DNA of 64,000 bases, taken from contig JAPLYO010000013.1 in assembly GCA_026395555.1 (NCBI GenBank), positions 6,822-70,821 on the forward strand. The letters are read 5' to 3'. Positions 1-64,000 of this stretch are shown one piece after another. Origin of the DNA: Candidatus Peregrinibacteria bacterium (lineage in GTDB: Bacteria; Patescibacteriota; Gracilibacteria; UBA1369; UBA12463). The notes below the pieces were generated by a model, which was not told the DNA's origin, did not search any database, and saw only the letters and a list, made by a program, of their open reading frames with translations. Made by a program: the position numbers and the translations under genes. How positions within the stretch are numbered: position 1 is the stretch's first letter; each line of letters opens with the position of its first letter.

Positions 1-291
1 CTCTCGAAGTGTGGAGACATCGACTACATGGTGCTGAGTGGTATTTTTGTGAATAAGAACTCAACCGTCGACCTTCTGATCGTTGGTAACAATATTAATA
101 GGGATAAGCTCGAGTCCACGCTCAACTCCGAGGTGGCCACCAAGCGTCCAGTTCGTTACAGTATCCTCACAAAGGATGACTTCATCTATCGCCTCGAGTG
201 CAAGGATCGCTTCTTGACTGACATCCTCAAGGATATGGAAAACATCATCGCTATCAACAAACTCACCATCCCGGCCCTTACAGAGGCCTAA
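1..291 (+). CDS. hypothetical protein, C-terminal fragment (start lies upstream of the window)
   Basis: Frame 1 is open from base 1 (LSKCGDIDY precedes the listed Met at 28) to TAA 289-291. No family recognised by eye. Confidence 0.5.
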   Translation, partial: LSKCGDIDYMVLSGIFVNKNSTVDLLIVGNNINRDKLESTLNSEVATKRPVRYSILTKDDFIYRLECKDRFLTDILKDMENIIAINKLTIPALTEA

Positions 292-350
292 GGCAGGTAA
301 GGTAAGATGATTCAAAGCTGAAATCCAGACGGGTGGCCCCTGAATTACGC

Positions 351-379
351 TTGCAATTAACGAAAAGTATCACTATAAT
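351..379 (+). promoter_or_regulatory. sigma-70-type promoter upstream of rplS
   Basis: TTGCAA 351-356, 17-nt spacer, TATAAT 374-379. Ends 35 nt before the rplS ATG at 414. Confidence 0.6.
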
Positions 380-413
380 CACGCAGCATTAATTACAATA
401 ACGAATCCACGAA

Positions 414-854
414 ATGAACGCTATAGACATCATCCACCAGGAGCTCATGACCAAGAAAGTGCCGACAATCAAGCCAGGCATGACGGTTAAGGTGTATCAG
501 CGTATCAAGGAAGGCGACAAGGAGCGAACACAGATGTTCGAGGGAATTGTATTGGCTGTCGGAAGCGGAACGGGCATTGGAAAGACATTCACCGTTCGAA
601 AGGTTGTCGACGGAGTCGGTGTTGAGAAGGTATATCCATTATACGGATCAACGATCGAGAAAATTGTTATCAAAAAAACAGCAAAGGTACGACGCGCAAA
701 GCTTTACTACCTCCGTACAGCGATCGGAAAAGCCGCTCGTCTCAAGGAGACAATGGTAAAGGAAGAAGTTGCCGCAAAACCTACGAAGGGAGCTGACAAG
801 TCCGAAGATGTAGTAGTCGAGGACAATGCAGTTGAGGAAGTTGCAGCAGAATAA
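414..854 (+). CDS. rplS: 50S ribosomal protein L19 (bL19)
   Basis: 146 aa. KPGMTVKVYQRIKEGDKERTQMFEGIVLA...FTVRKVVDGVGVEKVYPLYGSTIEKI matches the bL19 core. Has an extra acidic C-terminal tail. Confidence 0.95.
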   Translation: MNAIDIIHQELMTKKVPTIKPGMTVKVYQRIKEGDKERTQMFEGIVLAVGSGTGIGKTFTVRKVVDGVGVEKVYPLYGSTIEKIVIKKTAKVRRAKLYYLRTAIGKAARLKETMVKEEVAAKPTKGADKSEDVVVEDNAVEEVAAE

Positions 855-868
855 ATTCTTCTCAATAC

Positions 869-1978
869 ATGACGAAGCCAACGATTCTCATCTGTGGAAA
901 CTACGGAGCGGGAAATTTTGGTGATGAGCTGATACTCACAGGTATCCTGAAGGCAGCGAGAGATCTTCATCCCAAGGAGATTATTGTGACAAGTGGAATC
1001 CCTCGAGAAACAGCTTGCTCATACGGCGTTACGGCGATAAGGTTTTTTCCTAGTTCTATTCTTTCGCTCCTTAAGTCGATCGTAACATTGGGGCTTTTTC
1101 GTTCAATATATTATCTGCTCCAGTCGGACGTAGTGCTCTTTGGAGGTGGCTGCCTCTTCAATGAAAAGGAGCCCGCATCGATTCGGATCTGGTATCGTCA
1201 ATTTCAGTGGTTCCGGTTATTTGGAAAAAAAGTAATTATTATTGGTCAAAGCTTTGGGTCATTTACGAATCAGGAGTCGATACGAAAAATAAAAGAAGTG
1301 GTTAACGGGGTAGACGGAATTTTTGTTCGCGATAAGGCCTCTAGGAGGCTGCTCGCAGCGCATACAAACCAGGAAATACATGTGTGCATCGACTCGGCAC
1401 TTTGGCTGAAGAAAGAGGATTTTCAGATATCAAGTGAGCGTGATTCCGAAGAGAAAAATAAATATGTGGTATTAGTGATACGCGAATGGTTGGCGGTCGA
1501 CACCAACAATCTTCTGAATAAAATGGCGACACTAGCGAGATACCTTTTTGAAAAATATCAACTTTCACCACGAATACTTGTTCTGCAAAATGGGGGATGC
1601 GGAGATGATCAGGTATCCAAAAAATTATACGAAAAAATAGAAGCATGCTCCGATACGTTGCCTACGCAGTGGTCCACGGTAAATGACGTTGCCACTTTTT
1701 ACGAGAACGCCTCGCTCATAGTTTCCATGCGACTCCACGGGGGACTCATGGGGTTGATCATGAGGAGGCCAACGCTCTTCCTGAATTACGACGACAAGGT
1801 AGGCAACCTCTTAGACGATCTTGGTCTGGAGGAGCTTCTGGTGGACCCTAATGCTGACCAACTCATCCCCAAAGCTGAGTCGCTTCTCAGCTCAGCTTCG
1901 GTTGTTGATTTCCAGAAATTCCAATCAAAGGAAGAATTTTGGAAATACTTGACAAAAATAATAAATTCTTTAAAGTAG
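869..1978 (+). CDS. polysaccharide pyruvyl transferase family protein (CsaB-like)
   Basis: 369 aa. N-terminal ICGNYGAGNFGDELIL and C-terminal SMRLHGGLMG resemble PS_pyruv_trans/CsaB proteins. Starts 14 nt after the rplS stop. Confidence 0.75.
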   Translation: MTKPTILICGNYGAGNFGDELILTGILKAARDLHPKEIIVTSGIPRETACSYGVTAIRFFPSSILSLLKSIVTLGLFRSIYYLLQSDVVLFGGGCLFNEKEPASIRIWYRQFQWFRLFGKKVIIIGQSFGSFTNQESIRKIKEVVNGVDGIFVRDKASRRLLAAHTNQEIHVCIDSALWLKKEDFQISSERDSEEKNKYVVLVIREWLAVDTNNLLNKMATLARYLFEKYQLSPRILVLQNGGCGDDQVSKKLYEKIEACSDTLPTQWSTVNDVATFYENASLIVSMRLHGGLMGLIMRRPTLFLNYDDKVGNLLDDLGLEELLVDPNADQLIPKAESLLSSASVVDFQKFQSKEEFWKYLTKIINSLK

Positions 1979-2021
1979 AGAACCTAAAAGATTATTTTTA
2001 CTCATTTCACCACAACGATCT

Positions 2022-3476
2022 ATGAATACGCCTTCAAATGGAGCACCTGAAGTTCAGTCATCTCGTCCAGCTAGACGGGTATCACCACTTCTTACAACGG
2101 CAGCTGCAGCAATCATGACTATGACGGCGGCTTCTTCGGTACGTGCAGGAGATAACGTTATTCAGATTGGTGTTGGAAACGTAGCAAAGAAGGGCGGTGG
2201 CGGTGGTAGAGATGTACAGGCTCGAGCATCAGCAACAGCAGCAGCGGAATCAGCGAGAGATGCTCAGGCAAGATTGACAGCCGCAGAAGGCAAGCTCGCT
2301 GACGCTATCGCAAAGGCAACAGCAGCAGACAGCGCCGCAAGAGACGCTCAGGCAAGATTAACGATTGCTGAAAAAAAGTTAGCTGAACTTGAGGGTAAAT
2401 TTGCTGCCTTACCAAAGGGAGGTACGAAGACAGAAGCAGATTCAGACGATAGGGACGACAGAGATGAAAGACGAGGAGGAAAAGATGGACGGGATGGTAG
2501 AGATGGAAGAGATGCCGGAGGGGCAGACGCACAGCCAAGACTTCCAACCGCTGACGAAATTGCAAATGCAAAGGCCGTAATCGAGCAAAGAGCGCAGGTA
2601 GCACGATTAGCCGCTGATGCAGCGAGAACAGAAGCCGCAGCTAAGGCAGCAAAGGTTGCTGTCCTTCAGGCTCAGGCAGAAAAAGCACGAGCAGCTGCTG
2701 ACGCGGCCAAGGCGGAGGCACTAGCCAAGGCAGCGAAACTCGCCCAGGCACAGGCAGAGGCAGATGCAGCAGATAAGAAAGCGGTAGGATTAGCAGGCGA
2801 GGCATCGGTAACACAGGTGAACCTCGATCAGGCTAAGCGTGAATCAGACCAAGCAAACGGAAAGTTAGCAGCAGCAGATGCTGAGGCGGCAAGAGCCAAG
2901 GGTCTTCTCGATGCATATGGCGCTCCACGACAGTCATCAGTTGTAGTACGCGATGGCAGCACGCCGACATTCTTTGGTGAGGTTGGTGGAACATTCGGAA
3001 TGCTCGGAGGTCAGGAGGGAAGCGTTCATGGAGGAGCTGCACTAGGCGCATTCGCAAGAATTGGAGAGCATGTTGCACTTGGTGTGAAGAGTAATATTGA
3101 AGGAAATGCTCGTTCAGTACGCGTCTCAGATGCACAGACGGTACCAGGATCAAGTACAACAATATCAGCTCAGGGAGCCGTTCAGGTTGGAACGGTAGAG
3201 GGAAGTGGATTTAACTTCGAGGGCGCAGCCGGTATGCAGAGAGAGTCGATGAACGGTGCAGCCACGGGTGCAGACGGAACACGACTTGAGGGTGTCGCAA
3301 AGACGTATGGACGTGTTGATTTGGGAGTTAATTATTATCAGACACTATCAGATGCAGTTCGATTGAAGATTGGCGCAGCGTTATCTTTCCTTGCTGGTCG
3401 ACCTGAGCAACTCGGTTCCGATACAAAAAACACGGCCGTCGGAGGCACGTTCAATATTGGCGTATCAACAAAATAA
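2022..3476 (+). CDS. secreted Ala-rich coiled-coil protein with C-terminal beta-strand-rich (barrel-like) domain
   Basis: 484 aa. RR-containing signal-like N-terminus (ARRVSPLLTTAAAAIMTMTAASSVRA). Duplicated RDAQARLT(A/I)AE(G/K)KLA units and a DGRDGRDGRD tract. The last ~190 aa show alternating hydrophobic/polar segments. Confidence 0.7.
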   Translation: MNTPSNGAPEVQSSRPARRVSPLLTTAAAAIMTMTAASSVRAGDNVIQIGVGNVAKKGGGGGRDVQARASATAAAESARDAQARLTAAEGKLADAIAKATAADSAARDAQARLTIAEKKLAELEGKFAALPKGGTKTEADSDDRDDRDERRGGKDGRDGRDGRDAGGADAQPRLPTADEIANAKAVIEQRAQVARLAADAARTEAAAKAAKVAVLQAQAEKARAAADAAKAEALAKAAKLAQAQAEADAADKKAVGLAGEASVTQVNLDQAKRESDQANGKLAAADAEAARAKGLLDAYGAPRQSSVVVRDGSTPTFFGEVGGTFGMLGGQEGSVHGGAALGAFARIGEHVALGVKSNIEGNARSVRVSDAQTVPGSSTTISAQGAVQVGTVEGSGFNFEGAAGMQRESMNGAATGADGTRLEGVAKTYGRVDLGVNYYQTLSDAVRLKIGAALSFLAGRPEQLGSDTKNTAVGGTFNIGVSTK

Positions 3477-3528
3477 TACGACCGACAGAAATTAATTTTA
3501 TATTTACTATCTCATTCCTCAAAACACT

Positions 3529-4629
3529 ATGAATACCATTGATACAACAACAACAAGAGTAGATGCTCCGGCCAAGCGACCACTTCTCGGAAACTCGCCA
3601 CTTCTCGCTCGACTCGTAAGAGTGAGCGCTATAAGCGCACTTGCCGTTATGGCTGCTTGCAGCGATAGTGACGGAACACGAACACTCGGAAATCAGCCAA
3701 CTACCGGCATAGCAGCTGATAGTGGAGCCACAGGAGTAGACGCGACGGATACGTCCGCCGATGTCGATGCTGGCTCTACAGACAGCGCTACGGTCGACGC
3801 AGGAACGACAGTCGACACCTCAACAGCTGATGCTTCAGCTGGAACAGATGCTGAATCGACAGTGGACGCAGCGGCTGACACGCAGTCACAGGCCGATGTC
3901 GCCCCAACAGTTGATGCAAAACCATCAACTCCGGACATAAGCTCAGTACCACCAAAAGCAACGATATCTGCACCAGCAGACGAGGCTATGTCGGGATATG
4001 TCGAGGGAATGGAGTTGCCGGTTCAACAGGTTATCGTTTCAAATAAGCCATATTCAGCCGTTGAAGGTTTTGGACACAAGAGTGAGATCAAGCCTCTCGT
4101 GAACGACTTCGTAGGATCGGTAAATGGAGCTGATGTGTATACGATCAAGGCCGTAGATTTTCCTCAGGATGAGAGTGTTGCTGGAACGCAAAATTTCAGA
4201 GTAGTGACAACGAACAATCCATCAGGCGCAAAGATTGGTTCATACGTCAATACGCTTACAGGGAAGAAGGCTCAAGATGGAGTTACGCCGCTATATGATC
4301 AGGGTGCAATTCTTCCGGTCCTCTGTGATGATGGAGAATACAATCCTGAAGATGCGACACTTCTTACCAAGGCGATGACGATGACAGGAAAGATGGAGTT
4401 CAATCACAATCTCGAGGAGATGCGTGAGACATATCTCGCTAATCTTCAGGCTAACATTAACGCCGTATTCGGTGCTGCTGGAAAAGCATACGCTCCACAG
4501 TGTGAAATTCAGCTCGTAACTCCGGGAACTCCTGGAAATGTTGATGGCCAGGTCTGTCCAGTCGGATGCTTGGTTTCATACGTAACAGTCCAGCCTATCG
4601 CAAAGTGGACAGAACAGATTCAGAAATAG
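3529..4629 (+). CDS. putative lipoprotein, function unknown
   Basis: 366 aa. Signal peptide ends in a lipobox-like AVMAAC, followed by a D/T/A-rich linker and a globular C-terminal domain. No family recognised. Confidence 0.65.
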   Translation: MNTIDTTTTRVDAPAKRPLLGNSPLLARLVRVSAISALAVMAACSDSDGTRTLGNQPTTGIAADSGATGVDATDTSADVDAGSTDSATVDAGTTVDTSTADASAGTDAESTVDAAADTQSQADVAPTVDAKPSTPDISSVPPKATISAPADEAMSGYVEGMELPVQQVIVSNKPYSAVEGFGHKSEIKPLVNDFVGSVNGADVYTIKAVDFPQDESVAGTQNFRVVTTNNPSGAKIGSYVNTLTGKKAQDGVTPLYDQGAILPVLCDDGEYNPEDATLLTKAMTMTGKMEFNHNLEEMRETYLANLQANINAVFGAAGKAYAPQCEIQLVTPGTPGNVDGQVCPVGCLVSYVTVQPIAKWTEQIQK

Positions 4630-4647
4630 AGAGAGCCGATAAGAAAA

Positions 4648-5502
4648 TTATAAATGAGAGACGCCGGACTCAGGAGTGAGCGAGGCGTCTTTTTTTGTGA
4701 GCGAAGTGTGCGCGCGCGGTCTAGCAAGACTGTCCGTCTGGGGCACACTTGTAGTCGATTGGCGGGCGAGCTCGATTTTTCGAGCGAGCACGTTGGCATG
4801 ATGTAAACTTTCAAATGTTCCGGCATCGGTCCAGTCACCGCTGAGGTGCGTGGCCGTCATGGCTCTTCGTTCAATATAGGCGTTATTCACATCAGTAATT
4901 TCCAACTCCTGCCTGCCTGAAGGTTTCAGTGTTTTGATGATGGTGAATACATTACTGTCATAAAGGTAAAAACCGCTTACGGCGTAATTTGATTTTGGCA
5001 CAGATGGTTTTTCTTCGATGGAAATAACACGATCACCGTCGAGCTCAGCGACACCAAATCGATCGGCGTCAGTGACCTCCTTCAAGAAAATATGTGCACC
5101 TCTTTTTGCATCCGCCTCACTCTTTTCTCCAAATGCTCGTACGTGCTCTCCTAAATTATTTTCAAAAATATTATCTCCAAGGATAACGGCGCACGAGTCG
5201 CTGCCTACGAAATCCTCGGCCAAACTCAAAGCCTGAGCGATGCCACCAGCCTCATCCTGCACCTTGTAGGTGAATCGAGCCCCGAACTTCACGCCCGAAC
5301 CCAAGAGTCTCAAGAAGCCCTCCACATGGTCTCGTCCCGATACGATCAAGATATCTCGAATGCCGCAGTCCAGAAGAGTCTGAAGCGGAAAGAAGATCAT
5401 CGGTTTATCATACACGGCGAGCAAGTGCTTGTTGGTAACCTCGGTGAGATATCCAAGCCGTCGTCCGTTGCCTCCTGCGAGAATAATGCCTTTCATAGCC
5501 AT
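4648..5502 (-). CDS. rmlA: glucose-1-phosphate thymidylyltransferase-like sugar nucleotidyltransferase
   Basis: 284 aa. MKGIILAGGNGRRL (GxGxR loop), KPMIFFPLQTLLDCGIRDILIVSG and GGIAQAL are typical of short RmlA-type enzymes. Adjacent to rmlD. The last ~40 aa look like a non-conserved tail. Confidence 0.8.
   Translation of the reverse strand: MAMKGIILAGGNGRRLGYLTEVTNKHLLAVYDKPMIFFPLQTLLDCGIRDILIVSGRDHVEGFLRLLGSGVKFGARFTYKVQDEAGGIAQALSLAEDFVGSDSCAVILGDNIFENNLGEHVRAFGEKSEADAKRGAHIFLKEVTDADRFGVAELDGDRVISIEEKPSVPKSNYAVSGFYLYDSNVFTIIKTLKPSGRQELEITDVNNAYIERRAMTATHLSGDWTDAGTFESLHHANVLARKIELARQSTTSVPQTDSLARPRAHTSLTKKDASLTPESGVSHL
4659..4696 (+). terminator. intrinsic terminator after the 3529-4629 gene
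   Basis: Stem AGACGCC (4659-4665) / GGCGTCT (4684-4690) followed by TTTTTT 4691-4696. Lies inside the 3' tail of the convergent rmlA ORF. Confidence 0.6.
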
Positions 5503-5514
5503 AACACTGGGAGT

Positions 5515-6342
5515 TTACAGGGTGGAAATGTAATTTTGCAAGGCATCCTTGTGTGAACGGAGGAGTGGAAACTTCGCGGAGGCGAGAACAGAGTTTCTCG
5601 GTCGTCGTGCCGCTCGTCGTGCCTCCTCGCTCCCAATCGGTGCAATTTCAGCTTTGACTCCCGTCATCTCAAAGATCTCATGTGCAAAGTCATACCAGCT
5701 CACCGCGTCTTCATTGACGATGTGATAGATCCCAAACGGTCTCGACTCAATGAGTAAATTCAATACGCTCTCGGCCAAATCCATCGTCCAGGTAGGCTTG
5801 CCAACCTGATCATTCACGACACGTAACGTTTCACCCTTGCTAGCCAGCTCAAGCATGGTCGTTACAAAATTCTTTCCATACTTTCCGAATAGCCATGACG
5901 TTCGGATGAGATAATATTTCGTCGATTTTTGCTGAAGTAACTGTTCGCCGATAAACTTCGACTCGCCATAGCGATTGATCGGCGCCGGCTCATCCGCCTC
6001 TTTGTACTCGCCCTTCTTCCTCCCATCAAAAACATAATCCGTGCTGAAGTGCACAATGGTGATTCCCTTCTGTTCACACAAATCAGCGAGCGCTCCTACA
6101 GCGAGACCATTAATTTTCGTCGCCATCTCGAATCCTTCTTTTGTCTCCGCCCCATCGACATTAGTATATCCCGTAGCGTTGATAACCACCGTTGGCTCAA
6201 CTCGCTCCAGTACACTCCTTAACGCATGCTCATCAGTAATATCCACCTCGTCTTTATCGACTCCAACTGGTTCGTATTCACTAAAAACACTCATTAAGTC
6301 TGCTCCCAACATACCCTTACTTCCCAGAATCAAAACTTTCAT
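5515..6342 (-). CDS. rmlD: dTDP-4-dehydrorhamnose reductase
   Basis: MKVLILGSKGMLG Rossmann start, INATGYTNVDGAE and STDYVFDG motifs. I prefer the Met at 6342 over the listed ORF start at 6375. Confidence 0.9.
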   Translation of the reverse strand: MKVLILGSKGMLGADLMSVFSEYEPVGVDKDEVDITDEHALRSVLERVEPTVVINATGYTNVDGAETKEGFEMATKINGLAVGALADLCEQKGITIVHFSTDYVFDGRKKGEYKEADEPAPINRYGESKFIGEQLLQQKSTKYYLIRTSWLFGKYGKNFVTTMLELASKGETLRVVNDQVGKPTWTMDLAESVLNLLIESRPFGIYHIVNEDAVSWYDFAHEIFEMTGVKAEIAPIGSEEARRAARRPRNSVLASAKFPLLRSHKDALQNYISTL

Positions 6343-6387
6343 AGATTTTTTCGTAGAAAAAATTAAAAGAGACAACGGCGACAGTTT

Positions 6388-7629
6388 TTACAAATCGGCA
6401 ACCTTCTTTAAGACCTCACTGATTCCCACAATTTCCGCCTCACCACCCGAACGCAACTTCCACTCAACAGCATTTTTCTCTAATGTTCTTCCGCTCAAAA
6501 CTACTCGAACCGGAATGCCGATCAAGTCACTATCTTTGAACTTTTTGCCGGCACTCTCATCGCGATCATCAAACAAAACTTCAACTCCCGCGGCAAGCAT
6601 CTCGTTATACATTTTTTCCGCCGCAGCATTCACCGCCTCATCTTTGCCCAGCGAAATCAAGTGTACCCGGAAAGGAGCAACGGATAATGGCCAGATTATG
6701 CCATTATCATCATGACTTGCCTCGACAATAGTACCTACCATACGTGTATTCCCAATACCGTAGCATCCCATAATGACATGCTTCCGTTTTCCGTCGCTAT
6801 CGGTGAAATACAAATTACATGGCTCGCTATATTTTGTTCCAAGTTTGAAAATATTTCCCGCCTCGACCGCTTTCTCACTCACGACCGGTCCACCACATGT
6901 CGAACACTTCGAAGCATCTTTCACGATCTCCACATTTTCCGCCGTCTTGCACGAATCGCAGACCAGGATCGTATCTTCACCGGCAGGTGTGATAACAGAA
7001 AACTCATGCGTATACTGATCAGTGAAAGCGCCACCGCCAGCCTTCACGACATAGGCACGAAGTCCACATCGCTCATACACTCGCAAATATGCCGCCTTTA
7101 CCTCTTCATAATATTTGTCCAAATCTTCAACGGTCGTATGGAAAGAGTACATGTCCTTCATGCCAAACTCACGACCACGGAGCAGTCCCGACTTCGCGCG
7201 TGGCTCATCTCGGAACTTCGTCTGCAACTGATACAGCGCGAATGGCAGATCTTTATAGGATCGTACGTATTTCGCCGCAAGGGGAGTGACTACCTCTTCA
7301 TGGCTTGGACCAAAGACAAAATCGCGATCACCGGACGCCTTGGTCTTATATAAAATATCAATCATGGTTGCATCTCGTCCTGTCTGCTTCCATAACTCCA
7401 TCGGATGAAGGGCTGGCATCAGAATCTCCTGACCGCTCACCTTGTTCATTTCTTCACGAATAATGGCATTAATTTTCTGCAAAACTCGTAGCCCCAAAGG
7501 CAAATGGGTATAAATTCCCGCCGCAACTTTATCAATAAATCCACCCTGCGCGAGCATCTTCGCATTTACGGAATCGGCATCATGTGGAGCCTCAAAGCTC
7601 GTCTTTCCAAACATTCGAGAATAGCGCAT
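6388..7629 (-). CDS. proS: proline--tRNA ligase, short form without INS editing domain
   Basis: MRYSRMFGKTSFEAP...QEILMPALHPMELWKQTGR, class II motifs, C-terminal anticodon-binding region. The listed ORF starts at a TTG at 7686. The Met at 7629 gives the canonical N-terminus (413 aa). Confidence 0.9.
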   Translation of the reverse strand: MRYSRMFGKTSFEAPHDADSVNAKMLAQGGFIDKVAAGIYTHLPLGLRVLQKINAIIREEMNKVSGQEILMPALHPMELWKQTGRDATMIDILYKTKASGDRDFVFGPSHEEVVTPLAAKYVRSYKDLPFALYQLQTKFRDEPRAKSGLLRGREFGMKDMYSFHTTVEDLDKYYEEVKAAYLRVYERCGLRAYVVKAGGGAFTDQYTHEFSVITPAGEDTILVCDSCKTAENVEIVKDASKCSTCGGPVVSEKAVEAGNIFKLGTKYSEPCNLYFTDSDGKRKHVIMGCYGIGNTRMVGTIVEASHDDNGIIWPLSVAPFRVHLISLGKDEAVNAAAEKMYNEMLAAGVEVLFDDRDESAGKKFKDSDLIGIPVRVVLSGRTLEKNAVEWKLRSGGEAEIVGISEVLKKVADL

Positions 7630-7734
7630 AACAAAAAGGTTTAAGTTGCCTCGATTATGCCAGAATCGACATGCGATGTGAAGCAAGAAAATTCAAACTT
7701 TCGGGAACATTCAGGGGGCTATTGGCGCGCCCTC

Positions 7735-7775
7735 TATCCGTTTTGCTATCTTTTTGCTATACATTCGGATATAGA
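7735..7775. repeat. copy 1 of a 41-bp exact dispersed repeat (second copy 60783-60823)
   Basis: TATCCGTTTTGCTATCTTTTTGCTATACATTCGGATATAGA is identical at both sites. Contains the direct repeat TTTTGCTAT x2 flanked by the inverted TATCCG/CGGATA. Confidence 0.85.
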
Positions 7776-7850
7776 ACATAGGTTATATGCAGACGAATAG
7801 TTTTCATGAAGTCCACAGTCGTAGAATTCAAAGCCGTCAAAGCTATAAAC

Positions 7851-7878
7851 TTGACGAATACTAATTTTAGTATAAAAT
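7851..7878 (+). promoter_or_regulatory. sigma-70-type promoter for the 7902 gene
   Basis: TTGACG 7851-7856, 16-nt spacer, TAAAAT 7873-7878. ATG at 7902. Confidence 0.5.
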
Positions 7879-7901
7879 AAGCACCTCTAAGAACATATGC
7901 T

Positions 7902-8735
7902 ATGTACAGAACACCACTAACAGGAGAAACATCCCCAAAAACTGAAAACCTCGAGGCTCACGTCAGACTTGCGGATAGAGTACTGGCATACTTGCGTAAT
8001 ATTGAGGGATTCAAAGATCCCGTGGACGGTATTATGCCGGTTCCGGGATTTTCAAAAGGAGTAGAACGAGAAATAGGAAGGTACTGCATGGTCGTTGGAG
8101 TTACTCCGAAGGAGGATAAAGTAGTGATCCATGTAGGACTTACCATGTCAGGAAAAGAATCGGAGACATTCACCAATGTTAAATTTCATCCGATGAGTGG
8201 TGGATATCTCTATACGAGAAATCCTCTTGAAGTAAACATAGATGACACGATGGGAATGGGGATGGAAAGGATACTTGCCAGTCTATTTCCCGCACTGGAT
8301 GAGGGGGAGAGAATGCTGAAGAACCCACCGCCTGAATCTATCGAACGCAGCGGAGATTTTCCATTGGTCGCGGCTCAGGCATTCAAAACAAGAAATAAAA
8401 TAATGAGAGTTACCGGAACGATGGGTCAGGGCGCTCTCGCCATTACGCTGCTATTCGCAGCAGCCGGCGTAGCAATTGGTCCGGAACATCTGAACGACAT
8501 CTTGCGGCAAATTCCAGACAAGTATCTCAGCGATTGGCTTTTAGCAGCGAAAAATGGCATGTTTGATTTTGCAGAAGAAGCGAAAAATGGTGGCTTGGAT
8601 ATGATACTCTCGAGAAGATATTCAGGATTTGTTCTAGCGCTTGAGGGAATGAAAATCGGCCTTATAGCCAGTGCAATCGGCGTCGCCATTTCTGAAAAAC
8701 TTCGAAGAAAGCCGAAATACGTAGACGATCTTTAG
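7902..8735 (+). CDS. hypothetical membrane protein
   Basis: 277 aa. Hydrophobic segments GALAITLLFAAAGVAIG and IGLIASAIGVAI in the C-terminal half. No family recognised. Confidence 0.6.
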   Translation: MYRTPLTGETSPKTENLEAHVRLADRVLAYLRNIEGFKDPVDGIMPVPGFSKGVEREIGRYCMVVGVTPKEDKVVIHVGLTMSGKESETFTNVKFHPMSGGYLYTRNPLEVNIDDTMGMGMERILASLFPALDEGERMLKNPPPESIERSGDFPLVAAQAFKTRNKIMRVTGTMGQGALAITLLFAAAGVAIGPEHLNDILRQIPDKYLSDWLLAAKNGMFDFAEEAKNGGLDMILSRRYSGFVLALEGMKIGLIASAIGVAISEKLRRKPKYVDDL

Positions 8736-8806
8736 GGGAAGATCGGTTTTGATAATGAGTAATAAGTGTTTACAATACTTCCAAACACTCATTACACTTT
8801 TTAAGT

Positions 8807-10081
8807 ATGAAAAAAATAATTTCACTCTTCCTCGCGGCTTCTCTCTGTATCAACTCGGGAGCGGTTATTGCGCAGGCATATGAGTTCACTCCAGTCGAAA
8901 GCACCGGAGGATTCGCCTCGATAAGCATGGATCCGCTGCCTGGTTACCCAACTCAGCCGATGGGAAGTTCGTTCACGGATCGGTTGAGTAAATCAAAAAT
9001 AAACGAAAAGCTATTTGAGGTATCTCAGGACAAAGATAATTTTCAAACAACATATCAGGCATCGAATACATCGATTCAAAAAGGAAAACTCGAACTATCG
9101 AACTCGCTGAGCAGTAATGGAATGGTGACGGCCGGCGAGGTAGTTACACAGAAATATTACCTCTATGGAACGTTTACCATAAAGGCAAAAGCGAATCAGG
9201 TTCCCGGAATGGTAAGTTCAATTTCGCTCTACAATGAGACGAGTGATGAGTATGAAAATATCGATATGGAGATGAGTACGCTCAATAGCCAGATGGTATC
9301 AATTTCAAATTCCCACGGCGATAACGGCGATAACGCCCAGTTACAAAACGATCATCATCGCAGCGACATGGTCAAGACAGCATCGAATAAAAAAATGAAC
9401 ACCTACAAGATCGAATGGTTGCCGGGAATGATTCGTTGGTACGTGAACGGGAAGAAGATTGCGGAGCAGGTAGAGGCGGTTCCTACGACGCCACTTAAAC
9501 TTTACATCTCTACCTACCATACTACGAATTGGACGGATTTCGTTGATGCGAATGTGACAGCAACAGGATCATTCAGTGTTGATTCGATTCAATATGCTCC
9601 TGATGCAAAAGAGAAAAAAATATCACTGACGACAAAAGTGATGAAGGTAAAAGGCGACGCTGAGTGCCAGAGCAACGTTGACGGAGCGCTGAATCAGCTC
9701 AGAGATAAGCCATGGTATTACAACTTCGTCGTAGACTACATTGATCTCATCGAGTGCGTAGAGACGGGATCGGTGATGTGGGTATGGGAGACGCCACGTC
9801 GCCATACGGCCGGCCGACCTACTCGCGATGATCCGGTTCAGTTTGCAGACGACCTCATCCACGAGGCCTGCCACTCCCATGAGTACACGGATTATCACGA
9901 TGCAAATCCTAATAAAGACGTACCTGAGGATGTATATTCCGGCCACGACGCCGAAGAAAAATGCCTCAACTACCAAACAGAGTATCTTCGCCGCATCGGT
10001 GAAAAAGACCGTGCCGACGGCTACAAAGACGCCATGGCCACCGAGTGGTGGAAGGTGGATACGAAAGATATGAAGTACTAG
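8807..10081 (+). CDS. secreted GH16-like (concanavalin-type beta-sandwich) protein fused to a HExxH domain
   Basis: 424 aa with a signal peptide. YLYGTFTIKAKANQVPGMVSSISLYN, YENIDMEM and YKIEWLPGMIRWYVNGKKI resemble GH16 glucanases. The C-terminal ~140 aa carry HEACH. Confidence 0.65.
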   Translation: MKKIISLFLAASLCINSGAVIAQAYEFTPVESTGGFASISMDPLPGYPTQPMGSSFTDRLSKSKINEKLFEVSQDKDNFQTTYQASNTSIQKGKLELSNSLSSNGMVTAGEVVTQKYYLYGTFTIKAKANQVPGMVSSISLYNETSDEYENIDMEMSTLNSQMVSISNSHGDNGDNAQLQNDHHRSDMVKTASNKKMNTYKIEWLPGMIRWYVNGKKIAEQVEAVPTTPLKLYISTYHTTNWTDFVDANVTATGSFSVDSIQYAPDAKEKKISLTTKVMKVKGDAECQSNVDGALNQLRDKPWYYNFVVDYIDLIECVETGSVMWVWETPRRHTAGRPTRDDPVQFADDLIHEACHSHEYTDYHDANPNKDVPEDVYSGHDAEEKCLNYQTEYLRRIGEKDRADGYKDAMATEWWKVDTKDMKY

Positions 10082-10099
10082 GGCGGGCGGATACATACA

Positions 10100-10127
10100 T
10101 TGACGTAATAGTAAAAAATAGTATAAT
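10100..10127 (+). promoter_or_regulatory. sigma-70-type promoter for the GT2 gene
   Basis: TTGACG 10100-10105, 16-nt spacer, TATAAT 10122-10127. ATG at 10163. Confidence 0.6.
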
Positions 10128-10162
10128 GCCAAGGCTGCAGCTCATTCAAAGCTGCAATCCAC

Positions 10163-12205
10163 ATGAAAGCTATAGGATTACCTCCGAAAAACTCCCTCGA
10201 TGTAGCAATTGTAATCCCCTCATATAATGAGGGGCAGGATGTAGTAGAAACACTCGCGAGCATAGCAACCCAAAGAAACATTGATGATTTAAAGGTGGGG
10301 ATTTTCGTTGTGGTAAATAATGCCCGTGATGCGGTTGATGAAGTATTAGCCTCCAATCAAGCGACGATGGAGCTTCTTCTTCATCTACAGTCGGATCTGA
10401 TACCGGCAGGACTTTCCAAGCGCAACCGAGCTTTACGTCTGGTAAACTCTTGGAATGACATAGGTTTATTGCCAAGTAAGCATTTTGGTGCCGAGGAGGT
10501 AATTATAAGTAATCACCAAATAACGCTTATCGACCTGAGCTCAGAGGGACATGCTCCCGAAATATGTAATGTGGGGCTTGCGAGAGATACCGGAATGAGG
10601 CAGGCGATTCCATGCACAAAGGAAAACGGAATTCTCGTCTCTACGGATGCTGATACGATATTAGGAGGTGAATATATCAGGAATGCCTACGATCTCTTAT
10701 CAAAGGGTGAGTACTCAGCAGTTACCGGCCCGGTAATGCTCTATGCGTACCTAGACCAACCTCTGCGCCAGATTCGTACGCAGGCTGTAGTAGAAGCAGA
10801 AAATATAATAGGCATTATTATGCATATATGGATAGAGAAGAATGTAATGCACACCATGAAAAGAAAGTGGGTTCCGGGACTCGCAGGATCCAACACGGCA
10901 ATCAAGAGGTCTGAATACATCGCCTCCGGTGGTATCCCGCATATTAACGGAGCGGAAGACACAAGTCTAGGATTGAGTCTCGTGAGACAGGGTAAGAAAA
11001 TAGGAAGTGATAAGGGTCTGTCTATTTTTACCGATGCGAGAGAGTCTGACCGCGCTGAAGCTGGATGTAGTATGGGTCAGTATATGATAAAAAGGGCCGA
11101 ACAGTGCGGAGATAATCAGAAAAGTTTCACCGTAAAGCATCCTGCAGCGTGCGTGATGGGATATATGTTAGCACGAACGGTAGATGCTGCGAATCTACGA
11201 AATCTACCCGAGAATCAGTGGAAGGAAATGGTAAGCAATTACGCATCAGAAGGAAATATGGGCTATGTTCCTTTGGCAGATGAAGAATTGCAAGACCTCT
11301 GGGAGTTAAAGGCCAAAGAACCACTGCTCGCTTCCGTAGACAAAAATCACTTCTTGCAAAAATATATAAGCAGGCTATCGGAAAAAAAATGGGAACTAAT
11401 TCCGATATTGCAGTGTTCGAGTATGCTAACCGATATGCTCTTGGGAGGGGAAGATGAGGATGTGATTGAATATTATAACAAGATGATGATATTCGTGGGT
11501 GATGAGATGCGATTCTGTAGATTGGTTCGAGAAGCGGATATGAGGTATGCAAAAGGAAAAGATGAGTGGAAGGACGTTACAAAAGATGAGATGCAATCAA
11601 TATATAAGATTCCCGGTACAGCAGAGGAAGAGAGCGACATGAGGGAGGTGTTATTACTCACGGCGCAGTTTAATGTCGCACATGAGCTGCATTGCAGGCA
11701 GGTAGATCAAAAATCAGAAGGAAAAATTGAGAAGGCGATTGAAGAGGGAATACTAACAGGAGAGGAAGGAGAGATGTTGGCTCAATTCCGGCGGAAAGTT
11801 CAGAAGCACAGAATGGATGCAAATATAATGAGCCTTCAGACATATATTACAGGTCAACACGCAGCAATTTTCAAAGAACATGTGCCACATATGAGCCCAG
11901 AGGTAAAAAGAGCCGCTTCCCAATTGCAAATAGGGCTCATAGAATCGGCAAATCTTTTCAAGGAAGGTTGGGATTTGAGCGAGGTCGAAGCGTTGGAAAA
12001 ACGAATATTAGGAATGAATGATGTGGAAAATGACCTCATAAAAGATCTTAAAGGTATTGCGAAAGGGATTCTCGATAGCTACGAGGAAATTGGTACAGCT
12101 CTCTCCTGGGTGAGAGATATGAAATTCGTATATTATACGAAAATTGCCAAAGTAGGTTTGACGATCAAGGATTGGAGGAGGAAGTTTTTTGAAAATCGAG
12201 GATAG
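10163..12205 (+). CDS. family 2 glycosyltransferase with long uncharacterised C-terminal extension
   Basis: 680 aa. VAIVIPSYNEGQDVVETLASIATQ and a TDADT-type DxD region at the N-terminus. About 400 C-terminal residues have no recognisable motif. Confidence 0.7.
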   Translation: MKAIGLPPKNSLDVAIVIPSYNEGQDVVETLASIATQRNIDDLKVGIFVVVNNARDAVDEVLASNQATMELLLHLQSDLIPAGLSKRNRALRLVNSWNDIGLLPSKHFGAEEVIISNHQITLIDLSSEGHAPEICNVGLARDTGMRQAIPCTKENGILVSTDADTILGGEYIRNAYDLLSKGEYSAVTGPVMLYAYLDQPLRQIRTQAVVEAENIIGIIMHIWIEKNVMHTMKRKWVPGLAGSNTAIKRSEYIASGGIPHINGAEDTSLGLSLVRQGKKIGSDKGLSIFTDARESDRAEAGCSMGQYMIKRAEQCGDNQKSFTVKHPAACVMGYMLARTVDAANLRNLPENQWKEMVSNYASEGNMGYVPLADEELQDLWELKAKEPLLASVDKNHFLQKYISRLSEKKWELIPILQCSSMLTDMLLGGEDEDVIEYYNKMMIFVGDEMRFCRLVREADMRYAKGKDEWKDVTKDEMQSIYKIPGTAEEESDMREVLLLTAQFNVAHELHCRQVDQKSEGKIEKAIEEGILTGEEGEMLAQFRRKVQKHRMDANIMSLQTYITGQHAAIFKEHVPHMSPEVKRAASQLQIGLIESANLFKEGWDLSEVEALEKRILGMNDVENDLIKDLKGIAKGILDSYEEIGTALSWVRDMKFVYYTKIAKVGLTIKDWRRKFFENRG

Positions 12206-12209
12206 CACA

Positions 12210-13247
12210 CTATCGGCTCACCTTCTGTGGCTCCTTGCTCAAGACCTTGTGTTTGCGCTCCATCATATTGTTGCGCAGCGCCTCGCTCCACTGGCGGTTC
12301 GCCTCGTACCAGGCAAAGGTCTTCGCGATACCCTCCTCAAACGTTACAGATGGGCTCCAGCCGAGCTCTTTCTCGATCTTGGTCGGGTCCATAGCATATC
12401 GTCGGTCGTGCGCCACACGGTCATCCACGTAGAAAATCAGATCATCATTTTTATCAAAAAATTTCAGAAGCGTCTTGGTAATATCCAAATTTGTTCGTTC
12501 CTCGTGTCCGCCAATGTTATAGACCTCGCCAAGTCGTCCATTCGAAACAATCAGATCGATCGCACGGCAGTGGTCTAATACATAGAGCCAGTCGCGCACA
12601 TTGAGCCCATCGCCATACACCGGCACAGGCTTGTCGTTCGTCATCAGGTAGAAGAAGTAGGGAATCAGCTTCTCGGGAAACTGGTACGGTCCATAGTTAT
12701 TGGAACATCTGGAGATCGTGATCGGCATCTTGTAGGTCTCGAAATACGACCTCACCAATAAATCCGCCGCCGCCTTACTGGCGGCGTACGGACAGTTCGG
12801 CGCCAATGGCGTTGTCTCCACGAAAAAATTCGTGGATCCACTTCCCAAATCTCCATACACCTCATCCGTTGAAACCTGATGATAGCGAATATTCCCCATC
12901 GTTCGGCACGCCTCCAGCAACGTATGTGTTCCATTAATATTCGTCTTCACAAAAATTCCCGGATTGTGAATCGATCGATCCACGTGCGTCTCAGCCGCAA
13001 AATTCACCACCACATCAAATTTTTCCGCCTCAAATAACGTCTCAATAAATGGCTGGTCCGCGATATCTCCCTGTACAAACTTGAAGTTCGGTCTGTTCTC
13101 AAGTACGGCAATATTCTCCCGATTTCCCGCATACGTTAGCGCGTCGAGGACGACCACCTGATCTTCCGGATGCTGCTCGCAATAATAATGAGCATAGTTC
13201 GAGCCGATAAATCCTGCCGCTCCGGTAATGAGAATTTTTTTAGACAT
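12210..13247 (-). CDS. rmlB: dTDP-glucose 4,6-dehydratase
   Basis: 345 aa. ILITGAAGFIGSNY, HQVSTDEVYG and YAASKAAAD (YxxxK) motifs. Confidence 0.95.
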   Translation of the reverse strand: MSKKILITGAAGFIGSNYAHYYCEQHPEDQVVVLDALTYAGNRENIAVLENRPNFKFVQGDIADQPFIETLFEAEKFDVVVNFAAETHVDRSIHNPGIFVKTNINGTHTLLEACRTMGNIRYHQVSTDEVYGDLGSGSTNFFVETTPLAPNCPYAASKAAADLLVRSYFETYKMPITISRCSNNYGPYQFPEKLIPYFFYLMTNDKPVPVYGDGLNVRDWLYVLDHCRAIDLIVSNGRLGEVYNIGGHEERTNLDITKTLLKFFDKNDDLIFYVDDRVAHDRRYAMDPTKIEKELGWSPSVTFEEGIAKTFAWYEANRQWSEALRNNMMERKHKVLSKEPQKVSR

Positions 13248-13641
13248 AGATTTTTGCTTCTTTTAAATACTCCTCAAAATCATAGATATACAAACTTTTA
13301 TCATAGTTCACCGAAGAAATCGCCATCAAAACCGTTCCCGGGGTAAAATCTACAAACTCGCGATAATACAATCCTTCCATTTTTACTGCATCGCTCGGTC
13401 CTTTTAACTCAAACTCTGTCCACTTCTCGCCATCATGGAACCGACCCGTACACGAGCCCTGCATCACCACATAAATCTTCTTCTCGCCCCGAACGGCATG
13501 TCCGCCACGTGGCAACAGCGTATCCGTAACGTAATAAACGCGAGCCACCGGCCAGTCGATATAATCTTTCAGCTCTAGAGCCGTGAGGCTACCTCGCGGA
13601 TCGGCGTGAGTCGGTAAAGTGAGTTTTTCGAGTATTCGCAT
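13240..13641 (-). CDS. WxcM/FdtA-like cupin (dTDP-4-keto-6-deoxyhexose 3,4-isomerase family)
   Basis: ADPRGSLTALE...ARVYYVTDTLLPRGGHAVRGEKKIYVVMQGS pattern. Overlaps the rmlB start by 8 nt. The Met at 13641 is preferred over the listed 13689. Confidence 0.7.
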   Translation of the reverse strand: MRILEKLTLPTHADPRGSLTALELKDYIDWPVARVYYVTDTLLPRGGHAVRGEKKIYVVMQGSCTGRFHDGEKWTEFELKGPSDAVKMEGLYYREFVDFTPGTVLMAISSVNYDKSLYIYDFEEYLKEAKIYV

Positions 13642-13699
13642 CGCCAGAACCATACCACATGGCAGCTTCAAAATCCAAAATACCTTCAAAGCTGAATCA

Positions 13700-13728
13700 T
13701 TGACTAATTAAGCAAATTAGGATATAAT
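13700..13728 (+). promoter_or_regulatory. near-consensus promoter giving a leaderless transcript of the 13736 gene
   Basis: TTGACT 13700-13705, 17-nt spacer, TATAAT 13723-13728. Only 7 nt (tcacaag) separate it from the ATG at 13736. Confidence 0.7.
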
Positions 13729-13735
13729 TCACAAG

Positions 13736-15613
13736 ATGAATAATAATGTACCAACCCCAAATAATAGTAAATCCTTGCATGGGGTTCATTTGCAGCACCT
13801 CGCAGAGCTGGAGGAGTGGGGCAAGCTCGGCATGCAGTTTGCCAGGGATTTTCGAGGACAGGAACAGCAGCTGAATGATGTTGTTGCCGCGTGCACAGAG
13901 GTAGATGCGACCGTGAAGCGTCAGCTAGGTATTCCTGAAGACTCGCCATTAGTGCTCACGCGAGAGAGAGAAATGAAGGCCACGCTTCGGGCAAATGGTA
14001 TAGATTTGCCACTGACCGACGATATTCTTGAGGTGGCATCGCAGACATTCCGACAGTGCTTGACGGCTCTCGGTGATACGAACAACAAGAGAGCGCTTGA
14101 AAAAATGGGGATAACGGTCATAAGCCTTAAGGGGGTAATTCTTCAGCCGGATAGGGCAAAAAAGAACGAACCAAACGGAAATAGCTCCCGTCCGTTTAAT
14201 GAATTCAAAACCATACCACGGCTCAGCAAGGTCCTCTCGCTCCTTCAGGGCGAGCGCATATTCATGGACGATATTATCGTGGCGCAGGGCGAGGTTCATC
14301 CAGGCCAGATGCGTCATCTGAGCTATTATCTCGTGGAAATTCCTCGGTTGAATCGTCAGATGTTGATATGCGATGAGGTGGGTGAACAGACATTTGTGAT
14401 CAACGGAATTATGAACAGGCAGGCGCTCCTGCAACTTACAAAAACGGAACTTCAGGAAAAATTTGCCAACATGGTGTTACCTGTTCCATATCATAGCGAG
14501 AATCAGTATCTCTCGGATATATCGATGGCTTTATTCTACGACATGAATAATCTCGATGTGAAAAATCCAATTGGCGCGAAGGTAAAGGTATTTGATCAGG
14601 AGTTATTGCGCGATGAAATTCTGACGCAATACCCAACATCAACGGCATTCTTCGAGGCAGTTTTGGGAAACGCAAGAAGAGACGTTGATATTCTCGGAAA
14701 AAAAATGACAGCCATTATGGGTAGGTTTGGTATTAGCGGTACGGACAATAAAGCATGCGTAATACTCAGTCAGAAAATTTATGGCGCAGATGATAGCGAG
14801 GTACAGAAACACATGGCGAGTATAGAAAACGGCGAAGATAAGGAAAAATGGCGTGCATCCGTCAAGAAGGTGTATCCAAAAATGGCAGATTTTATAGCGC
14901 TCGATTCTGTAGGAAGAAACGCAATGAGCATTAATGAAATGAAAATGCCGGGACTCATGTCGATATTTTTTGAGGGCGTGGGATATGATAGAAGAACAAA
15001 ATTGAATCTTTACCAATTGGCACTTGAGATATATGGAAATGATGATCCGGAAACAAAGGCAAAAGTTGAAGCATATATAAAAAAAGAAGAATCATTCATG
15101 GAGTTGGCAAAAGATAAGAATAAATTAATTGGGGAGATAAAAAAGCAATTTCCAACGATTGAGCAATTTGTTGAAAAGTGTGCTTCGTATCTCGATCGTC
15201 TGAAGATTGAAATTGATGGTAAGAAGATGCACACAATTGCTCGCATATTTGGCGTAAAGGACATAAGTATAAAAGTAGGTCTCTATCAGCTCGCAAAAGC
15301 GGTGTATGGCTCTGAAGAGAACCCTGAGCTGCAGGAAGAAATGAATACGTACATCAAGAATGAAGAGATGCGAAAGGCCCTTGGTTCGGATGTGGAAAAA
15401 TGGAGATCCGCCATCAAGGCGAAATATCCTACTATGGAGGACTTTATCAGAACCGGAAATGAATCGGTTATTGGCCGATTTGGGGCAATCGAAGTCGCAG
15501 GAGTAAAACTTATGGGCATTGGAAAAGTCTTCGGGCACACAAAAGTTGAATCACATACAGAGCTTCGTCAGCTCGCAGGGGAAATTTACAATTCCGAAGG
15601 AGAGGTTTTTTAG
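13736..15613 (+). CDS. hypothetical protein with about 3.5 tandem ~90-aa repeats
   Basis: 625 aa. Repeated LSQKIYGADDSE / LALEIYGNDDPE / LAKAVYGSEENPE / LAGEIYNSEGE, and KWRASVKKVYPKMADFI / KWRSAIKAKYPTMEDFI. The stop overlaps the infB stop. Confidence 0.7.
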   Translation: MNNNVPTPNNSKSLHGVHLQHLAELEEWGKLGMQFARDFRGQEQQLNDVVAACTEVDATVKRQLGIPEDSPLVLTREREMKATLRANGIDLPLTDDILEVASQTFRQCLTALGDTNNKRALEKMGITVISLKGVILQPDRAKKNEPNGNSSRPFNEFKTIPRLSKVLSLLQGERIFMDDIIVAQGEVHPGQMRHLSYYLVEIPRLNRQMLICDEVGEQTFVINGIMNRQALLQLTKTELQEKFANMVLPVPYHSENQYLSDISMALFYDMNNLDVKNPIGAKVKVFDQELLRDEILTQYPTSTAFFEAVLGNARRDVDILGKKMTAIMGRFGISGTDNKACVILSQKIYGADDSEVQKHMASIENGEDKEKWRASVKKVYPKMADFIALDSVGRNAMSINEMKMPGLMSIFFEGVGYDRRTKLNLYQLALEIYGNDDPETKAKVEAYIKKEESFMELAKDKNKLIGEIKKQFPTIEQFVEKCASYLDRLKIEIDGKKMHTIARIFGVKDISIKVGLYQLAKAVYGSEENPELQEEMNTYIKNEEMRKALGSDVEKWRSAIKAKYPTMEDFIRTGNESVIGRFGAIEVAGVKLMGIGKVFGHTKVESHTELRQLAGEIYNSEGEVF

Positions 15614-17748
15614 GCCAAAGTTCTCTTCTTCTTCTCGATTTTGTAGCACTCGAGGATATCTCCGGGCTGGACGACCACATCGCCTCTATACAAGATTCCG
15701 CACTCATTACCCTCGGCAATTTCGGCAACAACCTTGTCGATAAATCGGAGTGTGGCTACTTCACCATCTCCAACCTTCACGTCGTTGCGCATGATGCGGA
15801 TTTTTGACTTATTCTCAACCTTTCCGGATAACACACGGCAACCGATAATTTGTTCTTTTTTCTTGGTAAGGAAGATCTGTTTAACCTCAGTACGTCCCAA
15901 GATGATTTCGATAATTTCCGGCTCCAAGAGTCCCGAAAGAATATTTTTTAAATCTTCAAGAAGTTTATAGATGATGTCATAGAGTGCGACTTTTACACCC
16001 TCTTTTTCTGCGGTCCTCTGAACCTGAGGCTGAATAGTGACGTGGAAACCGATGACCAGTCCACCGCTTGCTGCAGCCATAATCACATCGCCCTCCGTAA
16101 TATTTCCAACACCGGCATGGATAATTTTAAAGGAAACATTGTCATCCTTTACCTGGGAAAGTGCGTACTTGATCGCCTCAAGTGATCCCTGAGTATCCGC
16201 CTTCAAGACGAACTTGAGAAGTTTCAACTTACCCTCATTAATTTTAATTAAAATCTGATCAAGGCCCATAGCCTGTTCTTTTGCTGCCTCCGCCTTCATC
16301 GCGCCGATCTGAAGCGCCTTCATACGTGCGATCTTTTCATCGGCAACAACGTGCAAGATATCTCCACTCTGCGGTGTAGATGACAAGCCGGCCAAGAAAA
16401 CCGGAGTCGATGGGGGAGCCTCTTTCATATTCCGTCCGAGGTGATCCTTCATCGTCTTGAGTCTTCCATGGGTAGTTCCGATAACAACGTTATCCATCAA
16501 ATGCAATGTTCCTGCGTTGACGACAACCGTCGCAACCGGTCCGAGACTCTTATCCAAATGGGCTTCCACAACGGTCGCAACACCCTCACGATCCGGATTC
16601 GCCTTCAAGTTCAACATATCCGCGGTGAGCAAAATCATCTCGAGGAGCTGATCAATGCCAAGTCCTGTAAGCGCCGAGATAGGAACCATGACGGTCGTAC
16701 CTCCCCACTCCTCAGGCTGTAAGCCATGTTCAGCAAGCTCTCCCTTCACTCGATCCGGCTGTGCGCCCGGCTTATCCATTTTATTCAGTGCAACGATAAT
16801 CGGCACGCCCGCCTCCTTCGCATGGTTCAGCGCCTCAATCGTCTGTGGTTTGACGCCCTCGTCGGCGGCCACCACCAAGATCGCAATATCCGTTAACTTC
16901 GCTCCACGGGCACGCATAGCGGTAAACGCCTCATGTCCCGGAGTATCGAGGAATGTAATTTTTCTTCCATTTTTTTCAACCTGATAGGCTCCAATATGCT
17001 GTGTAATACCGCCGGACTCACTATCAATCACGTGTGAGCTTCGGATATAATCGAGCAACTTCGTCTTTCCATGATCGACGTGACCCATGATAACGACGAC
17101 CGGTGGTCTTGGTTTGAGAACGCTTGCATCATCTTCTTTCAAAATAGCAGATACGTTCCCCTCGTAGAGGTCGCTTAATGCCGCTCCTGTACGCTTACGC
17201 TTGAGCTCAATGCCGAGGTCTGAGGCGATAATTGCGGCGGTATCAAAATCGATTTGTTGATTTATATTAGCAAGAACGCCGTTCTTCATGAGAACACCGA
17301 TAATTCTCGCTGCTCCAAGTCCCGTCTTCTCGGCAAACTCTTTGACGGAGATGGAGTCGGGAATCTCGATAACTCCCTGCACGGGTCCCGGGCGACTACC
17401 CGAAGATGAGTCCTTGTGGCCGGAGTCCTTTCCCGCCATTTTCTTACGCTGGGACTTCAAAATTTCACGATCAATTTCTCGTTCAATAGCACTCTCATAA
17501 ATCTCTACCGTACCAGCTGGTGTCGCTGGAACCTCTTCTTCTTCTTTCTGTGATTCAACAACCTCGGCAACCTCTTCAACTTTCGCAAGGGGAGTAGTGG
17601 TGAGCTCTTTGGTCACCAATGCGGCAACATCATCCTCGATTACTCGAGCCGTCGACTTCACGCCGAAGCCAAGTTCATCGAGCTTCTTCCGAAGATCTTT
17701 CGAGGTCAAACCAAGCTTTTCTGCCAATTCTGTAATTTTTGTTGCCAT
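15610..17748 (-). CDS. infB: translation initiation factor IF-2
   Basis: [14 protein letters not shown]..., G-domain [28 protein letters not shown]. The Met at 17748 is preferred over the listed 17799. Confidence 0.95.
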
Positions 17749-17820
17749 AGCGAAACCTACTGTAAGGCAAAAAAAGCCAAAAGTAAAGCCGCAACACAAT
17801 ATCTGGGGCTGACCTCATGA

Positions 17821-18912
17821 TTACTCTAGCAGGGTAATCTCTTCCGACGACTGCTCTACGCGTTCCAGCTTCCCGCCAAAGCTCTCCAGCTTCTTCTCGG
17901 ACTTCTCAAAACTGGCCTGCGCATGAGCTAAATGGTTCCCCACAAGCTCGTACGACTCGGAAAACTTCCCAAAATCTCCCTTCAGCTGCGACAACTGTAT
18001 CAAGATTTGCTGCGCATTCTTCTGCACCTGCATACCCTTGAATCCAATCAAAAGAGTCTGGAGGTACAAATAAAAGGTATTCGGTGAGACCGGAATGATG
18101 CGCTTGCTCAGGGCGTACTGCGAGATATTACCCTCGTCGGCCAGGTCCTTCGTGATAGTTTCGTAGTAGACATTTTCCGCAGGGATGTACATGAGCGCAA
18201 AGTTCAACGTGCCCTCCTCGGGCAAGATATACTTCGAAGAAATTGCATCCACATGCTTCTTCACATCGCCAAAAAACATTTTCCTATACTGACCAACTCG
18301 CTTCTCATCTTTATCATTCTGCGCATCAATCATCTTCTGGAAATTTTCCAATGGAAACTTCGAGTCGACACAGACGAGCATATTATCAACGAGACGGATA
18401 ACGGCATCCACCACCTCGCCACTCTTGAAACGGTGCTGCAACTCATACAAATCTTTTCCCGGAAGTATCTGACTCAATAGATTATCCAAAAACAACTCAC
18501 CCAAATTTCCACGCAACTTCGGCGCCCGCAAGATCTCCTGCAAACTCGAAATATCTTTTCCGATATCAATCATTTGTTTCGTCGACACCGACATCTCGCC
18601 CAAAGACTTTTGTACATCTCCAACCGCCTTTGCCGCATTATCCAGCCGCTCTCCAACGGTCTTGTGCTGTCGCTCCAGTGACTGCGTCACGTCTTTCAAT
18701 CGATCATCCATCTGTTTGCGCATCTCCTGTTGCATCTTCATCGACTCATTCTGCTGCGACATCGACATCTTCAACAAGTCCGACACCTGCCTCGTCAACT
18801 CACTCATCTTCTCATCCGACTGCTGCGTCTGCTGCCCGCTCATCTGCTTATACATAAGAAAACCAGCACCAGCGACGGCGAGAACGGCGATGATAATAAG
18901 AAGGGGATTCAT
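17821..18912 (-). CDS. rmuC: DNA recombination protein RmuC
   Basis: 363 aa. N-terminal TM, coiled coil, then LRAPKLRGNLGELFL...VCVDSKFPLENF, typical of RmuC. Confidence 0.85.
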   Translation of the reverse strand: MNPLLIIIAVLAVAGAGFLMYKQMSGQQTQQSDEKMSELTRQVSDLLKMSMSQQNESMKMQQEMRKQMDDRLKDVTQSLERQHKTVGERLDNAAKAVGDVQKSLGEMSVSTKQMIDIGKDISSLQEILRAPKLRGNLGELFLDNLLSQILPGKDLYELQHRFKSGEVVDAVIRLVDNMLVCVDSKFPLENFQKMIDAQNDKDEKRVGQYRKMFFGDVKKHVDAISSKYILPEEGTLNFALMYIPAENVYYETITKDLADEGNISQYALSKRIIPVSPNTFYLYLQTLLIGFKGMQVQKNAQQILIQLSQLKGDFGKFSESYELVGNHLAHAQASFEKSEKKLESFGGKLERVEQSSEEITLLE

Positions 18913-19009
18913 GGAGGAGAATTTTAGAAGCTAAGATTTGGGGAGCACATGCACACTGCGATCATAGGCTAGCATATATGTGAGAGTTTCAAAACGGGTA
19001 TCTATCTCA

Positions 19010-20002
19010 TTATTCCGCATCTTGGTTGATTTCAAGTTTGCTCATTTCGCAGTCAAAATCGCTAATATACGTTTTTCTTTCAGCCGTGCGATAGGCTCCA
19101 TATGCTTCGTCAGCCATCTTCTCCGCCATATCGGCGCTTATTCTTCCGGCATGAGTGAGTATTTCTTTTTCGGTGAGACGAAGAAAACCATCGAGTTTAT
19201 CAATCCATTCTTGCATCTTCATGGGTCGACCATTGGTAGCCTGGAGCTGACCAAAGTCGAGAAAGAGGGAGACGATCAGATTGAGTTGAGACAATTCCGG
19301 TTCATTGAGATAGTTTTTTGCAACGTGGGCGTCGGCGAGTGTAATATAATTGCCCTTAAAATTTGTAAGGCCCATGTACATTTTTTCCGAATCAACGCGT
19401 TCTGCGATAAGTTCTGCCGCGGTACGTCCATGAACTGCATAGTGGAGCTTATTTTGGACGGTCGCGAAAAATTGTTTTGTAAGACGGGAATCCTTATTAT
19501 AATCAATGCTCGTAGCGTAAATATCAGTAATTTTTTGGTAAAAATTCCGTTCACTGGTGCGAATATCACGAATACGCTGCAGTAACTCTTCAAAATACCT
19601 CGCCCTTCCGCCTCCTTGCTTGAGTCGCTCATCATCCATCGTAAAGCCTTTGATAATGTACTCGCGAAGTCGCTGTGTAGCCCAGATACGGAACTGTGTG
19701 CCTCGGATAGAGTGCACACGATACCCTACGGAAATAATGACATCAAGATTGTAATGTTTTACGTCATAATTTTTGCCATCACTTCCAGTACGTCGGAAAT
19801 CCCGACATACTGATTTCTCCTCTAGCTCGTGTTCTTTAAAAATATTAAGAATATGTTCAGTAATAGTAGATCTTCCTTTTTCAAAAAGTTCCGCCATCTG
19901 ATCTTGCGTTAGCCACACGGTCTCTCCCTCCGTCTTCACGTCAATTCGAGTACTGCCATCCTGTGTCTGGTACAATATAATCTCTGATATTTGATCATTC
20001 AT
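19010..20002 (-). CDS. RhuM family virulence/defence-island protein
   Basis: 330 aa. FRRTGSDGKNYDVKHYNLDVIISVGYRVHSIRGTQFRIWATQRLREYIIKGFTMDDERLK matches the RhuM signature. Confidence 0.85.
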   Translation of the reverse strand: MNDQISEIILYQTQDGSTRIDVKTEGETVWLTQDQMAELFEKGRSTITEHILNIFKEHELEEKSVCRDFRRTGSDGKNYDVKHYNLDVIISVGYRVHSIRGTQFRIWATQRLREYIIKGFTMDDERLKQGGGRARYFEELLQRIRDIRTSERNFYQKITDIYATSIDYNKDSRLTKQFFATVQNKLHYAVHGRTAAELIAERVDSEKMYMGLTNFKGNYITLADAHVAKNYLNEPELSQLNLIVSLFLDFGQLQATNGRPMKMQEWIDKLDGFLRLTEKEILTHAGRISADMAEKMADEAYGAYRTAERKTYISDFDCEMSKLEINQDAE

Positions 20003-20197
20003 ATACGCCCATTAAAAAATACTAGTGCCAGTATAGGTGAAGATTTACTCACCGTCAAGAAAACCATATTGTCGGCAATGACAAAATGGTCGCAACATAA
20101 ATATGTTCCAAAATAGAACATGCTAGGTATGGCTCAATGCAAGAAATGTTTGGACTTCGCTCACATGAGCGACATGCAAATCAGTATAATATCTTTT

Positions 20198-20968
20198 CTA
20201 AAACAACCTCCCCTTCACCTCCGCCCTCCCCAAACTCGAAACATACGCACAGTAATCACACTCCGCCCCCGCCTCCGGCACCTCACCCCCATCCAAACAC
20301 TTCTTCATCTCCATCACCGTCCCCAAAATCCACCCCCCATTCCCTGTATACGGAATGAGCTTCGTATCAAACTCCAATCGACCGTCAAAACTCTCCCTCC
20401 CGCTATCCCCATTGCAATACACAAAATACCCCGTATTCGACACAGCAAACCCATTCATCCGAAATAACCACTGATACACCTCCATCTGCCGCTTATAGCC
20501 GTCCTGCCACTCTGCATCGAGCGACACCTCGCCATCCTTCGCCGTCGCCTTGTAATCCACAATAATCAGCTCGCCACTAGGGCACACCCACACATCATCC
20601 ACTCCTCCCGTGACAACTAAATTTGTCCCCGGCACTTCATATGTCACACCCCTCCTCAGCGAATCCCTCCACTCATCCATCCGCTCATGCTTAAACGGCA
20701 CCGCCTCAATCCCATACTCCTTCATCAATGGATGCGCCGTACCCTCCGCCCTATGAAGATCAAACTCCCTCTTCAACAACGTATCCACCGCCGAATTCAA
20801 CGAAAACGGAAACCCCGGTGGCCTTCCCACCCCAAGCCTCCTATCATAATAAAAACACCTCTTACACTGCAAATACAGATCAATCTTCGACCGACTAATC
20901 CGAAAGGGGACCGTCGAATACGGATCATAAAGGTTGCGTGTGCGTTGGGAGTTGTAGTATTGGGACAT
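20198..20968 (-). CDS. PD-(D/E)XK nuclease, Cas4/AddB-nuclease-like with four cysteines
   Basis: 256 aa. CKRC near the N-terminus, IVDYK...YKRQMEVYQWL (D-x-K plus QxxxY), CDYC near the C-terminus. Confidence 0.75.
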   Translation of the reverse strand: MSQYYNSQRTRNLYDPYSTVPFRISRSKIDLYLQCKRCFYYDRRLGVGRPPGFPFSLNSAVDTLLKREFDLHRAEGTAHPLMKEYGIEAVPFKHERMDEWRDSLRRGVTYEVPGTNLVVTGGVDDVWVCPSGELIIVDYKATAKDGEVSLDAEWQDGYKRQMEVYQWLFRMNGFAVSNTGYFVYCNGDSGRESFDGRLEFDTKLIPYTGNGGWILGTVMEMKKCLDGGEVPEAGAECDYCAYVSSLGRAEVKGRLF

Positions 20969-21143
20969 GGAGAGATTATAGCAGCTTTTTTAAGTGAGTA
21001 GTACGTCTCTTTTTATTGATTCTTCTGCGCTTTTTCGGTATTATATCATTGATTAAAATTCTTATGGCATCTACTAAATCTCCCACATCCTGGCTATCGA
21101 AGTTATTATTACTACCATTATCCACAGTTTTTATATTGACTAT

Positions 21144-21216
21144 TGTCTCATTCGCAAATATGCTGCTGCCACAACAGCGTCTCAACGGAAGCAGCAGCAT
21201 ATTTGCGAATGAGACA
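21144..21216. repeat. 26-bp perfect inverted repeat with 21-nt spacer
   Basis: TGTCTCATTCGCAAATATGCTGCTGC (21144-21169) is the exact reverse complement of 21191-21216. Lies 64 nt beyond the hsdR stop. Confidence 0.9.
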
Positions 21217-21244
21217 CAAAATAGAATTAATGAGTTGATAGTTT

Positions 21245-21270
21245 AATGGCTTGCATAGGCCATTTTTTTT
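21245..21270 (+). terminator. intrinsic terminator, plus-strand orientation
   Basis: AATGGC (21245-21250) / GCCATT (21259-21264) stem with an 8-nt loop, then a T run to 21270. Follows the stop of small ORF 21016-21246 and faces the end of hsdR. Confidence 0.5.
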
Positions 21271-21279
21271 AGATCAAGT

Positions 21280-24078
21280 CTACCACTCAAACATATCGAC
21301 GATATTCTCGATGGCACTCTTAATGCGATCTATCACTCCTTGGCGTTTTCTAAACTGAGGCACTTCAGGTAGTAGATCTACAATTTCTTGTCCGTTGGGC
21401 AGCTTTTGCGTATAGAGATATTCTCCAATCAAATGCTCAAATTTTTCAACGGGGATATTCTCAGCCGTAGCGACATTTTTCAGGCTTTCAGAACGCTCAC
21501 TTGCCCAGAACTTACTAAAAGCCTTTTCGACGTCGTCTGACTTACTAATTTTCGGTAAATTCTCTTCAATGAATTTTTTGATTAAGTCTTTCTTTTTGCG
21601 GAGCTGGGCATCTCTATCAAACAAGCGCAAAATTTCTTCTGTTTTTTTCTTCCGTACAACGTCAGAAGTAACGTTTTTAAGCCCAGCAATGAGCTGAATG
21701 ATATAGTCAAAATCAATGACATCTCGAACGGTAAGCTCAATTTCGAAATCAATCTGATCTAGGATAGATTCAGCGCCACTATCATTATTTTTACGATCTC
21801 CATAAACATCTAAATATTTACTCTGATAATCATAAAACTCTTGCTCAGTTATGCCAAGATCCTTAAATGAAAAATCAGCAAATGTTTCGAGAGATGATTT
21901 TATACGAAGCAAGTCACGGAAAGTTTTTACAAACACCGCCTTTTCTTCTTCGCCTTGTAGGTCATCTACGGAAGCAGCAGTAGGTACTTTTTCTCGTAAT
22001 TCTCCCAGTTTATCCTCAAAATCTTTTTTCTGAACATCATATGGTTTCTTGAATACAATTTCTTTAGCATTTTCATCACCAAAAAGTGCCAGTGCTTTAT
22101 CAGTTGCCTCTTTTAGATTTCTGAATGAAACGATATTTCCATGTGGCTTATCGGAATTCAGGAGACGATTCGTGCGTGAGTAAGCCTGAATTAATCCGTG
22201 ATATCGCAAATTTTTATCAACATACAGCGTATTGAGCCTTGGGCTATCAAAGCCCGTTAAAAACATATTTACCACAAGTACGAGATCAACTTCCTTGTTT
22301 TTTATTCTTTTCTGTAAATCTCGGTAATAATCATAGAAACGATCTGTGGAAAAATTTGTCGAGTATCGTGCATTATAATCTTTTATGCAATCTTCTAAAA
22401 AGTCCCTTGAATGCTGGTTAATTGGCGCCCCCTCACCGGCAAATATATCAGTATCGAGCATATCTGAGCTTTCGTCTTCATTCGCCTGATAGGTGAAAAT
22501 TGTGGCAATAGAAAAATCTTCCGCTTTTTTATCCTTCAATAAAGTATAATACTTCTTTAATACCTCAACGGAAGAAACGGCAAATAGGGCATTAAACTTG
22601 CCTTGTTTTGTCTTTCGTTTCCAGTCAGCCAATACATAATCGACGATTTTATTTAGCCTATCAGGGCTTTCAAGTACTTCTTTGGTATTAATGCCTTCAG
22701 CCAGGGTATCGGCAAAAATGTCTGCATCGAGCGTATCTGGAGCTTTTTTTGTGTATTTTCCGACATACTCGACAGCGAAACCGAGCACATTATTATCATC
22801 AATGGCATGGGTGATAATGTACTTATGTAGGCACTCTCCGAATACATCAACGGTTGTCACTCCTCCCACGTTATTGTCAGCAAAAATTGGTGTTCCAGTA
22901 AACCCGAAAAGTTGTGCCTTCTTGAAGAATCCTTTTATTCTCGAGTGCGTCTGTCCAAATTGACTTCGGTGACATTCGTCAAATATTACCACCACTTTTT
23001 CATTCGCCAAATATTCAAATTGCTTGAGATAGGTCTCTCTTCCAATGGCAATATCAAGCTTTTGAATCGTTGTGACAATAAGCTTTCTATTTCTATCATT
23101 AAGCTGCGTAACAAGACTTTGCGTGTTGTTGGTACCATCTACAGCACCTTCAGAGAAAGAGTTAAACTCTTTTGTTGTCTGAATATCCAAATCTTTTCGA
23201 TCTACCACGAAAAGCACCTTCTTCACTTCGGGCATTCGTGAAAGTATCTGACTCGCCTTATATGAGGTAAGTGTTTTTCCAGAACCCGTAGTATGCCAGA
23301 TATAGCCATTCTTATCCGACGTACGCACGCGCTCCTCAATAGCCCTCACAGCATAGTACTGATACGGTCGAAGTGTCATGGGGATTTGTGTAGCCTCGGC
23401 CAATACGATGTATTCAGCGATCATCTTCGATACCATGCATTTCTCCAAAAATGCATCAGCAAATTCATCCAACTTGGTGATTTTCCTATTCTCAATGTCC
23501 GTCCAATAGAACGTTTGCTCAAATGACTGTTTCGAATTATTCGAGAAGTATTTCGTATTCACCCCATTTGAAATGACAAATATCTGAATATATTCAAATA
23601 ATGTCCCCGTATATGAGTGCTTGTGATAGCGTTGAATTTGATTAAAGGCCTCTTTAAGCTCCATTCCCCGTCGCTTAAGCTCAACCTGCACCAGTGGCAA
23701 GCCATTCACGAGTAAGGTCACGTCATACCGATTCTCATAACGTCCAACCTGAGTAATCTGCTGCGCAACCTGATACTCATTCTTGCACCACTGATCCATA
23801 TTAAAAAACTGCACATAAAACACGCTTCCATCATCACGAGTAAGCGCAAAACGATCCCTCAACGTCTTAGCCTTCTGAAACCGATCACCCTTATCTAAAT
23901 GGTTCGATATACGAGTAAACTCATCATACGAAAAAACAGTCTGATTGAATTTCCCCAGCTGCTCCCTCAAATTACTAATCATCGCCGCCGTATTCTCCAG
24001 CACAACAGACTCAAACCCCAACCTCCCAAGCTGTTCAATCAAAGTATTCTCTAGTTGTTGTTCGGATTGGTGGGTCAT
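21280..24078 (-). CDS. hsdR: type I restriction enzyme, R subunit
   Basis: 932 aa. HsdR N-terminal nuclease region, helicase motifs [11 protein letters not shown] and [10 protein letters not shown]-terminal helical domain. Confidence 0.95.
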
Positions 24079-25094
24079 ATGTTGCCGAAGAGTTCGGTTT
24101 GATTATTTGGAATGCTCGGCACACTCTTCGAGAGTCTTGCTTTATGCGGGATTGTATCCTCATTATAGCTTCTAACTTCTTTAATATAAATACTTCTATT
24201 CTGAAACGCACCATTTTTCAGCTCTCCCGTAATAGTGAAAACTATCTTCATGTTGTCACCGACTGCAAAAGTTCGCTCTTTACTAGAAATTTGCCCTTTG
24301 AAATCAGGGTCTTGCATATAGAATTCGATATCATCCCCGTTGATTAAGATAGGAATACTATTGTATAAAATATCTTCACCATAATATGTACCCCTCCATG
24401 CAATTCCCTTGCCATCCTTTTTCTGTTTAACAACCGGCGATATGAGCTCGACGATACCTTCATTATTCTCTTGAGAGTATTCTTGGTCAAGAATTGGCTC
24501 GATATACTTCGAAAAGTCTATTCTCTGAATAGTTTTTGAAAATACAGATTGATTAGCTGAATCTTTTAGAATTGTTTCGTTATTACTAATCATTCCATCT
24601 CCTCTTAGGGTATTATAGAAACTATTTTTTTTCTTTTTTAAATTTAAATTTTCACACACCTCCTGTATTTTTTCTCCAGGGACACTCTGTATGGAATAGT
24701 CATTTTTAAGGTCTTCCATCGTCATTTGTAGCTGCAGGCATTTTGTAGTTTCATCGATGGTTGCCATTTTCATGCCCTCTAAATGGGCTTCATGTGAATC
24801 TTTATAATTCAAATAACCTAATACTAAACCACCAACAGTGATAGCCAATCCAACCAAGGAGCCTACTCTATTTGTTCTAACAAATTTTACAATATCTCTA
24901 TATGAGCCCGGCTCTGGTGGTAATAAATAAATATCAAAGCGGTCATCTGGAAACAAAATTCTAGCAACCTCATTAATCATTGAGGCGAGATCATCAGAGC
25001 ATTTATTGCGAGTATTGGCGCGTATATAATGTTCAGCAACTCCAAAATGCGTTTCAATTGTAACAAAATCTTCGATTTTTAAGATACTAGACAT
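24075..25094 (-). CDS. orphan membrane-anchored protein embedded between hsdS and hsdR (ORF X)
   Basis: 339 aa. One hydrophobic helix (about residues 77-95, [19 protein letters not shown]). No Walker A or nuclease motif seen. Its TGA overlaps the hsdR ATG (ATGA). Starts 10 nt after the hsdS stop. Confidence 0.7.
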
Positions 25095-25104
25095 CGTTAT
25101 TTGG

Positions 25105-26277
25105 TCATATTAGTAATGACTGAAGGAGGCCCTTTTTCCATTGTTCAGCATGGATAATTTGCTGAGATTTTAATTCTATTAAATTATCAGCTGATTCTAG
25201 AAAATTTGTAATTTTTTGTTGCTCATGAAGTGATGGAAGATTAATTTTAATCTTCTCAATTGTGGCCCTTGAAAGGCTAGGTACGCCTGACGCTTCATTG
25301 TATTTTTGCCAATTTATTTTTTGAAATATATAGCTGGTAAACTTGGGGGTTATGCCTTTAAAGCTATGCGTATAAAATAAAGTATCAACTGTCCAGAAAT
25401 CGCCATTGTAATAAAATGGTTTATCTATAGTTCCCTTCCTTCCTATAAAGACAGTTTCACCGCTATATAAGCTCTTATTAACAGAAAACATATAGCCGCC
25501 AGTACCAAAAACCGGAATATTACCACGCTCTAGATGCTTGTAGTCTTTTCCGCTACCAATTCTCAGAACCTCGCCAAGTATTCTATTATTCCACATTGGG
25601 AAATTATTCCCATCGTCGTCCCTGAAGCGGATTTCTTGAGTGAATATTTTTTGCATTATCCCTCTTTGATAAGATTCAAGAAGCTCCTTATGCGTCTGAA
25701 GATTTTTGATCCATTCGCTCGTAAGCATCAGGCAAGATGCAATCTCTTGCTGTTCTTGCGCTGATGGAATTTTTATTTTAAGATTCTTTAATTGGGATGC
25801 GTATAAATGCACAACAGAATGGCCTTGTGCAATTTTGGCAATATTTTTATTTTGAAAATTAGACAGATAATAGGCAAAAAAATCACCATTTTGACCTTCG
25901 ATTAATCGTAAAACGTTTAAGTCCCCACCCAGTATAATATCGTCTTCTTTTACGCAGCTCGATCTTGCAATGTCTAGTGCCGTTTCGCCTGATGATGGAA
26001 TTAATACATCATTCTTTTTACTTAATAGTGATTCTGTCCTGGATATATTTGTTCTGGATTTTACGTAATTAATGGTCTCGCGATATTCAGTGTATAGCTC
26101 GCCATAGCGGATGCATTTGTTGCTACCATTTTCAGTAATATCATCTTTTGCGAGACCCTTGCCTTTTAAAATGATGCATACATCTCCCAAGGTGCCCTCA
26201 TTCCAATCACCTGAAAATTTTGGAAACCTTAGTTTTGGTATTTTTTTTATACTTGCTTGCTTGACTGTTACTGTCAT
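25105..26277 (-). CDS. hsdS: type I restriction enzyme, S (specificity) subunit
   Basis: 390 aa. Two target-recognition halves, each followed by a conserved helix (IPSAQEQQEIASCL / LPSLHEQQKITNFL). Confidence 0.9.
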   Translation of the reverse strand: MTVTVKQASIKKIPKLRFPKFSGDWNEGTLGDVCIILKGKGLAKDDITENGSNKCIRYGELYTEYRETINYVKSRTNISRTESLLSKKNDVLIPSSGETALDIARSSCVKEDDIILGGDLNVLRLIEGQNGDFFAYYLSNFQNKNIAKIAQGHSVVHLYASQLKNLKIKIPSAQEQQEIASCLMLTSEWIKNLQTHKELLESYQRGIMQKIFTQEIRFRDDDGNNFPMWNNRILGEVLRIGSGKDYKHLERGNIPVFGTGGYMFSVNKSLYSGETVFIGRKGTIDKPFYYNGDFWTVDTLFYTHSFKGITPKFTSYIFQKINWQKYNEASGVPSLSRATIEKIKINLPSLHEQQKITNFLESADNLIELKSQQIIHAEQWKKGLLQSLLI

Positions 26278-26279
26278 GG

Positions 26280-27857
26280 CTAGAATGGTTTATCAATTTT
26301 TAATTCATCGCAAAATTCAGCAATTCTATTTTGTAGATTGAGCTCATTTGAGTGTAATTCTTTTAATATTTTTGCGACTTCTTCGATATCTATAATCTTT
26401 TCTTCCTCAAAAGTGTCCACGTATCGAGGAATATTGAGATTGTAGTCATTTTCCTTTATCTCACTGATGTTTGCCCTATGAGAGTATTTTTCTATTTCTT
26501 TTCGAGTTTTGTAGGTATCAAAGATTTTTTTAATATTTTCATCAGTGAGTTTGTTTTGATTGCCAACTTTCTCAAATTCTTTCGATGCATCTATAAGCAA
26601 AATATTTTCATCTTCACGGCGACATTTTTTGAAGACAAGGACTGTGGCGGGGATAGAGGTCCCATAAAAGAGGTTTGCTGGTAGACCAATAACGGTATCT
26701 AGATAATTTAACTTTTCGATAATATATTTTCGGATATGACCTTCGGCGCCAGATCGGAAGAGGGCTCCGTGAGGTAAGACGATAGCCATCGTGCCATTTT
26801 CGGCAAGGTGATGGAGCATGTGGGTGACAAAGGCATAATCGGCGGCGCTCTTTGGGGCAAGTCGGCCGTATTGAGAGAAGCGGTCGTCGTGAGCAAGTGT
26901 CGGGTCGGTGTCTCCTTTCCATTGAGCAGAAAATGGGGGATTAGCGACAATTGCTTCGGCCTTGAGGTCTGGGTGCATATCTTCCTTGAGTGTGTCGCCT
27001 TGGCGGATTGAGAAGCGGTCGAAGTGAACTCCGTGCAAGATCATGTTCATTCGAGCAAGGTTGTAGGTTGTTGGATTGAGCTCTTGTCCGTAATAATTAA
27101 CTACATCGGTAAACTCCCCGAGGCGGAGTAAGAGTGAGCCAGAACCACATGTTGCGTCATAGGCGGATTTGATACGTTTCTTGTCCATGGAGACGATCTG
27201 CGCAAGCAAACGTGATACTTGGGCGGGAGTATAAAATTCACCACCTTTTTTGCCTGCACCAGCCGCAAATTCACCGATCAAGTATTCATAAGCATCACCA
27301 AGAAGGTCGCTTTTAGCGTCTTCAAGCTTAAAATCGATGCCGCTGAGTAAAGCAAGTACCTCAACAACGACTTCATTTTTGTCATTTTCCCGTGAGCCAA
27401 GCTTAGAAGAGGTGAGATCCATATCGTCGAATAATCCTTTGAAATCATCTTCACTGGCAGTTCCGGCGGAAGTTTTTTCGATATCGTTAAGGATATTTTT
27501 GAGGTCTTCTAGGATGAAGGTCTTTTGATTCTTAATTTCGCCCTTCCCTTTTTTGACAAGATAGGAAAAGAGCTCAGTTGGCCTCAGGAAAAAGCCGAGT
27601 TCGCCGACACATGCCGTTTTGATGTGATCTAGATCCTCTTTGCCTTCTTTGGAGTCTTCATTAATCTCTGCGAAGGTAAATTTTTCACCAACGATAACTT
27701 TTTCATTTACATAGCGCTCAAGCTTTTCAGATAGATATTTATAGAAGATAAAGCCAAGAATATAATTTTTATACTCATCGGCATTCATTTTACCCCGAAG
27801 TACATTCGCCACACCCCATAGCTGGCGTTCAAGGATTCTTTTCTGATCTTCTGACAT
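26280..27857 (-). CDS. hsdM: type I restriction enzyme, M (N6-adenine methyltransferase) subunit
   Basis: 525 aa. HsdM N-terminal domain, AdoMet motif DATCGSGS and catalytic NPPF (IVANPPFS). Confidence 0.95.
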   Translation of the reverse strand: MSEDQKRILERQLWGVANVLRGKMNADEYKNYILGFIFYKYLSEKLERYVNEKVIVGEKFTFAEINEDSKEGKEDLDHIKTACVGELGFFLRPTELFSYLVKKGKGEIKNQKTFILEDLKNILNDIEKTSAGTASEDDFKGLFDDMDLTSSKLGSRENDKNEVVVEVLALLSGIDFKLEDAKSDLLGDAYEYLIGEFAAGAGKKGGEFYTPAQVSRLLAQIVSMDKKRIKSAYDATCGSGSLLLRLGEFTDVVNYYGQELNPTTYNLARMNMILHGVHFDRFSIRQGDTLKEDMHPDLKAEAIVANPPFSAQWKGDTDPTLAHDDRFSQYGRLAPKSAADYAFVTHMLHHLAENGTMAIVLPHGALFRSGAEGHIRKYIIEKLNYLDTVIGLPANLFYGTSIPATVLVFKKCRREDENILLIDASKEFEKVGNQNKLTDENIKKIFDTYKTRKEIEKYSHRANISEIKENDYNLNIPRYVDTFEEEKIIDIEEVAKILKELHSNELNLQNRIAEFCDELKIDKPF

Positions 27858-27917
27858 GATTGTTTTGTTAATATTGGCATAATCTTACTCTTATACGTCG
27901 TATTGTCCACGCTCTGT

Positions 27918-28208
27918 TTAGGTGAGCGGACACTCTGATAATGAGAGTAGATTATTTGGCTCATCCCCATCGGAGGTAGTCTTGATGTAGGCATTGCCGA
28001 ATCTGCTAGTGGCTACAATTACTTCAGCTCGTCTGCCATATACATCAATAGTGTAGAATTGATATGTTCCCGCCCTGATGTATCGAATCGCTTCCTGCTG
28101 AGTTATTTTCCAACGAGTATTATTAGAAAATCCGCCAACATGAGTAATGCGTTCATAAGGGTTATAGCGAATTTCTTTATTGATGCAGGTAATTTGATGC
28201 TGTGACAT
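27918..28208 (-). CDS. DUF3892 domain protein
   Basis: 96 aa. ITHVGG...WKITQQEAIRYIRAGTYQFYT...YIKTTSDGDEPNNLLSLSEC matches the DUF3892 pattern. Sits 60 nt upstream of hsdM on the same strand. Confidence 0.7.
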   Translation of the reverse strand: MSQHQITCINKEIRYNPYERITHVGGFSNNTRWKITQQEAIRYIRAGTYQFYTIDVYGRRAEVIVATSRFGNAYIKTTSDGDEPNNLLSLSECPLT

Positions 28209-28381
28209 ACGAAGAATGAGTTAAAATATGATACATCTATATGCTGACCCTCCCAAGCAGTATTGTCAATTATATTCACAAAAACAAAGAAATAGTGGAA
28301 AAAGTGAAGAAAATGCTTAAATAGTTGACTTTTTCTAACTCTCATGTACAGTAATCTTGCTATATCCCTCACCTCCAACCC

Positions 28382-29074
28382 ATGAAAAACCTCATCATCA
28401 AGCTCAGAAAGGCGGCAAAACTATCACAGGAGGAGCTCGCGCAGAAGCTCGGGATGTCGCGACCTACGCTGATGGCGGTGGAGAACGGAACCCGGGATAT
28501 TACGCTTGGTGAGCTGAAACTATTATCGAAGATTTTTGATATACCCGTGGAGGTGATTTTGGATGAGGATATGGGGGTTTTGGAGAAGGTGGAGTTGCAG
28601 AATTTTAGTGAAAAGGCATTTCAGAAGTTTCATAATCTGATACTGCAGTGTATCAAGTATGGGGCGGGAGCTGATGGGAAGATCACCAAAACAAAACTGG
28701 CGAAACTGGTGTATCTTTGCGATTTTGCGAGCTATTACAAGTCGCTTCATCCTATCTCGGGGCTGGAGTATCACAAGCTCGCACAGGGTCCGGTGGCGAT
28801 TGAGTTTTTTGATATTTTGGAGTCCAATGAGTCGATCTCAGTAGAGAGGAAGAATAATGCATTGATGGTTTCCCTGAACGAGCAGCCGGATGATTCGGTA
28901 TTGAGCAAAGAAGAGCAAAAGTTGGTTCGCACCATCTGTGAAAAATGGAAAAAGGCCGATACCAAGCAGATTGTCGATTTCACCCATAAGCAGCTCCCGT
29001 GGGCTATGTGCAAGGATCGAGAGGTGATCCCGTATTCCCTTATTAACAACGAAGAGCCGGACAATGTTTATTAA
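28382..29074 (+). CDS. XRE-family HTH fused to a Panacea (DUF4065/SocA-like) antitoxin domain
   Basis: 230 aa. LRKAAKLSQEELAQKLGMSRPTLMAVENG (HTH_XRE), then TKTKLAKLVYLCDFASYYKSLHPISGLEYHKLAQGPV (DUF4065-like). Confidence 0.75.
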   Translation: MKNLIIKLRKAAKLSQEELAQKLGMSRPTLMAVENGTRDITLGELKLLSKIFDIPVEVILDEDMGVLEKVELQNFSEKAFQKFHNLILQCIKYGAGADGKITKTKLAKLVYLCDFASYYKSLHPISGLEYHKLAQGPVAIEFFDILESNESISVERKNNALMVSLNEQPDDSVLSKEEQKLVRTICEKWKKADTKQIVDFTHKQLPWAMCKDREVIPYSLINNEEPDNVY

Positions 29075-29477
29075 AGACCTCACATTTCAGGTGGAGTTTT
29101 CTTCGCACGCGGAGAAGTATTTCTGCAAGGAGTTCCTGAAAAAGTATAAACCGAAGCAGTGGGTCGAGACGAGAAAGACAATTGTGGATACGCTAGAGCG
29201 TTCCTTCGCCGCTCAGCAAACCACGTTGATTGATAATCTAAAATTCTCTCAGGATGATGGAATCGGCATTTTTAAGCTTGATTTCCGGGTAGCCGGGACG
29301 AAGGAGTCACCGAAATTATCAGGTAATAGGGCGATTTTTTCGTTATCAAATAAGACTGGTCGTATTGAGGTTTTGCTGGTGTACGGGAAAATTCACTGCC
29401 CGAAAAAGCAGTCTGAGACACAGTGGATATTGGAGGAGGTGAAGGGTGCGTTTCCGGAATATAAGAAGTACTGTTAG
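29064..29477 (+). CDS. putative toxin partner of the Panacea antitoxin (weak RelE/ParE-like pattern)
   Basis: 137 aa. Overlaps the antitoxin gene by 11 nt. GIFKLDFRVAGT...SGNRAIFSL...RIEVLLVYGK resembles the RelE/ParE beta-sheet core. Assignment by eye only. Confidence 0.5.
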   Translation: MFIKDLTFQVEFSSHAEKYFCKEFLKKYKPKQWVETRKTIVDTLERSFAAQQTTLIDNLKFSQDDGIGIFKLDFRVAGTKESPKLSGNRAIFSLSNKTGRIEVLLVYGKIHCPKKQSETQWILEEVKGAFPEYKKYC

Positions 29478-32400
29478 CTGCTCTTCAATAGTCCCTCCTC
29501 AAACTCTCTCACCCCCTCCAAGCTCCTCTCGTACCCGCTCACATCCGGGAAATCCAGTGCCATAATTCTGCTATACACAGCCACAATCAGCTTCTTCATT
29601 CTCTCAGTTTCTTCGTCGGTAATATCCAAAGAAAGGATGTTGATCTTGCCGTCGACGGGTTCGAGGAATTCGAGGAATCCCTGGCGCACAGTGAATTTGC
29701 TTCTCAAATCGCGGGCGTTTTCCACGAGGATTTTATAGAAGATGAGTTGGTTTTTGTACTTCCAGGCTTTTATTTTTTCGTAGTCGGAGCCGTGGGTCCA
29801 ATCCTTGAGTGGGTGGCCGGTTTTGTAGTCGTAGACGAGGATTTCCCGCTTCTCTTCATCGTAGCTCCATTTATCGATTTTTCCGGTAAGCTCGGCATTT
29901 TCGATCACGACACTCTGACCTCTGAAGTCGTATTCCGATTGGTCTTGAGGGTTGAAATAGGCCTTTCTCGCCTCATAATACGCGCTCAGGTGATCTCGGC
30001 CTTTCTCGAGGCACTCTGCAAAGTCTTTCTTACTCAGTCGTTGCTGCGAGAGATAGCGCTCGAACTCTTTCAGGAGGAAATCGAGACTGGGTAGAATATT
30101 CGTAAGCTTGAACTCGCCCGCAAGTGTGCTTAGCGCATGATGCATAGCGCTCCCGTACGTACCCGAAAGGATAGGCCGCTGCGGGAAGCGCAGGAGGTTC
30201 TGCTCCAGAAACGTCTGAGGGCCGCCCTTGGTGACATCGAGGAAGTTATTCAGGTGGGTGACGCTGAGTTGGTAATCTTTCAGAAGTCCTTTCAAGACCT
30301 CATCCTCCTCAATATTTTTCACCTCGTGCTTTTCTATTTTTAATTGCAGCAAGAGGAGCTTCTCAAGTCCCTTCGCCTGGGCAAAATCATGTTGCATACC
30401 CTCGACGGTGGCCGGATCAATATTTTCTTTCTTCCTTTTCTCCACCATGCCATCCTCCAGGAAGCGCAGACGGATCTGCTCGTTGCCGTTTTCCTTGTAC
30501 TGATGTCGGGTGAGGTAGAGGTTTCTCTTGGCTCGGGTAAGCGCAACATAGAAGAGTCGCAACTTATCATCATCGGTCTCACCCTCAGCGGCGAGGGGAA
30601 TGTTCGACGGGAGAGTGAGCTTGTCTGCGGAGTGGCTACGAGTCCATTCGGCGTCATGACAGTGGAGCAGGAAGACATGCTCGAACTCAAGACCCTTAGC
30701 CCCATGGGCCGTGAGCAGATTGACCGCCTTCTCGTCACTATTGAATGCACTGGTATAGTACAGCCGGAGCTGATGTTTCTCGTGCAGCGTAATGAGCTCC
30801 ACGACGTCTGAGACCGTCTTCGCACCGCTTCCCTTGTATGAACGCACCTTCTCGATGAGCGCCTGTAGCGCCTGTAAAAGATTGAGGTAGGCGAGCCTGT
30901 CTTCTTCGAACGCCTTCGGGTTGAAGTAGTACGCCTTGTATGGGCTTTGGAAAGCCGTTTCCGAGTCGTCGACACCGGTAATCATATCAATAATTTCTTC
31001 CGCAGTTTTTTCCTTCGCATCGACTCCGAGGGTGATGAGAAAGGTAGCGATCTGCTTGAGACGCTGATCTTCACTTTCAAGCATAACTTTCAGCCAACTT
31101 TTTCTCTCCTCATACGATTTTGCAGAAAGTTTCCAAACCGTCACACGGTCAATATTCCAGAAGGGAGCACTCAGAATTTCCGGAAGATACTCATCGGCTT
31201 GCCGCTCATTTGTCGCTACCGTATCGACAAATTTGAGAATCGTAATGAGCTCCTTGATATGTTTTTGCTCGAGAAGATTTTTCTTCCTCTCATACGAAAC
31301 CGGAATCCCAAAGTAGTCGAGGACTTTGGCGGCGCGCTCAAGCGTCTCGTGTTTACGCGCAATCACCGCTATAGCGGAAGGTGAAGTTTTTTTCTCAGTA
31401 AGTTTCTTCTGAATAATTTCTGACACCCACACCATCTCCTCCAGGCTCGTTGGAAATTCTTTTTCTATAATCTCTCCTGCTACGAGGCTCGTATTCGCTG
31501 AATAAAGTTCTTTTTTGATCAAATCAGGAAGTTGGTTTTCCAATCGTTCTTCGCCTTTTAAAATAACTTGTCTGACAAAGTCGAGAATTGGCCGCGTAGA
31601 GCGGTAATTTTGCTGTAATACAACCATAGTTGGATCACGATACTTCTTATGGAACTCCATCAGATTCGCCATATTCGCCCCCTGAAACTTATAAATCGCC
31701 TGATCGTCATCGCCCACGGCCAAGACATTCGGTCGCCCCTCATGCACATCATTATCGAGCAATAAATCCAAAAGTCGCATCTGTACGCCATTCGTATCCT
31801 GAAACTCATCGACGAGAACATAGAGGTATCGCTCCTGAAGATTATACTTTAGCTCGGGATGATGCATAAGAGCCTCAACCGTATCGAGTAGCATATCGTC
31901 GTAATCAAAAAAGCCTTCCTTGTGGAGCTGCTGCTGATACTGCGCATATACATCGCACAACTCGAACTGTTTTTTGATCCTTTCTATGTCCTTGAATGTA
32001 TTTATTTTTTCATCATTTTTTTTTGTATGCTCATTTTTCCACGCCGTAATGGGCTTGGTATTTGGCTTATCTTCGGCCATAGCCTCCTCATAGGCATTTT
32101 CAAGTGAGGTGACGAGCGTGTCTTTGATGCTCAAATAGGGGAGCGCCGTAGTTCTCGGCTGGAAGGTAACTCCCTTAAGATTTTCAATCAGTTCAGGAAT
32201 TAGCCCAATCGTTTTTGCCACGATAGTTTTCTGAAAAACCGGCTCCAGAAAACTATTCGCCTGCTCCAAGAAGCTCTTATTCTCTTCCAATATTTCCTTA
32301 AAATTCTCCGGACTCAATCCTCCCTTCTTGAGCTCACCGATCTTGCTAATAATGTCTTTCAAATATGTGTAACCCTGATCGGGATGGTAGGAACGCAGCG

Positions 32401-32815
32401 AAGAGTCGTATTTCAAATGCTCCAATATTTTTTCCAAAATCGCATACCGAGTCAGATCATCAGCAGGACTATATCTACCACCCTGATAAAAATACTCAGG
32501 ATTTTTGTTAATAATCTCCGTCCCAAATCCATGGAACGTATGAATCGCCACCTTGTATGCATCTAATCCAATCAAACCGGCAAGTCGCTTCCTCATGGTC
32601 GTCGCCCCCGCATCGGTATAGGTCAAACAGAGAATAGAAGAGGGAAGTGTGTCCGTCAGTCTCAGAATATTTGCCACTCGCAGGCTCAAAAGCTCCGTCT
32701 TTCCCGATCCCGGCCCCGCAATCACCATCACCGGCCCCTCAATCGTATCCACGGCCTTCTTCTGCTCTCCATTGAGGCCCTTATATCGTTGCTGAAAATA
32801 TTCTTCCAAATCCAT
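29474..32815 (-). CDS. UvrD/PcrA-type SF1 helicase fused to a C-terminal RecB-family PD-(D/E)XK nuclease
   Basis: Met at 32815 (MDLEEYF...; the listed start 32935 adds a hydrophobic junk extension). AGPGSGKTELL Walker A, VDEFQDTN, C-terminal VYDYKTG...YKNQLIFY nuclease motifs. Confidence 0.85.
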   Translation of the reverse strand: MDLEEYFQQRYKGLNGEQKKAVDTIEGPVMVIAGPGSGKTELLSLRVANILRLTDTLPSSILCLTYTDAGATTMRKRLAGLIGLDAYKVAIHTFHGFGTEIINKNPEYFYQGGRYSPADDLTRYAILEKILEHLKYDSSLRSYHPDQGYTYLKDIISKIGELKKGGLSPENFKEILEENKSFLEQANSFLEPVFQKTIVAKTIGLIPELIENLKGVTFQPRTTALPYLSIKDTLVTSLENAYEEAMAEDKPNTKPITAWKNEHTKKNDEKINTFKDIERIKKQFELCDVYAQYQQQLHKEGFFDYDDMLLDTVEALMHHPELKYNLQERYLYVLVDEFQDTNGVQMRLLDLLLDNDVHEGRPNVLAVGDDDQAIYKFQGANMANLMEFHKKYRDPTMVVLQQNYRSTRPILDFVRQVILKGEERLENQLPDLIKKELYSANTSLVAGEIIEKEFPTSLEEMVWVSEIIQKKLTEKKTSPSAIAVIARKHETLERAAKVLDYFGIPVSYERKKNLLEQKHIKELITILKFVDTVATNERQADEYLPEILSAPFWNIDRVTVWKLSAKSYEERKSWLKVMLESEDQRLKQIATFLITLGVDAKEKTAEEIIDMITGVDDSETAFQSPYKAYYFNPKAFEEDRLAYLNLLQALQALIEKVRSYKGSGAKTVSDVVELITLHEKHQLRLYYTSAFNSDEKAVNLLTAHGAKGLEFEHVFLLHCHDAEWTRSHSADKLTLPSNIPLAAEGETDDDKLRLFYVALTRAKRNLYLTRHQYKENGNEQIRLRFLEDGMVEKRKKENIDPATVEGMQHDFAQAKGLEKLLLLQLKIEKHEVKNIEEDEVLKGLLKDYQLSVTHLNNFLDVTKGGPQTFLEQNLLRFPQRPILSGTYGSAMHHALSTLAGEFKLTNILPSLDFLLKEFERYLSQQRLSKKDFAECLEKGRDHLSAYYEARKAYFNPQDQSEYDFRGQSVVIENAELTGKIDKWSYDEEKREILVYDYKTGHPLKDWTHGSDYEKIKAWKYKNQLIFYKILVENARDLRSKFTVRQGFLEFLEPVDGKINILSLDITDEETERMKKLIVAVYSRIMALDFPDVSGYERSLEGVREFEEGLLKSS

Positions 32816-32917
32816 AGTGCCCCGAGTATACCACAAAGCCCACAACACTGGATTTGCATAAATTTGAATATATGATAAAATATCGATCCGAAAGAAATTA
32901 CTCAGAATAATGACCCA

Positions 32918-33370
32918 ATGAACAGTCCAACGCACCTCCCGGAGCCAGTTCGAAGTTCTCAGGATCCCGATATCCGAGAACCTCTTTGCAGGGAGATTGC
33001 GTATCGATTTGAAAATACGTTTATGAGGAGGTTATTCCTCATTCTTTTGGACCACCTCCAAGATGGAATGCACCGACAGACGCTTCGGGACGAATATGAG
33101 ATGAGGTACGGTGAGTATATTGACATCGAGCAGCTCAACTCGCTCAATGGATTTTTTATGAAGGAACGAAAAACATTCCAGGGCGAGCCGGAGACATTTC
33201 AGCTAGAGATGTATAAGAGTTGGTTTCGTATCGTTCCACCGGAATACAGTGCGCGTGCACGTATCGAGGCGAATAGAAAACGCCAACGAGAAGAGGTAAG
33301 TCTCAGGGTGAGATCGCAATTAGACGCTTCTCTCAAACGCTCCTGGAAGATGACGGTCAGAACGGCGTAA
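32918..33370 (+). CDS. hypothetical protein
   Basis: 150 aa (or 115 aa from MRRLF). Basic C-terminus. Divergent from the helicase gene and 83 nt upstream of the MazF-like gene. Confidence 0.45.
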   Translation: MNSPTHLPEPVRSSQDPDIREPLCREIAYRFENTFMRRLFLILLDHLQDGMHRQTLRDEYEMRYGEYIDIEQLNSLNGFFMKERKTFQGEPETFQLEMYKSWFRIVPPEYSARARIEANRKRQREEVSLRVRSQLDASLKRSWKMTVRTA

Positions 33371-33453
33371 TCCATTATGCAAGAATTTGTAATGTAGTTG
33401 TAAGGATTTTGTTAGATCCACATGCTATTCTTAGGCATCTAATGTTATGCCGT

Positions 33454-33843
33454 ATGAATAAATGGTTCGTCCTCTGGATCGCGCTTAAAGAAAAACTGCA
33501 TGGAAAAATATCTAAACCTCCCCAAGTAAGCGAGGGCGATATTTGGTGGGCAAGTATAGGGGAAAATATTGGATATGAAATTAATGGCAAGAGTAAGCTC
33601 TTTACGCGACCCGTAATTATTTTAAAAAAGATATCGAAAGGATTTTATTTCGCAATTCCAACCACATCACAGCCAAGAGTAGGATCGTGGTATATCGGCT
33701 TTCCTGAATCATCGCTCATTAAAACTGCCTGCCTCCATCAAGCTCGTCCGATTGATTATCGGAGGTTATACTCTAAACTAGGCGAACTAAAGAAAATAGA
33801 TTTAGACAGATTAAAACAAGCATTTCTAATATTTCACCAATAA
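33454..33843 (+). CDS. PemK/MazF-family toxin-like protein
   Basis: [34 protein letters not shown]...AIPTTSQPR fits the MazF/PemK SH3-like core. The Met at 33454 is preferred over the listed 33409. Confidence 0.7.
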   Translation: MNKWFVLWIALKEKLHGKISKPPQVSEGDIWWASIGENIGYEINGKSKLFTRPVIILKKISKGFYFAIPTTSQPRVGSWYIGFPESSLIKTACLHQARPIDYRRLYSKLGELKKIDLDRLKQAFLIFHQ

Positions 33844-33987
33844 AAAAGTTCCCCAACTCGTTGCCAAGATGGGGTCGCGGGTAATCCCGAAAGTAAATAT
33901 AGTATATCAAAAGTCTTATCTAACTTCAACAAAAAAGAGACGCCCCACGTAGGACGCCTCTTTCAAATTTTTTAATTCAGATCCGAA

Positions 33988-35190
33988 TTATCCGGCGATC
34001 TCTTTCAAATCGCTCAAATCTTTCTTGGCTCCAGCCTTCTTTCTTGGCTTCTTGACGACCTCGCCGTCTGGACCTTCGGTGATTCCCTCTGGTGGGTTAT
34101 CAACGGCCTTGATCGAGAGACCGATTCGTCGCTCCTCAGGCTCGATAGCGATGACACGAGCCTTGACCTTGTCACCAACCTTCAACGCCTCACTAGGATC
34201 GCTAATCTGTTTGTCGGTAATTTCAGTAACGTGGATGAGACCATTGATATCGCCCTCAAGTGCGAGGAAGGCACCGAATGGAGTGATGCGGTTGATCTCT
34301 CCCTCAACAACCGTTCCAACGCTGTACTTGCTTGCAACCTCTAACCAAGGATCAGCAATCAAACGCTTGATGCTCAATGAAATCTTATCTCCCTCAACGC
34401 CAATGACCTGAACATCGACCTTATCGCCAAGTTTAGCGAAGTCGGCAGGATTGGAAACGTGTCCCCAAGCGATTTCTGAGATGTGAACGAGACCCTCTAA
34501 GCCGTCAAAGGCGACGAAGATACCGAACTTCACGATACCGCTAACCTTTCCATGAACGACTGTTCCTGGCTTCAAGTTAACGAGGCTCTTACGTCGATCC
34601 TCATCAAATGCTGCCTTCTCGGAAAGAATAAGCTTACCGTTTTCCTTATCAATAGAGATAATCTTAACTGCAAACTCGATTCCAACGAGAGACTGAAGTC
34701 TCTGAAGAATAAGTCCCGGATCAGCACCGTCAACACGTGGATAGTGTAGGGGAGCGAGCTGTGAAACAGGGATAAAGCCCTTGATACCATCGAGTTCAAG
34801 GAGAAGACCACCCTTGTTTGCCTCGCTAGCAACGACCTTGATAATTTTTCCAGTGTTGAATGCATCGATAAACTGTACCCATCGCTTCTCCTGTGAAGCC
34901 TTTCGGAGTGAAAGAAGTACGAGACCATCCTCATTCTCATCCTCGATGACATAGGCAGAGATCTTGTCTCCCTCCTGAAGTCCCTTAAGGGTGTTTAAGC
35001 TATCATGAAGCTCACGTCCCGATACGAGACCGGTAGCAACTCCATTAAAATCTACGAGAATCGTTCTCTTGGTAATAAGAGCTACGGTTCCCTCAACTAA
35101 CATACCCGGTTTGAAATCGGGCATCAGACTCTCCTTAGCAAGAAGTGCATCCATAATTGGAGACTCCTTTTTTTGTACGCGCTGTGGCAT
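33988..35190 (-). CDS. rpsA: 30S ribosomal protein S1 (four S1 domains)
   Basis: 400 aa. Repeated S1 motifs such as GMLVEGTV...GLVSGRE, GTVVHGKVSGIVKFGIFV...GLVHISE and GTVVEGEINRITPFGAFL...GLIHVTE. Confidence 0.9.
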   Translation of the reverse strand: MPQRVQKKESPIMDALLAKESLMPDFKPGMLVEGTVALITKRTILVDFNGVATGLVSGRELHDSLNTLKGLQEGDKISAYVIEDENEDGLVLLSLRKASQEKRWVQFIDAFNTGKIIKVVASEANKGGLLLELDGIKGFIPVSQLAPLHYPRVDGADPGLILQRLQSLVGIEFAVKIISIDKENGKLILSEKAAFDEDRRKSLVNLKPGTVVHGKVSGIVKFGIFVAFDGLEGLVHISEIAWGHVSNPADFAKLGDKVDVQVIGVEGDKISLSIKRLIADPWLEVASKYSVGTVVEGEINRITPFGAFLALEGDINGLIHVTEITDKQISDPSEALKVGDKVKARVIAIEPEERRIGLSIKAVDNPPEGITEGPDGEVVKKPRKKAGAKKDLSDLKEIAG

Positions 35191-35300
35191 AATAAAAGGT
35201 CGATAATACAGGTAAAAATATAAAAATTGAGGAGTAGTTACCTCACTTTCAGCTTCAACGGCTGTATTATCTGTGTACCCGTTAGAGCGAAAGCGGAGGC

Positions 35301-35329
35301 ACTATACGGATTTGAGGGGGTTTCGTCAA
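35301..35329 (-). promoter_or_regulatory. sigma-70-type promoter for rpsA
   Basis: Minus strand: TTGACG (35329-35324), 17-nt spacer, TATAGT (35306-35301). Leaves a leader of about 100 nt before the ATG at 35190. Confidence 0.6.
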
Positions 35330-35566
35330 GAGAGTTAGGCTCATTATTGATGTGGAATTGGACGAAGTGATATCACCTACCCCAGCAGGCGGCTCAGCAG
35401 AGTTGTCCCTTGGGGGGATATGCACTCATAAACTTTCCGCCCCTTCCTCTCCTATACTTTTGAAAAGCTATCCTACGATATACAAACCCATAGCAACTTG
35501 ATACTACATTGCTATCAAATTGATATCATTTCAAAACAGGTATCAGGAAGGAGTCCTTGGGAAGCT

Positions 35567-35593
35567 TAAAAAAGTGCCACATTCCGCGGCACT
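35567..35593 (-). terminator. intrinsic terminator after clpC
   Basis: Minus strand: AGAGTGCC / GGCACTTT stem with loop GCGGAATGT, followed by a T run. Lies 32 nt beyond the clpC stop (35625). Confidence 0.6.
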
Positions 35594-35624
35594 CTTTTAA
35601 GTTTTTGTAATAACAAATCAATAT

Positions 35625-38339
35625 CTACTCCTTCGCCACCTCATCCACCTTCACCTTCTTGGTCGTCTTCGCAACTGACTTCGTTTTGCGAGGAGCGGTG
35701 GCGTCGATATGGGCGACTTTTGTGAGGACAACTTTGTTCTCATCGGAAGGATCCGCGGTGATGGCGATCGTGTCGCCCTCAGAGAAGGTTCCATCGAGGA
35801 AGCCCTGCGTGAGGAGATCTTCGACGAGCGTCTGGATAGCGCGACGGACAGGACGAGCACCGTACTGTGGATCGTAGCCCTTCTTGGAGATAACATCCAA
35901 TCCAGACTGATCTGGCTCGAGGGTAATATTCTTCAATTTCAATCGCTCCTGTAGTTGTCGCAAATTGAGCTCGACAATCTTCTTCACATCCTCATGGACA
36001 AGTGGCTTGAACATAACGATCTTATCGATACGATTCAAGAACTCAGGACGGAACTTCATCTTCAATTCTTTCTGAACATCTTCCTCCATCGCCTCAAAAT
36101 TGGACATGGCCTGTTCGAGCTCGCCACCGCGGAGATTGAATCCAAATGGAGCGGCTTTCTCGGTTAACTTATCAGCTCCGATATTGGAGGTCATGACGAT
36201 AATCGTATTTTTGAAATCGACCTTTCGTCCCTTACCATCGGTCAAAACTCCATCTTCAAGAATCTGAAGGAGTAAGTTGAACACCTCGGAATGTGCCTTC
36301 TCGATCTCATCGAAGAGGATGACGGCGTATGGCTTTCTGCGGACCTGTTCGGTGAGCTGACCTCCATCTTCGTAGCCGACATAACCAGCGGTCGTACCGA
36401 CCAATCGTGAAGTATTGTGTCGCTCCATGAACTCGGACATATCGATTTTGATGAGCGCATCCTTGTCGTTGAAGACCTGTTTCGCGAGAGTCTTTACCAG
36501 CTCAGTCTTACCAACACCAGTTGGTCCCAGAAAGATGAAAGAGGCGATCGGACGATTCGGATCAGAGATACCGGTGCGTGAGCGACGGATCGCCTTTGCT
36601 ACGGAAATAACAGCCTCATCCTGACCAATAATCGTGTTGTGAAGTGTTTCTTCGAGTTTGAGTAAGTTGTCAGCATCTTCTTTGATCAGACGCATGACTG
36701 GAACGCCGGTCATGGTGGCGACGACGCGCGCGACATCTTCTTCCGTCACACGCTCACGCTTCTCGCGTGGGATCTTGAGTGTCTTCGCCTCATCAATCGC
36801 GCGCATCACCTCGAGCTCTTTATTTCGGAGCTCAGCGGCATGCTCGTAGTTCTGATTTGAGACAGCCTCTTCTTTGGCCTTAATAGTTTCGTTTAATTCT
36901 TGCTGTAACTTGCGAATAGTATCGATATTTCCCTTAGCAGAAATACGCTTCAATGATGAAGCTTCATCGATCAAGTCGATCGCCTTATCCGGAAGGAATC
37001 TGTCGTGTACATAACGCTTAGAAAGGCGTACGGCAGCCTCTACAGCTGCGTCCTCGATGATCAAGCTGTGGTGTTCTTCAAATCCTTCCTTGAGGCCCTT
37101 AAGCATCTCTAAGGTATCTTCGATATTTGGCTCGTTGACCATGACAACCTGGAAGCGTCGCTCAAGAGCGGTATCGGTCTCGATATGCTTGCGATACTCA
37201 GCAGTCGTCGTCGCACCGATTACCTGAACCTGTCCTCGTGAAAGTGCAGGCTTCAAGATATTGGCCGCATCAAGGCTTCCCTCGGCAGACCCTGCGCCGA
37301 TAACCGTGTGCAGTTCATCAATAAATAAAATAACATTCGTCTGGCTCGAAGCCTCATCGAGAACCTGCTTGATGCGCTCCTCGAACTCACCGCGATACTT
37401 CGTACCGGCGACGAGTGATGTCATGGAGAGCGACAATAATCGCTTGTCCAAGAGGCAGTCTGGCACCTGCTCACGAACGATCGCCTGGGCGAGACCCTCG
37501 GCAATAGCCGTTTTACCAACACCAGGCTCACCGAGAAGTGCAGGATTATTCTTCGTCTTGCGGCAAAGAATACTGATGACACGTTGAATTTCTTTAGTAC
37601 GGCCAATTACCGGGCTCAACTTTCCCTTACGAGCCTCGAGGACGAGGTCGGTGGTGAAGTAGTCGAGAGCCGGAGTCTTGCTCTGTTTTTGATTTCCCTT
37701 TTGTGATTTCTTGGAGCTAGCTGCACCTGCGGTTGCGGCAGCATCATTGCGTCCAAACTGGGCGCCTGCTTTTCCTCCATCTTGGTTCTGCGTCATCACG
37801 CCCTGAAGGCCATTGAGGAAGAACTCAATCGGATTCATCATCTGATTGTTTTGTCCCATCGGGCTGCCACCATTCTGCATACGACTTCGTTCGAACGCCT
37901 CGATAACCTGATCTTTGACGTCCTGTGGGTTGACCTTCATATTTTCAAGAATAACAGTCGCTGCGGTATTTTCTTGAGAAACAAGCGCGTACAAGAGATG
38001 CTCTGTTCCCACCATCGCATGGCTAAACTCAGCAGCACAGTGCACAGCATCTTCAATAACTTTTTTAGCAAAACCACTCAATCCCGTAGGGCCCTTGTCG
38101 CTCGTTTGCTGCTGACCGGTGCGGCCAACGGTCTTGAGAACGAGGTGAACATTTTCAAGTGAAACTCCAAAACTGAGGAGAATGGATGAACCAAGGGAGT
38201 TGGTCTGGGAAAGAATGCCGAGCAAAATATGCTCAGTTCCAACATAATTTAACCTCGCCTCTTTGGCTCTATCTTGAGCGTAGACGAGAGCTTGCTTTGC
38301 CTCCTTTGTGAACTTTTCAAATCGTGAGAAGTCTGACAT
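35625..38339 (-). CDS. clpC: ATP-dependent Clp protease ATP-binding subunit ClpC
   Basis: 904 aa. Duplicated Clp_N (GTEHILLGIL / GTEHLLYAL), two AAA+ modules (GEPGVGKT, GPTGVGKTE), a short UVR-like linker (NYEHAAELRNKE), and a Q/N-rich insert after the N-domain. Confidence 0.9.
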   Translation of the reverse strand: MSDFSRFEKFTKEAKQALVYAQDRAKEARLNYVGTEHILLGILSQTNSLGSSILLSFGVSLENVHLVLKTVGRTGQQQTSDKGPTGLSGFAKKVIEDAVHCAAEFSHAMVGTEHLLYALVSQENTAATVILENMKVNPQDVKDQVIEAFERSRMQNGGSPMGQNNQMMNPIEFFLNGLQGVMTQNQDGGKAGAQFGRNDAAATAGAASSKKSQKGNQKQSKTPALDYFTTDLVLEARKGKLSPVIGRTKEIQRVISILCRKTKNNPALLGEPGVGKTAIAEGLAQAIVREQVPDCLLDKRLLSLSMTSLVAGTKYRGEFEERIKQVLDEASSQTNVILFIDELHTVIGAGSAEGSLDAANILKPALSRGQVQVIGATTTAEYRKHIETDTALERRFQVVMVNEPNIEDTLEMLKGLKEGFEEHHSLIIEDAAVEAAVRLSKRYVHDRFLPDKAIDLIDEASSLKRISAKGNIDTIRKLQQELNETIKAKEEAVSNQNYEHAAELRNKELEVMRAIDEAKTLKIPREKRERVTEEDVARVVATMTGVPVMRLIKEDADNLLKLEETLHNTIIGQDEAVISVAKAIRRSRTGISDPNRPIASFIFLGPTGVGKTELVKTLAKQVFNDKDALIKIDMSEFMERHNTSRLVGTTAGYVGYEDGGQLTEQVRRKPYAVILFDEIEKAHSEVFNLLLQILEDGVLTDGKGRKVDFKNTIIVMTSNIGADKLTEKAAPFGFNLRGGELEQAMSNFEAMEEDVQKELKMKFRPEFLNRIDKIVMFKPLVHEDVKKIVELNLRQLQERLKLKNITLEPDQSGLDVISKKGYDPQYGARPVRRAIQTLVEDLLTQGFLDGTFSEGDTIAITADPSDENKVVLTKVAHIDATAPRKTKSVAKTTKKVKVDEVAKE

Positions 38340-38490
38340 AGGTGTTGGGGTAAGGTGGAGTAGGGTAGTTGAGAAAATTGATCAAACGTAAGTCACTCTA
38401 TGGTAGCACAAGCCAAAGCCGATTTCACTTAGTTGAGCTTTACAGTTCCCAAATGGATTGTTTGACTTATAGTACAAAAATAAGAACAAT

Positions 38491-38517
38491 CTAGCACTCA
38501 TCATTATAGAGTGCCAA
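38491..38517. promoter_or_regulatory. CIRCE-like inverted repeat (HrcA operator) on the clpC promoter
   Basis: cTAGCACTC-ATCATTATA-GAGTGCcAA versus consensus TTAGCACTC-N9-GAGTGCTAA. One mismatch per arm and an exact 9-nt spacer. Confidence 0.75.
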
Positions 38518-38531
38518 ATTGAGGGAGTCAA
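38503..38531 (-). promoter_or_regulatory. consensus sigma-70-type promoter for clpC
   Basis: Minus strand: TTGACT (38531-38526), 17-nt spacer, TATAAT (38508-38503). The -10 lies in the CIRCE spacer. Leader of about 155 nt. Confidence 0.7.
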
Positions 38532-38567
38532 CGGAATTATTCACTTACGTGTTGAGAGACGTGGGGG

Positions 38568-38614
38568 TATACGCGGTGTATACAAAGTATATACAAAACA
38601 TATACAAAATATAC
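38568..38614. repeat. five phased TATAC(AAA) repeats
   Basis: TATAC starts at 38568, 38579, 38590, 38601 and 38610 (spacing 11, 11, 11, 9 nt). Lies between the stop of the 38653 gene and the clpC -35. Confidence 0.8.
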
Positions 38615-38652
38615 ACTCTCAAAATAGAAAATAACCCTTCTCTCGCCAAAAT

Positions 38653-39474
38653 TTATTTCACAAAAGGAATGAACTCAAAAGAGTTCAGAAGTGAGTGGAA
38701 GTCGTTGGCCGAGGCGTCAGCTGATTTGACGGAGCCTGGAGTGTATACGAATCGATAGACAGACTTTTCTCTGGCGATAACAGCAGTAATCTTGCCATCG
38801 GGGCTTGTGAACTCGTATCCGTTAAGAGACTTAGGGCCGATCAGATTGTGGCTGGTTAGTTTTTCATCTCCAGCGAAAGATACGAGCGTGGCGCCCTTAG
38901 CATTATCCACTCGGTCCATCGTGATCATGTCATCCTTTATGAGATCACAAGCAGTTCCGCATGCAGATAGATCCGCAGGAATAGTAAGCGTGATGGTATC
39001 TTTTCCCGATAAAAGCTTCCAGAAATCTCTCTTGGAGAATTTTACACCTAGTCCGCTATCCTCGAAGGGGATCCATGCTTTCGAAACAACGGTTTCGGCA
39101 GCAGCTACCTCCTCGGCAGTTAGCTCTCTCAGACGTAAAACTTGAATGAGATCTTTGCCGCTTGCGGTCTTCGTCGGTCGTCCCTCGATCTCAACCTGTT
39201 TCCCGACGTATACATCGAGATTTACACCAAGTCCACTGAGGAGAATGGTAGTTTTATCTTTCTGTACGAGAATATGTGTTCCGGATCCAGGAATAGCAAC
39301 CGTTCCAAGTGACTGTAGTTTGCCGGCAGCGGCCGTCTCGCGAACATGATCATCATCTTCTGCCGCCTGCCCCGGAGCATTATTGAAACGAATTGTAATC
39401 TTACTTCCATACAAAACATATGTCGCAACAACAACGACGAGAAAAAAGAGAAGAAAAGGAAAAGTACGCTTCAT
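38653..39474 (-). CDS. hypothetical secreted/membrane-anchored protein
   Basis: 273 aa. N-terminal hydrophobic segment FPFLLFFLVVVVATYVLY. No family recognised. Confidence 0.6.
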   Translation of the reverse strand: MKRTFPFLLFFLVVVVATYVLYGSKITIRFNNAPGQAAEDDDHVRETAAAGKLQSLGTVAIPGSGTHILVQKDKTTILLSGLGVNLDVYVGKQVEIEGRPTKTASGKDLIQVLRLRELTAEEVAAAETVVSKAWIPFEDSGLGVKFSKRDFWKLLSGKDTITLTIPADLSACGTACDLIKDDMITMDRVDNAKGATLVSFAGDEKLTSHNLIGPKSLNGYEFTSPDGKITAVIAREKSVYRFVYTPGSVKSADASANDFHSLLNSFEFIPFVK

Positions 39475-39483
39475 GGGAGGATA

Positions 39484-40557
39484 TTAAAGAAGTGAAGAAT
39501 TGTGAGGAAGTCCGAGGTGATGATAGGCATGTTTTGTAACGATGCGGCCGCGAGCTGTACGCTCGAGGAATCCCAGCTGCAATAAATAGGGTTCATAAAT
39601 ATCCTCTATGGTCTCCTGCTCCTCACAGAGCGCGGCCGCCATAGTGCTTAACCCCACCGGTCCGCCCTGGAATTTTTCGATGATAACTTTTAAGAGATCG
39701 ATATCAGTTCGGTCGAGCCCGATAGGGTCGACCCCGAGCGAAGCGAGGGTCTCCATGGCAATTTGTTCGGTGATGATCGTGACGCCCTTGTGCGCGGCAT
39801 AGTCCCTTACGCGTCTCAATAATCTATTCGCTACGCGTGGAGTTTGTCTGGATGATTGTGCTAAAATTCTTGCCGCACCCACAGTGATCTCGCACTCCAA
39901 TATTTTCGCCGATCGATGCAGAATAGATTCGATATCTTCAATCGTATAGAGCTCAAACTTGAAGACATGTCCGAATCGCGCCCGAAGAGGTGAGGAGAGC
40001 ATATTTAACTTCGTCGTCGCGCCTATCAAGGTGAACTTCGGAAGATTCAATCGCATAGAGCGAGCCGAAGGGCCTTTTCCAATCATTAAATCTAAACAGT
40101 AATCCTCCATGGCGGTATAAAGAACCTCCTCAATGACGGGACGCAATCGATGAATCTCATCGATAAATAGCACCTCATAGTCCTTCATGTTTGTAAGGAT
40201 GGAGGCGAGGTCACCCTGTTTCTCCAGCGCAGGACCGGAGGTAACCTTCAAAGAAGTTCCCATCTCTTGCGCCAAGATGCTCGCCAAAGTCGTCTTCCCC
40301 AGGCCCGGTGGACCGTGGAGCAGGACATGCTCGAGCGGCTCGTCTCTCGACTTCGCCGCATCAATACTAATTCCCAAATTTTTCTTGATCAAATCCTGAC
40401 CAACATACTCGGACAACATTCGAGGTCGTAAGGTATTCTCAAACTGCACCGCCATCGGTGCATCTTCAAGTGCAGGCTTCAGCAAAGCTTCAATCTCCGC
40501 ACTACTCTGATCGGCAAACTGTTTATCTCTCTGAATCATACCCGAAGTATAGCACAA
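39484..40557 (-). CDS. ruvB: Holliday junction branch migration helicase RuvB
   Basis: [12 protein letters not shown]..., [19 protein letters not shown]. The start may be the Met at 40539 (MIQRDK). Confidence 0.95.
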
Positions 40558-40559
40558 CG

Positions 40560-41033
40560 CTATTTTAACGAAAAAATAAAACGCTTAATCTCATCCGGAT
40601 TCGGCGCCTTTTGAAAACACACCGAGACCTCGCTGGCCGCCGTTGCGATCGTCAACGTACCGTAATCCAAAAAAGGAAGAAACGAAAGAATGCCTTTTTC
40701 TACAATATGAATATCTTGAATCGCCTCCAGCTCTGCCTCATTCTCCTCGCTCACATTGGCTAACTTCCAGTTCACGTAAATCACGCGAAAATTTGTCACG
40801 AGGAGTTTGTCCGCCCAGTACACAAACGATACATAGCAAAAGACAAAGACAAAAAGTAAGGTGATCAGCGCAAAAGATGTATAAAAAACATTACGCGGCA
40901 TGCTACCCTCCGCGACAAATAGTAAGAAATAAAATGGAAAACTAGCCGCCAAAATCTTGATGACAGAAAAGACAAAAGGGAAGTAGTGTCGCCTATAAAC
41001 ATGCTGTATAACCTCGTTGCCTCGTAGATGCAT
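40560..41033 (-). CDS. hypothetical membrane protein (two TM helices plus a small soluble domain)
   Basis: 157 aa. [23 protein letters not shown] and [24 protein letters not shown]. No specific family asserted. Confidence 0.55.
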
Positions 41034-41089
41034 ACTAAATTAGTAGCATATTCCCAGAAAATTTACTAGAATACCCCGCGAAAGCACAC

Positions 41090-41164
41090 GCTTCCATAGC
41101 TCAATGGATAGAGCAACGCCCTTCTAAGGCGAAGATGAAGGTTCGATTCCTTCTGGGAGCACCA
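41090..41164 (+). tRNA. tRNA-Arg (anticodon UCU), CCA encoded
   Basis: Hand-folded cloverleaf. Acceptor GCTTCCA/TGGGAGC, D stem GCTC/GAGC, anticodon loop CTTCTAA, T arm GAAGG-TTCGATT-CCTTC, 3' ACCA. Confidence 0.85.
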
Positions 41165-41167
41165 CGA

Positions 41168-43171
41168 CTAGCTCGACAATCCCACCGTATACGTACTGGC
41201 TCCCGTCTTCATGACGAGAAGCAGGCGATAGATAATCTCGGCCACCTCGGCACGGGTGATTTCCTCGTTTGGTTTAAACTCGGTTCCGTTGTTTGGGAGA
41301 AGGTTCTTCTGCTTGGCGAACTGCGCAAAGACAGCGTACCAATCGGTAGTCGCAACGTCGCTATAAGGAGCGGAGCTAACAACCGGATCGATAGATACCG
41401 GAGCGGACAAGAGGAGTATCTTCAAAAATTCACTTCGAGTGACGTCTTGGTTTGGCTTGAAGAAGCCGCCAATATAGCCGTTTGCAATACCGTTCTGCTG
41501 CGCAGTAGCAATGTAAGGAATATACCAAGCCTTTGGATCGATATCGGCATAAGAAAGCGTACCGTTCGTATTGAGAAGTTGTCGATTGGCCGTCTTGAGG
41601 GCGACCTTCAGTACCTCTACTCGAGAGATGACCTGCTGAGGCTTAAACGTTCCATCTTCATATCCTCCGAACACGGACTGCTGTTTAACGTACTTAATAG
41701 CGTCATAGTAGGAAGAGCTTCCTCCGACGTCGGCAAAGATTTTTGGTTTATTCGTAGTGACGACAGCGGCTGCTTTTTCTTCAACAACCGGAGCGACAAC
41801 AACAGGTTCCGGAGCCACAATGGTGAACTCCTGAGACTTCGATGCTACGTCATTGTAGAGAATAGTGAGCTGACCCTTGCCAGGTTTTGGCGAGAGGATT
41901 TGAATGACAAACTGCCCACCGGTAAGATCATCTTCTGTGATAGTCGCCTTGGAGAGGATACCAACATCACCCGTCAAAAGAACAAGCGCTGAGCCATTGA
42001 ATTGATTAAGGTTTGAACCTGAAGCATCCTTCGCGGATACGGTGAGTTTCACCTCCTCGGAGATTTGATACGATGTCTTCCCGCTAACAGTGAACACCGG
42101 AGTGACGGTAATAGGTGCTGGAGTTACAACAGGGTCAGATGTTGGCACGGCCGTAGGTACTACGACAGGCGCAACAACCGGAGTAACCGGAGTAACGACA
42201 GGCGTAGGAGGTGGAGTGACTACCTGTGTAGAAGGAATGGATCCTGCAGCAAGAATAGGCGCACTCGTAAGGTTTTGCTGGACGAATGTCATGGGATTGA
42301 TCGTATTGAGGATCGCCTTATCCTTTCCAAGTCCGGCATCAAGAGCGCCGACGAAGTCTAATCCGGCAGCAGTCTGCTCCTGATAAGTGAACGGCCAGTA
42401 TGGGTGCCAAGGAGACTCGGCCTTATCAATCTGGAAGTGAACGTGGGGTGTTGTGGCGAAACCTGTCTCACCGGAAAGAGCGATATTTTGACCACGCAAG
42501 ACGACATCACCCTCGCTCACGAGGATAGAACCAAGATGGCTATAGGATGAGTAGTAGGTTGTGAGTACTGAAGGATTGTCTACGGATGGAACGTTGTTGT
42601 GCTGAATGACGATGTGTTTCCCGAAACCACTCGTGAGCGAAGCGACCTTGATAACAACTCCATTCGCAATGGATCGAACCGGAGTATTCATAGGAACCTT
42701 GATGTCTACTGCAAGGTGACTTCCATCAAACTCCTTTCCATTTAAACGGTAACTTCCCATGTAGGGAACGGAGTAGGTAATCTTCTGATTGCGAATCGCA
42801 TCATCAGCAGGATTGCCCCACTTCAAATTCTCAACCGGCTGCGCAAGATTGGCAGCGTTGTATACAGGCATCGGATTGAGTTTGCTCGAAGGAATCTGTT
42901 CGTAGGAATATTTATACTCGGTGCTCTTGAGGGCAACCCAGTTTGGCGCTTTCTCTACAGGATAAACGGTACCATCAAAAGCAGGATGCTGCTTGACGGG
43001 AAGGATACTAGCGAAAAAGTTTGAACTCTCGCCACCGACCAGCGCGAATGATCCAAGAGTCAAAACGAGAAGTCCGATCCACGCTGTCGCATGTCGGCGT
43101 TTCTTGCTTACCTCGAGTTGATGGATAGGACTATCGATGAACTGATCTTCGTTTCCTGATTCGTAGGACAT
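41168..43171 (-). CDS. M23 family metallopeptidase with three C-terminal SLH domains
   Basis: 667 aa. HLAVDI...HIVIQH...SYSHL...GETGFATTPHVHFQI (LytM/M23), a P/T/V-rich linker, then three SLH-like repeats (FADVGGSSSYYDAIKYV..., YADIDPKAWYIPYI..., YSDVATTDWYAVFAQF...). Confidence 0.85.
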   Translation of the reverse strand: MSYESGNEDQFIDSPIHQLEVSKKRRHATAWIGLLVLTLGSFALVGGESSNFFASILPVKQHPAFDGTVYPVEKAPNWVALKSTEYKYSYEQIPSSKLNPMPVYNAANLAQPVENLKWGNPADDAIRNQKITYSVPYMGSYRLNGKEFDGSHLAVDIKVPMNTPVRSIANGVVIKVASLTSGFGKHIVIQHNNVPSVDNPSVLTTYYSSYSHLGSILVSEGDVVLRGQNIALSGETGFATTPHVHFQIDKAESPWHPYWPFTYQEQTAAGLDFVGALDAGLGKDKAILNTINPMTFVQQNLTSAPILAAGSIPSTQVVTPPPTPVVTPVTPVVAPVVVPTAVPTSDPVVTPAPITVTPVFTVSGKTSYQISEEVKLTVSAKDASGSNLNQFNGSALVLLTGDVGILSKATITEDDLTGGQFVIQILSPKPGKGQLTILYNDVASKSQEFTIVAPEPVVVAPVVEEKAAAVVTTNKPKIFADVGGSSSYYDAIKYVKQQSVFGGYEDGTFKPQQVISRVEVLKVALKTANRQLLNTNGTLSYADIDPKAWYIPYIATAQQNGIANGYIGGFFKPNQDVTRSEFLKILLLSAPVSIDPVVSSAPYSDVATTDWYAVFAQFAKQKNLLPNNGTEFKPNEEITRAEVAEIIYRLLLVMKTGASTYTVGLSS

Positions 43172-43226
43172 TTGTATTTGTTTTTATGTTTCTTTATAGT
43201 ATACCAGCTTTCCCATAAAATATCAA

Positions 43227-43658
43227 ATGAAGACACACACCTCGAAAAGTACCGCCCACACCCACGAAATAGCTTCAAAAGTGCTCAAAGAGCTGCCAAA
43301 AGGTAACGTCCTCTGCCTCTATGGTCAGCTTGGGGCAGGTAAGACGACCTTCACAAAAGGTATAGCTTTAGCGATGGGTATCACAGATCAACTGATAAAA
43401 AGTCCGACGTACACCTATGTACGCGAGATTGAATCTCAGGGAAAAACAGTATTTCACTGCGACCTTTATAGACTGGAGGGAAAAGCGAGCGCGGCAAATG
43501 AAATAGTAACTGAGCTCATGAATCGGCCACATGATCTTATGATTATAGAGTGGGCGGAGTACCTGGAAAAATATATTCCTCAGAATCGAACCGACGTGCA
43601 CCTCAAGGTAAAGAATGAAACCTCTCGTGACATCACGGTACATCATCACAAGAAATAA
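43227..43658 (+). CDS. tsaE: tRNA t6A37 biosynthesis protein TsaE
   Basis: 143 aa. LYGQLGAGKTTFTKG, SPTYTYV, HCDLYRL. Confidence 0.9.
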   Translation: MKTHTSKSTAHTHEIASKVLKELPKGNVLCLYGQLGAGKTTFTKGIALAMGITDQLIKSPTYTYVREIESQGKTVFHCDLYRLEGKASAANEIVTELMNRPHDLMIIEWAEYLEKYIPQNRTDVHLKVKNETSRDITVHHHKK

Positions 43659-43659
43659 T

Positions 43660-44223
43660 ATGACTTCACGACAAATACGACAGCTCTATCGAATATGCGA
43701 AACACCTTTGCACGTACAGGAACATATGCAGCAAGTTGCGAAAGTTGCTACAATAATTGCAAAAAAAATAAAAAGAAACGGTCATAATGTTGACACGAAA
43801 TTTACCGAGCAGCTCGCGCTAGTTCACGATCTTATGAAGGCTATATCCTTCAAGGAGGTAGATCAAAAATCACTTCCGAAAAAATATCAGAATATACATG
43901 ATGTGATGGCGACCTCAAGGATTCTCAAAAAACAGGATGAGAAGAATCTCGCGCGTGCCGTTCTCAGTCAGCAGTTCGATGCGGTAATCTCACCCGATCA
44001 TCCAATAAAAAGTATTGAGGAGACGATTGTGTATTACGCCGACAAGCGTGTCGCCCATACGAAAATAGTCTCACTCGAGGAGAGATTCGAGGAGGGGAGC
44101 AGGCGGTACGGTAAAAGAAATAAAAAGATCGAAAAAGAAATATTCGAACTAGAACGAGAGCTTTCGTGCATGACGGGAGAAGACCTCTCGCGTTATACAG
44201 CTCGTATTTTTGCAAACGCCTGA
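43660..44223 (+). CDS. HD domain protein
   Basis: Met at 43660, directly after the tsaE stop. LALVHDLMK HD dyad. Its 3' end overlaps the convergent 44193-45983 gene by 31 nt. Confidence 0.65.
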   Translation: MTSRQIRQLYRICETPLHVQEHMQQVAKVATIIAKKIKRNGHNVDTKFTEQLALVHDLMKAISFKEVDQKSLPKKYQNIHDVMATSRILKKQDEKNLARAVLSQQFDAVISPDHPIKSIEETIVYYADKRVAHTKIVSLEERFEEGSRRYGKRNKKIEKEIFELERELSCMTGEDLSRYTARIFANA

Positions 44224-45983
44224 ATCAGGGCGAGCGTGCGTGGTCCTACGCGGCCGGCTCCACTGTCCTTATCGGAAACGATAACTCTATGAGATTTTTG
44301 GAAAGTAATGAGCGCCTTTTCAGTCCTGTCGCCAAATGTTCCGGTAATATCGGTCTTCGCGAGATAACCTTCTTTTGCGAGGAAGTTTTGGAGTGCCAAA
44401 ACTTGAGTTCCATTATCTCCTTTTGCAAGTCCCTCCTCGAGAGGAAGTGCAGTCTTCGAGGTAGCCACGGCAGTTACCGTACCAGCGACGGATACATCCT
44501 GAGGTCTTGGATTGCGCGCTGCAATAATCTGTTTCGTATGGAAACGTGCTGCAATAATCTCGTTGAGTCGTGCTCGAGTATCCGGTCCAAAAACCTGTGC
44601 GCCGGTATCATCGATAGAGGCGACAAGTCCCTGAGACTGCTGGAACTTGAATACCGCATGAGCCGTGACCGATCCGTACAATCCCGTTGGTTCAATTTTT
44701 AAAAAGTTTAACTTTCGAAGTTCACTCTGGAGCTGACGAACAGCCTCTCCGCTCTCATTCAGAGAAAGATCCTGAACGAGGTAGCTAGGAACGTCGACAA
44801 CGGTAATAGTCTGATTGTGAACGATAGAGGCGATATACTCCTTCTCAAGAGCGGCAACGGTTTTTGGGCCGAAATATCCGGCTCCGCTGTCCTTCTCGCT
44901 TTTTACGATGTGCTGATCGAGCTGGAACTGGTAGAGAGCGCTCTCGGTCTGGTCGTCAAAGACGCCGGTAATTTTGACATCATAGCCTAAGTTTTTGAGA
45001 ATCTCCTGTAACTTCGTCACGTCATCGCCCTGATTGCCTCGTCCCATCTGTGTGGTAGGAAGCTTAGATCTCTTTCGTTCCGTGAAGGCGTTCTCCAGGT
45101 TGAGTCGTGTCGCCGGTCCAGTATGTCCTGCTCCGAGCTCATTCGCGTCAGAGAAGAGGTTGTGGTCCTTTTGGAAGGCGTACACAGCCGCCTTGGTCTC
45201 TTCACCATAGAATCCATTTACCTCACCGGTAAAGTATCCCAGGCTCTCCAGGGTCTTCTGCAACTTCACAACCTCGGCTCCATGACTCAGGTACCAGACA
45301 TCTTCTGGGAACATTGGTGGTTTGACATTTTTCTTTACCGGAACCTCGGCGGAAACAACTCCAGCGAAGGAGACCTCTTCCTTGATAGATGGGTCAACAC
45401 CATAGATGGTGACCTCAATGACTCGTCGTCCCCAGCCCAGAGCGCGCTGAAGACCGGTATCTCCATATCCCATCCAGATATCTAAACGATCATACTGAAG
45501 TCCGCTTCCGGCTCGTACAATAGCACCTCCACGATCGTGTACGGCTACCGTACCAATTCCCTTAATATACATCTTCGTCCCGAAGGCATAGACACTTGGG
45601 GCGGCAACCATGCCCGGATAGACGGGTGTACCGTCGGCACCGTGGACTCCGGAACCGTTCAGGGCGATATCGCTCGCATAGGATCCCGTGACGTATCGAG
45701 CCTGATCAGGCTGTGGTGAGTAGTAAGCGGTAATGTCAAAATACTGAACACGTGGTCCGTTGGTAGGCTCTACGACAGGAGTGGCTGCTGCTGCAGGCTG
45801 TTCCTGCGCATCAACGACCTGCGCTCCCTGAATGAAAGGCAGATAAGAGTTGAAGGTGATGACGAGCAAGAAGCTTACGCTCACAGCTCGAGCGGAGGGA
45901 ACACGAATGATATTCATGATATGCTGAACGGCACAACGTATGTGTTTTTGCATGGGCGGGTTTTGTGTGAATCTTGATTTCAT
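44193..45983 (-). CDS. secreted 3D-domain protein with five peptidoglycan-binding (PG_binding_1) repeats
   Basis: GMVAAPSVYAFGTKMYIKGIGTVAVHDRGGAIV...RLDIWMG (3D domain). Repeats like VVKLQKTLESLGYFTGEVNGFYGEETKAAVYAFQ. The true start may be the Met at 45917 (MNIIRVPSARAVSVSFLLV). Confidence 0.8.
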   Translation of the reverse strand: MKSRFTQNPPMQKHIRCAVQHIMNIIRVPSARAVSVSFLLVITFNSYLPFIQGAQVVDAQEQPAAAATPVVEPTNGPRVQYFDITAYYSPQPDQARYVTGSYASDIALNGSGVHGADGTPVYPGMVAAPSVYAFGTKMYIKGIGTVAVHDRGGAIVRAGSGLQYDRLDIWMGYGDTGLQRALGWGRRVIEVTIYGVDPSIKEEVSFAGVVSAEVPVKKNVKPPMFPEDVWYLSHGAEVVKLQKTLESLGYFTGEVNGFYGEETKAAVYAFQKDHNLFSDANELGAGHTGPATRLNLENAFTERKRSKLPTTQMGRGNQGDDVTKLQEILKNLGYDVKITGVFDDQTESALYQFQLDQHIVKSEKDSGAGYFGPKTVAALEKEYIASIVHNQTITVVDVPSYLVQDLSLNESGEAVRQLQSELRKLNFLKIEPTGLYGSVTAHAVFKFQQSQGLVASIDDTGAQVFGPDTRARLNEIIAARFHTKQIIAARNPRPQDVSVAGTVTAVATSKTALPLEEGLAKGDNGTQVLALQNFLAKEGYLAKTDITGTFGDRTEKALITFQKSHRVIVSDKDSGAGRVGPRTLALIQAFAKIRAV

Positions 45984-46060
45984 ACTAGTATATCACAAAA
46001 AAGGGGTGGCCACCTTTATATACTATTGCCAAACAAAAGAAAAGTACTTTTGTTATATTA

Positions 46061-46120
46061 CAAAGCTGAGCAAAGCTGAAATGGAAGAGCTAAAGCTAAA
46101 AGCGAGAGTTTAAAGCTAAA
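46061..46120. repeat. phased AAAGCT(G/A)A repeats
   Basis: cAAAGCTGAg 46061, cAAAGCTGAa 46071, tAAAGCTAAa 46091, tAAAGCTAAa 46111 (spacing 10, 20, 20 nt). The last copy overlaps the final codons of the 46116-48662 gene. Confidence 0.7.
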
Positions 46121-48662
46121 ATCCAAACGGATCATCCTGCTTCTTTTTCGGTGCAGGGACGCCGCCACTGGTTAAGCCCAGACGTCGGATGATCTCACGA
46201 TCTACGAAGTCCTTGTCTCGGCCGTATTTCAATCTCGATAACTGCTTAAAGGCCTCGGCGGCCGACTTGTCACCCTTCTCCAGGTACGGATTCAACGGAG
46301 TAATACTAAACGGTCTCGAAGGCTGGGTATCGATAGAGAGCTTCATGACCGCCTTGAACTTGTCCAAGTTCACCATGTCCTGATCACTAAATACCGGCGC
46401 CATTTCCTTCGCCATATACTCCGCATCCTGAGCACCAATCTTATAGCTCAAAATCGTTCCAACGTTACCGAAGATAGCCTCCTTGATACTTGAGCCCTTC
46501 TTGTTGAGTCCACCACCCTTGTCCTCGAGCTGAGCGAGATACTGGTGAGCTACCGCCATACCGAGACGATACTTACGAGCTTCAGAGAGAATCACCTCAA
46601 TCGAGTCAGTAACGTAGTTTTGGAACTCATCAATATAGAGGAAGAAGTCGCGAGGCTTTTTGCCAGTCTTCAGCAATTTTTGTCGGCTCAAGGCAGCCAT
46701 CTGAATCTTCGACACCATAATCAAACCGAGGAGTTTGGAGTTCATCTCACCCGTCTCACCCTTAGAGAGGTTCACGAGCAGGATCTTTCCATTCTCCATA
46801 ACATCAGCAACATTGAAGGCAGACTTCGCCTGGCCGATAATATTACGCATCATGGTATTTGTAACAAACTGACCGAACTTCGCAGCCAAGTACGGGATCA
46901 TCTCCTGCTTCTCACGTTGTCCCGTCTTCGCCATCTGGTTATCCCAGAATGATTTTACGATAGGATTGGTAACCTTCTCGGTCTTGTAGGCGGCATACTC
47001 ATCATCCGTAAATAGACGAACGATATCGGTAATCGAACCACCCTCAGGGTCGGACATCAGCGTCAAACAACCGTTTCGGAAGTAATCCTGAATACGTGGA
47101 CCAAAGATCTCTTCACCGAACAGCTTGATCATAATGTTCATCGCCTCCATAGAGACCATTTCTTTTTCCTCCCAGGTATCACCCTCGAGCAAGTTCAAAC
47201 CCATCGGTCGATCCATATCTCCCGGGTTGAAATAGATGACATCATCAGCACGCTCGCGTGGGATGAACGGCATGATATCCTCAATCAAACTTCCGTGCGG
47301 ATCAATAATCGCGATACCATCTCCATTGCGCAAATCCTGTCGGATCATCGCCTGCAAAATCGAAGACTTACCTGTACCCGTTTGTCCAATAACATAGAAG
47401 TGACGGAAGCGATCATCGCGTTTCATGCGTATCTCCTTCGTTTCTCCTCGATAGGTATTGTGTCCGAGCAGAATTCCTTCTGTGGGAATATTCGCAGGTG
47501 CAGGAGCTACTTTATAGTTCTGCCATACGATATTCGGATTCATATTGTAACGAATGCTTGGAAGGTGAAATAAACTCGTTAAATCTTCCGACGAGAGAAT
47601 CATCTTACGCTTCGACTCAAAAATCTTAATCCACTGGAGGAAGTTTCTCTGAAATTTTCTAAAAATAAATGAACGAACGAGGGGATCGATCAAGTGATAT
47701 TTCGAGTGCTCAAATGAATTGGCATTTGAGAAGGCAAACTGTCCGAACGATCGATGAATATTCGCAACATTAATTTTGGCATCTTTCAAATTTGGTGCCG
47801 TGCAGACGATACGAATAATCGTATCAAAACCTGGATGGGAATTTTTTTCATCCAAGGCTTTCACCTCTTCATCGCCCGCAGCAGTCATTCGATTTTGCTC
47901 TTGCGCTTCAGGTTTATGCTCCTTCGTCATAAACGCATCAAAGAGCGCCGCAATCCATCCAATAGGATTGTACCACGCAAAACCATGATGAGTTTTATTA
48001 GCACTTTTTTCTTTCGCCAACTCTCGTCCGGAGTGCTGCCAATGATTTGATTCCGGCTTGATAAGAATCTGGATAGCCGCACCCTCATCCTTACCGAACT
48101 TCGAGAGCGCATTCACGATCGAGTTAAGTGGATCGGAGTTGAGACGATTGTAGTTTTTGAATGGAACATGGTAATCCTCCTCGAGATACATATAGCATCC
48201 ATAGACCTTGGAGTTCGGTTTGAAAATATTGTAATCCGGTACCTTTTCGATATGACAGTCGGGATAAAAACTTGTCAGCTGCTTCTCGACGAAAACGAGT
48301 AAATCACGAGGCATGACCATGAAAAATTTCACCTCGCCGTCGATAACAACATACTCTAACGACAGATAATCCTGTCCGATGAAGTGATACTTCCACCCTT
48401 TGTCGTACATGCTATGAAGCGACTCGTAGAAGTGCGTCATGATACCCATAATTTCCTTGAAACTCTTTTGTGCCGAAAACGCCTGCGTCTCGCGCTCAAC
48501 ATCCTCCTTCGACTCCTTTCTCGGAACGCGCACCTGCAAAAACACCATATCCATCATACGTCGATGATCCATGGCATGATGAACCAGATATTCCACAAGA
48601 TGGAAAAGTCCAAAAAGTCCGACAGCGATACCGATAAGAGAGAGGATAAGATTAAGATTCAT
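46116..48662 (-). CDS. type IV secretion coupling protein-like ATPase (TraD/VirD4/TraG family)
   Basis: 848 aa. N-terminal TM, Walker A VIGQTGTGKSS, Walker B FFLYIDEFQNY, AVAHQYLAQL. Confidence 0.75.
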   Translation of the reverse strand: MNLNLILSLIGIAVGLFGLFHLVEYLVHHAMDHRRMMDMVFLQVRVPRKESKEDVERETQAFSAQKSFKEIMGIMTHFYESLHSMYDKGWKYHFIGQDYLSLEYVVIDGEVKFFMVMPRDLLVFVEKQLTSFYPDCHIEKVPDYNIFKPNSKVYGCYMYLEEDYHVPFKNYNRLNSDPLNSIVNALSKFGKDEGAAIQILIKPESNHWQHSGRELAKEKSANKTHHGFAWYNPIGWIAALFDAFMTKEHKPEAQEQNRMTAAGDEEVKALDEKNSHPGFDTIIRIVCTAPNLKDAKINVANIHRSFGQFAFSNANSFEHSKYHLIDPLVRSFIFRKFQRNFLQWIKIFESKRKMILSSEDLTSLFHLPSIRYNMNPNIVWQNYKVAPAPANIPTEGILLGHNTYRGETKEIRMKRDDRFRHFYVIGQTGTGKSSILQAMIRQDLRNGDGIAIIDPHGSLIEDIMPFIPRERADDVIYFNPGDMDRPMGLNLLEGDTWEEKEMVSMEAMNIMIKLFGEEIFGPRIQDYFRNGCLTLMSDPEGGSITDIVRLFTDDEYAAYKTEKVTNPIVKSFWDNQMAKTGQREKQEMIPYLAAKFGQFVTNTMMRNIIGQAKSAFNVADVMENGKILLVNLSKGETGEMNSKLLGLIMVSKIQMAALSRQKLLKTGKKPRDFFLYIDEFQNYVTDSIEVILSEARKYRLGMAVAHQYLAQLEDKGGGLNKKGSSIKEAIFGNVGTILSYKIGAQDAEYMAKEMAPVFSDQDMVNLDKFKAVMKLSIDTQPSRPFSITPLNPYLEKGDKSAAEAFKQLSRLKYGRDKDFVDREIIRRLGLTSGGVPAPKKKQDDPFGF

Positions 48663-48783
48663 AGATTGTTTCTGTTGGTGCGATGGAATGGTACATCAAT
48701 TCATTATAGCAGAAAAGGTAGCTTTGAGGAAGCTGACAGAGCAGAAGAATGAGAAGAAACGTCCTGTGAAGCTACAATAGTGA

Positions 48784-48812
48784 TTGACTGCATGATACAT
48801 AAGTGTTTTAAT
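48784..48812 (+). promoter_or_regulatory. sigma-70-type promoter for the 48836 gene
   Basis: TTGACT 48784-48789, 17-nt spacer, TTTAAT 48807-48812. Confidence 0.5.
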
Positions 48813-48835
48813 ATACACATATAACCAATTATTTT

Positions 48836-49117
48836 ATGGCTAACCTACCAAGAGGAGATTTATCACTCGCAGACAAAGAGAGCAGACTATATGGACGAGC
48901 ACCAGGAGAGAGAGTAAAACCAACGGCTGATGAAGTTGCAGAGTCGATTGGCAAAGGAAGTGGCAGGGTAAGACGTGGAGTTATCGCACTTCTCATAGCC
49001 GCAGGTGCTATAGTCGGGCTAAACGAAGCATCAAAAAGAATGGATCCACTGCCAACAGCGGATGACGTAGCAAAATGGGCTGATGACAATCTTCACGGTC
49101 AGTTTTTTAATAAATAG
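48836..49117 (+). CDS. small hypothetical membrane protein
   Basis: 93 aa. One TM (GVIALLIAAGAIVGL). Has its own promoter. Confidence 0.5.
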   Translation: MANLPRGDLSLADKESRLYGRAPGERVKPTADEVAESIGKGSGRVRRGVIALLIAAGAIVGLNEASKRMDPLPTADDVAKWADDNLHGQFFNK

Positions 49118-49131
49118 ATTGTAAGAGTATT

Positions 49132-50430
49132 TTAAATCCTCTCATACGTCTCTCTAGCAAACTCCGTAAAGAACTTGTGAACTTGCCTGTCGACCTTCAC
49201 ATCGCTCTTTCGGATTGGATTTTTGAGTCGAATGCCACCAAAGGTTCGACATCGACTCAGGGCAACATAGGTCTGTCCCGAGGCAAAACTTCCTGAGCCT
49301 AAATCAATAACAACCTTGTCAAAAGTCTTCCCCTGACTCTTGTGAATAGTAATGGCCCAAGCAAGCTTCAGCGGAATCTGCTCGAACGATCCGGCACTTT
49401 TTTGAGATAAGGATTGAGAAGAAGAGTCATACTCATAGCGATAGAGTTTCCACTCATGCGCCGTGACATGCACCTCCTTACCCCCATGGATTTGAACGAT
49501 GACAGCTCGCGGTAGAATCTCGGTTACCTGACCGATCGTGCCGTTGACCCACTGCCCCTCGACGTCGTTATTGGCAAACATCACCTGGGCCCCTACTTTG
49601 AGAACAAGTGCTTGATCCGCCGGATACTGCTTCATATCGAAGCTTCCCTTGATCGTGCTCGAGAAAGAATGTGCGGGAGTTTTGAGTTTAGATAAACGCG
49701 CATCGTTGATATCCGCCGCTAGCTGATTTGTCGACGTGAGATGAATGCTGTCGGAATCATGCATACCGGAATCGAGCACTCTCGAATTAATGGCATTGAT
49801 CTGCATATCTGTGACGCTATTTACGCGAATCGCATTGAGAAGGTCGATGAAAGCATCGTCACTCTGGCGATAAATCTTATCAAGTTCGACGAGCTCCATA
49901 TAGAACCTTTCATCTCGAACCGCTTTCGAATGGAAGAACCACGGACTCTGATAAAACTCCGCGAAGAACTCTTCCTCATGACGCATCACAATCGGTGGGA
50001 GCTGGTAGAGATCCCCGATAAAGACCATCTGCACGCCACCAAACGGCTCTTTATTTCTTCGAGCGGCCTTCAGGAAGGCATCTACGCAGTCCATGAGGTC
50101 AGCACGCACCATCGACACCTCATCAATAATAATCGTCGTTAGCGAAAGATACATCTCTCGTTTCGTCGCTTTTGCTCCCTTCTTTTTCGCCTTATCAATC
50201 GTAATGCCCGGAATAAATCCAAAGAACGAGTGAATCGTCTCACCCTGCACGTTCAACGCCGCCACACCCGTCGGCGCCAGCACGACAACCTTCTTCGCCG
50301 TCCGCTCCATGAAGTGCGTCAACAATGTCGACTTTCCCGTTCCCGCCTTACCCGTGAGGAACACACTATGATGCGTATCCTCCATTAAATGCATCGCGCG
50401 ATTAAACTGCTCGTGTTGTTCAATAATCAT
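49132..50430 (-). CDS. Pif1/RecD-family SF1 DNA helicase
   Basis: 432 aa. FLTGKAGTGKSTLL, IIIDEVSMV, AITIHKSQGKTFD, YVALSRCR. Confidence 0.85.
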   Translation of the reverse strand: MIIEQHEQFNRAMHLMEDTHHSVFLTGKAGTGKSTLLTHFMERTAKKVVVLAPTGVAALNVQGETIHSFFGFIPGITIDKAKKKGAKATKREMYLSLTTIIIDEVSMVRADLMDCVDAFLKAARRNKEPFGGVQMVFIGDLYQLPPIVMRHEEEFFAEFYQSPWFFHSKAVRDERFYMELVELDKIYRQSDDAFIDLLNAIRVNSVTDMQINAINSRVLDSGMHDSDSIHLTSTNQLAADINDARLSKLKTPAHSFSSTIKGSFDMKQYPADQALVLKVGAQVMFANNDVEGQWVNGTIGQVTEILPRAVIVQIHGGKEVHVTAHEWKLYRYEYDSSSQSLSQKSAGSFEQIPLKLAWAITIHKSQGKTFDKVVIDLGSGSFASGQTYVALSRCRTFGGIRLKNPIRKSDVKVDRQVHKFFTEFARETYERI

Positions 50431-50547
50431 GGGGGTATACTATCCTAACTCAAGCCTGTTTGCACGACAGATACGATAGTATTTTCCTCATGTATATATG
50501 AATTATGCAATATAATTTGAATATGTTAAGAAAGTCATGTAATAAGA

Positions 50548-51384
50548 ATGTATAACGCATCACGTATGTCGCTCGATAGAAATGATCATGTCGATAACTC
50601 ACTTCCTCCAAAAAGAGGTACGCTCAAACATCTTCCCGGTATGGTCGATAGAATGGCCATCACGGGAAACCCTGGAGAAAAGGAGAAAATTAATGCATTA
50701 ATCGAGGCGCTTGAGGCGGTGGACATCGCTGATTTTTTACCAGAAGGCGTAAAGGGGCGCATTGTTGATTCGCCGATGCCAATTGGAAACGAAGAATATC
50801 AGGTAAACATGACGAGGCCGCTATTAAGTATGAAGATGCTGCTCGAGCTCGATGTGGGGCCAGGACAGACAGTATTGGAAATTGGGTATGGAAGTGGATT
50901 CGTAACTGCACTATTGGCACATCTTGTTGGTCCTCAGGGGCGCGTCGTAGGATTAGAGATACACCCCGATATCGCAAAATTCGGAGAACAGAATATTGGA
51001 AAGTATCCGGAGCTAAAACGAAGAATAAAACTCTACACAGATGATGCCGCGCTATTAACACGAACATCAGTTGCGCAAGCGCTCGGTGCACAGCAGCAAA
51101 CCGTAAAAGGATTTGATAGAATATTCTGCGCTGCCCAGATGCTCAAAATTCCAGATAGCATAGCGGTCCTTTTAGAAAGAGACGGAGTAATGATTCTGCC
51201 GAAACAGCATGAGGCAAGACTTCCTCATATTGCCTACATAAAAAAAGCAGTATGGTTCGGCGACAAACTTATAACGATAAATCCCGGCATTGGGCATCCG
51301 ATGCCCGCCATATTTATCCCTTTCATGCGAAAAGATGAACAGGGAAGATTTGTCCAAAACAATGGAGAGACGCATGGGAAGTAG
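50548..51384 (+). CDS. protein-L-isoaspartate O-methyltransferase (PIMT/Pcm)-like methyltransferase
   Basis: 278 aa. VLEIGYGSGFVTALLAHLVGPQGRVVGLEI AdoMet fold resembling Pcm. Atypical ~85-aa N-terminal extension. Confidence 0.65.
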   Translation: MYNASRMSLDRNDHVDNSLPPKRGTLKHLPGMVDRMAITGNPGEKEKINALIEALEAVDIADFLPEGVKGRIVDSPMPIGNEEYQVNMTRPLLSMKMLLELDVGPGQTVLEIGYGSGFVTALLAHLVGPQGRVVGLEIHPDIAKFGEQNIGKYPELKRRIKLYTDDAALLTRTSVAQALGAQQQTVKGFDRIFCAAQMLKIPDSIAVLLERDGVMILPKQHEARLPHIAYIKKAVWFGDKLITINPGIGHPMPAIFIPFMRKDEQGRFVQNNGETHGK

Positions 51385-51494
51385 GGATGTATTTACCACA
51401 CGCAATAGATACGTAAGTACATAAAAGTTATTGACATAAATATAGAAATAGGTCATATGTTATATTACAAAATTAGAAAATAATACAACGAATT

Positions 51495-52478
51495 ATGACA
51501 GAGGGTAATAATGTCAGAATAGTAAGTACATTAGAAATTGACAGTTTAACACAGAGGGAGCTGCCCGTACCTGTAAATGAGATCAGAAAAAATGATAGAG
51601 ATGCATCGGAATACGATACAGATGGGTTAAATGCCTGGAGGGATCTGGCGATGGAGACACGAGATATGCTGCTAGGTGGCGCATCGATTGATGAAATAAA
51701 AGACTTAGTCAGAAATGAACGTCGTGGGCATGGTCCCTATCGTGAGAACTACAGGCCTATGCCGTCTAAAGATGGTGTGGTGCGACCAGAGATAGTATCT
51801 AAAAGAATGAAATCCCCAATTCCTTTTGTTGGACAGTTAGATGAAAGGAATGGAAGGAGGCTCGAGGGAGCAAAAGCGCCATCGATTAATCAATTGGGGA
51901 GAATGGCGGAAGTAGTATTTCAAGATGAGTCTGTGCAGTCAGCCCTGAATCATGTTGCTGGTGAAATTCAAGATGTCCTATCGTTGCATGGTGGACTGAA
52001 GAGAGGTCAATATTATAAAGGTAGTTTTTATAGTGGCTGGGGAGACCATATCAGTTACCGATCTCCAATAGACAAAAAACAGGAAGAAGTTGATAAGGTT
52101 GTTGGCATACCAGATGGTCAGGGCTGGTCACTGTTGCGATATCATTGGCATCATTCCGACTATATCGGTTCAACTCGACATAATAGCGGGTATGACAGAT
52201 TTCAGTGGACGAACCGTGTTACAGGTTTCGAGCTTGGCCTCCATGTTGACTGGCACACGAATAAGGAGTCACCGCGTATAGACGGTCTTAATATACGCCC
52301 TCTTCTTGAAAGTACGGAGGCCTATACCAATCTCTATCAAGGCTATTACAAAAAAAGTACACCAGGACAAGCCATCTCTAGAGTGGGAGAATATAAAGCA
52401 GTAGAAGTTGATGAAGGATATCTTCGTTATCAAGATGATGGAACATGGCGCAAAAGAAGCGTAGAAAAGCAGGCCTAA
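51495..52478 (+). CDS. hypothetical protein
   Basis: 327 aa, soluble, W/H/Y-rich (LLRYHWHHSDYIGSTRHNSGYDRFQW). No family recognised. Confidence 0.55.
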   Translation: MTEGNNVRIVSTLEIDSLTQRELPVPVNEIRKNDRDASEYDTDGLNAWRDLAMETRDMLLGGASIDEIKDLVRNERRGHGPYRENYRPMPSKDGVVRPEIVSKRMKSPIPFVGQLDERNGRRLEGAKAPSINQLGRMAEVVFQDESVQSALNHVAGEIQDVLSLHGGLKRGQYYKGSFYSGWGDHISYRSPIDKKQEEVDKVVGIPDGQGWSLLRYHWHHSDYIGSTRHNSGYDRFQWTNRVTGFELGLHVDWHTNKESPRIDGLNIRPLLESTEAYTNLYQGYYKKSTPGQAISRVGEYKAVEVDEGYLRYQDDGTWRKRSVEKQA

Positions 52479-52505
52479 GCGGGTGGAGATTGAGTAAAAG
52501 TGATA

Positions 52506-54275
52506 TTACTCCTCCTTCATCACCTCTATATGCATCTCGGCTACCTGTATGGCAGGGATTTCTGAAGGCGCGCCCATCATAAGATCTTTGGCTTTTTGAT
52601 CCTTTGGGAAGGCGATAACCTCGCGGATATTTGGTTCGTTTTGGAAGATCATCACGAGACGATCAATGCCCCATGCGATACCACCATGCGGCGGAGCGCC
52701 ATACTCAAAAGCTCTCAGCATGTGCCCGAAACGAATCTCGCAGTCTTCCTTGGAAACTCCAAGTACCTCAAAAATCTTTGCCTGTTCAGTCGCATCATGA
52801 ATACGAATACTTCCACCGCCGATCTCTGAGCCATTCAATGCGAGGTCATAGGCCTGAGCACGAACATGTTTTGGATCGGTATCGAGCATCGCAACGTCCT
52901 CCTTGAGTGGAGCTGTGAACGGATGGTGAGCGGAAACTAAACGCTTATCTTCTTTGCTGTACTCAAATAATGGGAACTCATAAATCCAGCAGAAGGCGAG
53001 CTCGTCGGCCTTTCGCAGGCCGAGAGTATCTCCGCATGACAATCGAACCTGTCCAAGTGCGGTAGCGGCAGTATCGAAGGTATCAGCTCCGAAGAAGATG
53101 ATATCTCCCGTCTTGGCACCACTTGCCTCCACCAACTTCTTCATCTCTTCTTCTGAGAAAAATTTCGCAATAGGGGACTTGACTCCAGCTTCTTCCATAA
53201 CGATGTAGGCCAAACCTTTGGCTCCATAAATTTTTGCAACCTCGGTGAGATCGTCGATCTGTTTACGCGTAAATCCGGCAGCTCCCTCCACACGAAGGGC
53301 AAATACGACACCCTCTGGCTGCGCAACGGCATCAGCAAAAACCTTGAATCCACAACCCTTCACGAGTTCGCTTACATCACAAATCGGCATATCAAAGCGC
53401 AAATCTGGCTTATCTGAGCCATATTTAGACATAGCTTCCTTCCAGGTAATACGTGGAAATGGTTTCTTCAATAATTTTTTATTCGGAACAAATTTCTCGA
53501 CAAGCTCGATCATCAAACCCTCTGTTAAGCTCATGATATCCTCAGCATCAACAAATGACATCTCGATATCAAGTTGTGTGAACTCAGGCTGACGGTCACC
53601 GCGCTGATCCTCATCACGGAAACATCGAGCAATCTGGAAGTAGCGGTCCATACCGGCCACCATCAAGAGCTGCTTCATCTGTTGTGGAGACTGAGGAAGT
53701 ACAAAAAACTTTCCCGGGTAGACGCGTGAAGGAACGATATACTCACGTGATCCCTCGGGGGTTCCTTTGATCAAAATAGGTGTCTCTACCTCGACGAAAT
53801 CGTAGCGGTCCATATAGTCTCGCATCGTCTTGATAATCTTGTGACGCTGAACAATGTTCGTCTTCATACGTTCACGTCGGAGATCCAAATAACGGTACTG
53901 CAAGCGAAGTTCTTCATTGGCATCTTTTTCGATATCAATTTCAAATGGAGGAGTTTTGGCAGGGTTGAGAACCTTCAACGTCTTGACGACGACCTCGATA
54001 CCGCCGGTAGGCATATTTTTATTTTCAGAACCCTCTGGTCGAGCACGAACCGTACCGGTAATTTGCAATACGTACTCACTTCGAACACTCTCGGCGAGCT
54101 CATGCACGCCTTCCTGAGATGGATCAATAACAACCTGAGTCAGCCCATAACGGTCTCGGAGATCAATAAAAATCAAACCGCCATGATCACGACGTCGGTG
54201 AACCCAACCGGCAAGAGTAATGTCAGTACCAATATGGGAAGGACGTAATTCGGAACAGGTATGTGAACGATACAT
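52506..54275 (-). CDS. aspS: aspartate--tRNA ligase (bacterial type)
   Basis: 589 aa. MYRSHTCSELR, FIDLRDRYG, QSPQQ, FRDEDQRGDRQPEFTQLD, GGGSIRIH. Confidence 0.95.
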   Translation of the reverse strand: MYRSHTCSELRPSHIGTDITLAGWVHRRRDHGGLIFIDLRDRYGLTQVVIDPSQEGVHELAESVRSEYVLQITGTVRARPEGSENKNMPTGGIEVVVKTLKVLNPAKTPPFEIDIEKDANEELRLQYRYLDLRRERMKTNIVQRHKIIKTMRDYMDRYDFVEVETPILIKGTPEGSREYIVPSRVYPGKFFVLPQSPQQMKQLLMVAGMDRYFQIARCFRDEDQRGDRQPEFTQLDIEMSFVDAEDIMSLTEGLMIELVEKFVPNKKLLKKPFPRITWKEAMSKYGSDKPDLRFDMPICDVSELVKGCGFKVFADAVAQPEGVVFALRVEGAAGFTRKQIDDLTEVAKIYGAKGLAYIVMEEAGVKSPIAKFFSEEEMKKLVEASGAKTGDIIFFGADTFDTAATALGQVRLSCGDTLGLRKADELAFCWIYEFPLFEYSKEDKRLVSAHHPFTAPLKEDVAMLDTDPKHVRAQAYDLALNGSEIGGGSIRIHDATEQAKIFEVLGVSKEDCEIRFGHMLRAFEYGAPPHGGIAWGIDRLVMIFQNEPNIREVIAFPKDQKAKDLMMGAPSEIPAIQVAEMHIEVMKEE

Positions 54276-54314
54276 AAGATTAGTGAAAGAAATGTAGGTG
54301 AAATCGTGGGTATA

Positions 54315-57300
54315 TTAGCCTATCTTTGGTTGTTGGAAAAGGGCTTCCAGCTCCTCTTTGACCTGACCCTCAAAAGAGACACCCACAGGAAGACGAATTT
54401 TTCGTACCTCCTGGCCATCGCGGAGGTGGATCTCGGTAGGATGGACTCCAACATGCTTATTCAAAATTTGCTTTACCGCAGCCATAATAGACGAGGGGGT
54501 GTCCTTCAGGAGTGAGACGACTAACGTATCACCGGAGATACTCACGCTGGGCCCAGAAATACCGGAAATGGCTGTAGAGGAGGAGGGATGAGAAACTTCT
54601 TCCGAGCCGCCATGCTCTTCCGGAGGCATCTCACCCTCATCGACAACCCGAGGCTTATCCTTCGCCGCATCTTCCGGGGAGATAACGATTAGCTGCCTAC
54701 GAACCTTTTCTTCCGGTTTATAGAGACCTAGCTCCTTCGCCTTCGCGATCATACTTTCAAGAGACATGCTCGAAACGGCATCTACCGTGAGGTTGTACTC
54801 ACTGCGTCGCAAATCCAGACGGCCGGTAACGATGACGATATGATCTTGTTTAAGTTTCTCGGCAAACATGGCGTAGGACTTCGGGAAAACTACAGCATTA
54901 ATTCTGCCTGTCGGATCCTCTAATAAAAACTGCATCATGTACGTTCCGGACTTGGTGAATATTTTTTTGGGATTAGTAACGAGTCCAGCAAACTGCACGC
55001 TCTTGCCAATATATTTCTTCGTAATTTTTTCCGCGAGTAGAACTTTTTTTCCAAAATAGGATCGAAGCCCCTGTAGTGGATGACTCGAAACATACAGACC
55101 CAGATACTCCTTCTCCCATCGAAGACAATCCGTTCGAGTAGCGGGAGGGGCTTTCTCGAGAGAAAATTCAGGTATACCATCATCCGATCCAAAATCATCA
55201 AAGAGTCCAGTCTGACCCTGAGCCTGTCCACCCTGATGAGACTTGGAGTGCTGCACAATTCGATCAAAATTTTCAATCAACGTCATGCGTTCGCCAAACT
55301 CTTCTAGTGCACCGCAGTAAGCCAACGCCATAAAGAGTTTCTTATTGATGCAGTTGGACGGAACGCGCTCAGCGAAGTTCTGAATGGAGGTGAATGGCCC
55401 GCCCTCACGTCGAATGCGCAGAATTTCAAGTACCGGAGCCTCTCCCACTCCCTTCACCGCAGAAAGACCGAAACGAATTTTTCCGGGTCCGACAAGGGTG
55501 AAGTTAGATTCCGACTCATTGATAGAAGGCGGAAGAACCTGGATACCCATCGACTCACACTCCTCGATCTCAATCGCCATACGATCCAGGTCACCCTGGT
55601 CACACATCAACAGTGCCGTCATCAACTCATCGGGATAGTTTCCCTTCAGATACGCTGTCTGGTAGGCGATCATGCCATAACAGGCACCGTGTGCTTTATT
55701 GAAACCATAGCCGGCAAACGGCTCAATAACTTTCTCAAACACCTCCTCCGCATTTTTTTTCGTATGACCTTTTTTTACAGCTCCCTTGATGAACTTTTCT
55801 TTCTGCTCTACGAGCAACTCCATGATTTTTTTACCTACAGCCTTTCGGAGCAAGTCCGCCTCACCAAGCGAGAAACCCGCATACTGCTGTGCGATTTGAA
55901 GAATCTGCTCCTGATAAACGGCCACGCCATAGGTCTCATTAAGAATCGTCTCAAAACTCTTATCGAGATAGTGAACGGACTCAGGATGATGCTTTCCTTT
56001 AATGTAACTCGGAATCCAATCCATAGGACCAGGACGGTAGAGCGATACCATCGCGACGATATCATTAAAGTTCGTAGGTACGAGCTCCTTTAAATAACGT
56101 CGCATACCTCCCGACTCCAGCTGGAAGACACCGGTCGTTTCGCCCTTCTGGAGGAGCTCAAAAGCCTTTGGATCATTTTTCGGCAAACGGTTAAGGTCAA
56201 TCTCGATACCTCGAGATTTTTTAATAATACCCAAAGCCTTTTCCATAACAGTAAGGTTCTTCAATCCCAAGAAGTCCATCTTGAGCAGGCCAATCTCCTC
56301 GATCGGTTTCATGGAGTACTGCGTGACGACGTCCTTCTGCTCACCGCCAGCACCGAACTGGAGTGGGGTATATTGCACTAATGGTTTGGAAGAGATAACT
56401 ACCGCGCAGGCATGGGTACCGGCGTGTCGAACGGTTCCCTCGAGCTCCATCGCATCATCGAGTAATACTCGAGCACGCTCGTCTTTTTTGTAGAGCTCTT
56501 TCAGTTCGGGATCTTTCTCGATAGACTCATGAAGAGGGACGTGTTTGCCCTGGACTGGTGGTGGAATTTTTTTTGATACGGCATCAACCTCCGAGTACGG
56601 ATAGCCAAGCGCGCGGCCGACATCGCGAACAGCGGCTCTGGAAGCCATTGTTCCAAAGGTGATAATTTGAGCGACATTCTCTCGGCCATACTTATCAATA
56701 ACGTACTCCAAAACTTCTCCACGACGATCATCAGCAAAATCGACGTCGATATCAGGCATCGAGATACGTTCGGGATTCAAGAAGCGCTCGAAGATGAGTC
56801 CATGCTCGAGTGGATCGAGTTGTGTGATGAAGAGGGCGTAGGAGAGGAGGGAGCCCGCGGCGGAGCCGCGGCCCGGACCAACCACGATGCCGCGCTCACG
56901 CGCGGCCCGAATGAAATCCCACACAATCAAAAAGTACGCATCAAATCCCATCTGATGCACAATCCCTAACTCATATTCGAGCTGCGTAATGACCTTTTCC
57001 GAGGGCGCACCGTCATACCTCACTTGCAAGCCCTCATAACATAACTGTCGCAGATACTCATCGGGCGGAACGTTGTTCGGTGTATCAAAATTCGGCAGCA
57101 AGTTCTGATGAAGAGGAATCTCAATATTACACATGTCCGCAATCTTCAAGGTATTTTCTATCGCCTCAGGCACGTGTTTAAACGCCTCTTTCATCTGCTC
57201 CGGTGTCTTCAGGGCAAAATTTCCCGAAAACTTCATTCGATTTTCATCGTAAATATTCGTACCCGTCTGAATCGACAAGAGAATATCATGTGAGTGATGC

Positions 57301-57941
57301 TCGGACTCCTTCACATAATGTGAATCTCCGGTTGCTACCAATCCCACTCCAAATTTTTTCGATAATGCAATCATGCCATCATTTACGACAGTTTGCTGCT
57401 CCAGCTCAGGGTTATCCTGAATTTCGAGGTAATATCTATCCGGACCCATCATGTCTCGGTACATCACCACAAGCTCCTCGGCCTTGCCCATATCACCGGA
57501 CAGAATCGCCCGACTCACCTCACCATTGAGACATCCACTCAAAACAATCAAATCCTCTTTATAAACACCGAGCAACGCATGATCAATACGAGGCTTATAA
57601 TAAAAACCCTCCAAATTCGCCTTCGTCACGAGCTGCATCAAGTTCTGATATCCCTTGAAACTCGTCGCCAATACCGTCAAATGAAATGGCTTATTATCAA
57701 TACCGGCCGACTTATCAAATCTAGTTCTCTGCGCTACGTACATTTCGCATCCAATAATAGGCTTAATTCCAGCCTTCTTCGCGGCTTTATAGAAATCAAT
57801 CGCACCATACATAACTCCATGATCCGTCACGGCCAAGGCCGGACATCCCAGCTCTTTGGCCCGCTGAACCATCACGTCCGGTGACCTGAGTCCATCCAGA
57901 AGGCTGTAGTAGGAGTGGGAGTGGAGGTGAACGAAGGACAT
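54315..57941 (-). CDS. dnaE: DNA polymerase III alpha subunit
   Basis: MSFVHLHSHSYYSLLDG PHP start at 57941. The listed start 58031 runs into tRNA-Leu. Polymerase core, OB fold and a C-terminal extension. Confidence 0.95.
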   Translation of the reverse strand: MSFVHLHSHSYYSLLDGLRSPDVMVQRAKELGCPALAVTDHGVMYGAIDFYKAAKKAGIKPIIGCEMYVAQRTRFDKSAGIDNKPFHLTVLATSFKGYQNLMQLVTKANLEGFYYKPRIDHALLGVYKEDLIVLSGCLNGEVSRAILSGDMGKAEELVVMYRDMMGPDRYYLEIQDNPELEQQTVVNDGMIALSKKFGVGLVATGDSHYVKESEHHSHDILLSIQTGTNIYDENRMKFSGNFALKTPEQMKEAFKHVPEAIENTLKIADMCNIEIPLHQNLLPNFDTPNNVPPDEYLRQLCYEGLQVRYDGAPSEKVITQLEYELGIVHQMGFDAYFLIVWDFIRAARERGIVVGPGRGSAAGSLLSYALFITQLDPLEHGLIFERFLNPERISMPDIDVDFADDRRGEVLEYVIDKYGRENVAQIITFGTMASRAAVRDVGRALGYPYSEVDAVSKKIPPPVQGKHVPLHESIEKDPELKELYKKDERARVLLDDAMELEGTVRHAGTHACAVVISSKPLVQYTPLQFGAGGEQKDVVTQYSMKPIEEIGLLKMDFLGLKNLTVMEKALGIIKKSRGIEIDLNRLPKNDPKAFELLQKGETTGVFQLESGGMRRYLKELVPTNFNDIVAMVSLYRPGPMDWIPSYIKGKHHPESVHYLDKSFETILNETYGVAVYQEQILQIAQQYAGFSLGEADLLRKAVGKKIMELLVEQKEKFIKGAVKKGHTKKNAEEVFEKVIEPFAGYGFNKAHGACYGMIAYQTAYLKGNYPDELMTALLMCDQGDLDRMAIEIEECESMGIQVLPPSINESESNFTLVGPGKIRFGLSAVKGVGEAPVLEILRIRREGGPFTSIQNFAERVPSNCINKKLFMALAYCGALEEFGERMTLIENFDRIVQHSKSHQGGQAQGQTGLFDDFGSDDGIPEFSLEKAPPATRTDCLRWEKEYLGLYVSSHPLQGLRSYFGKKVLLAEKITKKYIGKSVQFAGLVTNPKKIFTKSGTYMMQFLLEDPTGRINAVVFPKSYAMFAEKLKQDHIVIVTGRLDLRRSEYNLTVDAVSSMSLESMIAKAKELGLYKPEEKVRRQLIVISPEDAAKDKPRVVDEGEMPPEEHGGSEEVSHPSSSTAISGISGPSVSISGDTLVVSLLKDTPSSIMAAVKQILNKHVGVHPTEIHLRDGQEVRKIRLPVGVSFEGQVKEELEALFQQPKIG

Positions 57942-57999
57942 TTTGAAGCTAAACAAAAAACAGGAATGAATACGGGAACGAAATCCGACACTACGTGTC

Positions 58000-58083
58000 T
58001 GGTGCCTGGGAGAGGACTCGAACCTCCACATCTTGCGATACCAGCTCCTAAGGCTGGCGTGTCTGCCATTTCACCACCCAGGC
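58000..58083 (-). tRNA. tRNA-Leu (anticodon UAG), long variable arm, CCA encoded
   Basis: Reverse complement folds with acceptor GCCTGGG/CCCAGGC, anticodon stem CCAGC/GCTGG with loop CTTAGGA, variable arm TATCGCAAGATGT, T loop TTCGAGT. Confidence 0.9.
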
Positions 58084-58157
58084 GTTTGGATAGCCCCTAA
58101 CTTGTACCACGCCCGGCCAGAAACTTAAAGCCAAAAGAACGAATTACTCCCAGTAAC

Positions 58158-58186
58158 TTGACAAATGAAATAGTGTTGCCTAAATT
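58158..58186 (+). promoter_or_regulatory. sigma-70-type promoter for the 58225 gene
   Basis: TTGACA 58158-58163, 17-nt spacer, TAAATT 58181-58186. Confidence 0.6.
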
Positions 58187-58224
58187 GCTTACACAAAGAA
58201 GCTATATCTTAATCAAAATATTAT

Positions 58225-58773
58225 ATGCACGGTAGAGATATAGGTGCCACCCAACGCCGTCCTACAGAGGAAGAAGCAGCTCTAAGTGAAAGACTCCATC
58301 AGAGAGGAAAGGTAAGTACAAGGCTAGACGAAAAGAAAGCTGAGATCGAAAAACGCTTCTCTGAATTATACCAAGCAAAGAAGCACTATATAGAGGACAA
58401 ACACGGGTATGTGGCAGGTCTAGAGACGGAGCAGAGGCTTGCACTACAAAATGCGGCCGAAAGGGAAGAGCTAGAAAGGGTGAATGATGAAATTGTTCAC
58501 CTAGGAGGAATGATTGCAGCAAGAAATCTTGATTCATGTGAGGGAATTCCCGCACTTTATGCAAGAAGCAAGGAATTATCGGCAAGCATTGATAGGACAA
58601 TTGTAGCTCTCCAACAGGCCAGACTGAAAATTGAGCGTCACGCCCCAGGCGCAGCAAAATTCGATCAGGTAGTGACTCTCATTACGCAAATGAATGAGTT
58701 CTTCACGCAACTCAACGCAGCTTTGAATGGAGTCTTAGATTTGCATACCCTTCCATCAGCTGAAGCTGAATAA
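58225..58773 (+). CDS. hypothetical coiled-coil protein
   Basis: 182 aa, E/K/Q/A-rich helical sequence. No family recognised. Confidence 0.55.
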   Translation: MHGRDIGATQRRPTEEEAALSERLHQRGKVSTRLDEKKAEIEKRFSELYQAKKHYIEDKHGYVAGLETEQRLALQNAAEREELERVNDEIVHLGGMIAARNLDSCEGIPALYARSKELSASIDRTIVALQQARLKIERHAPGAAKFDQVVTLITQMNEFFTQLNAALNGVLDLHTLPSAEAE

Positions 58774-58781
58774 ACAAGAAC

Positions 58782-58810
58782 TTGACAAATTAGAGACTGT
58801 TGCCTAAAAT
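58782..58810 (+). promoter_or_regulatory. sigma-70-type promoter (distal) for the 58915 gene
   Basis: TTGACA 58782-58787, 17-nt spacer, TAAAAT 58805-58810. Flanks resemble the promoter at 58158. Confidence 0.6.
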
Positions 58811-58857
58811 GAACCCTTAATCACCGCAAAAGCAGAAATCAAGAATAAAAGATATAT

Positions 58858-58886
58858 TTGACAAGGAATCCATTACTACATATTGT
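58858..58886 (+). promoter_or_regulatory. sigma-70-type promoter (proximal) for the 58915 gene
   Basis: TTGACA 58858-58863, 17-nt spacer, TATTGT 58881-58886. Confidence 0.5.
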
Positions 58887-58914
58887 AAACCCCGCTCAGT
58901 AACAACCAACCTCT

Positions 58915-59994
58915 ATGGAAACCACACTAGAAAGCCAAGATAAAAAGCCAACGTCACAGAAAATGAACCTCGAACAACTCATGCAAGAAATGCTTCTTGT
59001 TCTTTCTCCGAAGGAAAAGGAAGTAATGATCAAGCGCTTTAGTCTCGATGATGGTCCACGACTCACGCTTGAGAAGATTGGGCAAAAGTTCGCCGTTACT
59101 CGTGAACGTATTCGTCAGATCGAAAAAATCGCTCTTACGAAACTTCGCCGAACGGTTCAGAATTCGAAATTGCAAATGATCAACGAGCTCGCTAGCACAT
59201 CTATCAAGAAGTGTGGTGGTGTCTGTCTCGAGTCCAAGATCCTCGCAGAGATTCTCAACGCTATCGGATCCGATAACGTTATCGACGGAAACATCATCCG
59301 ACTCTCGCTCAACATCAATCCATCACTCGTGAAGTCAGAGAAAAATAATCAGATTCACGCTTTTTGGAGACTCAAAGAGATTCCTATGAAGGACGTACAG
59401 CGAATGGTAGAGGTTGGCGTACAGAAGCTTCAGGATGCCGGTGATGTCGTAGCATTTGAGCAGGTGGCTGAACAGATCAAGAACAAGCTTCTCGAAGAAG
59501 GCCTCAACTATGAGGCAGCAGCTATTCTTTCATCGCTCGAGGTCGACAAGCGTCTTCGCAAGGTCAAGGATGGTTTTGGTTTAAATACATGGAGACACAT
59601 CAATCCACGAAGTATCCGAGACAAGGCGTACATCGTCTTGAAGAGAATCGGCAACCCACTTCACTTCATCGAGATCGCCAACAAGATTATTGAAAGCGGA
59701 TTCGACAAGAAGGTCGTTACGGTTCAGGCCGTTCACAACGAACTTATTCGTTACGATCAGTTCGTCCTCGTTGGACGTGGTCTCTACGCGCTCAAGGAAT
59801 GGGGCTACAAGAAAGGAACCGTCTCCGAAATCATCGAAGGTCTTCTCAAAAAGAAGAGCCCACTCTCAAAACAAGACATCATCCTCGGCGTCCTCAAACA
59901 ACGTCAGGTCAAGAAAGGCACTATCTCGTTGAACCTCCAGAAGAACCCTGAGTTCGTCCGAGTTGGTAGAGCCGTCTATGCTTTGAAGAAATAA
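58915..59994 (+). CDS. sigma-70 region 4 HTH protein with two C-terminal HARE-HTH-like domains
   Basis: 359 aa. LSPKEKEVMIKRFSLDDGPRLTLEKIGQKFAVTRERIRQIEKIALTKLR (sigma r4). PLHFIEIANKII...FVLVGRGLYALKEWGY and ...FVRVGRAVYAL resemble the RNAP delta-subunit HARE-HTH. Confidence 0.7.
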   Translation: METTLESQDKKPTSQKMNLEQLMQEMLLVLSPKEKEVMIKRFSLDDGPRLTLEKIGQKFAVTRERIRQIEKIALTKLRRTVQNSKLQMINELASTSIKKCGGVCLESKILAEILNAIGSDNVIDGNIIRLSLNINPSLVKSEKNNQIHAFWRLKEIPMKDVQRMVEVGVQKLQDAGDVVAFEQVAEQIKNKLLEEGLNYEAAAILSSLEVDKRLRKVKDGFGLNTWRHINPRSIRDKAYIVLKRIGNPLHFIEIANKIIESGFDKKVVTVQAVHNELIRYDQFVLVGRGLYALKEWGYKKGTVSEIIEGLLKKKSPLSKQDIILGVLKQRQVKKGTISLNLQKNPEFVRVGRAVYALKK

Positions 59995-60650
59995 TGATGA
60001 ATTCTCCGTCACTCAGAAATGTACTCGTAGCTGCCGCTCTCTCCCTCGGTATTTCCGTCGATGCCGCCCCGGCCAAGAATATTGCAGTACGAAGGCAAGA
60101 AATGGCAACAAAACTTCAGGCATGCCTGAAGGTAGGATTTGAAAATTATGATTTTACAGGCTATTACAAAGATGAAAAAGGTAACAGTAAAATAATCAGA
60201 TCAAGTGGATGGTTGTCGGATGGAAAAAAGACATGTGAGCGTTACTTGCCTACACCAAAAGAGGGTTGTCCAAAAGAGCCAATGTACGTAGGGGGTGGAC
60301 GTATTCAACATGAACACGGAACAAAGCAAAAACAAGTTGAAGGATTTATTGATAGTAAGCCGGGTAATGGCTCCATTAAGATGTTTTCTGATGAAATATC
60401 ATCAAATGACGGAAAAGATCCACGAGATAAGATTGAGCATGTTATTTGTTATGGGAGAGATGCTATTCCAGCCAAAGATCAGAAAGTAATGAACAAAATG
60501 GGAATTCCGGACTGTACGGATACTGTTTCTCAGCCTGAAGCGCAAAAAGAATATGATGATTTTATGGCCGAAGCAGCGTCACAGTGTGACTATAAGGCAG
60601 AAATAGATGTTGATTTTGGAAATAAGTTGAAAAAAATTCTAAAGAAATAA
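59994..60650 (+). CDS. hypothetical secreted cysteine-containing protein
   Basis: 218 aa. Signal peptide (VLVAAALSLGISVDA) and six Cys. Its start overlaps the previous stop (TAATG). Confidence 0.55.
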   Translation: MMNSPSLRNVLVAAALSLGISVDAAPAKNIAVRRQEMATKLQACLKVGFENYDFTGYYKDEKGNSKIIRSSGWLSDGKKTCERYLPTPKEGCPKEPMYVGGGRIQHEHGTKQKQVEGFIDSKPGNGSIKMFSDEISSNDGKDPRDKIEHVICYGRDAIPAKDQKVMNKMGIPDCTDTVSQPEAQKEYDDFMAEAASQCDYKAEIDVDFGNKLKKILKK

Positions 60651-60725
60651 TGAGATAGAGACCGAACACTCGGCGACTTTATTTAGCTATAAAATAAAAT
60701 AAATTTTTTATCAAACCCATTCAGC

Positions 60726-60743
60726 TTTGTGCCCGGGCACAAA
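60726..60743. repeat. 18-bp perfect palindrome
   Basis: TTTGTGCCCGGGCACAAA. No adjacent T run on either strand. Overlaps a minus-strand CAAAGCTGAA word (60720-60729). Confidence 0.8.
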
Positions 60744-60782
60744 TAAGGATACTAGATATATATAGAAGGGGCTGGAGAGTAT

Positions 60783-60823
60783 ATCCGTTTTGCTATCTTT
60801 TTGCTATACATTCGGATATAGAT
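60783..60823. repeat. copy 2 of the 41-bp exact dispersed repeat (first copy 7735-7775)
   Basis: Identical 41-mer TATCCGTTTTGCTATCTTTTTGCTATACATTCGGATATAGA, 110 nt upstream of the HIT gene. Confidence 0.85.
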
Positions 60824-60932
60824 TATGGAGGGATTGAAAGATCCTTCCATTTATAAATTCACGAAAGAACATTGCAAAACACTCACGAAATAGAGAGAAT
60901 AGGGACACAAAATTCATCATTAACCACCCCAC

Positions 60933-61247
60933 ATGTCAGACTGTCTCTTCTGTAAAATCATTTCCCAGCAAATTCCATCACCGCTTATCTACGAAGATGA
61001 AAAGTGTGTGGCCTTTGCCGATATTCACCCTAAGGACAAAACCCATCTCCTTATTATTCCACGTGAGCACATCCCAACCGTAGCTGATGCAAATGGCGAG
61101 CAGGAGCCATTATTGGGGCATCTTATTATCACAGGAAAAAAACTCGCACAGAAGTTAAACCTCTCAGGATATAAACTTCAATTCAACGTCGGGAAAGAAG
61201 GAGGACAGGAGGTCTTCCACATTCATCTCCACCTCATCGGACATTAA
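60933..61247 (+). CDS. HIT family (histidine triad) nucleotide hydrolase
   Basis: 104 aa. CLFCKII..., FHIHLHLIG histidine triad. Confidence 0.9.
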   Translation: MSDCLFCKIISQQIPSPLIYEDEKCVAFADIHPKDKTHLLIIPREHIPTVADANGEQEPLLGHLIITGKKLAQKLNLSGYKLQFNVGKEGGQEVFHIHLHLIGH

Positions 61248-61248
61248 T

Positions 61249-62226
61249 CTAATTCTGAACTTTGATCTCCAAAGAAAAATCCAAACTCGGAGCAGAGTGG
61301 GTGATTTGACCGACGGATAATATATCGACACCGCACGGACCGTAATGTTCGAGATTATCTAACGTAATCCCTCCGGAAGCCTCATACAAAACTTCTTCGG
61401 ACTCATATCCATTCTCGCGAATAGCCGCGATAGATTCACGTATTTGCGAAGGCTTCATATTATCGAACATGATGACGCCGGGAACACTGAGTCCACCGGG
61501 AGTATGCAATTTTTGGAAATTCTTTGCCGCCTCGATAGCCCGCTCCTTCGTCTCTACTTCAATTTCGAGGAATCTTCCCGGGTGATTGGCACACACGCCG
61601 AGCATATAGGCGATATTATGTTGTAGGAGCTCAGAGTGAGTGTCTTTGATGAGTACCGCATCAGAAAGGTCTAAGCGATGTGTTCCGCCACCTCCAAGCA
61701 CGACAGCTCTTTTATCCAAAAGGCCCCAAAGTGTTTTGCGTGTCGGAACCAGCAGTACATCGGATCCCAGCCGTCGCAAATAATCAACATAGGTACGCGT
61801 AAATGTCGCGACGCCACTCATGCGTTGCAAAAGATTCAACAAGACCCTCTCAACCTTTAGAATATCCTGAATAGATCCATGCAAACGCAATAAAATATCT
61901 CCCGGAACAACCGTATCCCCATCTTTCTTCAAAAAATCAGCGGTGATGTGACCGAGTCGAGGCTTAAAAGCGGGATCACTGGCGACGAGAAAGTAGTGTG
62001 CCTCTTGCAGGCCGGCAACCACGCCCGTAGATTTCGAAACGATAAAGGCATCAATTTCCACAGGATCCGGGAAGAGCGCCTCGGTCGTGATGTCCCCATC
62101 TTCGCCAACATCTTTGGCATACTCCAAGAAGGTATAACGGAAGATCCACTGCTTATACAAAGCATCACTCGGGTGAAGACGCTGGGCTTGATTATGTGTT
62201 TTTTGAGCGAGGATTGACCTATCCAT
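61249..62226 (-). CDS. nadC: nicotinate-nucleotide diphosphorylase (carboxylating), quinolinate phosphoribosyltransferase
   Basis: 325 aa. TRKTLWGLLDKRAVVLGGGGTHRLDLSDAVLIKDTH and IEVE...MFDNM patterns typical of NadC. Overlaps nadA by 8 nt. Confidence 0.85.
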   Translation of the reverse strand: MDRSILAQKTHNQAQRLHPSDALYKQWIFRYTFLEYAKDVGEDGDITTEALFPDPVEIDAFIVSKSTGVVAGLQEAHYFLVASDPAFKPRLGHITADFLKKDGDTVVPGDILLRLHGSIQDILKVERVLLNLLQRMSGVATFTRTYVDYLRRLGSDVLLVPTRKTLWGLLDKRAVVLGGGGTHRLDLSDAVLIKDTHSELLQHNIAYMLGVCANHPGRFLEIEVETKERAIEAAKNFQKLHTPGGLSVPGVIMFDNMKPSQIRESIAAIRENGYESEEVLYEASGGITLDNLEHYGPCGVDILSVGQITHSAPSLDFSLEIKVQN

Positions 62227-63190
62227 GTCGTGAGGTTAGGGAGGTAAGTGAGGGGAGGGAGATTGGAACGCTTGTAAGCGCGAACATTTTTCGGAAACTC
62301 TCTCTCGCACGTATAGCTACCGGCTCAGGAATTTTGATCTCATACTGCTCATTCACAAGTGCCTCATAGACGGAATCTAATGTCGTCTTCTTCATGTCAT
62401 AACAGAGATTGCAGACAGACATGAACTTTTTATTCGGCATATCTCGAATCATTCGCTGTGTTAAGCCGCATTCGGTGAGAACGATAAACTCCGTCTCAGG
62501 GCTTTTTTCGGCATAGGAGATCATTCCCGAGGTGCTGGACACCTCATCGGCGATCATAAGAACATCCTCCGGGCACTCCGGGTGAGCGATGACCTTTGCA
62601 TGGGGATTTTCAGCCTTTGCCCGTCTCACCTGATCCACGGTGATACGGTGATGAATAGGGCAGTAACCAACCCATGGAATAATTTCTTTTTCAGGAACTT
62701 GCTTCGCGACAAATGCGGCTAAGTTTTTATCCGGTACAAAAAGTATCTGATCATAAGGGAGAGCTCGAGTCACCTCTACGGCGTTCGATGAGGTACAGAT
62801 CGCATCCGCCTCCGCCTTCACCTCGGCCGTCGAGTTAATGTAGCAAACAACACCGGCCTTCGGATACTGCGCACGGAACTCACGTAGCTGCTCGGCAGTA
62901 ATCATATCGGCCAAGGCGCAGCCTGCATCGTAATCCGGAAGGAGCACTTTTTTTGTAGGAAGAAGAAGTGCGGCGCTTTCTGCCATGAAGTGCACGGCGG
63001 AAAACACGACGATATCAGCATCCGTCTCGGCCGCCTTTTCGCACAAGCCCAAAGAGTCACCAATATAATCGGCAACCTCGTATACCTCCGGTCTCAAATA
63101 ATTATGGACAAGAACGAGAGCATTTTTCGACGCCTTTAGGGCACGAATCTTCTCAATAAGCTCGAGTTGATGGGTAGTTAAGGTCGACAC
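62219..63190 (-). CDS. nadA: quinolinate synthase
   Basis: 323 aa. LVHNYLRPEVYEVADYIGDSLGL, VHFMAESAA, INSTAEVKA, three-domain NadA pattern with conserved Cys. Confidence 0.9.
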   Translation of the reverse strand: MSTLTTHQLELIEKIRALKASKNALVLVHNYLRPEVYEVADYIGDSLGLCEKAAETDADIVVFSAVHFMAESAALLLPTKKVLLPDYDAGCALADMITAEQLREFRAQYPKAGVVCYINSTAEVKAEADAICTSSNAVEVTRALPYDQILFVPDKNLAAFVAKQVPEKEIIPWVGYCPIHHRITVDQVRRAKAENPHAKVIAHPECPEDVLMIADEVSSTSGMISYAEKSPETEFIVLTECGLTQRMIRDMPNKKFMSVCNLCYDMKKTTLDSVYEALVNEQYEIKIPEPVAIRARESFRKMFALTSVPISLPSLTSLTSRHG

Positions 63191-63202
63191 GACCAGATTC
63201 TA

Positions 63203-63673
63203 CTATATGGAAAGGTTATGCACAAACCGAAGCCACAAGACTTTCAGCTGTTCAAAAGCATAGGAGGCAAGCTGTGCAAGAATATCTCGAAACTCACGAA
63301 TACGGGAAAGAAGGGTATTCATCTCGAAATATGAAGGATTTTTGTGGAGTTGGTGTTCGAGTTCCCCGAGGGTCTTCTGAAGATTTCTCTCAATATCATG
63401 ACGGAGGAATCGTTCTGCTTTTTCTGGGTCTTTTGGAAGCCGAGCGAGGAGCTCCTCCTTTCGTTCCTGTGGAGTTTTGACTACTTTTTGCTGGGTTGCC
63501 GCTGCGGCACCACTCTTTTTTTGCTCAGTAGGAAGCGATCCAACGACCTCACGCAAACTGCTCGAGATGTCAGCACTGAGATCCGGAGAAGCGTCAGGTA
63601 CGGCGGCCGGTCGAGATCCTGATTCAGGAGCCTGTCCGGGAGCGATATTGAATAATGGTTTGTTTTCTGCCAT
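63203..63673 (-). CDS. hypothetical protein
   Basis: 156 aa. Disordered N-terminal half and helical C-terminal half. No family recognised. Confidence 0.5.
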   Translation of the reverse strand: MAENKPLFNIAPGQAPESGSRPAAVPDASPDLSADISSSLREVVGSLPTEQKKSGAAAATQQKVVKTPQERKEELLARLPKDPEKAERFLRHDIERNLQKTLGELEHQLHKNPSYFEMNTLLSRIREFRDILAQLASYAFEQLKVLWLRFVHNLSI

Positions 63674-63802
63674 GTTTCTGAGAAATGATAATTCTGACTA
63701 CAAGCTAACTATAAGCTAAAAAGTGCACTTTGTCAAATAGTTTGGGTTCCTTGTAAAGCTCATGCTATCATTCCGAAGCCAAACCATACAACCAAAAATT
63801 CT

Positions 63803-64000
63803 ATGAAATCTTCAAAGCTGAAAGCCAATACACGAACACCATCAATTATAACGAACCACCTTACGGAGGATCAGCTTCCAAAAGCCTACGACGCCTCGAA
63901 GTTTGAGAATGATATATATGCGAAATGGGAGAGCTCTGGAGCCTTCAAAGCCAAAGTTAACCCAAAAAAGAAGCCATTCACGATTATCATGCCTCCGCCA
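63803..64000 (+). CDS. valS: valine--tRNA ligase, N-terminal fragment (continues beyond the window)
   Basis: My own translation: MKSSKLKANTRTPSIITNHLTEDQLPKAYDASKFENDIYAKWESSGAFKAKVNPKKKPFTIIMPPP. The YD..KFE..IY..WE..G.F and PF.I.MPPP(NVTG) lead-in is typical of ValRS. Absent from the ORF track because no stop is reached. Confidence 0.8.
   Translation, partial: MKSSKLKANTRTPSIITNHLTEDQLPKAYDASKFENDIYAKWESSGAFKAKVNPKKKPFTIIMPPP

Follow-up and report, generated by a model that had tools for sequence, protein, structure and literature searches.

Protein X, encoded at the hsdS–hsdR junction of a type I restriction–modification (R-M) operon in a Candidatus Peregrinibacteria bacterium, belongs, as its sequence match shows, to a divergent Patescibacteria branch of PDC-S42. 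The members of this family are uncharacterised single-gene candidates for phage defence. Across this family a hydrophobic segment is conserved in position, and the C-terminus ends in a tail that resembles the motif with which bacterial proteins bind the β sliding clamp. The best explanation of these features, which stops a little short of probable, is that X is a PDC-S42 cargo protein that is tied to the membrane, docks on the clamp and provides a second-line anti-phage defence.

The window analysed is a stretch of 64,000 nucleotides of contig JAPLYO010000013.1. The operon lies on its minus strand and comprises, in order, hsdM (26280..27857; 525 aa), hsdS (25105..26277; 390 aa), X (24075..25094; 339 aa) and hsdR (21280..24078; 932 aa). 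The first-pass annotation had read this order correctly from the open reading frames, as well as the gaps of 2 nt between hsdM and hsdS and 10 nt between hsdS and X and the 4-nt overlap in which the stop codon of X and the start codon of hsdR share the letters ATGA (24075–24078). A second assembly of the locus agrees, an independent gene call there delivering the identical four genes. HsdM, the methyltransferase, is identified by Pfam N6_Mtase (5.8e-109) and HsdM_N and by NCBIfam TIGR00497 (6e-140); HsdS, the specificity subunit, by Pfam Methylase_S in two stretches (6.9e-37) and PADLOC Specificity_I (4e-87); and HsdR, the EcoR124-like restriction/translocase subunit, by Pfam HSDR_N, SWI2_SNF2, T1R_D3-like and EcoR124_C, by TIGR00348 (8.8e-145) and by PADLOC REase_I (3.9e-300). 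With the signature domains of all three subunits found on one strand by Pfam, NCBIfam and PADLOC, the EcoR124-like operon is complete. The GC content of the R-M block is low, 0.36–0.42 compared with ∼0.46 in the flanks. A scan of the operon for promoters and terminators was uninformative; X is most likely co-transcribed with the other genes and translationally coupled to hsdR. In the explanation preferred here, the operon would have been acquired horizontally, with X as cargo at the junction between hsdS and hsdR. The notion that a gene-calling error had extended hsdS or hsdR into X was rejected, because X belongs to an independent conserved family that is present outside R-M loci too.

The description of X as an orphan does not stand. 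The PADLOC profile PDLC05016 matches it nearly end to end (E=3e-32, 110 bits), residues 17–323 of X being aligned to positions 17–301 of the 320 in the profile. There are 34 close homologues with 40–73% identity, and the family amounts to ∼300 clusters at 50% identity (E<=1e-3). All 72 relatives sampled match the same PDC-S42 models (PDLC05015–05017), the best with an E-value of 2e-119. Proteins from Parabacteroides, which are 21–25% identical to X, score 1e-100 to 4e-112 against the PDC-S42 model. Nearly all members are stand-alone proteins of 300–360 aa, a length class and architecture that X shares, together with the rationale of being embedded in R-M loci. The branch of X differs from the rest of the family in its stronger hydrophobic helix and in being mostly R-M-embedded, which the Parabacteroides branch is not. 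Nor is the restriction-linked candidate new, as the first-pass annotation had supposed: PDC-S42 was put forward in 2024 as one of 145 phage-defence candidates obtained by guilt-by-embedding; the families stem from genes that sit inside loci for BREX, DISARM and type I R-M (Payne, Hughes, Fineran & Jackson, bioRxiv 10.1101/2024.01.29.577857). The logic behind that proposal is the same as that of the earlier annotation. A literature search retrieved no paper naming PDC-S42 and no published function or mechanism for the family. X reaches the threshold of no Pfam or NCBIfam family, with sub-threshold noise only in NCBIfam, and lenient Pfam thresholds applied to X, 30 close and 72 diverse relatives produced noise only, the family being without a Pfam model. 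A sequence-profile search of the PDB returned nothing, and no nuclease, ATPase or pore-forming domain was recognisable in the Pfam, NCBIfam, PDB profile and Foldseek searches.

The architecture of X was derived from AlphaFold (AF2) models, the better of which has a pLDDT of 89.2 and a pTM of 0.83, the first model having a pLDDT of 78. Residues 1–75 (24870..25094, minus strand, as are all the segments below) form a small α/β domain with a strand at 10–19, a helix at 26–47 and strands at 53–58 and 66–73, all modelled with pLDDT >90. This N-domain holds the best-conserved polar residues of the family (E14, H16, H22, R29, N30, C32 and G63 among 147 members), and the cluster of His, His, Cys, Glu, Arg and Asn might conceivably represent a metal-binding or active site. 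The first-pass annotation had called this head cytosolic, which was an assumption. It is followed by a hydrophobic, Gly-rich helix at residues 77–97 (24804..24866; modelled as helical at 81–95), which is a candidate membrane anchor. Residues 98–318 (24141..24803) contain a helical segment (101–165) and a β-rich domain (169–310), and are conserved at F194, E216, S219-P220-V221, W233-x-G235-x-Y237 and F258-x-M260-x-D262-xx-F265-K266. The C-terminal domain had been portrayed as β-rich over ∼240 aa; β strands do occupy ∼140 aa of it (169–310), but ∼65 aa of helices precede them, and they are followed by a linker that is basic and disordered and by a short conserved tail. The linker (residues 319–331; 24102..24140) is modelled with low confidence, the pLDDT being <50 at 319–332 in the first model and ∼66 in the second, and linkers are rich in K and R across PDC-S42. 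The tail proper, QTELF, occupies residues 332–336 (24087..24101).

Foldseek searches of the PDB with both models gave no match with E<=1e-3, and the weak partial matches (OB-fold/SSB, ferredoxin-like and M16-like), none of which attains E<=1e-3, were not relied on. As modelled, the helical and β-rich domain would be a fold without a solved relative. Some distant likenesses are to phage proteins. Matches to phrog_3243 over the C-terminal domain were obtained with relatives of X (P0135 with 3.3e-11, Parabacteroides with 1e-5), whereas X itself falls below significance. Four phage proteins in BFVD match the model of X with E-values from 1.4e-8 to 1.6e-4, one of them labelled 'DUF6575 domain-containing protein', but the TM-scores are low (0.24–0.37) and the phage proteins are uncharacterised. 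DUF6575 is named as a domain in one validated E. coli PD system; the Pfam model DUF6575 found no sequence match in any family member examined.

The tail is the feature that offers a first concrete and cheap handle on how this candidate family, otherwise blank, might work. QTELF has the form Q-x-x-L-F, and the family consensus at this place, after the basic linker, is QLSLF (Q-L-S-L-F-D). In an alignment of 147 sequences, Q, L and F at motif positions 1, 4 and 5 are conserved in 82%, 76% and 84%, respectively. A strict Q..LF is present within the last 20 residues of 69 of the 147 members as against 0.14% of control windows, with a mean of 1.2 in shuffles. Of the 70 open reading frames of the window with 100 aa or more, X alone carries the pattern near its C-terminus, and the DnaE of the same genome contains QTGLF at residue 940. 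The SocB toxin is a β-clamp-binding protein with a C-terminal motif of this kind. In other clamp-binding proteins, such as PolC, Pol IV, Hda and IS transposases, conservation likewise falls on Q, L and F and the motif ends a flexible tail; QTELF also sits in a flexible region, behind the low-pLDDT basic linker. The β-clamp-binding consensus is QL[S/D]LF or QxxLF (PMC12309361), and IS transposases, which are proteins of mobile elements, also use the clamp motif (PMC4549789). We propose, from this match, that the tail of X is a candidate docking site for DnaN. It could instead dock back on X itself. X differs from known clamp partners in its membrane-type helix, which is atypical of them, and in the predicted topology of its close branch, which conflicts with a cytoplasmic tail. 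The literature search found no paper linking clamp-binding motifs to defence systems.

In the prr locus of E. coli the genes are ordered hsdM-hsdS-prrC-hsdR. The comparison drawn by the first-pass annotation is correct in that X takes the position of prrC, between hsdS and hsdR, and both would be second-line modules housed within a type I R-M operon. Its further statement that X does not resemble PrrC is borne out: there is no Walker A motif (regular expression G....GK[ST]), no PADLOC match to PrrC, Fic or kinase models, the PrrC search extending to E<=0.01, no AAA/ABC match in Pfam and no anticodon nuclease domain in Pfam, NCBIfam, PADLOC or the PDB fold search. Membership of X in PrrC was rejected on this domain content. 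The hydrophobic helix and the clamp-type tail of X are further differences, as is the frequent presence of its family without R-M. PrrC is described as lying almost only within type I R-M loci (bioRxiv 10.1101/2024.01.29.577857).

Among the close (Patescibacteria) homologues, the gene falls between hsdS and hsdR and shares their orientation at 14 of 22 distinct loci (the window and 13 others), and several of the others are in defence or mobile islands. The embedded loci span two type I R-M lineages separated by deep divergence, in which HsdM and HsdR are 72–84% and 25–35% identical to those of the window. Recurrence in the prrC slot of such different lineages speaks for a PrrC-style guard, in which physical association with HsdMSR would hold X inactive until a phage anti-restriction protein disables the enzyme and X fires as an abortive-infection effector that might, for example, damage the membrane. 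The ATGA overlap with hsdR, shared by the window and one other independent locus (L125), and a GxxxG-like pattern read from the sequence of the hydrophobic helix (GGLVLG) also speak for a guard. It is nonetheless unlikely: type I R-M is absent from the remaining 8 of the 22 close loci and from the loci of essentially all Parabacteroides relatives, six or seven embedded loci have other genes between X and hsdR (e.g. L006, L043, L051 and L134), X is devoid of the ABC ATPase and anticodon nuclease domains of PrrC, and the conserved clamp-type tail is left unexplained. The tight wiring to HsdR that had been emphasized is thus not a property of the family. The R-M-free loci, the intervening genes and the rarity of the overlap fit autonomous cargo better than a PrrC-style guard, and X is best read, from these gene neighbourhoods, as a cargo module and not an obligate partner of HsdR. 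The suggested link to defence is supported by the context of the close homologues and loses support from the Parabacteroides relatives without type I R-M.

The islands include a type III R-M locus with OLD and nSTAND, a recombinase accompanied by NOV_C and Schlafen, a DUF4011 helicase, YaaC near another hsdMS, and an integrase element with umuDC. An all-against-all BLAST of the immediate neighbours at 20 loci disclosed no recurrent partner gene, the sole exception being a gene of ∼497 aa common to two related loci. In many species of Parabacteroides the gene adjoins a DUF2148 gene at a conserved chromosomal position with no R-M nearby, a setting that looks core-like rather than island-like; at one locus (L131) the homologue lies between TsaE, Bax1-I and PolA, and at another (L139), within an integrase element, its neighbours are umuDC and SRAP. 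Searches of phage records by tblastn with X and a distant relative gave no match, the same search of plasmid records gave one, a Parabacteroides record, and a scan of IMG/VR viral contigs found no relatives. All this would suit a membrane-associated, replication-linked protein with a housekeeping or other non-defence role, for instance a clamp- or DNA-tethering factor, that hitch-hikes in variable regions. We regard such a role as improbable, given that the Patescibacteria branch is repeatedly embedded in R-M loci and defence islands, that X evolves faster than its neighbours (46–65% identity in R-M lineage A, compared with 72–84% for HsdM and HsdR) and that occurrence of the family is patchy outside Parabacteroides.

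The combination of a clamp-type motif with a conserved place immediately before hsdR, seen in two R-M lineages, might alternatively indicate an accessory of the R-M enzyme. X would then bring the type I enzyme to, or restrain it at, newly replicated and transiently unmodified host DNA, in the service of restriction alleviation or self-protection. This is very unlikely, as X is frequently found without any R-M and one would not expect a membrane helix in such an accessory.

The hydrophobic helix noted by the first-pass annotation at residues 77–95 was recovered with a mean Kyte–Doolittle value of 1.96 over 19 residues. In all but a handful of the 147 full-length members, hydrophobicity is highest at residues ∼60–95, and 111 of the 147 reach a Kyte–Doolittle value of at least 1.6; the position of this segment of ∼19 residues is conserved across the family and its sequence is not, and in Parabacteroides and Saccharibacteria members the segment is marginal. 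The helix most likely ties X to the membrane. In the close branch, K and R residues average 4.4 upstream and 1.9 downstream of the helix, a positive-inside signal for N-in that is seen in 31 of 34 members, and these flanking charges predict an N-in/C-out orientation; in distant members the bias is weak (2.8 compared with 2.5). Such an orientation would leave the tail outside the cell, where no contact with DnaN is possible. On the other hand, the pTM of the better model hints that the N- and C-domains pack together in the same compartment, which is a poor fit to a simple membrane-spanning helix between them. Membrane topology and clamp motif are conflicting signals. Surface exclusion, in which X as a type II membrane protein would block adsorption or DNA entry with an outward C-domain, like prophage Sie proteins, accords with the strong N-in signal, with two cysteines (C119 and C147) that are invariant after the helix in the close branch, where Cys counts are mostly even, and with the uncharacterised phage proteins among the remote structural relatives, but is the most improbable of these readings because the Cys pair is not kept and the charge bias is weak in the wider family, signal peptides are lacking in Bacteroidales relatives and their hydrophobic segment is only marginal, which makes a cytoplasmic C-domain probable there, and no extracellular role is known for the conserved QxxLF tail.

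In the preferred reading of X as membrane-tied, clamp-docking cargo, the protein would work alone and not as an R-M subunit. Its tail would dock on the host β sliding clamp (DnaN), and X would work at the membrane on replicating DNA loaded with the clamp, forming a second anti-phage line behind restriction that either blocks phage replication or aborts the infection. Whether PDC-S42 as a whole consists of membrane-tethered immune proteins that latch onto the clamp and, at the membrane, detect replicating phage DNA or block it is more doubtful, and we offer it as a tentative possibility. The genomes of Patescibacteria are tiny and offer few other means of defence. If the defence function holds, they would be keeping a compact one-gene system inside their type I R-M operons. 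Membrane-tethered, clamp-directed defence, if real, would add the replisome clamp to the targets that bacterial immunity watches or attacks, by means of a fold without a solved relative; we know of no anti-phage system for which clamp-latching, membrane-tethered action has been described. Should the clamp or defence idea fail, the case would caution that guilt-by-embedding can catch non-defence cargo, as the core-like pair in Parabacteroides suggests. New to the family here are the position-conserved hydrophobic segment, the clamp-type tail and a confident AlphaFold model without a significant match in the PDB.

X is also one of several kinds of cargo found in type I R-M operons. AAA_21 with RloB, Fic/SoFic, Schlafen/AlbA_2, Ymh/HEPN and Panacea TA modules occupy identical inter-subunit junctions at the loci of X homologues. 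Their sequences and domains are unrelated to X, which alone recurs next to hsdR.

The minus-strand type I R-M operon comprises hsdM (26280–27857), hsdS (25105–26277), X (24075–25094; 339 amino acids) and hsdR (21280–24078; EcoR124_C domain), delineated from a six-frame ORF list; Pfam, NCBIfam and PADLOC each bear out the three hsd identities. Gaps of 2 nt and 10 nt separate hsdM from hsdS and hsdS from X, and the ATGA read at 24075–24078 is common to the TGA stop of X and the ATG start of hsdR. The same four genes emerge when a second assembly of the locus is annotated independently. Gene order, gaps and overlap are as reported in the first-pass annotation. The reading favoured here, tentatively and with slightly less than even confidence in the whole, is that X is an autonomous cargo gene of the PADLOC phage defence candidate family PDC-S42, co-expressed with hsdR, whose product would be tethered to the membrane and would dock through its tail on the sliding clamp, thereby interfering with replicating foreign DNA.

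Against PADLOC, X gives one clear match, nearly end to end, to PDC-S42 (HMM PDLC05016, E=3e-32); Pfam and NCBIfam searches return nothing. The PDC label comes from Payne et al., whose 145 'phage defence candidates' were selected because they lie within loci of BREX, DISARM or type I R-M; that paper gives PrrC as its example of an embedded system and terms the candidates untested (bioRxiv 10.1101/2024.01.29.577857). The earlier argument from the PrrC position thus repeats a published screen, PDC-S42 is on that list, and the candidate is not new. Nor is X an orphan: a word-indexed search retrieved 34 relatives of 40–73% identity, all 324–356 amino acids long, the few named ones being 'hypothetical protein' of Ca. 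Parcubacteria or Paceibacterota. A profile search of 1.84 billion representatives yielded 300 clusters at E<=1e-3, of which 120 reach <=1e-10; with few exceptions these are stand-alone proteins of 300–360 amino acids matched end to end. PDC-S42 models match all 72 sampled members, none of which has a Pfam match. Proteins of the Parabacteroides type lie at the centre of the PADLOC model (1e-100 to 4e-112), and X is only 21–25% identical to them. A literature search for PDC-S42 by name found no paper.

The AlphaFold2 model of X built on a 72-sequence alignment has a mean pLDDT of 89.2 and a pTM of 0.83 (78.2 and 0.62 in a first model from 30 sequences). It predicts a strand-helix-strand-strand domain (residues 10–73), a helix (81–95), further helices (102–165), a beta-rich domain (169–310) and, after residue 310, a basic linker of lower confidence followed by a short tail. 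With both models, Foldseek found no PDB structure at E<=1e-3. In BFVD the model matches four uncharacterised phage proteins (E 1.4e-8 to 1.6e-4, low TM-scores), one of them labelled DUF6575, which is named solely as a domain of one validated E. coli PD system; by sequence, none of the 72 sampled members matches DUF6575. The C-terminal domain of several relatives matches phrog_3243, of unknown function. Across 147 full-length members, the conserved polar residues are concentrated in the N-domain (E14, H16, H22, R29, N30, C32), where a metal or active site is a guess, and conservation in the C-domain concerns mostly aromatic or hydrophobic positions and an FYMQDxDFK block.

Genomic context was drawn from a one-genome-per-species scan, a metagenome scan and exact-protein look-ups, neighbouring genes being assigned from precomputed Pfam hits and from tblastn with the Hsd proteins of three loci. 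At an identity to X of 37% or more, homologues with usable flanks occupy 22 distinct loci, some short or related to one another, and in 14 of these the gene is flanked by hsdS and hsdR and shares their strand (the window and, by locus handle, L005, L006, L007, L043/L123, L044, L045, L046, L049, L050, L051, L053, L125/126 and L134/135). Two R-M lineages are represented. In lineage A, HsdM and HsdR are 72–84% and X 46–65% identical to those of the window; in lineage B the values are 31–35% for HsdM, 25–30% for HsdR and 39–49% for X. About half of the embedded homologues adjoin hsdR (4-nt overlap or gap <=12 nt), with the ATGA overlap recurring in L125; other genes intervene in L006, L043, L049/L053, L051, L134 and probably L044. 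The same operons embed further cargo. The hsdM-hsdS and hsdS-hsdR junctions are cargo hot spots, holding AAA_21+RloB, Fic (SoFic), Schlafen/AlbA_2, Bro-N, Hypoth_Ymh and Panacea-type genes in varying combinations (L005, L007, L123, L134 and L051, all from other Patescibacteria); in L051 a Panacea-like gene similar to that at 28382–29074 of the window separates X from hsdR. L006, L049, L051 and L053 require genetic code 25 (UGA = Gly) for their genes to be intact, so the family also extends to recoded Gracilibacteria/Absconditabacteria-type lineages.

The remaining eight loci are devoid of type I R-M. In L124, a defence island, type III R-M occurs together with an OLD-family ATPase and an nSTAND protein; L127 combines NOV_C and Schlafen with a serine recombinase; L129 adjoins a DUF4011 helicase; in L003 and L054 the homologue is followed by a ~497-aa PD-(D/E)XK-like gene; and the surroundings of L001, L002 and L004/L131 look neutral. 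Among distant members, L137 adjoins YaaC and another hsdMS pair. In the Parabacteroides branch a DUF2148 gene precedes the homologue at a constant distance in roughly 20 of ~35 Bacteroidales species genomes scanned, mostly Parabacteroides, with no R-M nearby; in L012 (7444–8960) the DUF2148 (ferredoxin-domain) gene and the homologue form a conserved close pair at a stable chromosomal position. No recurrent partner gene of X homologues was found. X is thus an autonomous module that, in Patescibacteria, strongly and repeatedly favours the hsdS-hsdR junction; it is not an obligate HsdR companion. A PrrC-style guard would account for the embedded position, but eight loci and the Parabacteroides branch are without type I R-M; dependence on the R-M complex is not supported as a family trait, and this explanation is unlikely. 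Non-defence cargo, to which the neutral-looking L131 and the Parabacteroides pairs might point, is equally improbable: for the Patescibacteria branch of this candidate family a defence association is supported by genomic context.

The proposed clamp docking concerns the tail of X, whose last ten residues include QTELF. The tail columns are conserved across the family alignment (Q 82%, L 76%, F 84%) despite the variable linker before them, the commonest residues being Q-L-S-L-F-D. In 69 of 147 members a strict Q..LF falls within the final 20 residues. The control rate elsewhere in these proteins is 0.14% of windows, and shuffling the tails gives 1.2 such sequences on average and at most 5. Among the 70 window ORFs of at least 100 amino acids, X alone has Q..LF near its C-terminus. 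The Parabacteroides proteins end in QLTLDLF, which also fits the QLxLxL form of the clamp-binding motif. Within the genome, DnaE (Pol III alpha; 54315–58031, minus strand) offers a comparator, with QTGLF at residue 940, the expected place of the internal clamp motif. The bacterial motif is QL[S/D]LF or, in its general form, QxxLF; its critical positions are 1, 4 and 5, and PolC carries it at the C-terminus (PMC12309361); IS transposases use the same motif (PMC4549789). A literature search found no paper that ties it to a defence system. A factor coupling R-M to replication would combine such a tail with the recurring position just ahead of hsdR in two R-M lineages; given the loci without type I R-M, it is quite unlikely. 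A distant member in L139 (3367–7056) lies inside an integrase-bounded element directly after umuD-like, umuC-like (IMS) and SRAP genes; all three serve in replication and repair and make use of the clamp.

For the membrane tether of the favoured reading, a simple Kyte-Doolittle analysis places the top 19-residue peak at residues ~60–95 with only a few exceptions among the 147 members, and in 111 of them the peak reaches 1.6 or more. The segment's sequence is not conserved; position kept without sequence is typical of a lipid-facing helix, and the membrane anchoring proposed earlier is thereby supported for most of the family, although the segment is marginal in Parabacteroides and Saccharibacteria members. 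In the close, Patescibacteria branch, flanking K+R averages 4.4 upstream and 1.9 downstream (bias in 31 of 34 sequences), which predicts an N-in/C-out orientation, yet a clamp-binding tail needs the cytoplasm. Three observations would favour a cytoplasmic C-domain: the charge bias nearly vanishes in distant members, the proteins from Bacteroidales lack a signal peptide and have only a marginal segment, and the pTM suggests packing between the N and C domains. In that case the helix may be a monotopic or conditional anchor. A surface exclusion protein, which the close-branch charges would suit, is very improbable.

The R-M block (21000–27000) has a GC content of 0.36–0.42 against ~0.46 in the flanks, consistent with horizontal acquisition, and sits within a chromosomal island bounded by RmuC and ribosomal protein S1. 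The host belongs to the Patescibacteria (CPR): among named sequences, those nearest to its IF-2 are from Ca. Gracilibacteria, Peregrinibacteria and the Patescibacteria group, at 60–64% identity. Directly downstream of hsdR, a RhuM-family gene (19010–20002; PADLOC PDC-S05, 1.6e-140) and a Cas4-like PD-(D/E)XK nuclease gene (20198–20968), both minus-strand, lengthen the defence island. Directly upstream of hsdM, a DUF3892 gene (27918–28208, minus) also occurs in the second assembly. On the plus strand, an HTH_3 and SocA/Panacea antitoxin-domain gene (28382–29074) overlaps by 11 nt a 137-aa ORF (29064–29477) without Pfam or PADLOC matches; the two resemble a toxin-antitoxin pair of the Panacea type whose toxin is unclassified. 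At the island border lies a 1153-aa fusion of a UvrD-type helicase with a C-terminal PD-(D/E)XK nuclease (29474–32935, minus; GTG start uncertain). Small unrelated genes adjoining X homologues (L001 9022–9693, L129 6041–6511, L125 6088–6951, L134 8051–8806) carry Rx4H strings (RNIIAH, RCNLFH, RNSLVH) or Hypoth_Ymh, which, judged by eye, hints at HEPN-type genes. Elsewhere in the window, the minus strand encodes a TrwB/VirD4-like coupling-protein homologue (46116–48662) and an SLH-domain M23 peptidase (41168–43171).
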